Origin: Giardia intestinalis
Taxonomy: Eukaryota
Assembly: GCA_000002435.2 (NCBI GenBank)
Contig: CM018791.1
Reading direction: 5' to 3' (one strand)
DNA: 64,000 nucleotides
Below the pieces are notes generated by a model that was not told where the DNA came from, ran no database searches, and saw only the letters and a program-made list of their open reading frames with translations. Made by a program: the position numbers and the translations under genes. This document shows, piece by piece, positions 1 to 64,000 of this stretch; the stretch's first letter is position 1; each line of letters opens with the position of its first letter.

Positions 1-1175
1 TTCTTCTTCTTAGCTTGTTTCTTCTTACCTTGATCATCTGGAGCCGGTTGTGCAGCTGACTGGTCTGTGCTACTATCCTTGACTGCAGTAGCATGACTAT
101 GTGCCAAAATCTGCTCGAGCTCATCTATTCTTAGCTGTTGCTGGGAGATCAAAGTAGCTGCTTTATCTAGCTCGGCTCTGCTGACTAGCTCGGCCTCCTG
201 ATCCTTCGTCTTTGGTCTACTTTTAGAAACTTTAGCCGCCTCGCCAGCAGCTTGCAGTTGAACCAAGAGGCTTTCATTTTCCTTGCTTTTTAAATCCAAA
301 TCGACTGTGAGCTTATTAAGCCTCGCCTTCAGGTCCAAGATCTCTTGCTCCATTAGTCCAGGATCTTTGTTGGATGACGTTAGCTCGGCACCCATAACGG
401 TTACTGTGTCTGAAAATGTTACGCTGTTACTGCGACCAGGCTCGTTGCGTCTGCCAACCGACCCTTTGCGTGAGGTAGATATGGAGCTCTTCCTAACATC
501 TAGAGACTCCGGTATCTGCTGTTCCTCTGTATGCTGTGCCTCACTTTTGGCCTCCTCAATGATACGCAGTTGCTCAGAAAACTTCTCGGTCGCCGCTATT
601 GCAGATCCATATTTCTGTAATAATTTCCAACACTCTCCGCAATCTATAAATATAATATTATTCATTACATTCTCTAAGAATTTTGCTATTTCTATTCGTC
701 CAAGGCGATGGGCCTCTTCTAGGACGGGGTATATCTGCTCTGGTGAGGGTTTGAAGTACAAGACAACGCACTGAACGCACTCTAAGGAATTTCCCTGCAG
801 CGCATGCTCTAAAAGCCCATATCCTTTCGCATCAGTTTCAAAATCTGAGTACCTTACCAACAGTATGGCCGAGGAGAGCGCCTTAGCAGAGAGAGCTACC
901 ATGAGAGGGGTTTCACCGTCTTTATTTTTCAGCTCTGCCTCATGCTCGGCTAAGTACTGTACAATGTCTACGTTGTTAGCTTGAGCTGCTATGTGTAACG
1001 CATAGTTTCCTAATGCATCGGGTTTCCTCTTCCACCTCTCCATATTCATCCTAACCCCAAAGGCGTCGCCCATACGCGCAGCCTTTATAAGAGGACTGTC
1101 CTCAATTTTCTGCTCTCCTCTGTATGGCCCGCGCGCTCTTCCAGAACGCCTCGGCGGTGAATCGTCAGCGTGCAT
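1..1175 (-). CDS. Ankyrin-repeat plus coiled-coil protein (Giardia Protein 21.1 / GASP-like family); partial, the C-terminal end runs off the window start
   Basis: Translating the minus strand by hand gives an uninterrupted frame from the ATG at 1175 (MHADDSPP..) to position 1. It is preceded by an in-frame TAA. Ankyrin repeats (SPLIKAARMGD.., GNYALHIAAQANNVDIVQYL.., DGETPLMVAL) are followed by a long heptad-like coiled coil (EQEILDLKARLNKLTVDLDLKSKENESLLVQLQ...). This ORF is absent from the ORF track only because it has no stop inside the window. Confidence 0.6.
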   Translation of the reverse strand, partial: MHADDSPPRRSGRARGPYRGEQKIEDSPLIKAARMGDAFGVRMNMERWKRKPDALGNYALHIAAQANNVDIVQYLAEHEAELKNKDGETPLMVALSAKALSSAILLVRYSDFETDAKGYGLLEHALQGNSLECVQCVVLYFKPSPEQIYPVLEEAHRLGRIEIAKFLENVMNNIIFIDCGECWKLLQKYGSAIAATEKFSEQLRIIEEAKSEAQHTEEQQIPESLDVRKSSISTSRKGSVGRRNEPGRSNSVTFSDTVTVMGAELTSSNKDPGLMEQEILDLKARLNKLTVDLDLKSKENESLLVQLQAAGEAAKVSKSRPKTKDQEAELVSRAELDKAATLISQQQLRIDELEQILAHSHATAVKDSSTDQSAAQPAPDDQGKKKQAKKK

Positions 1176-1255
1176 CAGTAAACGTGCTATTTTTAGAATT
1201 TAATCAACTAGCAGCAGCAGAAAGCGGGCGTTCTGGGAATAAGTTTACACTAAGA

Positions 1256-4200
1256 CTAATGGTATAACAACGATAGACCAGTGGTGCACAATAGGCGATA
1301 AAATATAAATCCTAAATCCTCAATCCGTTGAAAAATCAAGGAATAAACTGTTGGTTTAGACCCTTTTATAATGAACAACAATGTGTTATCTGTCAAAATG
1401 GGGGTGAACTCTATCTCATAAGGAAGCCTCTTCACGTCTTTACACGAATAGACCAGCCGCTTATTGTATTTGAACGAAAAGAGCTTGCCATTATAAGTAA
1501 CTATAGCCGATCCTTGCTTCAGAGAGCCGTCCTCCTTGCAGTCACAGTCTACCCTGTAAGCTTTATCCGCACACACCCTCCTCCACATGAGGAGAGAGAT
1601 GTCCTTGTCCGATGCCCCTATTATTGTTGCATCTATCAGCCTGTCAACCAGGTTGGTTGCTCCGAATGACCCATCGGCTCGCACAATGACCCTGAGACTT
1701 GAGCCCAGGTCAAACGGGGTCACGCGGTAGACGAAAAGCTGGCAATAATCAAGCAGCTTGACGGGATTGAGCTTTATGAGCCCGGACTCGAAGAACACTC
1801 CATCTGCATAGGAACGAACTATAAAGACACTCATCCCTTGGTCTATAGCACCGTACACTTCAAACCCTAAGACGTCACCAACGACGTATGCCTCCTTCGT
1901 TACCCTCAGGCCAGTCACGTTGTTCTTAAAGGCCATCTCATTCTCAAAAGCGCGCGCACCCTTAACCGTCTCACTTGCTGACGACCCTCGATAAGATGGT
2001 GTAAGAGTGTTAATGGAAAGCTCGTGCTCTATGCTGTTGCGAACGGGTTCTAGATTCACCGAAGTAGACTCCAGAGGCTGAGCCACATAACCCTTTCGCG
2101 AGTCCAGCAGCTGGCTAAAAGACTGCGAGACAGAATCCAGCGATCTGATATCTGTGTTGTTGCTTTCGTTGGATGGAGCAATGGTAGGTCCTGGCATTAT
2201 CGCTGGCTCAATCCCGGAACACTCTGATTCTCGTTCGTGTGGGCCTTTCTCCATATTCTGCAGCTTGGTGGGCTGTGAGGGAATGCAGACAGCATTTCTG
2301 TCACCCAGTTCCTCCGATTCAACAACCACCTCTGTGCTTTCCACTAGGTCACTGTACAGAGCAGCTGGGTTAATAGAAGTTATAGGTATCTCTATTTCTC
2401 GCACACAAGTTGGCAGATCAAGTGGTTGGGGAGAAATAGCGAGTTCCGGAATAGACTCAGAGGTGCTCAACTTGTCGGATACCCGAGAGGGCTCAGAAGG
2501 CTCGCTGTTGGTGATGTTAGCGCTCTGCCTACTGCTTCTGCGCCTTTCCGGCCGCTGAATGTAGATATCATGCGCTATGTTCTGTGTCATATCCATTACT
2601 TCCACGGTCGAGGACGTCATATGGTGAGTCCCTAGCCTACTCCGGTTCTGGTTGTTCTGATGGACAGCCGTGTTTGTCATGACAACTATGGGACTCAAAA
2701 TACCCTTAGATGTAAGGATGTGGTCTCTGGCGGAGTTGCTAACTAAATCCTGATAGGACATGGGCCTGGAGCTGTTCTGAACGTTGTCGTCTGCGTCTAG
2801 TGAACAGTTATCTATGCAGCTGCTGGGAAACTCAAATTGTATTCTATCTTGCTTAACCTTTACAGCCGTAGAACCAGTGTGATCAGCGGGTTCATGGAAG
2901 GTGGTGTAGGACTCAGTGTAGTTGCTCTCCTGGAGAACAAGGCTCTTCGGGACTTCTGACGCACGCGACTGGTCAATCCGTGAGAGACGCTGCCGCGAGG
3001 CGATAATGTTCTTGCCCACGTCTCCATCCTCGGAGACATCTAGACTATTAGTGTCTGTTTTGGAGTCGTTGTACGCATTGATCATTACCCTAGAGCCTCT
3101 AGATGCATGCGGGTGAATGGCATTTAGCACAGTTGCTGGCTGCGAGATTTCTAACTTGATTCGGGATGAGTGTGGATCTGCGGCTGCGCTCGGTGCATTC
3201 TGGGCATCGAACTTTCCTGAACTCACTGCCAGCCGAAGCTGGTGGGCGATTTGCTCTAGGGCGTCTCGATTTTGATCGTCAGAAAACCGAGCTGACTTTT
3301 TGCCTGGATTCAAGGCAGCAGCCGGCGCAACATCTCCACCCCGGTGTTCCATATTCTGCCAAAGAGGTGATTGTGCCCCCGTCCGGTCAAAGTAGCCACC
3401 TCTAAAGGGAACTTTTTGGGAGGTAAATTCAGAGGTATGAGCTACCTTTGGCCCGTGGCTGTCATCATAATTGCAATATTCCTTATTTAAATTATGTGGT
3501 GGCGTAAAGGAACGAGGGTTCGTCCCTCTGGTCTCATGCCTCGACGAAGTAGAGCGGGCGCGTGGCGTCCTGGAAGAATTACGGCGCATGCTGTTAACAT
3601 AGAACTCTGCTCGGAGCGTCTTTTTCAACAAGGGGACTGCTGACATCGCGCTCTGATTATCCGAATACCGCTCTGCATCGTTGATGGGCACCGGATAAAG
3701 CAGTACTTCGCATACAATGAGAATAGACCCATATAGACGATACTGCTCTATAATAGAGCTCCTCAGATCAAAGACGCGGTCATTGTCGAACTCGGGAATG
3801 TATACTCTTTCGTTATCATCGAGTTCTTGGTACCAGTAAATTTCTAAATCAATTGGCACCAGAGACACTATGTTAAGCAGCGCATGTGAGGTATCGACCT
3901 TTTCCAATGCGCAGGTCTTGATGATCTGTTCCTCCTCGACGATAATCCGTGTGGATAGAAGGACAAACTTCTCTCCTATAACTCCATGATAGCTCACAGG
4001 GACTATCTCTGTTCTGAGAAACATATTTGCGTCGCAAAGTGCGGGCAAATACTCGCAAATGGAAGGCTGATCTGTCACACTGCCTTGTTTTATCTGCTCT
4101 AGCACACACGAGCAGGCGTCCGGCACAGCAGAGCATAGACACTGATCTTCAGAGTCATCGGAGATGCAGCTTTCTGAGACTGTGTTGTTCATGTACAGGT

Positions 4201-5989
4201 TCTGGCAAGTGCTGCACACACTCGCGCACCTGTACCATGTCACGGTGGTGTCACCCTCCTCTCCACCTGAATAGCTGTACCTTAGATTGATTAGCTTGCC
4301 GACTTGGAGGTTTTTGGACGCTAGCAAGAAGTTTGCAGAGCGTATGGTGGGCCGACAGGAGATAATTGGAGGAGAGGCTATGTGCATTTCGAGCTGGACA
4401 GATCTTATGTTTGTCATCATTGTCTTTGTGCCAAAGTTATCCTGCAAGATAGACATGAGGATATTCTGGTGCTTGCTCTGCTCCAATTGCGTTCCAGCAT
4501 GACGGTACACGTTCCCTGCTGCCCGTTGTGCTTGTGAGGTTCTTTCCTCTACTCTTATGAATGCGATGACATAAGTATTGGAAAGGAGTGAAGCCGGTAA
4601 TACAAAGTCAAAGCTGTAAGAAACCAGTGAGGAGCCATCAGTACCCATATATCCTCCATGCGTAGCAGCGTACGAGCCTGGCCTGGACAGCCTAGAGATA
4701 GACGATGACCTGGTTACATGGCTATCTTCGTCTCTCCCCGCTCCAGAGTCGATTCGCTTGTGTACCCCATGAATCAGCTGTGGAGGGCAGCCAAAGCAGG
4801 TGTGATAGAAAAGGACCTCGACAAGCTTATACTTAGAAGACAGTAGCACAACATGAAAAAAGCACTGACTATTCTCGATATATACTCCTTGAGAGCTATC
4901 ACTGACACTCCCTTCTGGTTGCACAAACCCTGCTCTGAGAATAGGAAGGACAATCCCCTGTTTGTGGAGGAAGCGGGAACAATAGGTCTTAAATTGTAGT
5001 GAGCTAATGGAGCTGTTTGGGCGCTGTAAGTACTCGACGCCCTCATCAGAAATCCACGCTGACAGACCGTGAAGCACCCTGTACGGAAGAGTGCTATCCA
5101 CCTCTGCAAGGAAAAGGTCTTCTGTGACCATCCGTTGCTCTAATAGCTTGTGTGAGCCTAGCATGGCATTGGATTCGAAGGGCCTCGGGGCTGCATCTCC
5201 TCCCGCAAGAAGATGCCTTCCTGTTTTGAGGCTTATCCAGCTGGAGTATCTTGTCATGATATCAAGTGTGCTCATTGAGTTGACGCTGTTTATTCGTCTC
5301 TCTTGAAAAAACAGGGACATAATCGACATTGCTGTACAAAGGCTATCATCACAGACTGCCAGCAAGGTATCGGAATCGTCTGTCTCCCCGTCTGCGGTTT
5401 CCCCCAGCAATGGGGAAGGAAGGATGCTCTCTAGATTGTTTCCAACAGCACTAAAGATCTCTAGATTCTTCAGTTTTGCAAAGGGAAATTGGATAAAATT
5501 CTCCAATCTGTTATAGTTCAAGCTGAGAAAGGTCAGCTTCGGGGCATCTGGAAAGTGTGCCCATGAGGAGATAAGATTGCCATCTAGATGAAGGGAAATC
5601 ACATTGGGAAGAAGGGGCAACTCAGCAAAGTTCTTGAGCTTTGAAGCTGTTATAGAGAGATGCTGTACTCGCTGGAATGGCTTGAGGAGCGTGACTAGAG
5701 AGGCAAATTCGCAATCTAGCATGTACAGTGACTTAATCTTAGTGCAGGAGCTAGCCTGGAGTACAGCACGGACAAACTCCCGAGTCAGTGTCTCCGTGAA
5801 CCCTATAGACTTAATAAACAGGGTCACAGTGGTCGGCGGTATGTTCATCAAGGCATCGCGATCAGCGTCGACCTTGTGGAGTTTCTGGGTTGTGGGAAGA
5901 GACTCTATCATGGAAATAGTTTCAGTGAAGCTTTGCGGGGCGAAGAGAGAGACTCTTGTGTGGTGTGGGGCCTCTCCATTCATTATCAT
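1256..5989 (-). CDS. Large hypothetical protein (about 1577 aa) with N-terminal leucine-rich repeats and a Cys-rich central segment
   Basis: Long ORF 1256..6010 in the track. The track start is TTG; the first ATG (MIMNGEAPHH) is at 5989, with an AT-rich upstream sequence (AAAAATTACACACTGATG). LRR-like segments (LSLNYNRLENFIQFPFAKLKNLEIFSAVGNNLESI) are present. No catalytic motif recognised. Confidence 0.55.
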   Translation of the reverse strand: MIMNGEAPHHTRVSLFAPQSFTETISMIESLPTTQKLHKVDADRDALMNIPPTTVTLFIKSIGFTETLTREFVRAVLQASSCTKIKSLYMLDCEFASLVTLLKPFQRVQHLSITASKLKNFAELPLLPNVISLHLDGNLISSWAHFPDAPKLTFLSLNYNRLENFIQFPFAKLKNLEIFSAVGNNLESILPSPLLGETADGETDDSDTLLAVCDDSLCTAMSIMSLFFQERRINSVNSMSTLDIMTRYSSWISLKTGRHLLAGGDAAPRPFESNAMLGSHKLLEQRMVTEDLFLAEVDSTLPYRVLHGLSAWISDEGVEYLQRPNSSISSLQFKTYCSRFLHKQGIVLPILRAGFVQPEGSVSDSSQGVYIENSQCFFHVVLLSSKYKLVEVLFYHTCFGCPPQLIHGVHKRIDSGAGRDEDSHVTRSSSISRLSRPGSYAATHGGYMGTDGSSLVSYSFDFVLPASLLSNTYVIAFIRVEERTSQAQRAAGNVYRHAGTQLEQSKHQNILMSILQDNFGTKTMMTNIRSVQLEMHIASPPIISCRPTIRSANFLLASKNLQVGKLINLRYSYSGGEEGDTTVTWYRCASVCSTCQNLYMNNTVSESCISDDSEDQCLCSAVPDACSCVLEQIKQGSVTDQPSICEYLPALCDANMFLRTEIVPVSYHGVIGEKFVLLSTRIIVEEEQIIKTCALEKVDTSHALLNIVSLVPIDLEIYWYQELDDNERVYIPEFDNDRVFDLRSSIIEQYRLYGSILIVCEVLLYPVPINDAERYSDNQSAMSAVPLLKKTLRAEFYVNSMRRNSSRTPRARSTSSRHETRGTNPRSFTPPHNLNKEYCNYDDSHGPKVAHTSEFTSQKVPFRGGYFDRTGAQSPLWQNMEHRGGDVAPAAALNPGKKSARFSDDQNRDALEQIAHQLRLAVSSGKFDAQNAPSAAADPHSSRIKLEISQPATVLNAIHPHASRGSRVMINAYNDSKTDTNSLDVSEDGDVGKNIIASRQRLSRIDQSRASEVPKSLVLQESNYTESYTTFHEPADHTGSTAVKVKQDRIQFEFPSSCIDNCSLDADDNVQNSSRPMSYQDLVSNSARDHILTSKGILSPIVVMTNTAVHQNNQNRSRLGTHHMTSSTVEVMDMTQNIAHDIYIQRPERRRSSRQSANITNSEPSEPSRVSDKLSTSESIPELAISPQPLDLPTCVREIEIPITSINPAALYSDLVESTEVVVESEELGDRNAVCIPSQPTKLQNMEKGPHERESECSGIEPAIMPGPTIAPSNESNNTDIRSLDSVSQSFSQLLDSRKGYVAQPLESTSVNLEPVRNSIEHELSINTLTPSYRGSSASETVKGARAFENEMAFKNNVTGLRVTKEAYVVGDVLGFEVYGAIDQGMSVFIVRSYADGVFFESGLIKLNPVKLLDYCQLFVYRVTPFDLGSSLRVIVRADGSFGATNLVDRLIDATIIGASDKDISLLMWRRVCADKAYRVDCDCKEDGSLKQGSAIVTYNGKLFSFKYNKRLVYSCKDVKRLPYEIEFTPILTDNTLLFIIKGSKPTVYSLIFQRIEDLGFIFYRLLCTTGLSLLYH

Positions 5990-6113
5990 CAGTGTGTAAT
6001 TTTTGCACAATTTGGCTCTTTTGTGAGATATTAAGTGATAAAAGTTTCCTTTTTTAAGATCAAATTCTGAACTAAAGGATACAGATTCTGAGCAAAAATT
6101 AGCAGGCTTTAAA

Positions 6114-7244
6114 ATGAGCGATCCGACTATCCATGACGCTTACGACTTCGTGGCCATCTGCGGCGCAGGATCCTTTGGGAAGGTACACAAGGTGCGCTCA
6201 AAGGAGGATGGCCAGATTTACGCATGCAAGGAGATTAACTATGCTAAGATGAGCTCCAAGGAGAAGGAACTTCTGGTTTCCGAGGTCAACCTACTTCGCA
6301 AACTAAATCACCCCAACATCGTCAAGTACATCCGCAGGTACCAGGACAAGGCGGCTACCCTAATCTACATAGTGATGGATTACTGCAGTAAAGGCGACCT
6401 GTCCGACTACGTCAAGATGCACAAGAAGACAAACCAGTATATTTCGGAAGACAAGATCTGGTCTATCTTCGCCCAGCTTCTGATAGCCCTTGATTACTGC
6501 CACTCTCCAAACAAGCCCGATAGCTCTGGGGTTGGCAGGGTCATCCACCGTGATCTCAAGACGGCCAACGTCTTTCTTTGCGAAGACGGGTCAATCAAGC
6601 TGGGGGATTTCGGGCTCTGCCGCGTTCTGGAGCAGAGCACCATGGCGAAGACAAACGTCGGCACACCCCTTTACATGGCGCCAGAGCTTTTGGAAAACAA
6701 GTCGTACACAGAGAAGGTTGACATTTGGTCATTAGGCTGTATCATCTACGAGCTCTGCGCCCTCCAGCCCCCTTATGTAGCTACGTCTCTCGACTCCCTG
6801 AAGGCAAAGGTGAAGCGTGGGGTGCGCCCCTTCGTGCCCAACCACTTTAGCCCTGACCTGCGAAGGATTATTGACATGATGCTCATCAAGGAGCCCGAGA
6901 AAAGGCCATCCACCACCGAACTGATTCAACTGCCTGTCATAGCAAAGCTTTTACAGGGCTTGGCATACGATCCCGCCAGAAACTGTCGAGGTCTTCAGCG
7001 GGTCGAGCAGATGACCCCCGTGGACCGTGCTATGGGCGGAAACCTCCGTGCTCCTTCCCGCGGAATGGCTCCACCACCATCTGCAGGCTACAAACCAGTG
7101 AATGGCAGGTATAGTGATGGTGATTTGGATGCGTGGGAAGATCGTCTGAAGGAGCGGGAGGCAGCACTGGCCAATTGGGAGGATGCCATATCTGAGAAGG
7201 AAACGAATCTGAAAGAGCGTCTTGCTAAGGCCGGTTTGAGGTAG
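6114..7244 (+). CDS. Serine/threonine protein kinase, NEK family, predicted active
   Basis: Gly-loop CGAGSFGKV, catalytic Lys in YACKEI, HRDLKTANVFL catalytic loop, DFG (KLGDFGLC), GTPLYMAPE, DIWSLGCIIYEL, and a C-terminal coiled coil. AT-rich initiator (GCTTTAAAATG) abuts the ATG. Confidence 0.8.
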   Translation: MSDPTIHDAYDFVAICGAGSFGKVHKVRSKEDGQIYACKEINYAKMSSKEKELLVSEVNLLRKLNHPNIVKYIRRYQDKAATLIYIVMDYCSKGDLSDYVKMHKKTNQYISEDKIWSIFAQLLIALDYCHSPNKPDSSGVGRVIHRDLKTANVFLCEDGSIKLGDFGLCRVLEQSTMAKTNVGTPLYMAPELLENKSYTEKVDIWSLGCIIYELCALQPPYVATSLDSLKAKVKRGVRPFVPNHFSPDLRRIIDMMLIKEPEKRPSTTELIQLPVIAKLLQGLAYDPARNCRGLQRVEQMTPVDRAMGGNLRAPSRGMAPPPSAGYKPVNGRYSDGDLDAWEDRLKEREAALANWEDAISEKETNLKERLAKAGLR

Positions 7245-7330
7245 GCGGCTGATTCTTTGTCACTGGGGCATGTTCTTCTTTGTCTGTCGTCAGGACAGAA
7301 TTCAACAGTGCAGTGAATTAAAAAACTTAA

Positions 7331-9772
7331 ATGCTGAGACCATGCGAAGGGCATGTGGCCTCCACTGAGTGCGCGTACTGCTTCTTGAACAGGTACAATA
7401 GCCAGGGGCTCTACCTCTGCATGCACTGCAACTTCTGCGCCTGCCTGGATCACGTTAACATTCATCAGGAAAAGACCGGTCATGTGCACTATTTACATAT
7501 CCTTTATACCCTCAAGAACAAAGAGGGGAACATAACTGCACGTGATAGGGTGGACATGCTGCTTAACAACAAGAACGAAGAGATTGTTAATCTTGAGACG
7601 AAGATTTATCAGTTTCCCGGTAGACAGGCTGTGCTATCTGTCCCCGACGAAATGATGGACTGCTACCTTTTCTTACTTGATGGCGAGGACGACCCTGACA
7701 GAACGTTGCTTAAAAAGAAGCCAGGCGCGTCTCTATCATCCCTATCCGACCACGCCCAGGTCTACGATCAACTAGCTTCTTCATGCGAGCATGTGATTGA
7801 GATACTTACCTCTCAACCGCCTGCGTATAGAGCTCACCACAACTGCTTCTCATCATGTGCAAGTTGTGACGTGTCAAACAACCTTTGGCTCTGCCTGTAC
7901 TGTGGCCACGTTGGCTGTGGGCGCGCTCAGGCATATAGTGAGCTGGGCGGGAACGGCCATGCTCTTGCACACTATGAGTCGAACTGCGATCATTGCGTGG
8001 CTCTAAAACTCTCATCTCTCAGTGCATCTGTTTGTGAAGCATACTGTTACAACTGTGATGTATCTATCGATTCAATCTTTACTGTGCCAGACATGAGATC
8101 TATGCTGCAAAGCTATCTAGAGTGCACATATGGTCACGATGTTGCTGATTTAATGAATCGTACAGATGGGGCCTGTCTGTCTCTTCAGCAGCAAACGGAG
8201 AGGGTAGACGAGTTGATAGATAGATATGGGCTTGCAAAAAGTATGCAGAGTTCTCAGATCTCGCTGTTGGGCGTGCTCTCTGGCTTTAGAAATACCGGCA
8301 ACACGTGTTATGCTAGTGCTGTCGTTTCATGTCTTAGAGCGGCAGGTGTCTTTCCCAGACGGACCAAGGAGCTCGAGATTGAGGCGCTCAATCACTATCA
8401 CACGTGCAGTTTGTTAGATCCCATCGACTGCTCCATCTGCCAACTGTATAGGCTATACGTTTGGGGATTTCGCACAATAAACTACAGTGCCACAGATCTC
8501 CTGGCCCATGGATACCTGGAGAATGACCTGCCATACTTTATCATGTATTCAGACCCCCACATCACTCCTTTGATCAGATTGCTTACGCCATACTTTGCCA
8601 CTGACGAAAATGTTGGGTTTCAGCACGATTCAGCTGATTACCTCAACAATCTATTAGACTTTTTCGACCACCATAGACCTGATCTAGTTAGAAAGGTGAC
8701 TCTCCCCGCGATGAGGCGTGAACTAAGGTGTGCATCGTGCATGGGACACGTTTACAAGCCAGAAAATCAGCACGAATGGGGGATCTCCTTGACATGCTCT
8801 CTCTTCGACACCGTTACAGAATGCGAAGTGGGAGCAGAGGTGTCGATGCAGAGCTCTCTTAGAAGCGAGATAGGGGGCTATGCTAGTACGATAGATGGAT
8901 TGCGCTGCCCTCTGTGCTCAGCCATCAACGTATGTGGCGAGGTGCCGAAGCTATTGCTGTCATCGTCATATCTCGCCAAGACCGAGAGCGCCTTTCCAGA
9001 AATACTGATCGTAAAAGCAATTAGGCAGTATTTTGATGTATCAAGGATGCGGTCATATAAACTTTTGACTAGATTGATAGACACTGACAAAATCAAAATC
9101 AATTTCTTAGTTAGTACACATACAGAAGAAGACGAAGAGAAGTGCAACACCGAAGCGTGGAGACAAGCCCTGGTGGCCATGGAATCGGGAGCCATGATCC
9201 CAGGTGTTCAGCAGAACCAACGTACAAATGTGGATGAACAACTGAGTGCCATGATGGACATGATGGTCGCAGACAGAAAGACATGTATGAAGGCTCTGAG
9301 ACAGTGCAACGGGGATATAAGATTGGCAGTGGATGCAATACTCAACAACGAAGTGGCAGATGATGATCAGCACGATGCACATCACGAACTTCCCCTTCCT
9401 CAGGCTCCAGCACCTGCGATTGCGAAAGAGAGAATTGCAGAGGCAGTGCACAATCTTCGTCAAGAACAAGAGATAGACTCAGCAATGAACGCAGCAGGTG
9501 TGTCCTATGCAGAAAGAGATGCGATGAACCTTACATACAAATTGGTGGCCTTTGTGCTACACCGGGGAACAGAGCTCGACAGTGGGCACTATCTCGCCTA
9601 CGTGCGAGCCAGCTTATTTTCGGAGGAGGATCTTAGCGAGATGCAGGTGCGTGAGCTTGTCAACAGAGACCAAGATTGGATGGTTTTCAACGACGAAGAG
9701 GTCACTCTTACACAGGATCCCCCGGTGCAAATGGCATACATATATTTCTATAAGAGGATGGCTAAGTGCTAA
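7331..9772 (+). CDS. Ubiquitin carboxyl-terminal hydrolase, USP5/isopeptidase-T-like (2x zf-UBP, UCH catalytic core, UBA-like domain)
   Basis: Two zf-UBP-like Cys/His clusters (CAYCFLNRYNSQGLYLCMHCNFCACLDHVNIH; CASCDVSNNLWLCLYCGHVGCGRAQ..). UCH Cys box GFRNTGNTCYASAVVSCL and His box YKLVAFVLHRGTELDSGHYLAYVR. UBA-like segment (MKALRQCNGDIRLAVDAILNN). Initiator AAAAACTTAAATG. Confidence 0.85.
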   Translation: MLRPCEGHVASTECAYCFLNRYNSQGLYLCMHCNFCACLDHVNIHQEKTGHVHYLHILYTLKNKEGNITARDRVDMLLNNKNEEIVNLETKIYQFPGRQAVLSVPDEMMDCYLFLLDGEDDPDRTLLKKKPGASLSSLSDHAQVYDQLASSCEHVIEILTSQPPAYRAHHNCFSSCASCDVSNNLWLCLYCGHVGCGRAQAYSELGGNGHALAHYESNCDHCVALKLSSLSASVCEAYCYNCDVSIDSIFTVPDMRSMLQSYLECTYGHDVADLMNRTDGACLSLQQQTERVDELIDRYGLAKSMQSSQISLLGVLSGFRNTGNTCYASAVVSCLRAAGVFPRRTKELEIEALNHYHTCSLLDPIDCSICQLYRLYVWGFRTINYSATDLLAHGYLENDLPYFIMYSDPHITPLIRLLTPYFATDENVGFQHDSADYLNNLLDFFDHHRPDLVRKVTLPAMRRELRCASCMGHVYKPENQHEWGISLTCSLFDTVTECEVGAEVSMQSSLRSEIGGYASTIDGLRCPLCSAINVCGEVPKLLLSSSYLAKTESAFPEILIVKAIRQYFDVSRMRSYKLLTRLIDTDKIKINFLVSTHTEEDEEKCNTEAWRQALVAMESGAMIPGVQQNQRTNVDEQLSAMMDMMVADRKTCMKALRQCNGDIRLAVDAILNNEVADDDQHDAHHELPLPQAPAPAIAKERIAEAVHNLRQEQEIDSAMNAAGVSYAERDAMNLTYKLVAFVLHRGTELDSGHYLAYVRASLFSEEDLSEMQVRELVNRDQDWMVFNDEEVTLTQDPPVQMAYIYFYKRMAKC

Positions 9773-9908
9773 TCTACGTGACGCAAATCCCTTGGGCACA
9801 CTTTCGCCCACTTCGGATTCGGTCCCGGGCTCAGTTCCGCGCTCACCTGTAAATTCCTTTTAATGTTTTTGCAATACGTCCCAGGGGGGATAAATATACT
9901 CTGGACCC

Positions 9909-11519
9909 ATGGACGAATACCTATCCACCCTCACTGTGAGCCGCATGCTCACGCCCCACTCGGCCATTGTCACCCCGCAGAGCAGCCTGGACAAGTACAT
10001 TCTCCGTTGTCTCCCCGCGTCTTCCCTGGACCCTGAGGTTCTCAAGAATGTGATGTCGGACGTGGGGTTTGTTATCCGGGAAAAGTGCCATTGGATGGTT
10101 CAGTGCTTTGTGGAAAAGCTTGTCGACGATGACACGCGGATGGATCTGAGCACGGACAGCCGCAACTATTACGTCCTCACCGAGTGTTATGCCTCTGACT
10201 CTCTTCAGGCCCTTGTTGTCACGAGAGACAGAGTCAAAAAGCCCTTTACTGAGGACGAGATAATACAGACCCTCTTACAGCTCATTATGCCCGTTGAGTT
10301 CCTTATGAAGATTGGGTGGCGTGACAAAAGCTTCTTTAAGCACGTCCTCCACCCTAATCGTCTCCGTGTGAGCAACAACGGCTTGATATCCCTCGATATC
10401 TGCCATGCCATTGTGTCCAGCAAGATCGTCCTCGAACAGTTTCGTGACGAACAATCTTACATGCCACCTGAGGCCATCTTCAGCAACGCTTCTACATATG
10501 ACGAGAGAAGTTTCATCTGGACAATAGGCTTTATTCTCTTTAATATGATGTGCTCCGGATACTCCTACGGGGAGATCAACTTCAGGGACGTGACTCACAA
10601 ACCAGATTATGAAGGTGACACAGATGATGAAGGTAACGAAAAGTCTGAGAAAGAACGCATAGAAGGCATGGACATGTATCTCTATGTTAGCAAACGATTG
10701 AATACAGAGCTTTCGAGGTACTACTCCAGGCAGCTGAGGGAGATAATAAAGACGATGCTTTCTGCATACTACGGTGAAAGGCCCACCATTCTGAACATCT
10801 ACGCCCGCCCCTTCATCTTTTCACACATCATGGACGTATACAAAATGAGGGGCGAGTTCTCTGTCGAAGGAGGGACGCCTCTGATGGTTGCAGCACGCAT
10901 CGGAGACATGCACTACATTACCCAGTGTGCCTCGCAGTTTCACATCCAGGACACCAAGGGAAGGACTGCTCTTATGTTTGCAGCTGCCAATGGGTGTGCG
11001 CAGGCCTGCGACTATCTCATCCCGCACGAGTCCAGTCAACGGGACTATAAAAAGTGGACAGCGCTTATGTATGCCGCTGCAAATGGGCATGTCAACTGCG
11101 CCAAGCTCCTTTATATGCACGAAAACGGTCTTTGCAATGTCGACAATGATACCGCGCTGATTATTGCTACCGAGCGGAACCATGTGGAGATAGTTGATTT
11201 TCTGGCTCCATTCGAGTCTGGAAGGGAGCGACAAAACGGGGAAAGCGCTTTGGTTGTCGCGGCATGGCACTGCTATCCGCGATGCGTTGCCCTACTCATG
11301 CATACCGAAGCTCCCCGCTATGCGGAGAGGGCGCTCAAGGCCGTCACAGACCCTCTATGCATAGGGTCCGAGGCCAAGAAGCAGGTTATTATAGCAATGC
11401 TCACGGACTATCTCGGCGCGAAGGTCCTGCCCCTTAAGTATATCAGTGAGCCGCGCGAAGAGTTCCTCACAGAGAACATAGGGTTACTAGCGCAGACAAA
11501 TTCGTTACACATACTCTAA
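9909..11519 (+). CDS. NEK-like kinase domain (predicted catalytically inactive) fused to C-terminal ankyrin repeats
   Basis: The N-terminal half has a kinase-fold layout (APE-like MPPEAIF, TIGFILFNMM), but HRD is replaced by HPNRL and no DFG is present. The C-terminal half has clear ankyrin repeats (GGTPLMVAARIGDMHYI.., GRTALMFAAANGCAQACDYLI, KWTALMYAAANGHVNCAKLL, DTALIIATERNHVEIVDFL). Confidence 0.7.
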   Translation: MDEYLSTLTVSRMLTPHSAIVTPQSSLDKYILRCLPASSLDPEVLKNVMSDVGFVIREKCHWMVQCFVEKLVDDDTRMDLSTDSRNYYVLTECYASDSLQALVVTRDRVKKPFTEDEIIQTLLQLIMPVEFLMKIGWRDKSFFKHVLHPNRLRVSNNGLISLDICHAIVSSKIVLEQFRDEQSYMPPEAIFSNASTYDERSFIWTIGFILFNMMCSGYSYGEINFRDVTHKPDYEGDTDDEGNEKSEKERIEGMDMYLYVSKRLNTELSRYYSRQLREIIKTMLSAYYGERPTILNIYARPFIFSHIMDVYKMRGEFSVEGGTPLMVAARIGDMHYITQCASQFHIQDTKGRTALMFAAANGCAQACDYLIPHESSQRDYKKWTALMYAAANGHVNCAKLLYMHENGLCNVDNDTALIIATERNHVEIVDFLAPFESGRERQNGESALVVAAWHCYPRCVALLMHTEAPRYAERALKAVTDPLCIGSEAKKQVIIAMLTDYLGAKVLPLKYISEPREEFLTENIGLLAQTNSLHIL

Positions 11520-11524
11520 ATTGT

Positions 11525-11531
11525 AGTAAAT
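11525..11531 (+). promoter_or_regulatory. Putative Giardia-type polyadenylation signal AGTAAAT for the upstream gene, inside the 17-bp spacer that also serves as AT-rich initiator for the next ORF
   Basis: AGTAAAT matches the AGTRAAY consensus, 6 nt after the TAA at 11517-11519. Confidence 0.35.
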
Positions 11532-11536
11532 TTTGC

Positions 11537-11959
11537 ATGAGCGCTGTTGCTCCAAGTGGCTCTGAAATGGTCGTCGAGTCTCCGGATGAGCAGAGCCACG
11601 CCAGCGCGTCTTCCTCCTCCGACGACTATACCAGCGGGACGACTACTGAAAGCAACGAAGAGGAATCCGAAGAAGATAATGAGGAAGAAGAGTCTGAAGA
11701 CGAAGACGAAGAGGATGAGTCTGAAGAGGATGAAGATGAAGAGGAAGAGGAAGAGTATGAAGAAGAAGAAGAGGAGGAAGAAGAGGAAGAGGAGGAAGAG
11801 AGCGAAGAAGAGGAGACGTCCGAGGAATCTGAGGAGGAGACTGGGGAGTCTGAGGAGGACGAAGAGGAGACCAGCGAGGACGAGGAGCAGTCGGCGCAGA
11901 GCGCGCTCGGCCGGTTCCTCGCAGAGCACAGCCTTGAAAGCGGGAGCGAGCCGGAGTAA
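11537..11959 (+). CDS. Glu/Asp-rich acidic low-complexity protein (140 aa)
   Basis: ATG with AT-rich initiator (TAAATTTTGCATG). ORF is built on a GAR trinucleotide repeat giving long poly-E/D tracts. AGTAAAT poly(A) motif overlaps its TAA stop (GGAGTAAATG), which supports it as a real transcription unit. The alternative frames (poly-K/R, poly-S) are products of the same repeat. Confidence 0.4.
   Translation: MSAVAPSGSEMVVESPDEQSHASASSSSDDYTSGTTTESNEEESEEDNEEEESEDEDEEDESEEDEDEEEEEEYEEEEEEEEEEEEEESEEEETSEESEEETGESEEDEEETSEDEEQSAQSALGRFLAEHSLESGSEPE
11650..11900. repeat. Imperfect GAA/GAG (GAR)n trinucleotide repeat, about 250 bp
   Basis: Runs of gaagaggaagaagag etc. All frames on both strands are open across it, which explains the several overlapping low-complexity ORFs. 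Confidence 0.7.
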
Positions 11960-11960
11960 A

Positions 11961-12043
11961 TGCCAGCTGTGGGGTTCGAACCCACGCGGTCTTGCAACCA
12001 ATGGGACTTGAATCCATCGCCTTAACCACTCGGCCAAACTGGC
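11961..12043 (-). tRNA. tRNA-Leu (anticodon CAA), class II tRNA with long variable arm
   Basis: The reverse complement reads GCCAGTT-TG-GCCGAGTGGTTAAGGC-G-ATGGA-TTCAAGT-CCCAT-TGGTTGCAAGACCGCG-GTGGGTTCGAACCCCAC-AGCTGGC-A. The 7-bp acceptor stem includes one G-U pair. The D-loop GCCGAGTGGTTAAGGC is canonical for Leu/Ser tRNAs. The anticodon loop TTCAAGT gives anticodon CAA. The T-arm is GTGGG/TTCGAAC/CCCAC. Length is 83 nt and CCA is not encoded. Confidence 0.85.
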
Positions 12044-12114
12044 GCGCCCGCGCACACACACCAGACACGCACTTTCTGGCGTACTCTTATTTTTCACTCT
12101 GTCAGAGATTGTGT

Positions 12115-12121
12115 GTTTACT
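12115..12121 (-). promoter_or_regulatory. Poly(A) signal AGTAAAC overlapping the stop codon of the ABC transporter gene
   Basis: The minus strand reads ...ATC GGG TAG TAA ACA. The sequence TAGTAAAC contains the exact Giardia AGTAAAC signal. Confidence 0.45.
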
Positions 12122-15100
12122 ACCCGATCAGCGCCAATGCAAGGCTCAGCCGCCTGCGCATCCCCCCGCTGAGCTGACGCGCCTGCCGGTCCAAGACATC
12201 GTAGAGATAGACGAAGGATGCAAGCTTCTCAACGACATTCTTCTCGTCCGCCTTCGAAACGCCGTGTAGACGCGCAAAGAGCGTCAGGTGATCCCGGACG
12301 CTCAGAATGGGAATGTATGCGTCATGCTGAGGACAGAGCCCGATGGATTTGTATATCTCGCTGGGGTCTCGGCGCACATCCCACCCGTTTATGATTACCG
12401 TTCCTTTTGTGGGCTTGATGAGCCCCGTCATCATGGATATGGTCGTGGACTTGCCAGCCCCGTTACTTCCCAGAAACGCAAAGCATGTGCTGCGCGGAAG
12501 GTGGAAACTCACGTCTCGGACTGCCACAAATGCAGGTGGATAAAATTTCTGCAGGTTGCATACAATCACAGGAGTAGTGCTCCTAATTCCATTATACATG
12601 TACTGTCGCTCTGCCAGCACGTCAATGTCCATTTCGGCCTGGCCCGTCCGGACTGCGTAGTCGCGACCGGTGCGCGGAGGGGGCAAAGCCTTCTTCCGAT
12701 GTGTTGGCATAGCATTCAGCTGAACATTGATTGGAGGACGAACGTAAGTGGAGGAGTCAAGGTAAGTTCCATCTGTTTCTTCTTCGATCCCACATCCAAC
12801 CAGGGAACCGGGGCTCGTTTGGCACCGGCACCCTTCAACAGAGTCTGCTTCCAAGGCTGATATGCCAGTGATTGTGGAAACATCGGTGAGCATCGTAGCC
12901 GTGGCTAAGAGTTGGTCGGTGCTTTCAGGAACTGCTTTAGTCAGCACAAGCCGTGTGCTCGCGCTGCCATTTGTAAGCTGCGAATCGCGTGCGATCGACA
13001 CTAAGTCAGCATTGTTAAGGTTAAATGTAGAAGCACCATTGGAAGACTTGCTCCTCTTACAACAACAGGTAAATATGAAGTTCCAAGGAAGAGGCACGCC
13101 GTTAGATTCTCTGGGAATGATGTAATCGAAATATATTGTCAGGAGGAAAAAGATTGTGCCCTCAACCCACATGCCAAGGATAAGCCATCGCATGGGGGAG
13201 TTCATGAAGCTCTTGAAGTCCTGTGCGCTCCAGCCCACAAAACCCAAGATTGCTGCGAAGCTCATCATGGGGGTGAAAAAGTACCACCAGAGAAGGTTTT
13301 CTGTCTGCACCTCTCCTTCTATCATTAAAACAATGGCGAGTACGATAATCAAGATATTTCCGACGAGTGTTGAGAGCTGAGTATTGGGGAAGAACAAGGA
13401 GAAGAGGAACGCCGTTGTGAGTTGTCCGTATGCTCCTGCCGTGAAGACCAGCAGAATCATGCCGAAGTCCATTTTCCTAAGCAGGCTGAGCTTGAAAACA
13501 AAGTAGCCTAGCACCACCATAACGCTATATACCAGCACCGCAAAGCAGAGTTGGTATATGAAGTTAGCGCACCAGTATAGCCAGGTAGGCACGCCGTTTA
13601 GCTTGAACATCTGTCGAAGACCCTGTTGACGGTCCAGAACGACGGGGAACATGTGCATTGGGACCATGCTCATGCATGCAAGGGCTAGCATAATAAGTGC
13701 AAGCATCACCTTCATCTTGTCCTCGCCAGAGGTTATGGGGAAGGTCCAGACCCAGTCCCAGGGCTGTAATCCAAAGCGAATATTGATAGACGTGGCAGGG
13801 CTTGTGTACGAGGCAGCAGGGCTTATACCATAACTTGCGCGTGCAATGGCCTCGACTAATCTGGCGTGCACTTCATTGTGGATGGTTATGGCCCGCGTAT
13901 CCAAAAGCGATGTCTCCTCAATAATAGATGGCGCTTTTGCAGGCGGGAGAGTGATGGATGAATTGACTGATGTTCCGGGCATACTCATTATATCGTTAAT
14001 CCCAAACTCTTTTGCCCGCTGCACGATCGACGTCGTATTAAACCTTAACCGCAGAGTCAAGCGTTTATAAGGATAGTTTCCTAACTTAGCAGGTAAGTAT
14101 GAGTGAATAACGGGTCTGAGTACTTTGATCCCTCCTGTTTCTGAGTACGATTCCGCTGTATCAAACTCCAGAACAGCCAAGGGCACCTTGCTAAGTACGT
14201 AATTATAACACTGTTGTATAGTAGCCAAATCGGTAGGATCGACGTACACTCTCTTGGTAAGGTTGCCACACTCGACAGGCTCGCTGTAGCAACGATCATA
14301 GTACACGGTTCCCTCTGGCCTAGGTATCCCCCCGCTGCGCTGAATGTATAAGAGTTCGTCCAGTAGGGTATCAATTGTGTCATACTTAGAGTATCCATTG
14401 ACAAAGTAAAAGTCGGGCTTTAGCTGAAAGTCGTCCGAGATAGTAGTAGTTGATGTGTACATAGGTACGGCAAGGGGCTTCACAGAGAAGTAGTCAAGGT
14501 AGTTTGTCCCTCCACTTGTAGAAAGATCGGTGAAGAGGCTGTCGAACTTGGTGCTCATGAAGGACGACATGGCCACGCTTACCTGGTTCTTGATCGACGA
14601 ACTTACGGGAAGGCCCATTACTGTGAAGACCTTGTAGTCCACAGAAGAAAACGGAATGGTGGTATTATTGACAGTTAGATTGTAAGAATACACCATTCGA
14701 TGGCCGCGCAAGGCGTCTTGGAGGACAATGGTCTCATCAATTCCGGACCCAAAGCGCCCTGTCTTATCGAAGACATATATCCTTCCTGTACCACCGCGCC
14801 TTTGCATCATGTTACTATAACGAATGCTCTTGGTCCCTAAGTCAGTTCCATTAGGCAAGAGGTCAGGAACCTCTGACTCAGAGATGGTACCTCCTCCAAG
14901 CCAAATGATCGGCTGGGAGTTGACCTTGCCTATGAACCTCTCGCTAGCAGGACAGGCCATTGGCTCCCCAAAGGTATCATAGCCATCGCAGTCCTCTATG
15001 TACCCGAAACCCCCAAAGCTCTTGAGCATGCGGCAAACAGTGCATATGGAATCAGATCGACTCGCTACTCTCTGTGCGAGGGAGTTCAGAAGCCCCATTA

Positions 15101-18100
15101 GCCAGGGAACAAATACGTCAGAGAGGATCCACCCCAAGATAATAAGAAGAACCGGGAGGAAAAACACGGAGAATATCCCCATCTTCGTGGAGGCATCGTA
15201 CCGATACATCTTCGTCAGGAGCGCAGTGAAAACACGCGGCCGGACTCTCCGCGGGTTTAAAATTTCGTTAATCATTTCCGGGGTAAACTTCTCGATGCGA
15301 ATCTCCTCTCCATTTATCAATGTATCATGCGCTTCGGCGTCAGTGTACTTCAGAAGCGCAGGGTCACTCATATCGCTGTCAACACTCACATCAGTAGCAT
15401 GCTGTGGCAACTGTTGGTCCTCCCCGAGGGCGCTTGATCCCTGATTTGGCAGCTTGTTATCGATGTTCGAGGGAGAAGTGTGGTCCAGAGTAGAGGAAAG
15501 GTTTGCAAGTTCCTTTATGTTGACACCCTGAAGAGCATCCTGCTGGCTGGTATACTTATCCATTTGAGAAAAGACGCCTGCTTGGTAGATTTTTCCTAGC
15601 TTAATGAAGACTTCCTCTAGAGTCGTGCCCTCTAGCTGATAATCTGCCACGAGGGGCCCTAATGACCCGAGTCTATTATCCCCAAGGCTCAAAGAGCCAA
15701 CCGAAGGTATGTCACGAACAATCTCCTGGGAGTTTTCATCAAGTGTATGCCTTCCCGTCTTATGTGTCTCCACAAACAGGATAAACCCAGGCAGCGCATA
15801 CTCAGCCATTAAATTGACAGAATATACCAACGATTGGCCTGTTTGATTTATCAGACCAATGCGTGGCTGTGATTTTTCACGTAAAAAGTCAGCTGTGTCC
15901 GTCGTCTTGGTAACATACTCGATTTCTGGATACGATTGCTGCAGCCAGTATTTAACTAGTTCGGACATAACATTCGCTGCCTTTGTTGAAGAGGCTATGA
16001 TGGTGAACTGATAACCACTTCCGTAGAGCCTCTTGAGCTCTAGAGAAGTGCCAGAGGCGATGACCTTTCCACTAGACATGATTGCAATCTCGTCAGATAG
16101 GTAGTCAACCTCTGTCATATCATGAGAAGTCAGCAGGATGCCCGGGGGTGGCCGATGAATTCGCTTAACGTGAAGATCCTTCCCCTTGGCGCTCCCAGTA
16201 ACAACGGGAACATTCATGTGATTGCGGCTTGTCTTCTGGATCGCGCTCCAGACGATTCTCTTAGTTTCGGGGTCAGTCCCTGTTGTGGCTTCATCAAAAA
16301 GGAGCAGCTTGTGGTATCCACACGTGGCGATGGCAATGCAGAGGCGCCGCTGCATGCCGCCAGAGAATTTCTTACACGGCTTGTCACGATATTCGTAAAG
16401 AGCCACTTGTCGCAGGTGTTTCTCAACTAACATAGGTATTTCAAACTCAGGGATGTTGTGAAGTAAGCATACGAGCTTAAGATGCTGAACCGGAGTGAGC
16501 CCGGGCCAAAGTGTTGTGTTGTGCTGGGGGCAGACCCCTATTTTGCGACGTATGTGATTCATCTGATAAAGAATAGAGTAGTCGTCGATCCAGCCGTTAC
16601 CTATGCAGGGATTGCGAGCCGAGAGAGGGGATTCTAAGAGGTTCTTGGGCGGTTTGTCGGGATGCAAAGACCCAATGATGCAATTGATTGACGTCGATTT
16701 CCCAGCCCCGTTTTGGCCAAGAAGGCCAAAGATCTGTCCGTGGCAGATGCGAATTGTAAGCCCCCGGACTGCATAGTGATACTTGCCAACCTTATTCTTG
16801 TCTTCCTTCGACCCACTGCAGGCTTTGCGGACAAACGTTTTCTGCAGGTGGTGTGTAACTAAAACTGTGTTCTTAAGATTGCTAGCTGTCATAGTATGGC
16901 GAAGCACAGACGAGACCTTGGAGTCCAAGGGAAGTAGTGAGCGCAGAACGGCCTCAAACACAGAGCCTGGAACAGGCTGTCGACCTGTGAGGAAGTCAGA
17001 TTCGCCCTTCTGTCGTCTAGCTTTCCTGAAGCAAACGCAGCAGAGGCTCTCAGTCCCGTCAGGCTGCTGTGCCGTTGCACGGAAGGTATGCGGAGCACGT
17101 TCCAGCACGTCTCCAGTAGCGTCCACGAGTGGAAGATACTCGTCATCCAGGCTATAATCCACTGTGTGTGCGTTGGTTATACCAGCCTTCTTATATGCGT
17201 CACGCTTGGCTAAACGTCGACGATAGCGGCTTTCACGATCATCCAGTATGCTGCTGAGAGAGTACCCTTCACCAGATGTACTCCAATAGTCCTTTGTAAA
17301 GAGCTGCCATGGTTTTCTGCAGAGGCTTGAGTGACTCGGAACGGCCTCAGAGACAAACCACGTGATCAGGAAGTACAGGATAGTGTCCAGCAGCATAAAC
17401 ACAAGATAAACTACCGGTGGAGGAGCCCTGTATGTGCAAATTGATTGTTTATCGACTGGCTGATTGAGGCATGGGGACGACTCACCGCGAGTGAACCAGG
17501 TTGAAAACGTCCACGGGTTCTTCGGAGAAACCAGCTGCATCTCAAAGGTTCTCGGATTGGCATCGGAGGTGGGCATAGCGGTCTCAACCATCTGTAGAGT
17601 TGTCTGAATAATGGGGGTAAAGGGAAACAGAAGTTGAAGAAGAAATGCCCCAAACTGGTTTATGAATGTGGGATCATAGATTCTCTCAGGGGTTGTCATA
17701 GTGAAGACCATTGTCTCAACAAACGACCCGGCGACCATTACAAAACCAATGGACATCCCTAGCTTAATAGTACCAAGAAAAGAACTGAAGAAGAGCCCAA
17801 ACATAGTTATCGTCGCCGCAGCCATAATATTGAAAACTAGAAATGATACAGGGTCAATCCAAGGATATACGTCTGTTCCTCCAGGCATCATATATGCAAT
17901 GATGAAATAAGGAAGCCAGGTTATCATGAAAATGAGCAACTGGAATGAGAATTGGGCGAGAATGTATATGCAATCGTTAACGCCCATGAGACGGAGAGAC
18001 TCGAACCTGCCTGAATCCTTCTCTGCAATAGAATTGCTCAGGGAGAGAAGAAACTGCATTAGAAAGACGGTAATTACGAAGAACTTGCTCATAAACTCAT

Positions 18101-18884
18101 CTGGAAGACGAGGATCATCGTCACGACCGAAAAACGGCAGCTGAGTCAATCGCGGATTGAAGTCCACGCCTATTCCTTCTGAGACAAGAAGGATAGCTCG
18201 GCCCAGCGCCATCTGAACTCGAAGAGGCACCGTTGCTGCCATGCCACGTGATGCAGACATGGAAACCTGGTCCCGCAGGTAGAAGGCATAGAAATTTGGA
18301 AATGCAAGCAGAGTCTGGTTATAGTTGATCAGGATAGACAGGTCACTGAGGATTTCCTTGTCGGATGAGGGAACTGTTTGTCCACCAGAGGTGCCACTGC
18401 CCTGCTTCTCAAACGGAGCATCGAAGCCAATCATAAAAGTAAAGTGTTTAGGATCTTGCCGCAGGGTGTTCTCTGCTTCGACCCTGGTGCTGAAGCCCTG
18501 GAGGTCAGTGTCAAAATCCAGCCCCGACTGCTCGGCCACTTTCTTCATCACTTTTCTCACGTATGGATTATCTGGGTAGAAGCCTAGAGTCTTGCAATTG
18601 CGTGTCTGATCAGGAATTAACGTCCCGAAGCCATAGCGGCCGTTGGCATCGTCAAGGACAAAGCACTTGGGCACCCTCATGTCCTCGTCTGGCCAGATAG
18701 TAGGTTTGAGATTATCAGATGATTGATAGTAGGCAACCAGAGGATTTAAGTAGAGTACAAGCACAAGGATCAGAGGCAAAGCAAAGCGTAGGAAAAGTAT
18801 CAGCCAGCCCCCCTGGATCATGTCCACATATTGCTTGAAGATGATGGCCCTGTATTGCGACGTGTATAAAGAGCGCGTCCTCAT
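12120..18884 (-). CDS. ABC transporter, ABCA-like full transporter (TMD-NBD-TMD-NBD), with the C-terminal NBD truncated after the signature motif
   Basis: NBD1 has Walker A GQNGAGKSTS, signature FSGGMQRRLCIA, Walker B LLLFDEATTGTDP and H-loop LLTSHDMTE. NBD2 has Walker A GSNGAGKSTT, Q-loop GLCPQHD and signature LSGGMRRRLSLALALIG, then an immediate stop. No Walker B or H-loop follows in any frame. ATG at 18884 has an AT-rich initiator. Confidence 0.85.
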   Translation of the reverse strand: MRTRSLYTSQYRAIIFKQYVDMIQGGWLILFLRFALPLILVLVLYLNPLVAYYQSSDNLKPTIWPDEDMRVPKCFVLDDANGRYGFGTLIPDQTRNCKTLGFYPDNPYVRKVMKKVAEQSGLDFDTDLQGFSTRVEAENTLRQDPKHFTFMIGFDAPFEKQGSGTSGGQTVPSSDKEILSDLSILINYNQTLLAFPNFYAFYLRDQVSMSASRGMAATVPLRVQMALGRAILLVSEGIGVDFNPRLTQLPFFGRDDDPRLPDEFMSKFFVITVFLMQFLLSLSNSIAEKDSGRFESLRLMGVNDCIYILAQFSFQLLIFMITWLPYFIIAYMMPGGTDVYPWIDPVSFLVFNIMAAATITMFGLFFSSFLGTIKLGMSIGFVMVAGSFVETMVFTMTTPERIYDPTFINQFGAFLLQLLFPFTPIIQTTLQMVETAMPTSDANPRTFEMQLVSPKNPWTFSTWFTRGESSPCLNQPVDKQSICTYRAPPPVVYLVFMLLDTILYFLITWFVSEAVPSHSSLCRKPWQLFTKDYWSTSGEGYSLSSILDDRESRYRRRLAKRDAYKKAGITNAHTVDYSLDDEYLPLVDATGDVLERAPHTFRATAQQPDGTESLCCVCFRKARRQKGESDFLTGRQPVPGSVFEAVLRSLLPLDSKVSSVLRHTMTASNLKNTVLVTHHLQKTFVRKACSGSKEDKNKVGKYHYAVRGLTIRICHGQIFGLLGQNGAGKSTSINCIIGSLHPDKPPKNLLESPLSARNPCIGNGWIDDYSILYQMNHIRRKIGVCPQHNTTLWPGLTPVQHLKLVCLLHNIPEFEIPMLVEKHLRQVALYEYRDKPCKKFSGGMQRRLCIAIATCGYHKLLLFDEATTGTDPETKRIVWSAIQKTSRNHMNVPVVTGSAKGKDLHVKRIHRPPPGILLTSHDMTEVDYLSDEIAIMSSGKVIASGTSLELKRLYGSGYQFTIIASSTKAANVMSELVKYWLQQSYPEIEYVTKTTDTADFLREKSQPRIGLINQTGQSLVYSVNLMAEYALPGFILFVETHKTGRHTLDENSQEIVRDIPSVGSLSLGDNRLGSLGPLVADYQLEGTTLEEVFIKLGKIYQAGVFSQMDKYTSQQDALQGVNIKELANLSSTLDHTSPSNIDNKLPNQGSSALGEDQQLPQHATDVSVDSDMSDPALLKYTDAEAHDTLINGEEIRIEKFTPEMINEILNPRRVRPRVFTALLTKMYRYDASTKMGIFSVFFLPVLLIILGWILSDVFVPWLMGLLNSLAQRVASRSDSICTVCRMLKSFGGFGYIEDCDGYDTFGEPMACPASERFIGKVNSQPIIWLGGGTISESEVPDLLPNGTDLGTKSIRYSNMMQRRGGTGRIYVFDKTGRFGSGIDETIVLQDALRGHRMVYSYNLTVNNTTIPFSSVDYKVFTVMGLPVSSSIKNQVSVAMSSFMSTKFDSLFTDLSTSGGTNYLDYFSVKPLAVPMYTSTTTISDDFQLKPDFYFVNGYSKYDTIDTLLDELLYIQRSGGIPRPEGTVYYDRCYSEPVECGNLTKRVYVDPTDLATIQQCYNYVLSKVPLAVLEFDTAESYSETGGIKVLRPVIHSYLPAKLGNYPYKRLTLRLRFNTTSIVQRAKEFGINDIMSMPGTSVNSSITLPPAKAPSIIEETSLLDTRAITIHNEVHARLVEAIARASYGISPAASYTSPATSINIRFGLQPWDWVWTFPITSGEDKMKVMLALIMLALACMSMVPMHMFPVVLDRQQGLRQMFKLNGVPTWLYWCANFIYQLCFAVLVYSVMVVLGYFVFKLSLLRKMDFGMILLVFTAGAYGQLTTAFLFSLFFPNTQLSTLVGNILIIVLAIVLMIEGEVQTENLLWWYFFTPMMSFAAILGFVGWSAQDFKSFMNSPMRWLILGMWVEGTIFFLLTIYFDYIIPRESNGVPLPWNFIFTCCCKRSKSSNGASTFNLNNADLVSIARDSQLTNGSASTRLVLTKAVPESTDQLLATATMLTDVSTITGISALEADSVEGCRCQTSPGSLVGCGIEEETDGTYLDSSTYVRPPINVQLNAMPTHRKKALPPPRTGRDYAVRTGQAEMDIDVLAERQYMYNGIRSTTPVIVCNLQKFYPPAFVAVRDVSFHLPRSTCFAFLGSNGAGKSTTISMMTGLIKPTKGTVIINGWDVRRDPSEIYKSIGLCPQHDAYIPILSVRDHLTLFARLHGVSKADEKNVVEKLASFVYLYDVLDRQARQLSGGMRRRLSLALALIG

Positions 18885-18984
18885 GCCGACAAATTTTTTA
18901 AACCGGTTTATGATAAGCTGAGCAACATGAAAGCCTTTGCTATTTACTATAAATTTACCTTCTGTGTTTTTCTAAGTATAAATG

Positions 18985-20421
18985 CTATATTTTTTCAGTT
19001 TTGTCAAAACACGAGAGCTTCCCCACCTGCGGTCTGTAAGTACGGAGCTCCTTACGTAACGTTTGTATTATAACCATGAGCTCATCTATTTCGTCCTGGC
19101 GTTTATCAAGCTCCAGTTTTGCTAAGTTAAGTTCGTGACCTAGTTCGACAACGACGTCAGCATTTGCACCTGCGCCTGCGGCTCCTCTCGAAGTCCTGGC
19201 ATTGCTTGCGTGCTTCTTGCTTAAGTTTTGGGCTGGCAAGATCTGAGAAGAATCCATAGACGATCCTCCTCCAAGTGGTCGATGTGGGAGGTCAGAAGTC
19301 GTAAGAAAGACTGTATCGTAGACGCTTGACGCTGCTATGCGCTCCTTCATTTCTTTGATAAGATTCTCTTTTCGCTCTAGTTCCTTGCGGAGGTCAGATA
19401 CTTCTGCCGTAAGCTGCATAATGCTTACCTGAGCGTCTTGATCTGATACCGTGGCCTCTATCGCCAATTTCATGGTCTCATTGTCAGTAGCCATTCGCGC
19501 CACCTCGTCGTGCAGCACCCTGGCCAGAGACTCCAGCTGAGAGAGCCTGTTCTTAGCCTCTTCGAACTCCAGCTCCTTGTCTAGTGCGGCGATCTTGATC
19601 TCCTCTTGGTCGCGGGAGTCTTTGAAGTCCGAGGTAGAAGTAGAGGGCGCAAAGATTGCATGCTTCTTTCGTAAACTTTCAACGAGTGAAAGAATGGTTC
19701 CTGTTTTCTCGATGGCTGGCTGGAGAAGTGTGTCCGCGAAAGCCGTGTCTGCGAGGGGGTACCCCAGGTCATCGTCCAACTGAATCGATCTGTAGAGGTC
19801 ACAGCCACTGAGGGCACCTATGTCGACGCAATATCGTAAGAGATATGCTGCAATCTGATAGTGACCATATGCAAGGCTAACCATTATGCACGCTTTAGTG
19901 TATGAATCCCGCCAGTTCACCTTGTGCTCGACGATGTACTTCACTGTACATAGAAGGCCGGTGGTGAGTGCATGAAAAAGGACTTTCAAGTGTGCGGTGG
20001 CGAACTTAATGTACACATCTTGCGAAAGAATCGGTATAAAGTAGTTAAACCCCTCTGTAACGTCACGCACAGCTGTTTTGGCGTCTGCCTTCTGCGATTC
20101 TTCAGGCATTTCAAACGGCTGGAGGATGTAGAAGGCTTTAAGGCTATCGTTTTCAATGGCTATCATGCACGCTGTCTGCCGGTTTGCATTAACAATGGTG
20201 GCTTCGTCAGCTGCAAGAATTCCTATCATGCGTAGGTCGTTATTTCTTGTTGCGGCGATTAGGGCAGTGTTCAAGAAGGCATCTTGAACACCCTTAAGCC
20301 GCTGCTTGTGGCATTCTATGAATTCATAGTTACGGGACTCCACGGCCTGGAACCACTCTTCCACCAATGCATCCTTAGAGCTTGACCCGAGGTACGAGTC
20401 CAGGTACTTGAGTGCACCCAT
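18985..20421 (-). CDS. Ankyrin-repeat / coiled-coil protein (Protein 21.1 family)
   Basis: The track ORF 18985..20604 begins with GTG. The likely start is the ATG at 20421 (MGALKYLDSY..), preceded by the strong AT-rich initiator CATTTTAAAATTGAGTTTTATG. An alternative ATG lies at 20481. Ankyrin repeats (LNTALIAATRNNDLRMIGIL, QTACMIAIENDSL) are followed by a long coiled coil in the C-terminal third. Confidence 0.6.
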   Translation of the reverse strand: MGALKYLDSYLGSSSKDALVEEWFQAVESRNYEFIECHKQRLKGVQDAFLNTALIAATRNNDLRMIGILAADEATIVNANRQTACMIAIENDSLKAFYILQPFEMPEESQKADAKTAVRDVTEGFNYFIPILSQDVYIKFATAHLKVLFHALTTGLLCTVKYIVEHKVNWRDSYTKACIMVSLAYGHYQIAAYLLRYCVDIGALSGCDLYRSIQLDDDLGYPLADTAFADTLLQPAIEKTGTILSLVESLRKKHAIFAPSTSTSDFKDSRDQEEIKIAALDKELEFEEAKNRLSQLESLARVLHDEVARMATDNETMKLAIEATVSDQDAQVSIMQLTAEVSDLRKELERKENLIKEMKERIAASSVYDTVFLTTSDLPHRPLGGGSSMDSSQILPAQNLSKKHASNARTSRGAAGAGANADVVVELGHELNLAKLELDKRQDEIDELMVIIQTLRKELRTYRPQVGKLSCFDKTEKI

Positions 20422-20437
20422 AAAACTCAATTTTAAA
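20422..20437. promoter_or_regulatory. 16-bp AT-rich bidirectional initiator between the divergent start codons at 20421 (-) and 20438 (+)
   Basis: The spacer TAAAACTCAATTTTAAA is flanked by an ATG on each strand. Confidence 0.4.
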
Positions 20438-22393
20438 ATGTCCACCGCCCGTTCGGAGTGGTTCGCCGCTGTATACAGCATGGACCATAGAAAGTTGCGG
20501 ACAAATCTCCAAAAGTATAAGCAGAGCCGTGACGAAAGTGGCTTCACGGCGTTGCATATTGCAGCAATGTACGGTGACCTTGAGGCCGTCAAAATCCTTG
20601 CCACGGAAGAAGCCGGATTACTGTCAGTCAGTGGCGAGACAGCGTTATCACTTGCAGTGAGGAACAGGCACCATAAAGTCGTAAGCTATCTAGCTGAAAT
20701 GGAAGGCAGAATTTTACTTGGCGACGGCCGTTCTGCGCTGATTGTGGCCATAGATGTTGCAGACCTCGACACCTTGCGTATGCTGGTACCGTACTCATTG
20801 AACTCAAGTCTTCCAACTAACGAGGATGCTCCAGACGGGCCTGCCACGGTCTTTCAGTACCTGGTTTCTATGGATTTTCACACCCTTATACCGCTCTTTG
20901 CTGAGAATATCCAGTTGACTGAGGCAGACTTTCTTCGGGGCCTGGAGATTGCAAAAGGCCGCACTACAAAAGGCTCCGAGCTTTGCAGAACTTACTTAGA
21001 GCAATATAAAGACTTACTTTTACGGCCAAAGTGCTTGAATTGTAATTCCTTAGCCTGTAAGGTTTCCCAGTTAGAAACTGACTTGAAGAATGCAGAGTCC
21101 TTGCCCAGTGCACTGAAGAATGAGATTGTGCAACTGAAGGCGGTGCTGCTGCGGAGAAACTGCTCAGTTGGTAAGTGCCTAGGGTGCAAGGCTGTGTTGA
21201 CAAGAGCAGGCCCAGACGTCCCATGCCAGGTGTGCAGCTTTGCTCCTGGCCATACTGTGCGAGTGCAGACAGATGGTGGAGTTTCTTTGACGTATGAAAA
21301 ATTAAAAGAGGCGCTCGATTTTGCCCTAGCGGAGAATTTGAGCCTTAAGGCAAAGTTGAATGTGGATGATAGCATTACCGGCGCTACTGGCCTAGATCCA
21401 ATAAGAGCACTGGCCAGCATATCGAAGAGGCTGTCGTTAGAGGACAGAGCTGGCCTGTCAGAGGAAAACCTGACGTGTCTGCTGGCTGCAGTTCGTTCAC
21501 TAGTTCAGCAGGTCAAGGATACTGGTGGAGGCACAGAAGAGTCGCACCGGTTATTGGAGTCTTCCGACTTGTCTAAGATATCGCTGACATCTGGCACCAC
21601 TCCACATAGCTCTCCCGTGAATAGGCACCAGCCAAGCCCCAACGCAGCAGCATTGAAGGGTTCAGAAGCTACAGAAGATGCTGAAATGACCCTCCGGTCA
21701 CTACTGAGGGCCTTGGAAGATATTCGATTTGGGTACCCTACTGCACTCATGCGAGCAGCAATGGAAAACAAGGTGGATCAAGCAAAGCAACTTCTTTTCC
21801 AGGCAAATTTGCGGGACAAGGACGGGAAAACAGCCTTAATGTATGCTGCAGAAAGCGGGCATACAGACATAGTCAATCTTCTCCTTGATAAAGAGGGATG
21901 TAAGGGTGATAATCAGGGTCGTACTGCACTGATGTATGCCGTAGCGGCCAAGTCATATGAGTGTGCCAAGGTTCTATCTCTAAAGGAGACAAAAATGATT
22001 ACCAATAGCAAGCATAGGCACAAGGGAACAACCGCGCTCATGGTCGCAGCGCGTGCTAACGATGTGGAGCTGGTAAAGATTCTGATGGACAAGGAAGCCA
22101 ACCTAACGCGCGATGACGGCGTGACGGCCCTTATGCAAGCGGCCCAGGCTAACGCATGCGATTGCTTGCGTCTACTTGCTCCCAAAGAAGCCGGAAGATG
22201 TACAAACGATGAGTTTCTCTACGGGCACGGTTACACAGCGTTAATGTTTGCAGCGAGTAATGGGAACTTAGACTCAGTTAAGGTCTTGGTGCATCAAGAG
22301 GCCACAGCCAGGCTTGCAGACGGTCGGCAAGCGATAGACTTAGCGAGCGATAAGGCTGTCATCAATGAGCTTGCTAAGCACATGCCTAAGTAG
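20438..22393 (+). CDS. Ankyrin-repeat / coiled-coil / ankyrin-repeat protein (Protein 21.1 family)
   Basis: The track ORF starts at TTG 20408. The first ATG is at 20438 (MSTARSEW..), preceded by AAACTCAATTTTAAAATG. Ankyrin repeats appear near both termini (SGFTALHIAAMYGDLEAVKIL; GKTALMYAAESGHTDIVNLLL; GRTALMYAVAAKSYECAKVL; GVTALMQAAQANACDCLRLL) around a central coiled coil. Confidence 0.65.
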   Translation: MSTARSEWFAAVYSMDHRKLRTNLQKYKQSRDESGFTALHIAAMYGDLEAVKILATEEAGLLSVSGETALSLAVRNRHHKVVSYLAEMEGRILLGDGRSALIVAIDVADLDTLRMLVPYSLNSSLPTNEDAPDGPATVFQYLVSMDFHTLIPLFAENIQLTEADFLRGLEIAKGRTTKGSELCRTYLEQYKDLLLRPKCLNCNSLACKVSQLETDLKNAESLPSALKNEIVQLKAVLLRRNCSVGKCLGCKAVLTRAGPDVPCQVCSFAPGHTVRVQTDGGVSLTYEKLKEALDFALAENLSLKAKLNVDDSITGATGLDPIRALASISKRLSLEDRAGLSEENLTCLLAAVRSLVQQVKDTGGGTEESHRLLESSDLSKISLTSGTTPHSSPVNRHQPSPNAAALKGSEATEDAEMTLRSLLRALEDIRFGYPTALMRAAMENKVDQAKQLLFQANLRDKDGKTALMYAAESGHTDIVNLLLDKEGCKGDNQGRTALMYAVAAKSYECAKVLSLKETKMITNSKHRHKGTTALMVAARANDVELVKILMDKEANLTRDDGVTALMQAAQANACDCLRLLAPKEAGRCTNDEFLYGHGYTALMFAASNGNLDSVKVLVHQEATARLADGRQAIDLASDKAVINELAKHMPK

Positions 22394-22420
22394 ATAGAAC
22401 TTTTTAGCGTACAATCTAGC

Positions 22421-24982
22421 TTATTGATTGTTTTTAATAGCGTCCTCAAATTCCAAAATACTTTCTCCAATCTCTTTTTGATAAGACAGAAGTTGCGCAT
22501 AGAAGTGCTGTTGCTCAGAGGATGGGGGACGTAGATGGTCCTTTATCCCCTTGCAGAGAACACCAGAGTCGGCTGCTCTGCTAATAAAAGAGCAGAAATC
22601 TTGTGACAGCTCGCATAGATAGCGAAGCATTGCACTTATCTTATCGTCCTTCATGAAGAACTTAACAACTAGGGTGCATAGGAAGGTGTTCATTAGATCA
22701 TTTGCGTGCACAAAACCTAGAAGTTTTCCGTCATTGGCGTCTTCCTTGTAGCATGCCTGTGAGATTTGTGTTATGTTGGTCATGAATTCAGATATTTTAG
22801 GCCCAAGGTGGCGGACTTCTAGAAAGAAGAACAGACGATCAAAAAAGAGAAGGAGTTGTGTGATAGTGTATGGTATGAGCTTTATGGTCAAGACTTGGAG
22901 CCCAAAGGCGGATGGCTCAGTATACTTTGGTGCGAGCCTGAGTCCTATGCTATTTCTTCCGTACGCTTTAGTAAGAACAGCCGATGAAGATGTCTTTCGC
23001 AAGCACAAGAGGTACGTAGACTTTATAACACTCTGGGTGTACTTGAGTGAGAGTAGTACCTTGAACATTTTGGATAACAGCTGAATATAATGGGGAGATA
23101 AAAGAAGCCCGATGGTGTTGTCGCAGGAGTACTTCAACACGAGGAGGCGGAGGATGGGGTTGTTGATGGCAAGAAAGTGCTTTGAGTATCCCTCAAGCTT
23201 GCTATGCTGGAGATGAGGGTACACTGAGAGCTCTGGGTCGTAAAAGGGCTGCCTCATCGAACGCTTACGTCTGTACCTGAACTGTTGGTCCATTGGGAGC
23301 AGCTCTATCTGCTGAGGAGTCAAGAGCCGCTCTTCCTTGTGATCTCCATCATCCTTGCCATGCTTGTACAGGAAGCGGTCGGCAATGAATTCGTGTTGGG
23401 GTCTATACTCTGTGTAGATTAATTCAAAGAGGCCCAGGAGCTCCTTCTGCTCGTCATAGACCGCCATATCGTTGGCTGCGAAGTCGTCTACAATGAATTG
23501 TAGCATCTGGTAATCTACTGACTCCGACGTTTCCACACCATCTTGGCTTGGAGCAAAGATAGGAGCTTCTCTGGTACCAATCTTTTTCTCACAGAAGTTC
23601 TCAAAGTCTAAGGAAACAGCGGGTGTGTACCTATAACAGAGGCTGAAAGCTTTCTCCAAAGCTATGTTAAATGCACGAGTCATTAGCCGGGTCGTTGTCG
23701 GTGTCTTCAAAGCACGCTCCGCACCATCGCATATGCATTGTGCAACATCAGCCTGCCTCAGGAAAGCTATCTCGAAGAGCATCTTGATGTGATTGAGAAC
23801 TCCGTTTTGTAAGAGGTGTATCCAGAGAGACTGGCTCGATAAGCATAGCAATCTGCTAAGACATCGGTCAAAGCTTATGCGATCGAACACTTGAAAGTCC
23901 TTGAGTGCTATTATGTTGCGTAGCTCATCCAGTAAATGCCTGGATTCGCGGTTGACCCCAGATATTCTACCGCACCTAGCTATCATAACAATCTGCTTGG
24001 CATGATCTGATTTAAAATAGATAGGAAAGTGATTCTTTATCAAGGAGCATCCTGGAGCTACAACCGCAACATACGTGGGAGGAGACAGTCGATCGAGAGC
24101 GGCTGTGTAGCACTCTGCATCAAAGCGGAACAGAAACTCCTTGAGCTTACTATCTAACACATTCTGATTGCATGCATCGTCTCCAAGGTCCACCGGGACA
24201 GCAAAAAATTCTGAATAGGGGTCATTCAGATATCCATCTGATAAAAACGAGTATACCATAGATGCAACTTCCTGGGCCACAGGTCGAGTGATGCGAAGAA
24301 TGGAATCATCGTAGTCCTTGCCATGTTTGCCGAGGAGGTTCAAAAGATAGTTATAGAGATGCATTCCACGGATGAGCACGGGCGTTTTGTACTTATCACG
24401 GTCATTTTTTTGTGAAGCAAGATTGTCAATGGATTGCTTGTGGAGTTGATTGATAGCTGAGAGGATTGAGACGACGTACCTGACCTCGTGCCGAACCTTT
24501 ATGCAAGTTTGCAGATAGAGTGTTCTATCGGCTGGGTTCTGGATCCAGTCTTCAAACAGCGACGCCACATGAAGCCGAGAGGAGGTAGTGAGGTCAGAAA
24601 GCCCCTGGGCAAATGCGCCAAGAATTCTGCTTGGGATTCCCTCCTTATACGCTGCTGGAACAGAGGAGAAGAAGGACCGCAGCTCCACATCGACACAGAT
24701 ATCAGTGGTGTGGGACAGCGTGCCATCCACTACCGCGGCATATAAGAGGGAATACGCGTCTATCATGAAAACGGCGTGCCCTACCTCAAGGAGAAGCTGT
24801 AAATAAGACTGATCTGCTTTGAACAGTGGAAGGAGGTCTGTGTTTATACTAAATTGCTTAAGCCCATGGTTCACCACAGGCGATGGAATGCCGCATGTTG
24901 CAATGAAGATATCGGGCACGTGCTTCTCCAGAATGTGCATAGTTTCGTAGGGACCAGTTGTAGTGGAGCCAAGGGCCGACAT
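22421..24982 (-). CDS. Probable gamma-tubulin complex component (GCP2/GCP3, Spc97/Spc98 family)
   Basis: The track ORF starts with GTG at 25033. The first ATG is at 24982 (MSALGSTT..). The segment VAQEVASMVYSFLSDGYLNDPYSEFFAV matches the conserved GCP N-domain motif (W-Y-G-L-DPY-EFF). The C-terminal segment HIKMLFEIAFLRQADV resembles the GRIP2 motif (Y-FLLGQGDF). The 850-870 aa length fits GCP2/3. Confidence 0.5.
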   Translation of the reverse strand: MSALGSTTTGPYETMHILEKHVPDIFIATCGIPSPVVNHGLKQFSINTDLLPLFKADQSYLQLLLEVGHAVFMIDAYSLLYAAVVDGTLSHTTDICVDVELRSFFSSVPAAYKEGIPSRILGAFAQGLSDLTTSSRLHVASLFEDWIQNPADRTLYLQTCIKVRHEVRYVVSILSAINQLHKQSIDNLASQKNDRDKYKTPVLIRGMHLYNYLLNLLGKHGKDYDDSILRITRPVAQEVASMVYSFLSDGYLNDPYSEFFAVPVDLGDDACNQNVLDSKLKEFLFRFDAECYTAALDRLSPPTYVAVVAPGCSLIKNHFPIYFKSDHAKQIVMIARCGRISGVNRESRHLLDELRNIIALKDFQVFDRISFDRCLSRLLCLSSQSLWIHLLQNGVLNHIKMLFEIAFLRQADVAQCICDGAERALKTPTTTRLMTRAFNIALEKAFSLCYRYTPAVSLDFENFCEKKIGTREAPIFAPSQDGVETSESVDYQMLQFIVDDFAANDMAVYDEQKELLGLFELIYTEYRPQHEFIADRFLYKHGKDDGDHKEERLLTPQQIELLPMDQQFRYRRKRSMRQPFYDPELSVYPHLQHSKLEGYSKHFLAINNPILRLLVLKYSCDNTIGLLLSPHYIQLLSKMFKVLLSLKYTQSVIKSTYLLCLRKTSSSAVLTKAYGRNSIGLRLAPKYTEPSAFGLQVLTIKLIPYTITQLLLFFDRLFFFLEVRHLGPKISEFMTNITQISQACYKEDANDGKLLGFVHANDLMNTFLCTLVVKFFMKDDKISAMLRYLCELSQDFCSFISRAADSGVLCKGIKDHLRPPSSEQQHFYAQLLSYQKEIGESILEFEDAIKNNQ

Positions 24983-25040
24983 CGGTGGAGTAGACAGACC
25001 TTGAAAACTAAAAAGTGAGCCTTTGACGCCCACCCATAGA

Positions 25041-25661
25041 ATGCTGCCAATGAGCTATGCACTTCCAGACGTGTTTAGCTTGCAGTTCATAACTCAGGTG
25101 TCGAAGTACGAGGAAGGCATGCCTGTTTATTTTCAGTTATTTGCAACCTACTCACTGATAAGCGTGAAGGCTCTTGCTATCCTTCACACTCTCCATACCG
25201 AGTATCCAAATGTCTTTGTCGCCGCGGTTTCTTATGATTCCTCTGACGTGGTCCGGAGTGTCATTAGAGCCCACTCCGCTCTCAAGCGGATCAATGTATG
25301 CGTAGATAAGCACTCACAGGTCAAGGCTTTTGCTAAAAACAGAGGGGTCACTGGCATTCCAACTGCGTTTGTCTTCGATGGTAACGGCTCCATCGCGTGG
25401 GAGGGATACCCCACCGGCAGCGGGCTCCACGGGGTTCTCCGCAAGCTTAACCAAATACCTGTCCAAGTTCCTTGTCTCAGCACAAGCACAATACAGCCTC
25501 CAAAGTTCTTCAATCCAGAAATGACGAATTCTAGAAAGGATTGGCGTCTCCCCGGTGGAGGAGTCAGGACCGGAGAGATAGACCCCAACGCTCTTACAAA
25601 GAGCACCCGGCACGTAAAGCAGTCAGAAGAGGCTCGCGTTAAGCGAAGCAAGCGGCCTTAG
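25041..25661 (+). CDS. Thioredoxin-fold protein lacking the catalytic CXXC (phosducin-like / TXNDC-like)
   Basis: The track ORF starts at TTG 25023. The first ATG is at 25041. The thioredoxin-like layout is VYFQLFATYSLISVKALAILHTLHTEYPNVFVAAVSYD ... GVTGIPTAFVFDGNGSIAWEGY, where the CGPC position reads YSLI. The tail is basic. Confidence 0.45.
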   Translation: MLPMSYALPDVFSLQFITQVSKYEEGMPVYFQLFATYSLISVKALAILHTLHTEYPNVFVAAVSYDSSDVVRSVIRAHSALKRINVCVDKHSQVKAFAKNRGVTGIPTAFVFDGNGSIAWEGYPTGSGLHGVLRKLNQIPVQVPCLSTSTIQPPKFFNPEMTNSRKDWRLPGGGVRTGEIDPNALTKSTRHVKQSEEARVKRSKRP

Positions 25662-25690
25662 TATGTTTTGGAATGTAAAGACCGATACAC

Positions 25691-28072
25691 TTAATTTACT
25701 GATAGATCTAGACCGTCATTTCTACTTTTTATGTACTTATCATGATTTTTCTCTAGAACGCTTTGCACATAGGTAACGAAGTCTGGAGAATCTGTAAGGA
25801 ACCGTATCAAGGCAATCTGACCGGCGTCCTCATCCACAGGTGGAGGGCTTATGTTAGATAGTGAAAGAGGATAGGCTAGATCTTGTTTAGTGTCTATATC
25901 CTTGTTCCTATAGTAGCCAGCCAGCCGCTCTTTGTAGAGTCTCCAACACGTGTCGTTGCACCGAAGACTCACCCTCAAGAGCGTCTCGCAAACCAGGTTA
26001 AAGAATGGATTTCTGTTTTTCTTGAGGGACAGTGATGGTAGAAAGGCGAATAACTTACTGTCCAATATCACCCTCTTGAATAGGTTCGCGGAGTCAGTGG
26101 CGAAGATAATGATAGAACTGAGGATTCGTGTAGCGTAGTGTTTTATAATAGTCTGTTGACCTGTTGTGATGCTAAAAAGCATGAGTTGAAGTGTGAGCAA
26201 CGGGTTTTTTCCGTTTTCTGGGGGAGGAAATGCGCATGCAAAAATGCTAAGGGGAGATGGAGAGATGATTCTCCCCTTTATCAGATATGTCTCACAAAGA
26301 TCTATGGACTCTGGACATGTTGTACTTATTGTACCCAAGTACGGAATGTGTCCACAGTAACGGTAATCGAATCTGGCATTCTTAGTTAGGCTGTCTCCAT
26401 CAGCATATAAAACTAGGGCTTCTGTTGAAGCGCTGTTGGTGGCAAGATAGAGCATCTTTCCTATGTCATCGAGAATGCAGAATACACTGGCAAGATGCTT
26501 CATTGTCACGGATATGCGTGCCAGGTAACTAGAATCAAGTCGCCCTGAGACCATCCTTGGCATATGGTGTTGAAGAAACTGTGCCAACAGTTCTATGTAC
26601 GCATCGTATATGGGAACAAGCCCCGTCTCTACTTCACTTGGAAACAGTGCTTGACCGAGCCTGATGCTTCCTATTCCAGATCGACCACCGCTTCTAGCTG
26701 TATCTGCTGACTTAGAATGGCCGTCTGTGCGTGTAGTTTTCTCCCCTGATATCGCTATAATCGCCAACTGTTCAATAATACTGTGTAAAGAGAACCTTGC
26801 AGACGAGCCCTTGCTATCGGTATCGACACTAATGCTATCGTACCTTGATTCATCAGTGCCAAGGACTTCGGCAATGTAAAGCCTTGGAGCACGTAGAATC
26901 ATGCTAACAGAGGTAGAGGAAAACGTACACATGAGCTTAAGAGTATGAAGTGAAGACATACACAGCAGCTCCGGTGAGAACAAGATGCGGGCAACAGTTG
27001 GAAGATAGCGCGCGATCGATCCTATCAATAGAATACTCCCGCTGGCCATAATCTGGCAGAGGAGTTCCACTGCATTCGCTAGCACATCCTCTGTGATAGG
27101 AGAGACGCCACTCAAACGTGCCTTGTGATTGTTCAGCTCGTCCACTTCCTGTTGTGCACCGTTCCTGGCTTGCCCATCTTTTACGGGTCCTGCACACAAC
27201 CAAGTAGACACCTCTACGAAGCTTACTAGAGGAGAATGTAACGGATTGGATGGACATGGAAAACTCTGTGAGGCTTCAAGCAGGTCTTTTGGTAAAAGAT
27301 AATAAAATACAATATCCATAAAGTATGTAGCTAATAGAAAATCATTAATCTTTGTGGCAACGGACTTAGCTACTGGCGAGCATTTGCAAAGTAGAGAGCC
27401 TGTAAAATTATTGACATACGCTATATCAAGTAGCATAAAAAAGGGATTCAAAGGGATGCAAGTGCAGTGAACAGAATTGACAGTAACTGCATATCGTCTC
27501 GTCAACTCATCTAAGAGAATCTCTGTGCCGGTATTCGTGTTTGCTATATATTCCAAGGACAACATCATAGCATCCAGACTATCCATATACCGATTTGTTA
27601 CTATATATCTTTCCTTGAGAGATTTGGCCTCTGTAACGGTCTTCGTGATATAGTCAAGGGCCGTGAACATGGCGTCAAAGAAGAGAGACTCAGGGGCCAT
27701 CAGAAAAGAGAACAGGCTACTCTTAGATCTCCCTTCAGTAATTCTTTCTGATGCCTTAAGAATCAAAAGGGCACTTCTGGCTTCTACCGTATCCTTGATG
27801 TGCTCTCCACATATTTGGACTACCCCTCCACATAAGCAGAGAGGGATCATTGTTATGGCCGCCACCAGATCAATAACGCTCTCTTTAGTTGCAAATTTGG
27901 AGAAGAAGTTGCCGGTCTTTATGCTGACAAGTCTTTCTATGGCAGGAACAGAAAGAAGCTCCTTCACCGTCATTCTCTGAAGCCCGCCAAAGGTGGGTAC
28001 TTGGAGGTACGCTTTGGCTTCTCCAACAATACAATAGCCGCTCTCTATCCGATCGGGCTCCTTTTGCGGCAT
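25691..28072 (-). CDS. Hypothetical protein (about 794 aa)
   Basis: Long ORF. The track start is TTG at 28105. The first ATG is at 28072 (MPQKEPDRI..), preceded by TCTCAAAAATG. No domain recognised. Confidence 0.55.
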   Translation of the reverse strand: MPQKEPDRIESGYCIVGEAKAYLQVPTFGGLQRMTVKELLSVPAIERLVSIKTGNFFSKFATKESVIDLVAAITMIPLCLCGGVVQICGEHIKDTVEARSALLILKASERITEGRSKSSLFSFLMAPESLFFDAMFTALDYITKTVTEAKSLKERYIVTNRYMDSLDAMMLSLEYIANTNTGTEILLDELTRRYAVTVNSVHCTCIPLNPFFMLLDIAYVNNFTGSLLCKCSPVAKSVATKINDFLLATYFMDIVFYYLLPKDLLEASQSFPCPSNPLHSPLVSFVEVSTWLCAGPVKDGQARNGAQQEVDELNNHKARLSGVSPITEDVLANAVELLCQIMASGSILLIGSIARYLPTVARILFSPELLCMSSLHTLKLMCTFSSTSVSMILRAPRLYIAEVLGTDESRYDSISVDTDSKGSSARFSLHSIIEQLAIIAISGEKTTRTDGHSKSADTARSGGRSGIGSIRLGQALFPSEVETGLVPIYDAYIELLAQFLQHHMPRMVSGRLDSSYLARISVTMKHLASVFCILDDIGKMLYLATNSASTEALVLYADGDSLTKNARFDYRYCGHIPYLGTISTTCPESIDLCETYLIKGRIISPSPLSIFACAFPPPENGKNPLLTLQLMLFSITTGQQTIIKHYATRILSSIIIFATDSANLFKRVILDSKLFAFLPSLSLKKNRNPFFNLVCETLLRVSLRCNDTCWRLYKERLAGYYRNKDIDTKQDLAYPLSLSNISPPPVDEDAGQIALIRFLTDSPDFVTYVQSVLEKNHDKYIKSRNDGLDLSVN

Positions 28073-28091
28073 TTTTGAGATGATCCGAGAT

Positions 28092-31000
28092 TTACTTTTG
28101 GTCAAATCTGTCTGTACTCCGATCTGTGTAGCCTCTCGTGAGCGAGCCTGAGGACTGTGGGGCCCGGCTTGTAAATGACCCGGACTCTGGATACGGAGAG
28201 TCTGTACGGCTTATGGGCAGCCCGTCATAGCTCCTGGTGGAGTGCATCGTTGAGTCAGGGGTTCCATATGAAGTAGTGTATAATGCTTGTGAACTGTTAT
28301 ATGAGTTCCTACCCAGACCTCTTGCTGAATAGTATTGTGTGCTTGTTCCACTCGGTCCCACTACTGTCGTACTTCCGCGTCGCGGTTGCTCTGTTCTAGA
28401 ACTAGATTGGAATGTGGCGCGGCGTTCCTTTATCGACGAGTCGAACAATCTGTCAGATATTTTCCCCTGAATGTTGCTGTTGGTGACGGTGTACATCATG
28501 GGAGGCGAAACTTTGTCGGGATATTGTCTTTCTAATGGCGAATAGTTTTGAGGATTAGTCATCCTACTATTGTAATCCAGGCTTAGCGATGAAACCAAAG
28601 GCTGTTGCTTGGGTGGTGCTGTATTGGGGCTGAATCTTTCTACGTCATCGTTGGCAGCAAATACGCTCGACACAGGAGCACCAGCGAAAGTCTTCGAAGA
28701 TGGTAAGACCTCTGTCTGAGATAGCTGCGGAGTAGCTTCTCCTCGCATCTCAGTCTTTTCGTATCGAGGCCTTAGCTGTCTTGATGGCCCTAGGGTTGGC
28801 GGAGCCGTACTAGGACCTGCGGCAGGAGCAGCAATGGTGGCTGTAGGCCCAGAAGGTGTTCTTGCAGGCTGCGCTGAAGTCGGCTGAGAGCTTCTTTTAC
28901 CTTTAGCATCTCTCCTTTTTGGTAGAGGAGTGCTTGCGCGCCAGTTCCTAGACCTTTCCGAACCAGTCTCCTGTCCTTGCCGGGCAGCAGTCATGCCCCC
29001 TGTCTGAGGAGAAGATTCAATAGGGCTACCTCCAAGCACTGGTGAAGCAGCCTTTGCAGCCACAAGCTTCTGCATAAATTGCTTGTGGTTGAAGTCATAC
29101 GCAGCAACTTGTAAGGAGTGAAGTTCTAGCACATTTTTAGAGTAGATTACTAACCCCGAGTCCTTGATGAGTGTGTCAACAAGCTGCGACCTGGTATCGT
29201 TTGGACTATTTTTCTGGAACACAGCAAGACCAGACAGTGCAGTAGCCAGAATAACCTGATTCTCTGTTTGATAAATGCCTTGCAGTAGAGGGAGGTTTGC
29301 CAAGCGGCGAGAAAGGATGTGTGTCTCTGTGGCACCTGTCGATATGTTGATTAACCCTTGGACGATTCCCTTGCAGAAGCAATAAAAAGAGGTTCGACGC
29401 GGCGCAGGAATGTACGTCATCTCACTAAGGGACTCGCTTAATCTGGATGATTGCAGAAGAAACTTAAATAGTATGGGGCTATAATAACCTAGAATTGCAG
29501 TGTTGAGAAAGATTTGGGCAACCGCTGAATGAAGGATGGAGTTGTGTGGATTAGATCGCGCCAGCTCTATAAGGTTCCGATAGGACCCCGTGCGCTCTAA
29601 CTCAAAGCAGATTTTAAGCATTATATTCCTAGTGATTGTCTTTTCAGAAGCGAAACGGGCTGGAATACTGTAGCCTGTGATATTGGGGTTTACGGATCCT
29701 GATAAGAAGCAATTCAACAGCTTAACGAGGTTAGAGTCGGTTGGGGTCGACCCAAATACCCCATAAAAAGAGTCATTTGTGTTCATTGGAGTGGACCGTA
29801 CGGTCAATAGAAGTGCAAACGTTTTGAGAATTATCAAAAGTTGGGCTGTGACAGTTCCAGAGCGCAGACAGCTAGATAAAATATTCGAGAAGGAAACGAC
29901 AGCCTCTAGGTAATACTGAAACAGAGGGTTAAGCGGCTTATCCTTGTCGTCCAGCCAAGGCGTGCTAGTTGAAGATGTTGGCTTGTTGCTCTTCGAGCGA
30001 CCCCTGAGGTCAATATCAGTCGTCACACCAAGCGGTTTCTTAGATGCCAAGTCAGGTGACACCAGGGTGGGGTTGGCTTCGGCATCTTGCAGAAGGACAC
30101 AGAAACAAAGCACAGTGAACAGCCCCAGCTGCTTGAGACGAAGGCTGTACGTCACTGGTGTGCTTGGGCTGGTGATGGTCGCTACATCAAAAGTGCACTT
30201 TATGCAGTCTGGCGCTATCGTCATCAAGACCGTCCTCTGAAGAGGCACCGGGGCCGAAAGTAAAAAACCCATTAGAAACTCAGCAGAGGAGAGAGCCAGC
30301 GAGTGCTCCATTCCTCGCACTTGATTCTGTCCATAGATAAATCCCATAAGAGTATTAAGCAGCCGCTCCTTCACTAGTGCATTACGAATCGTAGTTATAG
30401 GAGCAACTGTTCCAGAGTAACTAGGAGTAGTTGAAAGTGTCTCGGATAAAATGGTAAAGACCTCTGAATAATGCATTGCAGACAATAAGCGTTTGAAGAA
30501 AGAGATGTTGATAGGCTGAAGAAAAGTCGACAAAACGATATCTTGGAGATTTCCACACCTGATTAGGGTGATAATAATAGACCTAAGGCATTCTAACACC
30601 GATAGATCCTCTTTAGAATATGAGCTAACAGGGAACCCTCGCTCTGTAGAGCCTAGAATCATCAGAGGCAGGGTCAATAGTGCAGGGACAGAAGGAAGAG
30701 GCTGCAAGGCTGACGGAGTTGCGCGGCCCAGAGAGTCTATCATGAGATTGGCTAGATTAATTCGTTGCTCCACCGGAATCTGATTTGTCCACAGCTGCAG
30801 TTGTGTCTGTTTAGTAAGTATCCGCCACTCATTGTAGTACCTCTGAGCCCTGTCGTCAGACAAAGGCCCGAGAAACACAAATTCCGCCATAAAATTAACG
30901 TTTCCCTGTTGTAGTAGAATACTGAGGGGCACCATGCTAGCATCCAGTCCTCCACTAGGAGAGCTTCTTTCTAAGAGCGCACGCAAAAAATCAGTGCCCT

Positions 31001-31172
31001 TTTTGAAGTCGTCCCTATCTGTGAAAGGACGTTCTTGTTTGTTCAATCCCAACGTGGGGGATATAGCATGTGCTTGTGAGGCAGGAGCATCATAGGTGCT
31101 CCAGTATGTGCGCTGTGTCCCCAAAACCTTTCGTCTTGAGGCTATGTCGTACGCTATAACGGGAAGTCTCAT
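28092..31172 (-). CDS. Hypothetical protein (1026 aa) with a Ser/Thr/Pro-rich disordered C-terminal third
   Basis: ATG at 31172 with an A-rich initiator (AAAAAAAATTGCGTTTGTGAATG). The N-terminal two-thirds is long, helical and repeat-like. The C-terminal 300 aa is low-complexity S/T/P/Q-rich. Confidence 0.6.
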   Translation of the reverse strand: MRLPVIAYDIASRRKVLGTQRTYWSTYDAPASQAHAISPTLGLNKQERPFTDRDDFKKGTDFLRALLERSSPSGGLDASMVPLSILLQQGNVNFMAEFVFLGPLSDDRAQRYYNEWRILTKQTQLQLWTNQIPVEQRINLANLMIDSLGRATPSALQPLPSVPALLTLPLMILGSTERGFPVSSYSKEDLSVLECLRSIIITLIRCGNLQDIVLSTFLQPINISFFKRLLSAMHYSEVFTILSETLSTTPSYSGTVAPITTIRNALVKERLLNTLMGFIYGQNQVRGMEHSLALSSAEFLMGFLLSAPVPLQRTVLMTIAPDCIKCTFDVATITSPSTPVTYSLRLKQLGLFTVLCFCVLLQDAEANPTLVSPDLASKKPLGVTTDIDLRGRSKSNKPTSSTSTPWLDDKDKPLNPLFQYYLEAVVSFSNILSSCLRSGTVTAQLLIILKTFALLLTVRSTPMNTNDSFYGVFGSTPTDSNLVKLLNCFLSGSVNPNITGYSIPARFASEKTITRNIMLKICFELERTGSYRNLIELARSNPHNSILHSAVAQIFLNTAILGYYSPILFKFLLQSSRLSESLSEMTYIPAPRRTSFYCFCKGIVQGLINISTGATETHILSRRLANLPLLQGIYQTENQVILATALSGLAVFQKNSPNDTRSQLVDTLIKDSGLVIYSKNVLELHSLQVAAYDFNHKQFMQKLVAAKAASPVLGGSPIESSPQTGGMTAARQGQETGSERSRNWRASTPLPKRRDAKGKRSSQPTSAQPARTPSGPTATIAAPAAGPSTAPPTLGPSRQLRPRYEKTEMRGEATPQLSQTEVLPSSKTFAGAPVSSVFAANDDVERFSPNTAPPKQQPLVSSLSLDYNSRMTNPQNYSPLERQYPDKVSPPMMYTVTNSNIQGKISDRLFDSSIKERRATFQSSSRTEQPRRGSTTVVGPSGTSTQYYSARGLGRNSYNSSQALYTTSYGTPDSTMHSTRSYDGLPISRTDSPYPESGSFTSRAPQSSGSLTRGYTDRSTDRFDQK

Positions 31173-31261
31173 TCACAAACGCAATTTTTTTTGTTCACAG
31201 AGCTAGAGCAGCAGCATCCAATAGCCGCACAACCTCCTAGCAAGCATCACACAGAACACGT

Positions 31262-31675
31262 TTATTCATGCTGAGTAAACTCGCTGGCTGGGAGGGTTTG
31301 CACTAGGGCGCGGATCCCGCCCTTAACCAGATAAACGGGCTTCTCCGGAAAGGCTGTCTGGATTGCATGGGCCGAGCGGTGGGCGCGCCTGCCGGATGAC
31401 CTACAGTAGACAAAGCACGCTGGGGTGTCCTTGAATTGGAGGACAGTGTCCGGATTAGCGTCGATCGTGTTGACAGGGACGTGCATACTGCCATTGAGCA
31501 CTCCGCCGTCCTGACCAAAGTCAACATCTCTCACATCGATGACTGCGGCGCCAGGGTGCTTCTCGAGGGTGCTCTTGAAGGCAGCGGCCTCAATGCTCGT
31601 GAACTTGTAGTCTTCACTCATTTGAAATACTTTTGCGCAGGAGAAACATTGAAGTGTAAATCTAAGTTTTTCCAT
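31262..31675 (-). CDS. Rhodanese / Cdc25-like phosphatase-fold protein (CX5R active-site loop)
   Basis: Single rhodanese-like domain. The active-site loop YCRSSGRRAHRSA has Cys-X5-Arg, as in Cdc25 and Acr2/arsenate-reductase-type rhodanese domains. An alternative start is the ATG at 31621 (MSEDYK..); both candidate starts have AT-rich initiators. Confidence 0.6.
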   Translation of the reverse strand: MEKLRFTLQCFSCAKVFQMSEDYKFTSIEAAAFKSTLEKHPGAAVIDVRDVDFGQDGGVLNGSMHVPVNTIDANPDTVLQFKDTPACFVYCRSSGRRAHRSAHAIQTAFPEKPVYLVKGGIRALVQTLPASEFTQHE

Positions 31676-31721
31676 AATTTACACATGGAGATAGACTGAT
31701 TCGAGAGCAATTAATTGACAA

Positions 31722-34700
31722 TTAGTTGAAATAGTCTGTCTTATTCTTTTGTCTAATCATCTGCCTAAGACTTGTGTTCGACGATGTGGTGCTGGTTGGC
31801 TTAATCGGAGAGTGGTCAGCAGGCCCGTGCCCCGATATAACGTCCCGAAGCTCGACAGACATCGACATTGGGTGTGGCGAGTTAATCCCTGAGGAGTATA
31901 CTTGAAAATTAATGTTGTTAGAATCAATATCCGACGCCTTGGCAGCATCCTCTCCCTGCATGTTTCTCCGCGGTATCTGGTCGGTGATGCTCCCGCGGCG
32001 ACTGCGAGAAGCCATTGTTGTTGCCACTGATGTGGCGTCGATGGATCGTCTCGAGCCAGCTGATTGTCTTCCACGGCTTACGGAACTTGAGGTACGGCCT
32101 ACAGACCCGTCCGGCTCTGGCACTGTTATAGGCGGTGTATAAGAAGTAGAATAACCAGTAGCGTGGTAAGCATGGTTACTATTGACACTGCGCATGTTAA
32201 TCGTGATGGACTCAACGGTTGGAGTGCTCACAGGGTCATCACTTGCCGCAGCACGGGTAGGCTGAGGAATGGACCCCAGTGACACCTTTCGTTCCCGATC
32301 AAAACTCAAGGTGCGAGGAGATGTCATCACCTTTGTGGTGCTGCTGCTTGCCTTTCCAGAAACTGTGGCCCGTCGCTGAACCGCTGGCGGGGCTGCCACC
32401 GCAGCAGCAGCTGTCTGTTGCTTTGAAGTAGGCTTAGATGTGCCGTCCGTACGGTTGGGGCCGGCCATTGCTGCAAGACGCTGCCTCAGTCCATCGAAGC
32501 GTGGATCCAGTGGGACAGTCGGTTCTGGATCGGTAGCAAGATCTTTGGTGAGCAAGGAATCCAGGGTAGGGGTTGGAAGCTCCCTGGTGGGAGCTTTAGG
32601 CTCCTTCATCTCTTGGGCCACCCTGCTGAAGCGACTAGAAGGTATTTTAGCAGAGTATGCGGTGACCGTGGGCACCTGTGTAGTATGGGTCGATATGGGA
32701 GCGCGCGAAGGCGAGCCTCCGTAGCTTTTCCTACGGACCTGACCGGTGTAAATGTTATCGATATCGCGTGCAAGACTGGGATTTGAGTCGTTGAACAGCT
32801 CAGGAGGCACATCCAAGAGTACAGAGGATCTTTCGCTGGCGTCTGCATCCATGTCTCGCATGATTTTAATGAGTCTTTCGTTTCTTGGTACATGCGTCGA
32901 GGTTGGGCGCTCCACCTCGTGCATTAGCATTTCTCGCTCCTTCTGCAGGCGCTCTCGTTCTCGGTTTATCCGTTCTCGTTCGCTCAAGTGCGATCCGCTT
33001 TGGCTCCGTGAATTTATTTCTGGGACTGGGATTGGGCGTTGATCCGAGATTATAGTATTTTTCGCGTTCTCAAGCGCATTCTTAAGAGTATCAGCGTGCC
33101 CCCTGTTCTTGGTTGGAGCTTCTTTAGGTATTCCCTTGTATTGCCCTATTCGCGCATTGGCAGGATCTGCTAGCACAGTAGTCAAAGAAACCGCAGAGGA
33201 CGATGCAGGTGCAGACTCTAAAGTTGAAGCAGGAGTTGGTTGCTTACTGGTTTGATTAGTAGCAAACCTATCACTATCCGTCTCAATGCTCGGCCGTAGG
33301 GTCCCAAGGGCTTGGCTGGCCGCATTCTCTGTGGAGCTTACTAGGTTCGTGTAGGGTCGTTGTCTGTCCGAAAGTATTTGGTCTACACTGCGGCGTCGTG
33401 CCGCCGAAGGTTGCTGCACAGAAGCTGCCGGTGCAGAGTCGCTTGACGGAAGAGACGCTGGCGTATTGGCAGACACTGCTACCGCCTGACGAACACTAGC
33501 GTTCTGCTGCTGCTGATGAAGAACCAAATTTGCGCTTTTGTTCTGTCCAAGGCTCTGAAGAGCCTCCGAGAAGTCGTGCTTTCCTGTGTTATAATAGGAA
33601 ACTGGCGTAGTGCAAGGCTGAGCAGCCTGCTCTGTGACCAGCGACTGCTTTGATACTGGATTTTTGTTGCTATAAGAAACATCGGAAAAGCCGTTGATTA
33701 TGTCACTGAGAGATGCTGTCTGCGCATCGTTGGACGAGGCCTTAATAAAACTGCCAACACCTGTAAGAATCTCACGACTATTGCGTTGCATTTGAGTCCG
33801 AGCCTCTATCATGAGTTGCGAATCATGGGAGGGAGCTGACGAAGTGGTTGGTCCATTGGAAAGACTATTGTACTGGGGTATCATTTCTTTTGTTATATTC
33901 ATTTTCCTCATAGCTTCCCTTACATCTGTCGGGTGAAAAACTGAAATATTGGTTTGATCAGACTGAAGCGCGTTTCCGATAAACTCGATGTGACTGTCGT
34001 TATATCTCTTTGGAGGACGAAGCTCTCTTGCCAGGAACTCGTGAGAGAACCTTGTAAACTCCGGAGACCCAAATAGTATCTTAATTAAGACAAGATTGCA
34101 GGAGTCTGGATGCGCCGCAGCATATGTTTCCAGCTCATCCAACGTCCGCGGGTAGGTTATGTAGTCCTGCGTCGGCTTCTCCTTGCCACGGATAGTCATG
34201 TGCGAGTACTTCGACTTAAACTCCCTGTCATCAACAACGCCAGCGGCCATACGAAGAAGCGTCTGTGCAAACATTACCATGAAAGAAGTCCAGGAGTCAC
34301 GATCCTTAACAGGTTTGTAGCAGGAGCCAGAGGATCCCACGCTGGATAGGATTGCGGAGTATGAGCGCAGGAGTCCTGAGTTGAGAAGGATGTGGTGAAC
34401 GACTGGGGGAGCCAGGTCACCGTACTCTGCCATGCACAGGACTAGCCTTCCGCCCAGGTAGTGGAGGGTAGACATGGATGGATTGGTTTCCATCAGGTGC
34501 AAAATCTTACTCAAGAAGCCATTGACACAGATTCGCTTAGCAATCTCGAGAGGACAGATTGGGTTATAGAACCTTGTTCCGTCCATGTGAGAAAAGATAA
34601 ACGTTGCTGAGAGCTTCGTGGTGCTGGGCCCTCCGCTACCGGACTGGGAAGTGGGGGAGAGGTACCCGTAGGTGAGAGGGTTGAGGTCGTTCATGAGAAA

Positions 34701-36107
34701 GGCATTAAGGTCAAGGCCAGAAAATTCATTTGCAGGGGGTTCCCCATACTGCTTGTAATGCATAGCAATCTTAATGTCTGCAGAGATGCCCAAAAGCCGC
34801 GCCAATACTTCTAGAATCATGAAAACGTTAGAGTTAAAAGAAACAAACTTATTCTGCAATCTGTCTATGGCAGAAACGGTGTCGAAAAAAATATCATGAT
34901 AGTCCACATTGATGGACCTTAGGTGAGCATCATGTAACCTGGTGAGTTTTGCTGGATTGGGAGCGTGCATGTAAATTGGATCGGCGTCATACGGCGCTGG
35001 CTTGGCCTTGACCTGCGTTTGCCGGACAACCCCAACTAACTTCGACAGCATATCTTGACACCTCAGGGCAGAATTATAGCACATCCAGGCCATAGCATAA
35101 ACAAGAACGTTGCCTGCCTTTCTAATATGCATGCTGGTAAAGGATTGCGTTGTGGACGGGGATACAGGGGCTTTAGGTACCGTAGAAAGACTAAGCATCG
35201 GGATACCTGAGAATACCACAGAGGCGATGGTGGGTACGTGAACAAGGATAACGTTTATCAGCTCGTGAAGATTCTTGCTGAACACGCGAGTTAAGATGAA
35301 GGAGCAGTTATTGGCACTAGCAGTTGACGGCACCTCGTACTTGCAGAGAAGTAGATCAATCAGTGTCTCTAGTGTTTTATTTTCACGCAGAAGAGCATAT
35401 ATTTCGTTTTTGCAGGTCTGAGGGAAGTCGTCCTGACAAATAATAAAATTCCGCAGTGCTTCTGCTACGCCGGAGTTCTCTAACGCTGCGATCCAGTATC
35501 CAAGACACCTACTGCATTCTGGGCTTCTTAGGGCGGAAGTAAAAGCAGAAATGCGTGTGGGAGTGGAAATAAACGCCGTTACAATAATGACGAAATAGCG
35601 AGCAATAATGGGGTTCGGACGTACTTGGGGGAGCGGCACCCTGTCAGTAGTGAGGGTAGATGAGTAGTTCTGGGCCAAAAACTGAAAAAGAAGAGCTAAA
35701 GCAGTGCGATGAGAAATAAACCTGTCCAGAAAGGGCGAACTGTGCATGGTCTGGGAGAAGATCTCTGCAGCTATGTCGGCAAGCTCCATTCTATGAATTA
35801 TGGGCGTGGTGTACACGACACTTGGCTGGATTCCTGGTCGTCCTTGGTAATAGCTTTCTATCTGGTGCTGTGCGGCTAAGTCTACACACATTACTTCTAT
35901 TATGCGAAGAATAGTCTGAGGATTGCAGAGGTAGCTCAGAAGAACCTTATTATCTGCACGCAAATAGGGAATAAAATCGCTATGCTTGAGAACCCTTTCA
36001 AATTGCCCCGCTGAGATGAGCATCTCAATGGATCCGGTGGCCAGCGCGCCCTGAGAGCCTGGCTGCTGCCGGCCATGGGCCAAAAGATGGCTCATACCCG
36101 AAAGCAT
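31722..36107 (-). CDS. Large hypothetical protein (1461 aa); the N-terminal region weakly resembles the SAPS domain of PP6 (Sit4-associated) regulatory subunits
   Basis: ATG at 36107 with initiator AAAAAATAAATCCTATG. The N-terminal helical repeat segments (ISAGQFERVLKHSDFIPYLRADNKVLLSYLCNPQTILRIIEVM; HRMELADIAAEIF) align loosely by eye with SAPS motifs. The middle third is S/T/Q-rich and disordered. There is also a coiled-coil stretch (RERINRERERLQKEREMLMHE). Confidence 0.55.
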   Translation of the reverse strand: MLSGMSHLLAHGRQQPGSQGALATGSIEMLISAGQFERVLKHSDFIPYLRADNKVLLSYLCNPQTILRIIEVMCVDLAAQHQIESYYQGRPGIQPSVVYTTPIIHRMELADIAAEIFSQTMHSSPFLDRFISHRTALALLFQFLAQNYSSTLTTDRVPLPQVRPNPIIARYFVIIVTAFISTPTRISAFTSALRSPECSRCLGYWIAALENSGVAEALRNFIICQDDFPQTCKNEIYALLRENKTLETLIDLLLCKYEVPSTASANNCSFILTRVFSKNLHELINVILVHVPTIASVVFSGIPMLSLSTVPKAPVSPSTTQSFTSMHIRKAGNVLVYAMAWMCYNSALRCQDMLSKLVGVVRQTQVKAKPAPYDADPIYMHAPNPAKLTRLHDAHLRSINVDYHDIFFDTVSAIDRLQNKFVSFNSNVFMILEVLARLLGISADIKIAMHYKQYGEPPANEFSGLDLNAFLMNDLNPLTYGYLSPTSQSGSGGPSTTKLSATFIFSHMDGTRFYNPICPLEIAKRICVNGFLSKILHLMETNPSMSTLHYLGGRLVLCMAEYGDLAPPVVHHILLNSGLLRSYSAILSSVGSSGSCYKPVKDRDSWTSFMVMFAQTLLRMAAGVVDDREFKSKYSHMTIRGKEKPTQDYITYPRTLDELETYAAAHPDSCNLVLIKILFGSPEFTRFSHEFLARELRPPKRYNDSHIEFIGNALQSDQTNISVFHPTDVREAMRKMNITKEMIPQYNSLSNGPTTSSAPSHDSQLMIEARTQMQRNSREILTGVGSFIKASSNDAQTASLSDIINGFSDVSYSNKNPVSKQSLVTEQAAQPCTTPVSYYNTGKHDFSEALQSLGQNKSANLVLHQQQQNASVRQAVAVSANTPASLPSSDSAPAASVQQPSAARRRSVDQILSDRQRPYTNLVSSTENAASQALGTLRPSIETDSDRFATNQTSKQPTPASTLESAPASSSAVSLTTVLADPANARIGQYKGIPKEAPTKNRGHADTLKNALENAKNTIISDQRPIPVPEINSRSQSGSHLSERERINRERERLQKEREMLMHEVERPTSTHVPRNERLIKIMRDMDADASERSSVLLDVPPELFNDSNPSLARDIDNIYTGQVRRKSYGGSPSRAPISTHTTQVPTVTAYSAKIPSSRFSRVAQEMKEPKAPTRELPTPTLDSLLTKDLATDPEPTVPLDPRFDGLRQRLAAMAGPNRTDGTSKPTSKQQTAAAAVAAPPAVQRRATVSGKASSSTTKVMTSPRTLSFDRERKVSLGSIPQPTRAAASDDPVSTPTVESITINMRSVNSNHAYHATGYSTSYTPPITVPEPDGSVGRTSSSVSRGRQSAGSRRSIDATSVATTMASRSRRGSITDQIPRRNMQGEDAAKASDIDSNNINFQVYSSGINSPHPMSMSVELRDVISGHGPADHSPIKPTSTTSSNTSLRQMIRQKNKTDYFN

Positions 36108-36225
36108 AGGATTTATTTTTTGAATTTAGTGGTCGAGAAAGCGCGTAGTGCGGCCCACACTAAAGGGTCGTTACATTTACTTCTCTTGTGTATGGAAGCA
36201 TGGGGAGCGACAAGTGAACTCTGGA

Positions 36226-36660
36226 CTAGACACGCCCCATTTGCATCGCACGGATGTTCCGCAAGAACCGGCCTATCGGTGTCATATAGCCGTACTTTCT
36301 CTGGTGGAAAAATTGGATCGAATAAGCAACGACGACGCCCACCCACGGAAGAACAAAGCTTGCTATTTCTTGCCACTCCTGCCTGTTAGAGTCGTAGGGA
36401 AAGTAGGTCAACAAGTTGAGAAGAAGGTAGCTCCGGCTAAGATAGTAGCAACTGATGGGTGCCGAAGCCACAGCAAGAACTAAAAAGACATACAAGCCTA
36501 TGTTTGACGATTCGTAGAAGATCAGGGTCAAAATCACAGAGAAGAAGGCGTAGATATTTGGTCTTGTAATGTAAGCGTACATCAATATAAAAAGTGTCTG
36601 GGCACGGAGATACTCATGAACCGCAACTGCTCCGGGAGAAACAGTGGGAATGTCGGCCAT
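36226..36660 (-). CDS. Small multi-pass membrane protein (about 144 aa), function unknown
   Basis: Three or four hydrophobic helices (TLFILMYAYITRPNIYAFFSVILTLIFY; IGLYVFLVLAVASAPISCYYL; FVLPWVGVVVAYSIQFF). The start was chosen at ATG 36660 (MADIPTV..), preceded by AACAAGAAAAAAACGGATAGAATG. The track has an upstream ATG at 36690 that would overlap the neighbouring gene's stop. Confidence 0.35.
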   Translation of the reverse strand: MADIPTVSPGAVAVHEYLRAQTLFILMYAYITRPNIYAFFSVILTLIFYESSNIGLYVFLVLAVASAPISCYYLSRSYLLLNLLTYFPYDSNRQEWQEIASFVLPWVGVVVAYSIQFFHQRKYGYMTPIGRFLRNIRAMQMGRV

Positions 36661-36680
36661 TCTATCCGTTTTTTTCTTGT

Positions 36681-37091
36681 TTAAAGACATTTGAGGGCTA
36701 TGCTTTTGACGCTCCAGAGGGGCCTACTGTCCATCATGTCCACCGTGAGCGTGTGGGCATAAATGTCTTTGGCGGAAACATTGAACAAAAGTAGGTACGA
36801 GGCTATGGTTTGAAAAATAAAGTGCACATGGCCGGCCTCTTGGCCCCTAGGAATTGTGCTTGCGCTTGAGAGGGACCTATGCAACGCGCTGGCCTGAAGG
36901 TATACGTCCATAAAATCTTTTCCATTATGAAGTATTTTGTCCGCACATGCCTCAAGTTCATCTGTCTCCCGGGTTGTCTGGGCATTTGTGTCAAGGTTTT
37001 TCTGGAAGACTTCTAAATAAGTACATGTGCTATCAACCAGTTCTATTGCCCTGTCAAGGACATCCACCATTTGTCTTAATACCGTAGCCAT
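36681..37091 (-). CDS. Hypothetical small protein (136 aa)
   Basis: ATG at 37091 lies only 15 bp from the divergent ATG at 37107. No recognisable motif. Called because of the gene density and the clean ATG with initiator context. Confidence 0.35.
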   Translation of the reverse strand: MATVLRQMVDVLDRAIELVDSTCTYLEVFQKNLDTNAQTTRETDELEACADKILHNGKDFMDVYLQASALHRSLSSASTIPRGQEAGHVHFIFQTIASYLLLFNVSAKDIYAHTLTVDMMDSRPLWSVKSIALKCL

Positions 37092-37106
37092 TTTTTTGTC
37101 CTCACT
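37092..37106. promoter_or_regulatory. 15-bp shared spacer (TTTTTTGTCCTCACT) between the divergent start codons 37091 (-) and 37107 (+)
   Basis: The sequence reads CAT-TTTTTTGTCCTCACT-ATG directly. Confidence 0.35.
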
Positions 37107-38390
37107 ATGACCCTGACTCTCTCAGCGTCCCCGTCGCCCCTTCCTATTCGGCCCTCGTCAACGGCCGTTCTAGCCATTACAAACTCGGGGACAACTGGCT
37201 ATTGCTTCCAACTGGCGGCAAAGTACAAGAACGAACTTAAGTATTCTCCAAAGCGCGGCTTCATTTCTGCGGGAGCTGAGCAGCTTATAACTGTTGCAGC
37301 TCTGAGTAACTTAACACCGGGGCTTCGGGTGCAGATCTACGCCGTCGCAACGGAGAAGTCGCTCGGCATTCCAGATGATGACATGGTCAAAGTGATCATC
37401 GACGGTGCTAAGCGGCTCAAGACTCCCTGCGTCAATCTGAAGGTGGACGTTGTCAATCTAAACGCTCACACTACTAAAGAGCACCTGCCCCAACTGCCGC
37501 CTGCCCATATGCAGAAAAACCATGGCGTCGCCCCCAATTTCGGAAACGATAGTGAGACCAGTTTATTCGACAATTACTTAACACAGACGCAGAAGAACTC
37601 GTGCTCATTAACAAATAATACAGACACTTTATATAGCAGCGATCACACTTGCATTTCCTTGATCGACTCCCAATTGTGTGAAGCATCCAATAAGCGGATT
37701 GGGCAGGGAAACAGCCAGGGAATCGATAAGTTAGACGTTGACGTGGGACAGCTTAAGCTTAAGCTTCAGACACTGGAGAATAAAGTAGACGCCATTCTGG
37801 AAACCGTGCCGTTGGCGTCCACATCCATTAAGCTGGGCGTTTCACAAAACTTCGAGCTATCAGAGGCTGACATGAACGGTGTTATCTCTGCCGTTATAGA
37901 GCGCTTGTCAGCAGAATTCAAGGCCCAGCTGGTCGCGTCTGTATGCACTGTAGCAGCACCGCATCCCGATGGATCAAAGCAGGAGGTACTTGTGCAGGAA
38001 TCCTTGCCGAAAAAAGAAGTAAGTTCCACTTCACAGGAGGACGGGGAACAGTCGCAAAGGAAAGTGCCCGCTGAAACAGCTATTACTGATGTACGTAGTG
38101 CACAACACAAAAACCAACTAGATGACGAGATTGAGGCAGCAACGAATAATAACAAAAACAGCAATCTTAACAGTACATTGAATGGTACTGAGAGAGAAGC
38201 CAGCGGAGTAAGGGACAGGCTCTCTGGACAGCCACCTACTCCCGAAGCACCAAGGTCATCCCCTGGCACCAGTGTAGGGAAGCAGCTGCAAAATGCTCTG
38301 GGTCAAGTGCTCATACTATCCATTATATTTGCTATTGCAGCGTGCAGTAAGCTGTTGAAAAGAGCACTGCGCTCCAAAAAGGAAGCATAG
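37107..38390 (+). CDS. VAP-like protein (N-terminal MSP domain, central coiled coil, C-terminal transmembrane anchor)
   Basis: The N-terminal roughly 120 aa has an MSP-like beta-sandwich pattern (LSASPSPLPIRPSSTAVLAITNSGTTGYCFQLAAKYKNELKYSPKRGFISAGAEQLITVAA). A coiled coil follows (LDVDVGQLKLKLQTLENKVDAILE). The C-terminal hydrophobic anchor is VLILSIIFAIAACSKLL, followed by basic residues. Confidence 0.5.
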   Translation: MTLTLSASPSPLPIRPSSTAVLAITNSGTTGYCFQLAAKYKNELKYSPKRGFISAGAEQLITVAALSNLTPGLRVQIYAVATEKSLGIPDDDMVKVIIDGAKRLKTPCVNLKVDVVNLNAHTTKEHLPQLPPAHMQKNHGVAPNFGNDSETSLFDNYLTQTQKNSCSLTNNTDTLYSSDHTCISLIDSQLCEASNKRIGQGNSQGIDKLDVDVGQLKLKLQTLENKVDAILETVPLASTSIKLGVSQNFELSEADMNGVISAVIERLSAEFKAQLVASVCTVAAPHPDGSKQEVLVQESLPKKEVSSTSQEDGEQSQRKVPAETAITDVRSAQHKNQLDDEIEAATNNNKNSNLNSTLNGTEREASGVRDRLSGQPPTPEAPRSSPGTSVGKQLQNALGQVLILSIIFAIAACSKLLKRALRSKKEA

Positions 38391-38441
38391 ACGCTACAAG
38401 ACTAAGGCAGCAAGACCAGGGCCACAGGGCCAAGTACAGTG

Positions 38442-49200: not shown

Positions 49201-50100
49201 CAGAGGAGCTTTAGAATCGGTGCCACAGGTACCGTTGTCAATACTGGTTTGCGCCATATGGTGTATAAAAAATTGAAGCTTGTTGGAGCTGTTAACAAAG
49301 TCTTCAGGAACACAGCCTTCATAGAGAAGTTATTCACCTCAAAACTGGAGGCCATGGCGTTTATCGGAGCCGGAATCCGGACTGTGAGTGGAATACGGGG
49401 TATTATCAAAAAGGCAGAGAAGCAGCCCGAGGGCCTTGTGCGGGCATCCTTCGAAGACAAGGTTGCCCAGTCAGACATCATATTCCTTCGCACCTACGTT
49501 CCAATTACCATCATCAAGTTTTGCTATGAAATGCTCAACCACTACTATGTGTACGACGAGTATACCAGAGAGTACATCATCCCTGGAAAGAAGAAGAGTC
49601 ATTATGAGCAGCCTCTCCGAATAAAGACTTTTGCAGAGTTGAGACACGAACGTAACCTTCCGATCCCAATAAATCCTGATTCCATCTATCTGCAGAAGAC
49701 GGCTCGAGTAGTAGATCAGTTTATAGAGGACGAACACAGGGAGGAGCTCCTCAACATGGTGCCCACGCGACTGTTGAAGTCGCTTCCGTTTGAAAACCAG
49801 CATGAGATTGTCATAGCGAAGAACAAGCCCAATCTGATTAAAGATGAGTTCTTGAAGAGCCTCGCCGATGGTAGTGGTGTTGAACACGAACGTGAGAAGG
49901 TGTTAAACGATCTTCTTGTGGTTAAAAAGGAGCAGGACAGAAAGCAGGTTGAAATAAAGAAGAAAGAAGAAGAGGAGAAGAGGATAGAGGAGGAGATAAA
50001 GGCGATGCATATTCGTGAAAAGACGAAAGACTTACGGAAGCGGAAACGCATAGTGCGCCAAAAGCATGAGGAAAAGAGAATTAGCGCCAAGAAACTTTGA
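46219..50100 (+). CDS. BMS1: Ribosome biogenesis protein BMS1 (GTPase of the Bms1/Tsr1 family)
   Basis: The N-terminal GTPase has the P-loop VAIIGPKGVGKTTL, switch/G3 (FYDVP), G4 (NAK?D-like, VVNAKIGL) and the DEF/AARP2CN-like region. An acidic insert follows, then the conserved C-terminal domain and a K/E-rich tail. Length of about 1290 aa is typical for BMS1. Confidence 0.8.
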   Translation: MSERKVTDEQENTKHKATKSTRGRKNKLKKRENVREAIKDGTRPHHVNMKAYSFKSVVAARRVIQRQANALQKAAKLPYVARYGDYPPPDLVAIIGPKGVGKTTLTKALVKVVGGYSISDPTGPITVVASKTKRITFYDVPASIPAILDISKLVNLVILVVNAKIGLEVEHYEYLNILQATGFPRVFTVFTHLDEFHKIKALRGEKSRLRERIWKEVHPGSRVFYMNGLAYGRTYHKTDIALLARILSRQEYKLGLNWRDNHAGVLIDRIEDITDPGLLSKVNQEKNKLVKHTLLVYGYVRGTYMDPAQHFCIPGAGNVIVKSMKQLPDPCQCFEQQKKDGEGRRSLSSKTKTIYAPFSNMGDVFHDKDGLWLRVHETGVRWKDEKEDDLPTGLKMLRNLENIDPKERDKAALGIRLVDDSDQELDSQQHTEDIVQASEADTKEESASQAQDEEYETEEEQSSDGEENAFLKEAQLVQQSSHVKQTEHAAEHLSFEESSDNIADIDYDIMMAGKKEKIANSDSSEITGSDGVSNENQSEGSSSDESTGGNTGVTTENPYASIHLATPVGAKIALEDLVYNMDGILAEMKTKGLSPAMTHTTRSAAIMSKLVPLFDDDGPDIYGSSAATIDKFSLLPIYDPGKAVQYDGAVTKSGGSALYTGINLAGKNFYKLESHRDISNIIPKDAAYSQAFTETLQGSIKKQLSGLRLADLDWKRTKNSVCTGDWDMAKILDAVLHGEVYKGKEHQKDGAGGVHIAEDGVLEIGYQTGSEKPADADATETNASNAKSQVGLEYTIPQSKRGKHANPSAADKKLANDTNELLEGLELNNDGMEKNQREADEVKERNAAFTKNFTDESRFPPGTYLRIELEGIDHEFAQNYSSINPLVLGVVLPGEQNYGYITAKVKRHRWHDKILKTKNPVFVSCGWKRYQTIPYYSMEQQGSMADINTDEVMEAGRHRMLKYTPENMYCYCTFWGPIVPANTGFLFFDTIDDTQRSFRIGATGTVVNTGLRHMVYKKLKLVGAVNKVFRNTAFIEKLFTSKLEAMAFIGAGIRTVSGIRGIIKKAEKQPEGLVRASFEDKVAQSDIIFLRTYVPITIIKFCYEMLNHYYVYDEYTREYIIPGKKKSHYEQPLRIKTFAELRHERNLPIPINPDSIYLQKTARVVDQFIEDEHREELLNMVPTRLLKSLPFENQHEIVIAKNKPNLIKDEFLKSLADGSGVEHEREKVLNDLLVVKKEQDRKQVEIKKKEEEEKRIEEEIKAMHIREKTKDLRKRKRIVRQKHEEKRISAKKL

Positions 50101-50104
50101 GCAC

Positions 50105-52420
50105 CTAGCCGAAGATATGCTTCGCTGCCCCCTCTATATTGACGCGCCCGCGGTAGCCTTCCACCAGGAGCTTTGCCTCGGTCGTGGTCGCATAATACCC
50201 CACACCCTTTCCATCTTTGTTGTGTAAATGCACCTCATGAACTAAGAGTTCCTTGGCAACAGAAAGGTTATTTGCTTGGAGGGCAAGCATGCACGCACAC
50301 TCTCCAGACTTCCTTTGCATCTTCGCCTCTTGCGGAATTAGGTGAAGCACGGAGTACAGATCTCCTACCTCTGCAGCTATCATCAGAGCTGTCCCACGTG
50401 TGGTGAGTATCCCCCCTTCGGCCTCCAGGAGGAGATCCACAACCTCCCTGTGTCCTTTTTCAACGGCACGCATTAGTGCGGTGTAATCGTCATTGTCTAT
50501 CGCTCCTGTCTCTGAAAGAAGTAGCAGCTTAACGCATTCAGCGTTTCCGGCAATCGCAGCGTGCATTAGGGCGGTCTTCCCCTCTCTGTCTCGCTTGCAG
50601 CGCTCACCCGACAGCAGAGTTGGCAGTAGTGCAATAGCATTATTGACGGCAGCATACATGAGACTAGTAAATCCCATGGTATCTTGAGCACCTAGCTCTT
50701 GGGTCCCTTGTACCATAAGCTCTGTTGCCTCCACCGACCCCTTCATGGCGCCATACATAAGTGCTGTCCGGCCACGAGTATCTGTCTTACCACTCTGTAA
50801 AGGAATCAAGGCAGTCAGCGCGGGCACATTGTTAACACTTGCCGAAATCATGAGCGGTGTGACACCGTCTGCGGTAAACGTATTATTTTCAGAAGCCACC
50901 AGTTGCTGAAGCACGTAGCAACTATTTGACTTAATTGCATACATCAACGCTGTCCATCCATACTTGTCTTTTTGATTGGCCTCATAGTTTAGTAGAAACT
51001 CCACTGCTTCTATGTCATTGTCTGTGGCAGCAACCATCAGTGCCGTGAGGCCTAGTTCAGTGCGGCACGGAGACTCTGCAGCAACAAGAAGCTTCGCAGC
51101 TTGAAAGTCATGCTCTTTTATAAGCAAGTTGTAAGCAGTGAGTCCGTGGAGACAGTAAATCCCTTTTTCTAGAGGAAGGAGAAGAGATACAATGCTCTTG
51201 TGGCCTCCACGGGCAGCGTAATACAGGGCAGTACACCCGTGATGGTCCCGACGCCTACATTCCAACTTCAGTAACCGTTTGGCCATGGCATAGTTGCCAA
51301 GAAATGCAGCATACATTAGTGCCGTTCTACCCACGTCGTCGACAAGTGTGCTCTCAAGGCTGACAAGCTCTTTAAACCGTGCGGTGTCACCTGCCACGAC
51401 TGCATCTATAAGATTGCTACGCACCCTGCCCTCTTGCATGAACATAGCTGGTGTCCTAGAAGTAGTTTGAGTGTCCCTTCCGCGCTGTGCACTTTGCTGC
51501 TTGCTTGAAACAAGTAACGATGCGGATTGAGACTGGACGGAAGGGGCTGTAATGTGCTGTCGGGGAAACGGCAGAGACAGTGTCTGCTCAATAGAGTTTT
51601 CATCCAAGTCTAAGAAAGGCTTGTATCGGAGAAGCTCGCGAGCAGTGACTCGAGAATCCTCGTCCTTGGATAACATGTGTGTGAGAGTTGTCTGCAGGGG
51701 AGCTGGTCCTGTGATAGTAAACACAGGAAAATCTGCACGAAATACGATCGACGAAACGTTGTCATTCGTGAGCAAAACCTCACCTTGTAGGAGAAAGTAA
51801 AGTACGAGTCCAAGAGACCAGATATCCGCAAGACTGGAAAAGGGGGTGCTCCTGAGAATCTGTGGAGAACGGTACAGAGTAAGATCAGGTGCATAGTTGA
51901 CTATCTTATTCAATCCCAAAGACCAAAAGAGAGGCAGTATTGACAACATAGGCACCCCAGTGGGTGTCACATAGATATGCTCCAGAGAAACACCCAGATG
52001 AACAATGGATCCTCCCGTTGTAAAGGGATTGTGTAGGTATTCTAGTGCATCTAAAATAGCAACCCCTATTCGCGTAATTTCCCACGGGTCAAAGTTATAT
52101 AGAAAGATGTTTCCGCGCACAAGATCGAGGAGAGACCGTCCAGGATAGTCTTCCACAATAATACAGAGCACTTTCTCGTCAACATTGAGGACGTATTCTC
52201 GCAGCGTGCATATATTTGGATGGCGCATCTCACTTACTATGGATACTAAGCTCATTAGCCTAGTATAATTAGCAGGGACCATATCCGTATATCTTATAAT
52301 AACACAGCAGTGTTCTGAGCCGTCCATGTGAGACTGTGCTCTTGCAACGCAACCCACAGGTATCTCCTTTATCGGCTCGGTGATGGTGTAGTTTGGAATG
52401 CTGGGTAAAGTGTTTGTCAT
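50105..52420 (-). CDS. NEK-like (predicted inactive) kinase domain fused to C-terminal ankyrin repeats
   Basis: The N-terminal kinase-like region has RHPNICTLREY, ILDALEYLH and DIWSLGLVLYFLL, but HRD is replaced by VHLGVSLEH and no DFG is present. Ankyrin repeats follow (GRTALMYAAFLGNYAMAKRLL, GCTALYYAARGGHKSIVSLL, GLTALMVAATDNDIEAVEFLL, GWTALMYAIKSNSCYVLQQL, GRTALMYGAMKGSVEATELM, GKTALMHAAIAGNAECVKLLL ...). ATG at 52420 has initiator TAGGCATTAATATATG. Confidence 0.7.
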   Translation of the reverse strand: MTNTLPSIPNYTITEPIKEIPVGCVARAQSHMDGSEHCCVIIRYTDMVPANYTRLMSLVSIVSEMRHPNICTLREYVLNVDEKVLCIIVEDYPGRSLLDLVRGNIFLYNFDPWEITRIGVAILDALEYLHNPFTTGGSIVHLGVSLEHIYVTPTGVPMLSILPLFWSLGLNKIVNYAPDLTLYRSPQILRSTPFSSLADIWSLGLVLYFLLQGEVLLTNDNVSSIVFRADFPVFTITGPAPLQTTLTHMLSKDEDSRVTARELLRYKPFLDLDENSIEQTLSLPFPRQHITAPSVQSQSASLLVSSKQQSAQRGRDTQTTSRTPAMFMQEGRVRSNLIDAVVAGDTARFKELVSLESTLVDDVGRTALMYAAFLGNYAMAKRLLKLECRRRDHHGCTALYYAARGGHKSIVSLLLPLEKGIYCLHGLTAYNLLIKEHDFQAAKLLVAAESPCRTELGLTALMVAATDNDIEAVEFLLNYEANQKDKYGWTALMYAIKSNSCYVLQQLVASENNTFTADGVTPLMISASVNNVPALTALIPLQSGKTDTRGRTALMYGAMKGSVEATELMVQGTQELGAQDTMGFTSLMYAAVNNAIALLPTLLSGERCKRDREGKTALMHAAIAGNAECVKLLLLSETGAIDNDDYTALMRAVEKGHREVVDLLLEAEGGILTTRGTALMIAAEVGDLYSVLHLIPQEAKMQRKSGECACMLALQANNLSVAKELLVHEVHLHNKDGKGVGYYATTTEAKLLVEGYRGRVNIEGAAKHIFG

Positions 52421-53007
52421 ATATTAATGCCTAGATGACTTGGCTTTGGGTTTTATGGATTTTGGTATTCGGGCAGAGACAACCAGTCTGCAGGCTGTCT
52501 GCTTCTATGTTTAATGCTCCAGTTAATACTCATGTACCCTGTTATGACAGTTGATTTAGCAGCGTAGCAACTGTACGTGGTACGCATTAAAAGGGTAACC
52601 TGAGATATGAAAGACCCCAAGCCTCGTACTGAGCCTCATGTTAATCCGCTTATGGTTTGCTATTGAGTACTATAATGTACATGTTCATTTCTTTAGTGTC
52701 AATGGATGCAGATGGCTTGTTATCTGACTTCACCATATCTACTTTCGGGGTTACAGCCTCATTACTGCTTTTGCTAGAGCTCTCTCTCGTGGCAGTAGCT
52801 GCATGTCTACATGGCTTGCGAGGGACCCGAAGAAATGCAAAGGTTGATGGCATACAGTCTGGCTTGCTTATTCTGCATACGATAGAATGGAATAGAATAG
52901 AGCAGCATGACGTAACATAGGATAACCCTCATCTCCTTGAGAAGCGGACAAACACGGACACTTCGACTACCAAGTCACCAAATTAGATGTCAACGATTTA
53001 AAAAACT

Positions 53008-54543
53008 ATGGACGAGTTAACGTCTGCTTTCATGGGAGGCCTGCCTGAGCTGTCTCAAGACATAGCTTTTACATATAAAAGCGAAATAAGAACAGTTCTT
53101 GCACTAAAAGATGGGAGCATCTTTCCCGGGGCTCAGCCCGTTTCTTTGGAGCCACGTCGCGGCCTTCCGGACATCGTGATTAACAGCTATCTTCTTTGTG
53201 AAAAGACTGATGGCACAAGGTTCCTTCTATATATTCCTGTCGACTTCAACGAGCCAGACATGACACTCGATCTAACCACTTACACGACGGAGTCTGATGG
53301 TTTGGTACTTCCACGGAGCTACTTCTTGATAGACCGTGAGTACAATTTTCACAAGGCTGAAGGGATGATAAAGATACGGCCTCTTCTGAAGACCCTCAAC
53401 CTTCCCGAGAGCTTTGCTTCTGATGCTTACACCATCCCAGAACAAAAGAAAAAGCTTCTTACTTTCTTCAATTCGTTTACAGCCATGTTCGACGGAGAGC
53501 TAGTTGGCGACTTCTCTAACGGCACAGTCCAAGATCATGCCCCAACCGATAAGCCCAATCAGCTCTGCTACTATCTTTTCGACGCACTATTCATCAATGG
53601 CACATCTATACTCAGTAATAATTTACGAGAAAGACTAGCGGTTGCAAATGCCCTGCCAGAGTACTTTGTTCATCGCAAAACAAACCAACTCCTATTCAAA
53701 ACAAAAACTTTCTACGAGAAGGAAAACGTTGTGGATCTGTTTAAGCTTCTCAATTTATCAGGCCGCCACTCCAGACCACTCTTGCCCCACCACTCAGACG
53801 GCATCATCTTCACAGCCGTGAATGAAGCCTATCAACCTGGGACGTGTCAATTTATTCAGAAATGGAAACCCTTGTACCAGAATACAGTTGATCTCCTTCT
53901 GCAGCCAGTCAAAAAGAAGATGTATGTGCTGAGTCCAGAGGATTATGGAGTCCTGGAGAAAGGAGCTACGTCGAAGCGCAACGGTGAGACATTGGACAGC
54001 TCTATCATGGGAGCCATCCAGCAGGTGATTGGGAAGCTCTTGAAAGGGAAGCCATCGGACGTGTTTATAGGCAGGCTGTTTACTGCTGTATCTGGTCTGC
54101 TAGACTCTACGCCAATCGACGTTATATCGCTAGAAGAGAAGAAGTATGAGAATCTGGATAAGCGAAACACTGAGGTTCAAAGAGAAAACAAACCAGGGCT
54201 CATAATAGAGTTCTTTTGGGAGCAAGACAAAGAAATACTCACATACACAGACGTTACAGACTATCTCAAAGAAAGCTATCCAGAGCTGCAGCAACTGTTT
54301 GGATCCATTGAGGTGAAGCGGACCCGTAAGGGTACGTGGGTCGGCCAAAAGTATCGTCTTGATAAGCTGCTCCCCAACGACAAGTATGTCTATGAGAGTG
54401 TCTGTCGCGCCTATAACGATCACGTTAGTGAGGCGGATCTGATTGCAATCTTGCTGGGAACGAAGCCGCTACCACAAGGCGGCATCATAGGAAAAGTCAG
54501 CCCTTATCTTCTTACCCGTGTCCACTGTCCTGGCTATGATTAA
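53008..54543 (+). CDS. mRNA capping enzyme, guanylyltransferase (covalent nucleotidyltransferase superfamily)
   Basis: Motif I is KTDGTRF (the KxDG lysine nucleophile, in CEKTDGTRFLLYI). Motif III is FDGELV. Motif IV is DGIIF. Motif V is KWKP (IQKWKPLYQNTVD). An OB-fold-like C-terminal domain follows. Initiator ACGATTTAAAAAACTATG. Confidence 0.8.
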   Translation: MDELTSAFMGGLPELSQDIAFTYKSEIRTVLALKDGSIFPGAQPVSLEPRRGLPDIVINSYLLCEKTDGTRFLLYIPVDFNEPDMTLDLTTYTTESDGLVLPRSYFLIDREYNFHKAEGMIKIRPLLKTLNLPESFASDAYTIPEQKKKLLTFFNSFTAMFDGELVGDFSNGTVQDHAPTDKPNQLCYYLFDALFINGTSILSNNLRERLAVANALPEYFVHRKTNQLLFKTKTFYEKENVVDLFKLLNLSGRHSRPLLPHHSDGIIFTAVNEAYQPGTCQFIQKWKPLYQNTVDLLLQPVKKKMYVLSPEDYGVLEKGATSKRNGETLDSSIMGAIQQVIGKLLKGKPSDVFIGRLFTAVSGLLDSTPIDVISLEEKKYENLDKRNTEVQRENKPGLIIEFFWEQDKEILTYTDVTDYLKESYPELQQLFGSIEVKRTRKGTWVGQKYRLDKLLPNDKYVYESVCRAYNDHVSEADLIAILLGTKPLPQGGIIGKVSPYLLTRVHCPGYD

Positions 54544-54585
54544 TTGGAGCACCTCTGTATCTGTGCTGCATGCACATTGATGCGT

Positions 54586-57500
54586 CTACTTCAAGCGCGT
54601 AAGCCCGTTGTTCATCACGTCCTCTGCATCCTTGATGCGATTACATACTTCATAACTATATGACGTCTCTGCCATTAGCAGAACCCGCTCGGCTATTTCT
54701 GCTATTGAACGGCCGGGGAGAACCCCTCCAATTCCCTTCAGTGAGGCCAAGTAGGCATCTGCCACATCTACAAGCGTTCCGCAGCTGACATATGCTAAAG
54801 CCTTGAGACGATTGATAAACCAGGATGTGTGCAGAGAAGCCCCGGCAAGGAAATACGTTGGAAATGTCTTAGAGGTGTCGATGCAGAACGGAATCAGAGG
54901 GACGTCAGAGCGCACCTTATCTAAAAGCTTTAATGCTGTCTGACTTAAGATTGTCGTGTCCTCTGCCATTGTGTCCAGGAGGCTTTGGGCAATGGCAATG
55001 AATGCGTAATTAAATGGCACAATGCTCATTGCTGCAGCAATGTCAAGCATTCGTCCGGTGCACTCCACTATTTTATCGCGTATCTGCTCCAAAGAGAATT
55101 TATGTACCCTTCCATCCACATGGCTTGCAAGCATACTGGAAAGAGAGAGAGCAAGACCACACCACGAGGGAAAGTTGAAGGCATCTAATTCCACAGCCCT
55201 CGTCAATGCTTTCAGATGGTCTTGCTTCCCCGCATAGAGCATTATTATCCCCATCGTTCCCAGAAGCTCCGATGAAAAATAGTTAGTAGAGATGGTGGAT
55301 GCTGAAAAGCTGATTAGTCTAGAACCTATAGACTCAACCAATTGCGATACACCACGTGCGGTCTGGGGTAATGCAATCCCAAGGTAGTCTGTTGTGAAAG
55401 ACCCTGAGATTGAGGAGGTGAGGTTGGAGCTAGTAGATGAGGGGCTTACTGGTTTAAGTGTTTGGAACTCCAGTGGGTTGTGGTACTGATCCGCGTCTTC
55501 CTCGTCAAGGTTCCGCTTAATACTTTCAAAGACCTTGGCAGCTACTGCAAACTCGTCTTCGGATGGCTTTTCAAATGGAACGATGAATGGAATGCAATCC
55601 TGAACCGGTACATGCCTTGCACAGAGGCTTAAGATAATGCGACACATGTATATGTCGTCGTAGAGGCTAAACCCAGTTAGCACGGGACAATCGAGAAGCC
55701 CGCCATAATACACCACGGGAGTCTCTATAGATCTGTACATGGCATGCGCCTGCAGGAGCATGTCCAGGCTCACGCGAGAATTAAAAATGATAGACGTAAA
55801 AGTGAGGGCTCTAATGTCATTAAGGAGCGTAGTGCTAACCGTACTGCTCTCTGGGATAACGCTGAGGATAGCTTCATTGGAGGTAGATTGTTGATTAGTG
55901 GTTCCTGTTTTAGAGTGAGAGTGGGACTTGGTGGACGCGGTGATGGATGTAGACCACGAAGGTAATGGAACAACACTATTGAAGTCTCCCTGAATTGCGT
56001 GTGCGACTGCAAACCTTGGCAAGTTTTTGTTTATGATAGAAAAGATAACCGGGACTGTGTGTGTAGATGCTCCAATTAAAGCAAGATTCCCTAATAAGCC
56101 TGGAGCATTGATATCCAGGGATTGATCCAGGAGGTCTAGATAGGATGTGGCTATATCATCAGCACTTCCAAGCATATCCTGAAAGAGGACGTACGGGTTG
56201 AAGTCCCCACTCCCCTTCGTCACCAAAAATGTATCCCGAAGAAGCAGTGACTTTGCGTCTCCCAGTCTACCTTCTAAGATTGCGCATCGCGCCAAAATGA
56301 TTACTCTCTTGGTAGTCATAGAAGAATACTGCTCAGGAAGCAAGCTGGTGGAGATATCAAGCTGTGCTAAACATTTTTGTGCAGCTGGCACAGACCCCTC
56401 CAACAGCAAATACTCTGCCAGAGCAAGACGAAGGGCGATCATAATGTACTCGTCAGGTACGTAGTTTCGTGAACATTTATCGTGAGCGCCAAGGGGGAGA
56501 TTCAAAAGAGTTACACCGGTATAGAAAGATGCATTGCCTGTGGAGTCCTCAACTTCAAGGCACGCTCTCCTAACGGTGCCGATCAAAAGTGACTTGAGTT
56601 CGTTATACTCTGCCGAAAAGTTCAAGACTCTGAACAAATCCATGCATGTAACTTTTAGCAGGATGCGCTCTAATATCTGCCGCCTGTCGTTAGGTGTAGC
56701 TGGCCTAAACTCAAAATCAAAAAGGTCGTTTGCACAGTACAGTAACGACAGTGCAAGGTATTCATCTTCGCCTGATGAAATGAGTTCGTGACAAGTAAGA
56801 AGTACAAGTCGCGAAAGCATAATTGTGTCTGTTCTTCCTGCAGCATCATGCAGAAGGGGTATACTGAACACACGCAGGAGACTACGGGAGACGCCTGCTT
56901 TGTTTCTTGTGCAAATGAATGCTCGTAGGAGCCCTTCTACTGCACGCTCAATGAGCATGGTATGCTCGCCTCGACGTCGGCGCTGCCTCTCGCGGACAAG
57001 TGCAGCAGAGTAGAGCTCTATGGCTCTGGCGGCCTCGTGCCGCGCCTTGCTGTAGAGAAGAGCATCTCCGTATTCCAGGAGCTCCTCTGGCTTGCGCTGC
57101 TTCTGCTTGGCTTCTGTGTATGCCTCCTTAGCCGCGCACATGAGCTTGTGGTGTAGCTGCGCGATGGGCATGGCCTTCCCAGTCGTCTTCACGTATGAGT
57201 CTTTGAACTCTCGCACATGCTTGGTAAGGAGAAGGTCGATTGCAGCAAACGGCTTTTGTCTGTCCACCCCCGACTTGTCGACGCTTTTGCTTCTGCTATT
57301 CGCATTTAAAGTTTGATTGCACGTGTTGATCACCTCTGCAGAGCTCCCATGGGTAGATTTATCCAGGAAGACCTTGCGCATGCACTCTTTAAAGCGACAA
57401 ATAAGCGCATAATCATCTATATCCGCGTCCTGAGCTGGAGGAAGGGCACTGTCAATGAACAACCTCTTCATAAAGTCAGAGGTGGTAATCATATATTTAT

Positions 57501-64000: not shown

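What the first reader, a model, noticed from the sequence alone, without database searches (positions are those of the whole stretch)
11950..18884. Full-size ABCA-type transporter ends exactly after the NBD2 signature motif, on a canonical poly(A) signal, 76 bp from a tRNA gene
The 2254-aa ABC transporter carries a complete NBD1 (Walker A, Q-loop, signature, Walker B LLLFDEATTGTDP, H-loop). In NBD2 it has Walker A, Q-loop and signature LSGGMRRRLSLALALIG, then an immediate TAG. The Walker B aspartate/glutamate and H-loop histidine needed for ATP hydrolysis at the second site are absent, and they are not recoverable in any frame before the tRNA-Leu at 11961-12043. The stop is embedded in TAGTAAACA, an exact Giardia AGTAAAC polyadenylation signal. 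This argues the transcript really ends here and that the truncation is not a simple sequencing frameshift. A transporter with one complete and one half-built NBD would be mechanistically unusual. It could be a degenerate site in the style of CFTR or TAP, or a pseudogene. It could also mark an old breakpoint where a tRNA plus Glu-rich-gene cassette replaced the gene's 3' end.
Basis: partly seen in the sequence, partly recalled or inferred. Interest (0 to 1): 0.6.

Follow-up and report, generated by a model that had tools for sequence, protein, structure and literature searches.

The report
Diplomonad ABCA transporter with half NBD2
A large Giardia lipid-type ABC transporter gene really does stop in the middle of its second ATP-binding domain. 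The same cut is present in every diplomonad examined and is under strong selection, so it is an ancient working design, not an error or a dead gene.

Summary
ORF 12120-18884 (-) encodes a 2254-aa ABCA-type transporter, 100% identical to Giardia duodenalis WB XP_001710133. NBD1 is complete. NBD2 stops right after the signature helix (…LSGGMRRRLSLALALIG*). The TAG stop overlaps AGTAAAC and lies 76 nt from tRNA-Leu(CAA).

The end point is not peculiar to this locus. Three further G. duodenalis lineages, G. muris, Hexamita inflata, Spironucleus salmonicida and one environmental relative all stop at the same residue (±1). The sister fornicate Kipferlia continues with Walker B, H-loop and a regulatory domain. 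The cut therefore dates to the diplomonad stem.

The half-domain evolves as slowly as NBD1 (dN/dS 0.011 for both). This rules out a pseudogene or sequencing error. Because G. muris, Hexamita and Spironucleus have other downstream neighbours, the tRNA/acidic-gene cassette is not the cause.

No Walker B half is encoded near the gene in any of four genera. AlphaFold models leave the two retained core strands unpaired.

Most likely the protein runs on one catalytic ATP site, built from the NBD1 motifs and the NBD2 signature. A separately encoded missing half is nearly as likely and could not be tested genome-wide. I found no description of this feature in the searched literature. It is a new variant of a known kind.

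The parts
12120..18884 (-). Coding sequence of the 2254-aa ABCA-type full-size transporter, stop codon included. It is 100% identical to G. duodenalis WB XP_001710133.1 / A8B361.
   Evidence: Pfam ABC_tran x2 and ABC2_membrane_3; best solved relatives are human ABCA7/3/4/1
17325..18104 (-). First transmembrane domain (about aa 261-520), ABC-2 type
   Evidence: Pfam ABC2_membrane_3 / ABC2_membrane; region boundaries as used
15990..16814 (-). NBD1, complete: Walker A 16695-16718, Q-loop 16521-16538, signature 16341-16367, Walker B 16287-16307 (D864, E865), H-loop 16119-16139 (H921)
   Evidence: all motif residues invariant in five Giardia orthologues
13050..13724 (-). Second transmembrane domain (about aa 1721-1945)
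   Evidence: AlphaFold model with pLDDT about 85-97 in this stretch; the model matches the ABCA4/7/1/3 structures
12123..12572 (-). Truncated NBD2 (aa 2105-2254). It holds the N-terminal beta hairpin, Walker A 12447-12470, Q-loop 12324-12344, the helical subdomain and signature 12147-12173, and ends with SLALALIG (12123-12146). Walker B, D-loop and H-loop are absent.
   Evidence: dN/dS 0.011; the P-loop and Q-loop strands are unpaired in the model
12120..12122 (-). TAG stop codon directly after Gly2254
   Evidence: The equivalent stops are TGA in G. muris, TGA in Hexamita and Spironucleus and TAA in the environmental relative.
12115..12121 (-). AGTAAAC poly(A)-signal-like heptamer overlapping the stop codon
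   Evidence: conserved as AGTAAAT in two other G. duodenalis lineages; the motif is enriched at stops in this window. Function inferred, not measured.
12044..12119 (.). 76-nt spacer between the stop codon and the tRNA gene. It is poorly conserved between assemblages and encodes no NBD segment in any frame.
11961..12043 (-). tRNA-Leu(CAA). It is a neighbour, not part of the transporter. It is conserved downstream of the gene in G. duodenalis lineages only.
11537..11959 (+). Convergent 140-aa hyper-acidic ORF ending 1 nt from the tRNA.

Best explanation
This is the intact, selectively maintained form of a diplomonad ABCA transporter gene. In the common ancestor of diplomonads the coding sequence was cut immediately after the signature helix of NBD2. 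Every descendant examined has kept that end. I propose that the protein works as an extreme one-sided ABC transporter. The only site that can hydrolyse ATP is the composite site made of NBD1's Walker A, Walker B (D864/E865) and H-loop (H921) together with the perfectly canonical signature LSGGMRRRL donated by the truncated NBD2. The retained two-thirds of NBD2 (beta hairpin, P-loop, Q-loop, helical subdomain, signature) would then have two jobs. It clamps onto ATP bound at NBD1, and it passes that closure to the second transmembrane domain through its Q-loop and helical subdomain. Its own Walker A could at most bind nucleotide opposite the NBD1 signature, without hydrolysis, because this gene encodes no Walker B, D-loop or H-loop for it. 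Shown: the end point, its age, its conservation, the absence of the missing half nearby, and the lack of any segment within the modelled parts of the chain that fills the gap. Inferred: expression, the single-site mechanism, and that no partner supplies the missing half.
For: The same end (±1 residue) occurs in G. duodenalis assemblages A, B and E and a fourth lineage, in G. muris, Hexamita inflata, Spironucleus salmonicida and one metagenomic relative. The stop codons differ (TAG, TGA, TGA, TGA, TAA). The two Kipferlia bialata ABCA proteins run on with APPIVVLDEPSTGLDP…LLTTHS… and a regulatory domain. Among the best 150 of 1.84 billion representatives in an exhaustive HMMER search, only these diplomonad-type proteins end exactly after …LIG. 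Purifying selection is strong: dN/dS is 0.011 for the half NBD2, 0.011 for NBD1 and 0.052 for the whole gene. Identity between G. duodenalis and G. muris is 70-75% in the half NBD2 against 42% overall. Identity between Giardia and Kipferlia is 53-60% in the N-part of NBD2 against 45% in the N-part of NBD1. NBD1 has every catalytic motif and the NBD2 signature is invariant in all lineages. No Walker B half is found within ±10 kb in any frame in Giardia (two species), Hexamita or Spironucleus. Hexamita's NBD2 Walker A is GPNGAAKTT, with Ala in place of the Gly before Lys, which hints that the second site is not a standard ATPase site. A transcriptome-wide screen for trans-splicing in Giardia and Spironucleus recovered all known cases and reported only the p68 helicase gene as a new one (PMC5224939). 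A search with the Kipferlia NBD2 C-terminal profile listed no diplomonad fragment among its best 120 short proteins.
Against: In the P-loop ATPase core, as I recall the strand order from the literature, the P-loop strand and the Q-loop strand are not neighbours. They are held together by the Walker B and H-loop strands, which are missing here. In both AlphaFold models the segments TCFAFLG/EIFGLLG and IGLCPQ/MGLCLQ are not in any sheet, while their NBD1 counterparts are. Even so, these hydrophobic strands and the Walker A are strongly conserved. That fits better if something still pairs with them. Both signatures are canonical, unlike in known transporters with one dead site. The search for a separate fragment was weak. 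The word-indexed database missed even the Kipferlia, Hexamita and Spironucleus orthologues (versus 48). No complete diplomonad genome could be scanned. Expression and ATPase activity were not measured.
Confidence: 0.45

Rival explanations
1. Split domain, rejoined as protein. In the diplomonad ancestor a rearrangement separated the last ~190 codons (Walker B, D-loop, H-loop, regulatory domain 2). They now form a separate gene elsewhere. Its product inserts its strands into the half NBD2 and rebuilds a complete, possibly fully active, second ATP site.
For: This explains the conservation of the NBD2 Walker A, of the unpaired hydrophobic core strands and of the canonical NBD1 signature. It needs no loss of function at the moment of the split. 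There is a direct precedent of the same age in the same organisms. [quoted passage not shown] Fungal dyneins are split inside AAA1/AAA4 ATPase modules (PMC5100056). A free-standing dynein C-terminal ORF is visible in the G. muris locus. The literature lists further ABCA-type genes in Giardia, G. muris and Spironucleus whose architecture I could not inspect (PMC7985675).
Against: No such fragment lies within ±10 kb in four genera. None appears among the best 120 short proteins matching the Kipferlia NBD2 C-terminal profile. A fragment as conserved as the N-part, which shares 22 exact 5-mers with Kipferlia, should have ranked at the top. That search is not exhaustive, however. Hexamita's Walker A deviates from the consensus.
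Confidence: 0.37
2. Split gene, rejoined as RNA. The annotated ORF is only the 5' piece. The mRNA is completed by spliceosomal trans-splicing to a distant 3' exon, as for Giardia Hsp90, dynein and p68 helicase.
For: Giardia has five known trans-spliced introns (PMC5224939, PMC10711314). The break falls at a position where an ancestral domain is cleanly divided.
Against: The sequence after the last codon is GGG|TAGTAAAC in G. duodenalis and GGA|TGATGTTCG in G. muris. Neither matches the GTATGT donor, which I cite from memory, and nothing is conserved between the two species. A poly(A)-type signal overlaps the stop. In G. muris a convergent gene ends 36 nt away. The transcriptome-wide junction screen found no ABC gene in Giardia and no trans-splicing at all in Spironucleus, which has the same truncation. 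The Kipferlia gene has no intron at the break. No assembled protein in the 90% cluster extends past …ALIG.
Confidence: 0.05
3. Dead or damaged gene, or an assembly or sequencing artefact at this locus. This includes a recent replacement of the 3' end by the tRNA/acidic-gene cassette.
For: Truncation inside a domain is what a nonsense or frameshift error looks like. In Trichomonas a very similar ABCA ORF that stopped after the signature proved to be a sequencing error (PMC3378599).
Against: The end is identical in many independent assemblies and in five lineages that use three different stop codons. dN/dS is 0.011. The reading frame is uninterrupted over 2254 codons. The downstream neighbours differ between genera while the end point stays the same.
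Confidence: 0.02

Closest known systems
Full-size ABCA transporters (human ABCA1, ABCA3, ABCA4, ABCA7; Kipferlia bialata ABCA GIQ82084/GIQ79794)
   Same: The order TMD1-NBD1-TMD2-NBD2, with large loops after the first helix of each half. ABC-2 type membrane domains. The best sequence and fold matches are ABCA7/3/4/1. A domain follows NBD1 where ABCA proteins have regulatory domain 1. Kipferlia is the nearest complete relative, with 60% identity in the N-part of NBD2.
   Different: The last ~200 residues of the family plan are absent: Walker B, D-loop and H-loop of NBD2, and regulatory domain 2 with the C-terminal tail.
ABC transporters with one degenerate, non-hydrolytic ATP site (CFTR, TAP1/TAP2, MRP1, yeast Pdr5). 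This comparison rests on my own knowledge of the literature.
   Same: Functional asymmetry: one consensus site and one site that cannot hydrolyse. The Walker A of the inactive site is retained.
   Different: In those proteins the NBD fold is complete, only single catalytic residues are replaced, and the signature facing the dead site is degenerate. Here a third of the domain is missing and the NBD1 signature FSGGMQRRL is canonical.
Split genes of diplomonads (dynein heavy chains, Hsp90, p68 helicase)
   Same: Ancient breaks inside conserved genes. The separate N-terminal dynein DHC4 gene is found in both Giardia and Spironucleus, and in Giardia its product is translated independently (PMC5100056). 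This shows that the lineage tolerates such splits.
   Different: For those genes both pieces are known. Here only the 5' piece is known, and no splice donor follows it.
Partial ABC ORFs of Trichomonas vaginalis (PMC3378599)
   Same: An ABCA-type ORF with Walker A and signature, followed shortly by a stop codon.
   Different: In Trichomonas the remainder lies directly downstream. At least one case was a sequencing error and others look like decaying copies. In diplomonads nothing lies downstream and the end is conserved under selection.
SMC/Rad50-type ABC ATPase heads (own knowledge)
   Same: They show that an ABC-type ATPase domain can be assembled from two separated segments.
   Different: In SMC/Rad50 the two segments belong to one chain, and the break lies before the signature, not after it.

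Membership tests
ABCA subfamily, full-size transporter | Two ABC-2 type (type V) transmembrane domains alternating with two NBDs in one chain | tested here: met
   Pfam ABC2_membrane_3 (two stretches) and ABC_tran (two stretches). The AlphaFold model of TMD2+NBD2 matches ABCA4/7/1/3 structures with TM-score 0.5-0.59.
ABCA subfamily, full-size transporter | Closest sequence relatives are ABCA proteins | tested here: met
   The best solved relatives are ABCA7, ABCA3, ABCA4 and ABCA1, with E 5e-55 to 9e-53. The best named non-diplomonad relatives are annotated 'ABC transporter A, ABCA' in Kipferlia.
ABCA subfamily, full-size transporter | Both NBDs complete (Walker A, Q-loop, signature, Walker B, D-loop, H-loop) | tested here: not met
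   NBD1 is complete. NBD2 ends at Pfam profile position 124 of 137, before Walker B.
ABCA subfamily, full-size transporter | A regulatory domain after each NBD | tested here: not met
   A folded alpha/beta domain follows NBD1 in the Spironucleus model. Nothing follows the half NBD2.
ABC transporters with a degenerate ATP site (CFTR/TAP type) | Complete NBD fold with substitutions at the catalytic Glu and/or H-loop His of one NBD | tested here: not met
   The segment that would carry these residues is absent altogether.
ABC transporters with a degenerate ATP site (CFTR/TAP type) | Degenerate signature in the partner NBD facing the inactive site | tested here: not met
   The NBD1 signature is FSGGMQRRL in Giardia, LSGGMQRRV in Hexamita and LSGGMRRRV in Spironucleus.
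ABC transporters with a degenerate ATP site (CFTR/TAP type) | Walker A of the inactive site retained for nucleotide binding | tested here: met
   GSNGAGKS in Giardia, GSSGAGKS in Spironucleus and GVNGAGKT in the environmental relative. Hexamita deviates with GPNGAAKT. Nucleotide binding itself was not tested.
Giardia trans-spliced split genes | The 5' piece is followed by a GTATGT-type splice donor (consensus cited from memory) | tested here: not met
   The sequence is GGGTAGTAAAC in G. duodenalis and GGATGATGTTCG in G. muris, with no shared motif.
Giardia trans-spliced split genes | A 3' piece elsewhere, with a branch/acceptor motif and an intron half complementary to the 5' piece | not testable with these tools
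   No complete Giardia genome is available in the collections. Only ±10 kb around the gene could be read.
Giardia trans-spliced split genes | Junction reads in RNA-seq | not tested
   Only indirect evidence exists. The published transcriptome-wide screen lists no ABC gene (PMC5224939).
Pseudogene | Relaxed selection and/or disrupted reading frame | tested here: not met
   dN/dS is 0.011 in the half NBD2 and 0.052 over the whole gene. The ORF is intact in all lineages.

The most novel reading that the evidence does not exclude
A naturally split ABC nucleotide-binding domain. The Walker B/D-loop/H-loop half of NBD2, with or without the regulatory domain, has been a separate diplomonad gene since the stem of the group. 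Its product completes the beta sheet of the membrane-anchored half by strand insertion. This would be a two-polypeptide NBD broken inside the ATPase core of a eukaryotic transporter. If no such partner exists, the equally unusual alternative holds: a transporter that has run for a very long time on a structurally incomplete NBD.
Probability: 0.37. Interest if true: 0.75.

Novelty: new variant of a known kind. Interest (0 to 1): 0.6.

Why it matters
As far as I know, every ABC transporter studied so far, including those with one dead ATP site, keeps two fully folded NBDs. A lineage-wide ABCA that lacks Walker B, D-loop, H-loop and the second regulatory domain, and is conserved with dN/dS around 0.01, is a natural experiment on the minimum a second NBD must provide. 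The retained parts are the signature, the Q-loop/helical subdomain and a P-loop. It poses a question that one genome scan and one pull-down can settle: either a full-size ABC transporter works with one and a half NBDs, or the ATPase core can be assembled from two gene products. It also provides a clean molecular character that unites diplomonads and excludes Kipferlia. Finally, it concerns a membrane protein of a human parasite whose design differs from host ABCA proteins.

Tried and rejected
1. I looked for the missing half in the window by tblastn with the NBD1 C-terminal half. I then ran an HMM of seven NBD C-terminal halves on six-frame translations of the window and of the G. muris, assemblage B and ERR3333382 loci, and of the Hexamita and Spironucleus loci under genetic code 6. 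Only NBD1 was found.

2. A word-indexed protein search with the Kipferlia NBD2 C-terminal profile returned plant, algal and other ABCA gene-model fragments among its best 120 short proteins. None was from a diplomonad. This index also missed the true orthologues, so the negative result is weak.

3. Re-running the full-length query at E ≤ 1e-3 to find Giardia paralogues added nothing useful.

4. A metagenome scan with the diplomonad half-NBD2 profile returned only generic ABC ATPases at 44% identity or less. It did not even recover the known environmental relative.

5. Completion from within the same chain was tested with an AlphaFold model of Spironucleus from NBD1 to the C-terminus and a model of Giardia TMD2+NBD2. 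No segment pairs with the orphan strands. The N-terminal ~520 residues of the Spironucleus chain, and Giardia residues 1-1699, were not in the models.

6. An intron at the break in the complete relative was ruled out. Kipferlia codes residues 641-2170 in one exon.

7. The ~30-aa insertion in NBD1 is not a compensating element, because it is also present in Kipferlia.

8. Literature searches for a description of this truncation, or for the gene's accession numbers, found nothing. I could not map the gene to a GL50803 identifier, so the published proteomic hits for 'ABC transporter, A family' cannot be assigned to it.
Full report
**What is at the locus**

The window is Giardia duodenalis assemblage A. 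ORF 12120..18884 on the minus strand is 100% identical to the annotated 'ABC transporter family protein' XP_001710133.1 / A8B361 of strain WB. Pfam finds two ABC_tran stretches and ABC-2 type membrane domains. The nearest solved relatives are human ABCA7, ABCA3, ABCA4 and ABCA1.

NBD1 is complete. It has Walker A at aa 723, Q-loop GVCPQH, signature FSGGMQRRL at aa 840, Walker B LLLFDE with D864/E865, and H-loop ILLTSHD with H921.

NBD2 has Walker A GSNGAGKS (aa 2139), Q-loop IGLCPQH and signature LSGGMRRRL (aa 2238). It then ends with SLALALIG and TAG. The Pfam match stops at profile position 124 of 137. The chain end aligns with residue 1942 of the 2146-aa ABCA7. About 200 residues of the family plan are therefore missing: Walker B, D-loop, H-loop and the second regulatory domain.

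The stop overlaps AGTAAAC (12115-12121). AGTRAAY sits at or near the stop of 6 of 23 large ORFs in this window, against 0.24 per kb per strand overall. This is an ordinary Giardia gene end. The tRNA-Leu(CAA) lies 76 nt further on. A convergent 140-aa acidic ORF ends 1 nt from that tRNA.

**The missing half is not nearby**

A tblastn search with the NBD1 C-terminal half finds only NBD1 in the window. So does an HMM built from seven NBD C-terminal halves and run over all six frames with stops masked. The HMM search also covered ±10 kb around the orthologues in G. muris, assemblage B and a fourth G. duodenalis lineage.

**The end point is ancient**

All Giardia orthologues end at the same residue. 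These are assemblage A isolates, P15 (E), GS (B), a lineage at 81% identity from run ERR3333382, and G. muris at 42% overall identity. In G. muris the stop is TGA, and a convergent Pecanex-type gene ends 36 nt away. There is no tRNA-Leu there.

I then ran an exhaustive HMMER search of 1.84 billion representative proteins with a profile of the last 1200 residues. The hits were identified. The best non-Giardia hits fall into two groups.
- Two Kipferlia bialata ABCA proteins (2170 and 2406 aa) run straight on after …LSGGMRRRLSLALALIG. They continue with APPIVVLDEPSTGLDP…LLTTHS… and a regulatory domain.
- Hexamita inflata (1927 aa, …LSLALAIIG*), Spironucleus salmonicida (1566 or 1618 aa, depending on the annotation; …NLAIGMM*) and a metagenomic relative (…LSLLISLIG*, TAA) stop at the same place.

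Among the 148 non-Giardia proteins listed, only these three end exactly there. The few others with short tails contain Walker B and are cut arbitrarily.

Kipferlia has no intron at the position. The Hexamita and Spironucleus loci carry no Walker B half within ±10 kb in any frame under their genetic code. The simplest reading is a single event in the diplomonad stem, after the split from Kipferlia.

This removes the idea that the G. duodenalis-specific tRNA/acidic-gene neighbourhood created the break.

**It is under selection**

Between assemblages A and B, dN/dS is 0.011 for the half NBD2, 0.011 for NBD1, 0.052 for the whole gene and 0.14 for the linker before NBD2. Identity between G. duodenalis and G. 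muris is 70-75% in the half NBD2 against 42% overall. Against Kipferlia, the N-part of NBD2 is more conserved (53-60%) than the N-part of NBD1 (45%). Pseudogene and sequencing-error explanations are excluded.

**Is it completed at the RNA level?**

This is unlikely, for five reasons.
- The bases after the last codon differ between species: GGG|TAGTAAAC against GGA|TGATGTTCG. They do not resemble the Giardia GTATGT donor, which I cite from memory.
- The spacer to the tRNA is not conserved between assemblages.
- A published transcriptome-wide junction screen recovered all known trans-spliced introns. It found only the p68 helicase in addition, and none at all in Spironucleus, which shares the truncation (PMC5224939).
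- A later intron survey lists the same four trans-spliced genes (PMC10711314).
- No assembled protein in the cluster runs past …ALIG.

**Is it completed within the same chain?**

I modelled Spironucleus from NBD1 to the C-terminus (1099 aa, mean pLDDT 73) and Giardia TMD2 plus the half NBD2 (555 aa, mean pLDDT 77; the half NBD2 scores mostly 80-96).

In NBD1 the P-loop strand, Q-loop strand, Walker B strand and H-loop strand are all assigned as beta strands. In the half NBD2 the equivalent P-loop and Q-loop segments are not in any sheet, and no other part of the modelled chain is placed against them.

The Giardia model matches ABCA4/7/1/3 structures. Its NBD part superposes on about 150 of 230-285 residues of complete NBDs at 1.5-2 Å. 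These are predictions, and the N-terminal ~520 residues were not included.

**How it most likely works**

What this gene encodes allows exactly one catalytic site: NBD1's Walker A/B and H-loop closed by the invariant NBD2 signature. The retained NBD2 parts are the ones needed to clamp that ATP and to couple to TMD2 through the Q-loop and helical subdomain. I therefore favour a one-site transporter in which the second Walker A at most binds nucleotide (confidence 0.45). Hexamita's non-consensus GPNGAAKT fits a non-standard second site.

The main rival, at 0.37, is that the missing half survives as a separate gene and is added as a second polypeptide. Several points favour it.
- In the P-loop ATPase core, as I recall the strand order from the literature, the two retained strands are bridged by the two missing ones.
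- The retained strands and the Walker A remain strongly conserved.
- Both signatures are canonical, unlike in CFTR/TAP-type proteins.
- Diplomonads have a precedent of the same age. The N-terminal part of a dynein heavy chain is a separate gene in both Giardia and Spironucleus, and in Giardia it is translated independently (PMC5100056).

Against it, no fragment appeared in a search with the Kipferlia C-terminal profile. A fragment as conserved as the N-part should have ranked first. That search uses a word index that also missed the true orthologues (versus 48). No complete diplomonad genome was available to scan, so the question stays open.

**Comparison with what is known**

The protein belongs to the ABCA lineage by sequence, membrane-domain type and fold. 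It fails two of the family's structural features: a complete NBD2 and a second regulatory domain. It behaves like the asymmetric ABC transporters in having one competent site, but it fails the features that define them.

The Trichomonas partial ABC ORFs look similar on paper. They differ because the rest of each gene lies directly downstream and at least one was a sequencing error (PMC3378599).

I found no paper that describes the diplomonad truncation. The library does not hold most subscription journals.

**Verdict**

The feature is real, ancient and functional. It is a new variant of a known kind. The mechanism is inferred. One genome scan and one pull-down would decide between the two leading readings.

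Noticed in passing
window 11537-11959 (+) and 11961-12043 (-): A 140-aa hyper-acidic ORF with long Glu/Asp/Ser runs ends 1 nt from the tRNA-Leu(CAA) gene on the other strand. The same 1-nt spacing is kept in assemblage B (L002 16854-16936 and 16938-17357). The mRNA 3' end of the acidic gene must therefore run into the tRNA gene.
   Followed up: partly
window, stops of ORFs 9909-11519, 11537-11959, 12120-18884, 18985-20604, 25691-28105, 28092-31172: AGTRAAY lies within -12..+60 nt of the stop in 6 of 23 large ORFs, several times overlapping the stop codon itself. The background is 0.24 per kb per strand.
   Followed up: yes
L001 (G. muris) 333-1587 (-): A free-standing 417-aa ORF carries only AAA_lid_11 and Dynein_C. 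It is a C-terminal piece of a dynein heavy chain, which fits the known split dynein genes of Giardia.
   Followed up: no
L007 (Spironucleus) 14880-16324 versus 21785-23229: Three genes (81 aa, a dynein light chain and 225 aa) are repeated in inverted orientation, together with a SpoU methylase pair. The first copy starts 23 nt after the ABCA stop.
   Followed up: no
P0173 (Spironucleus ABCA), residues about 1290-1618: The last ~330 residues are rich in Ala/Gly/Arg/Val, while the rest of the protein is rich in Ile/Asn/Lys/Gln. This suggests a sharp change in base composition inside the gene.
   Followed up: no
window about 16140-16260 (-), aa 876-915 of the transporter: A ~30-aa insertion lies between the helix after Walker B and the H-loop strand of NBD1. 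It is shared by Giardia, Hexamita and one Kipferlia ABCA, and is partly kept in Spironucleus. It is older than the truncation.
   Followed up: partly
P0024/P0170 (Hexamita inflata): The NBD2 Walker A reads GPNGAAKTT, with Ala where P-loops almost always have Gly before the Lys. The cluster also holds 553-aa and 1111-aa pieces of a further copy of the gene.
   Followed up: no
L008 (JGI sample 3300010163, contig Ga0136175_10250347): An environmental relative ends at the same residue with a TAA stop, so it uses the standard code. It is only 48% identical to G. duodenalis in the half NBD2. It comes from an unsampled diplomonad-like lineage.
   Followed up: partly
window 18985-20604 (-) and 20408-22393 (+): The mechanical ORF list shows two long ORFs on opposite strands that overlap by about 200 nt. 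This is probably an effect of alternative start codons. In assemblage B the annotated genes do not overlap.
   Followed up: no
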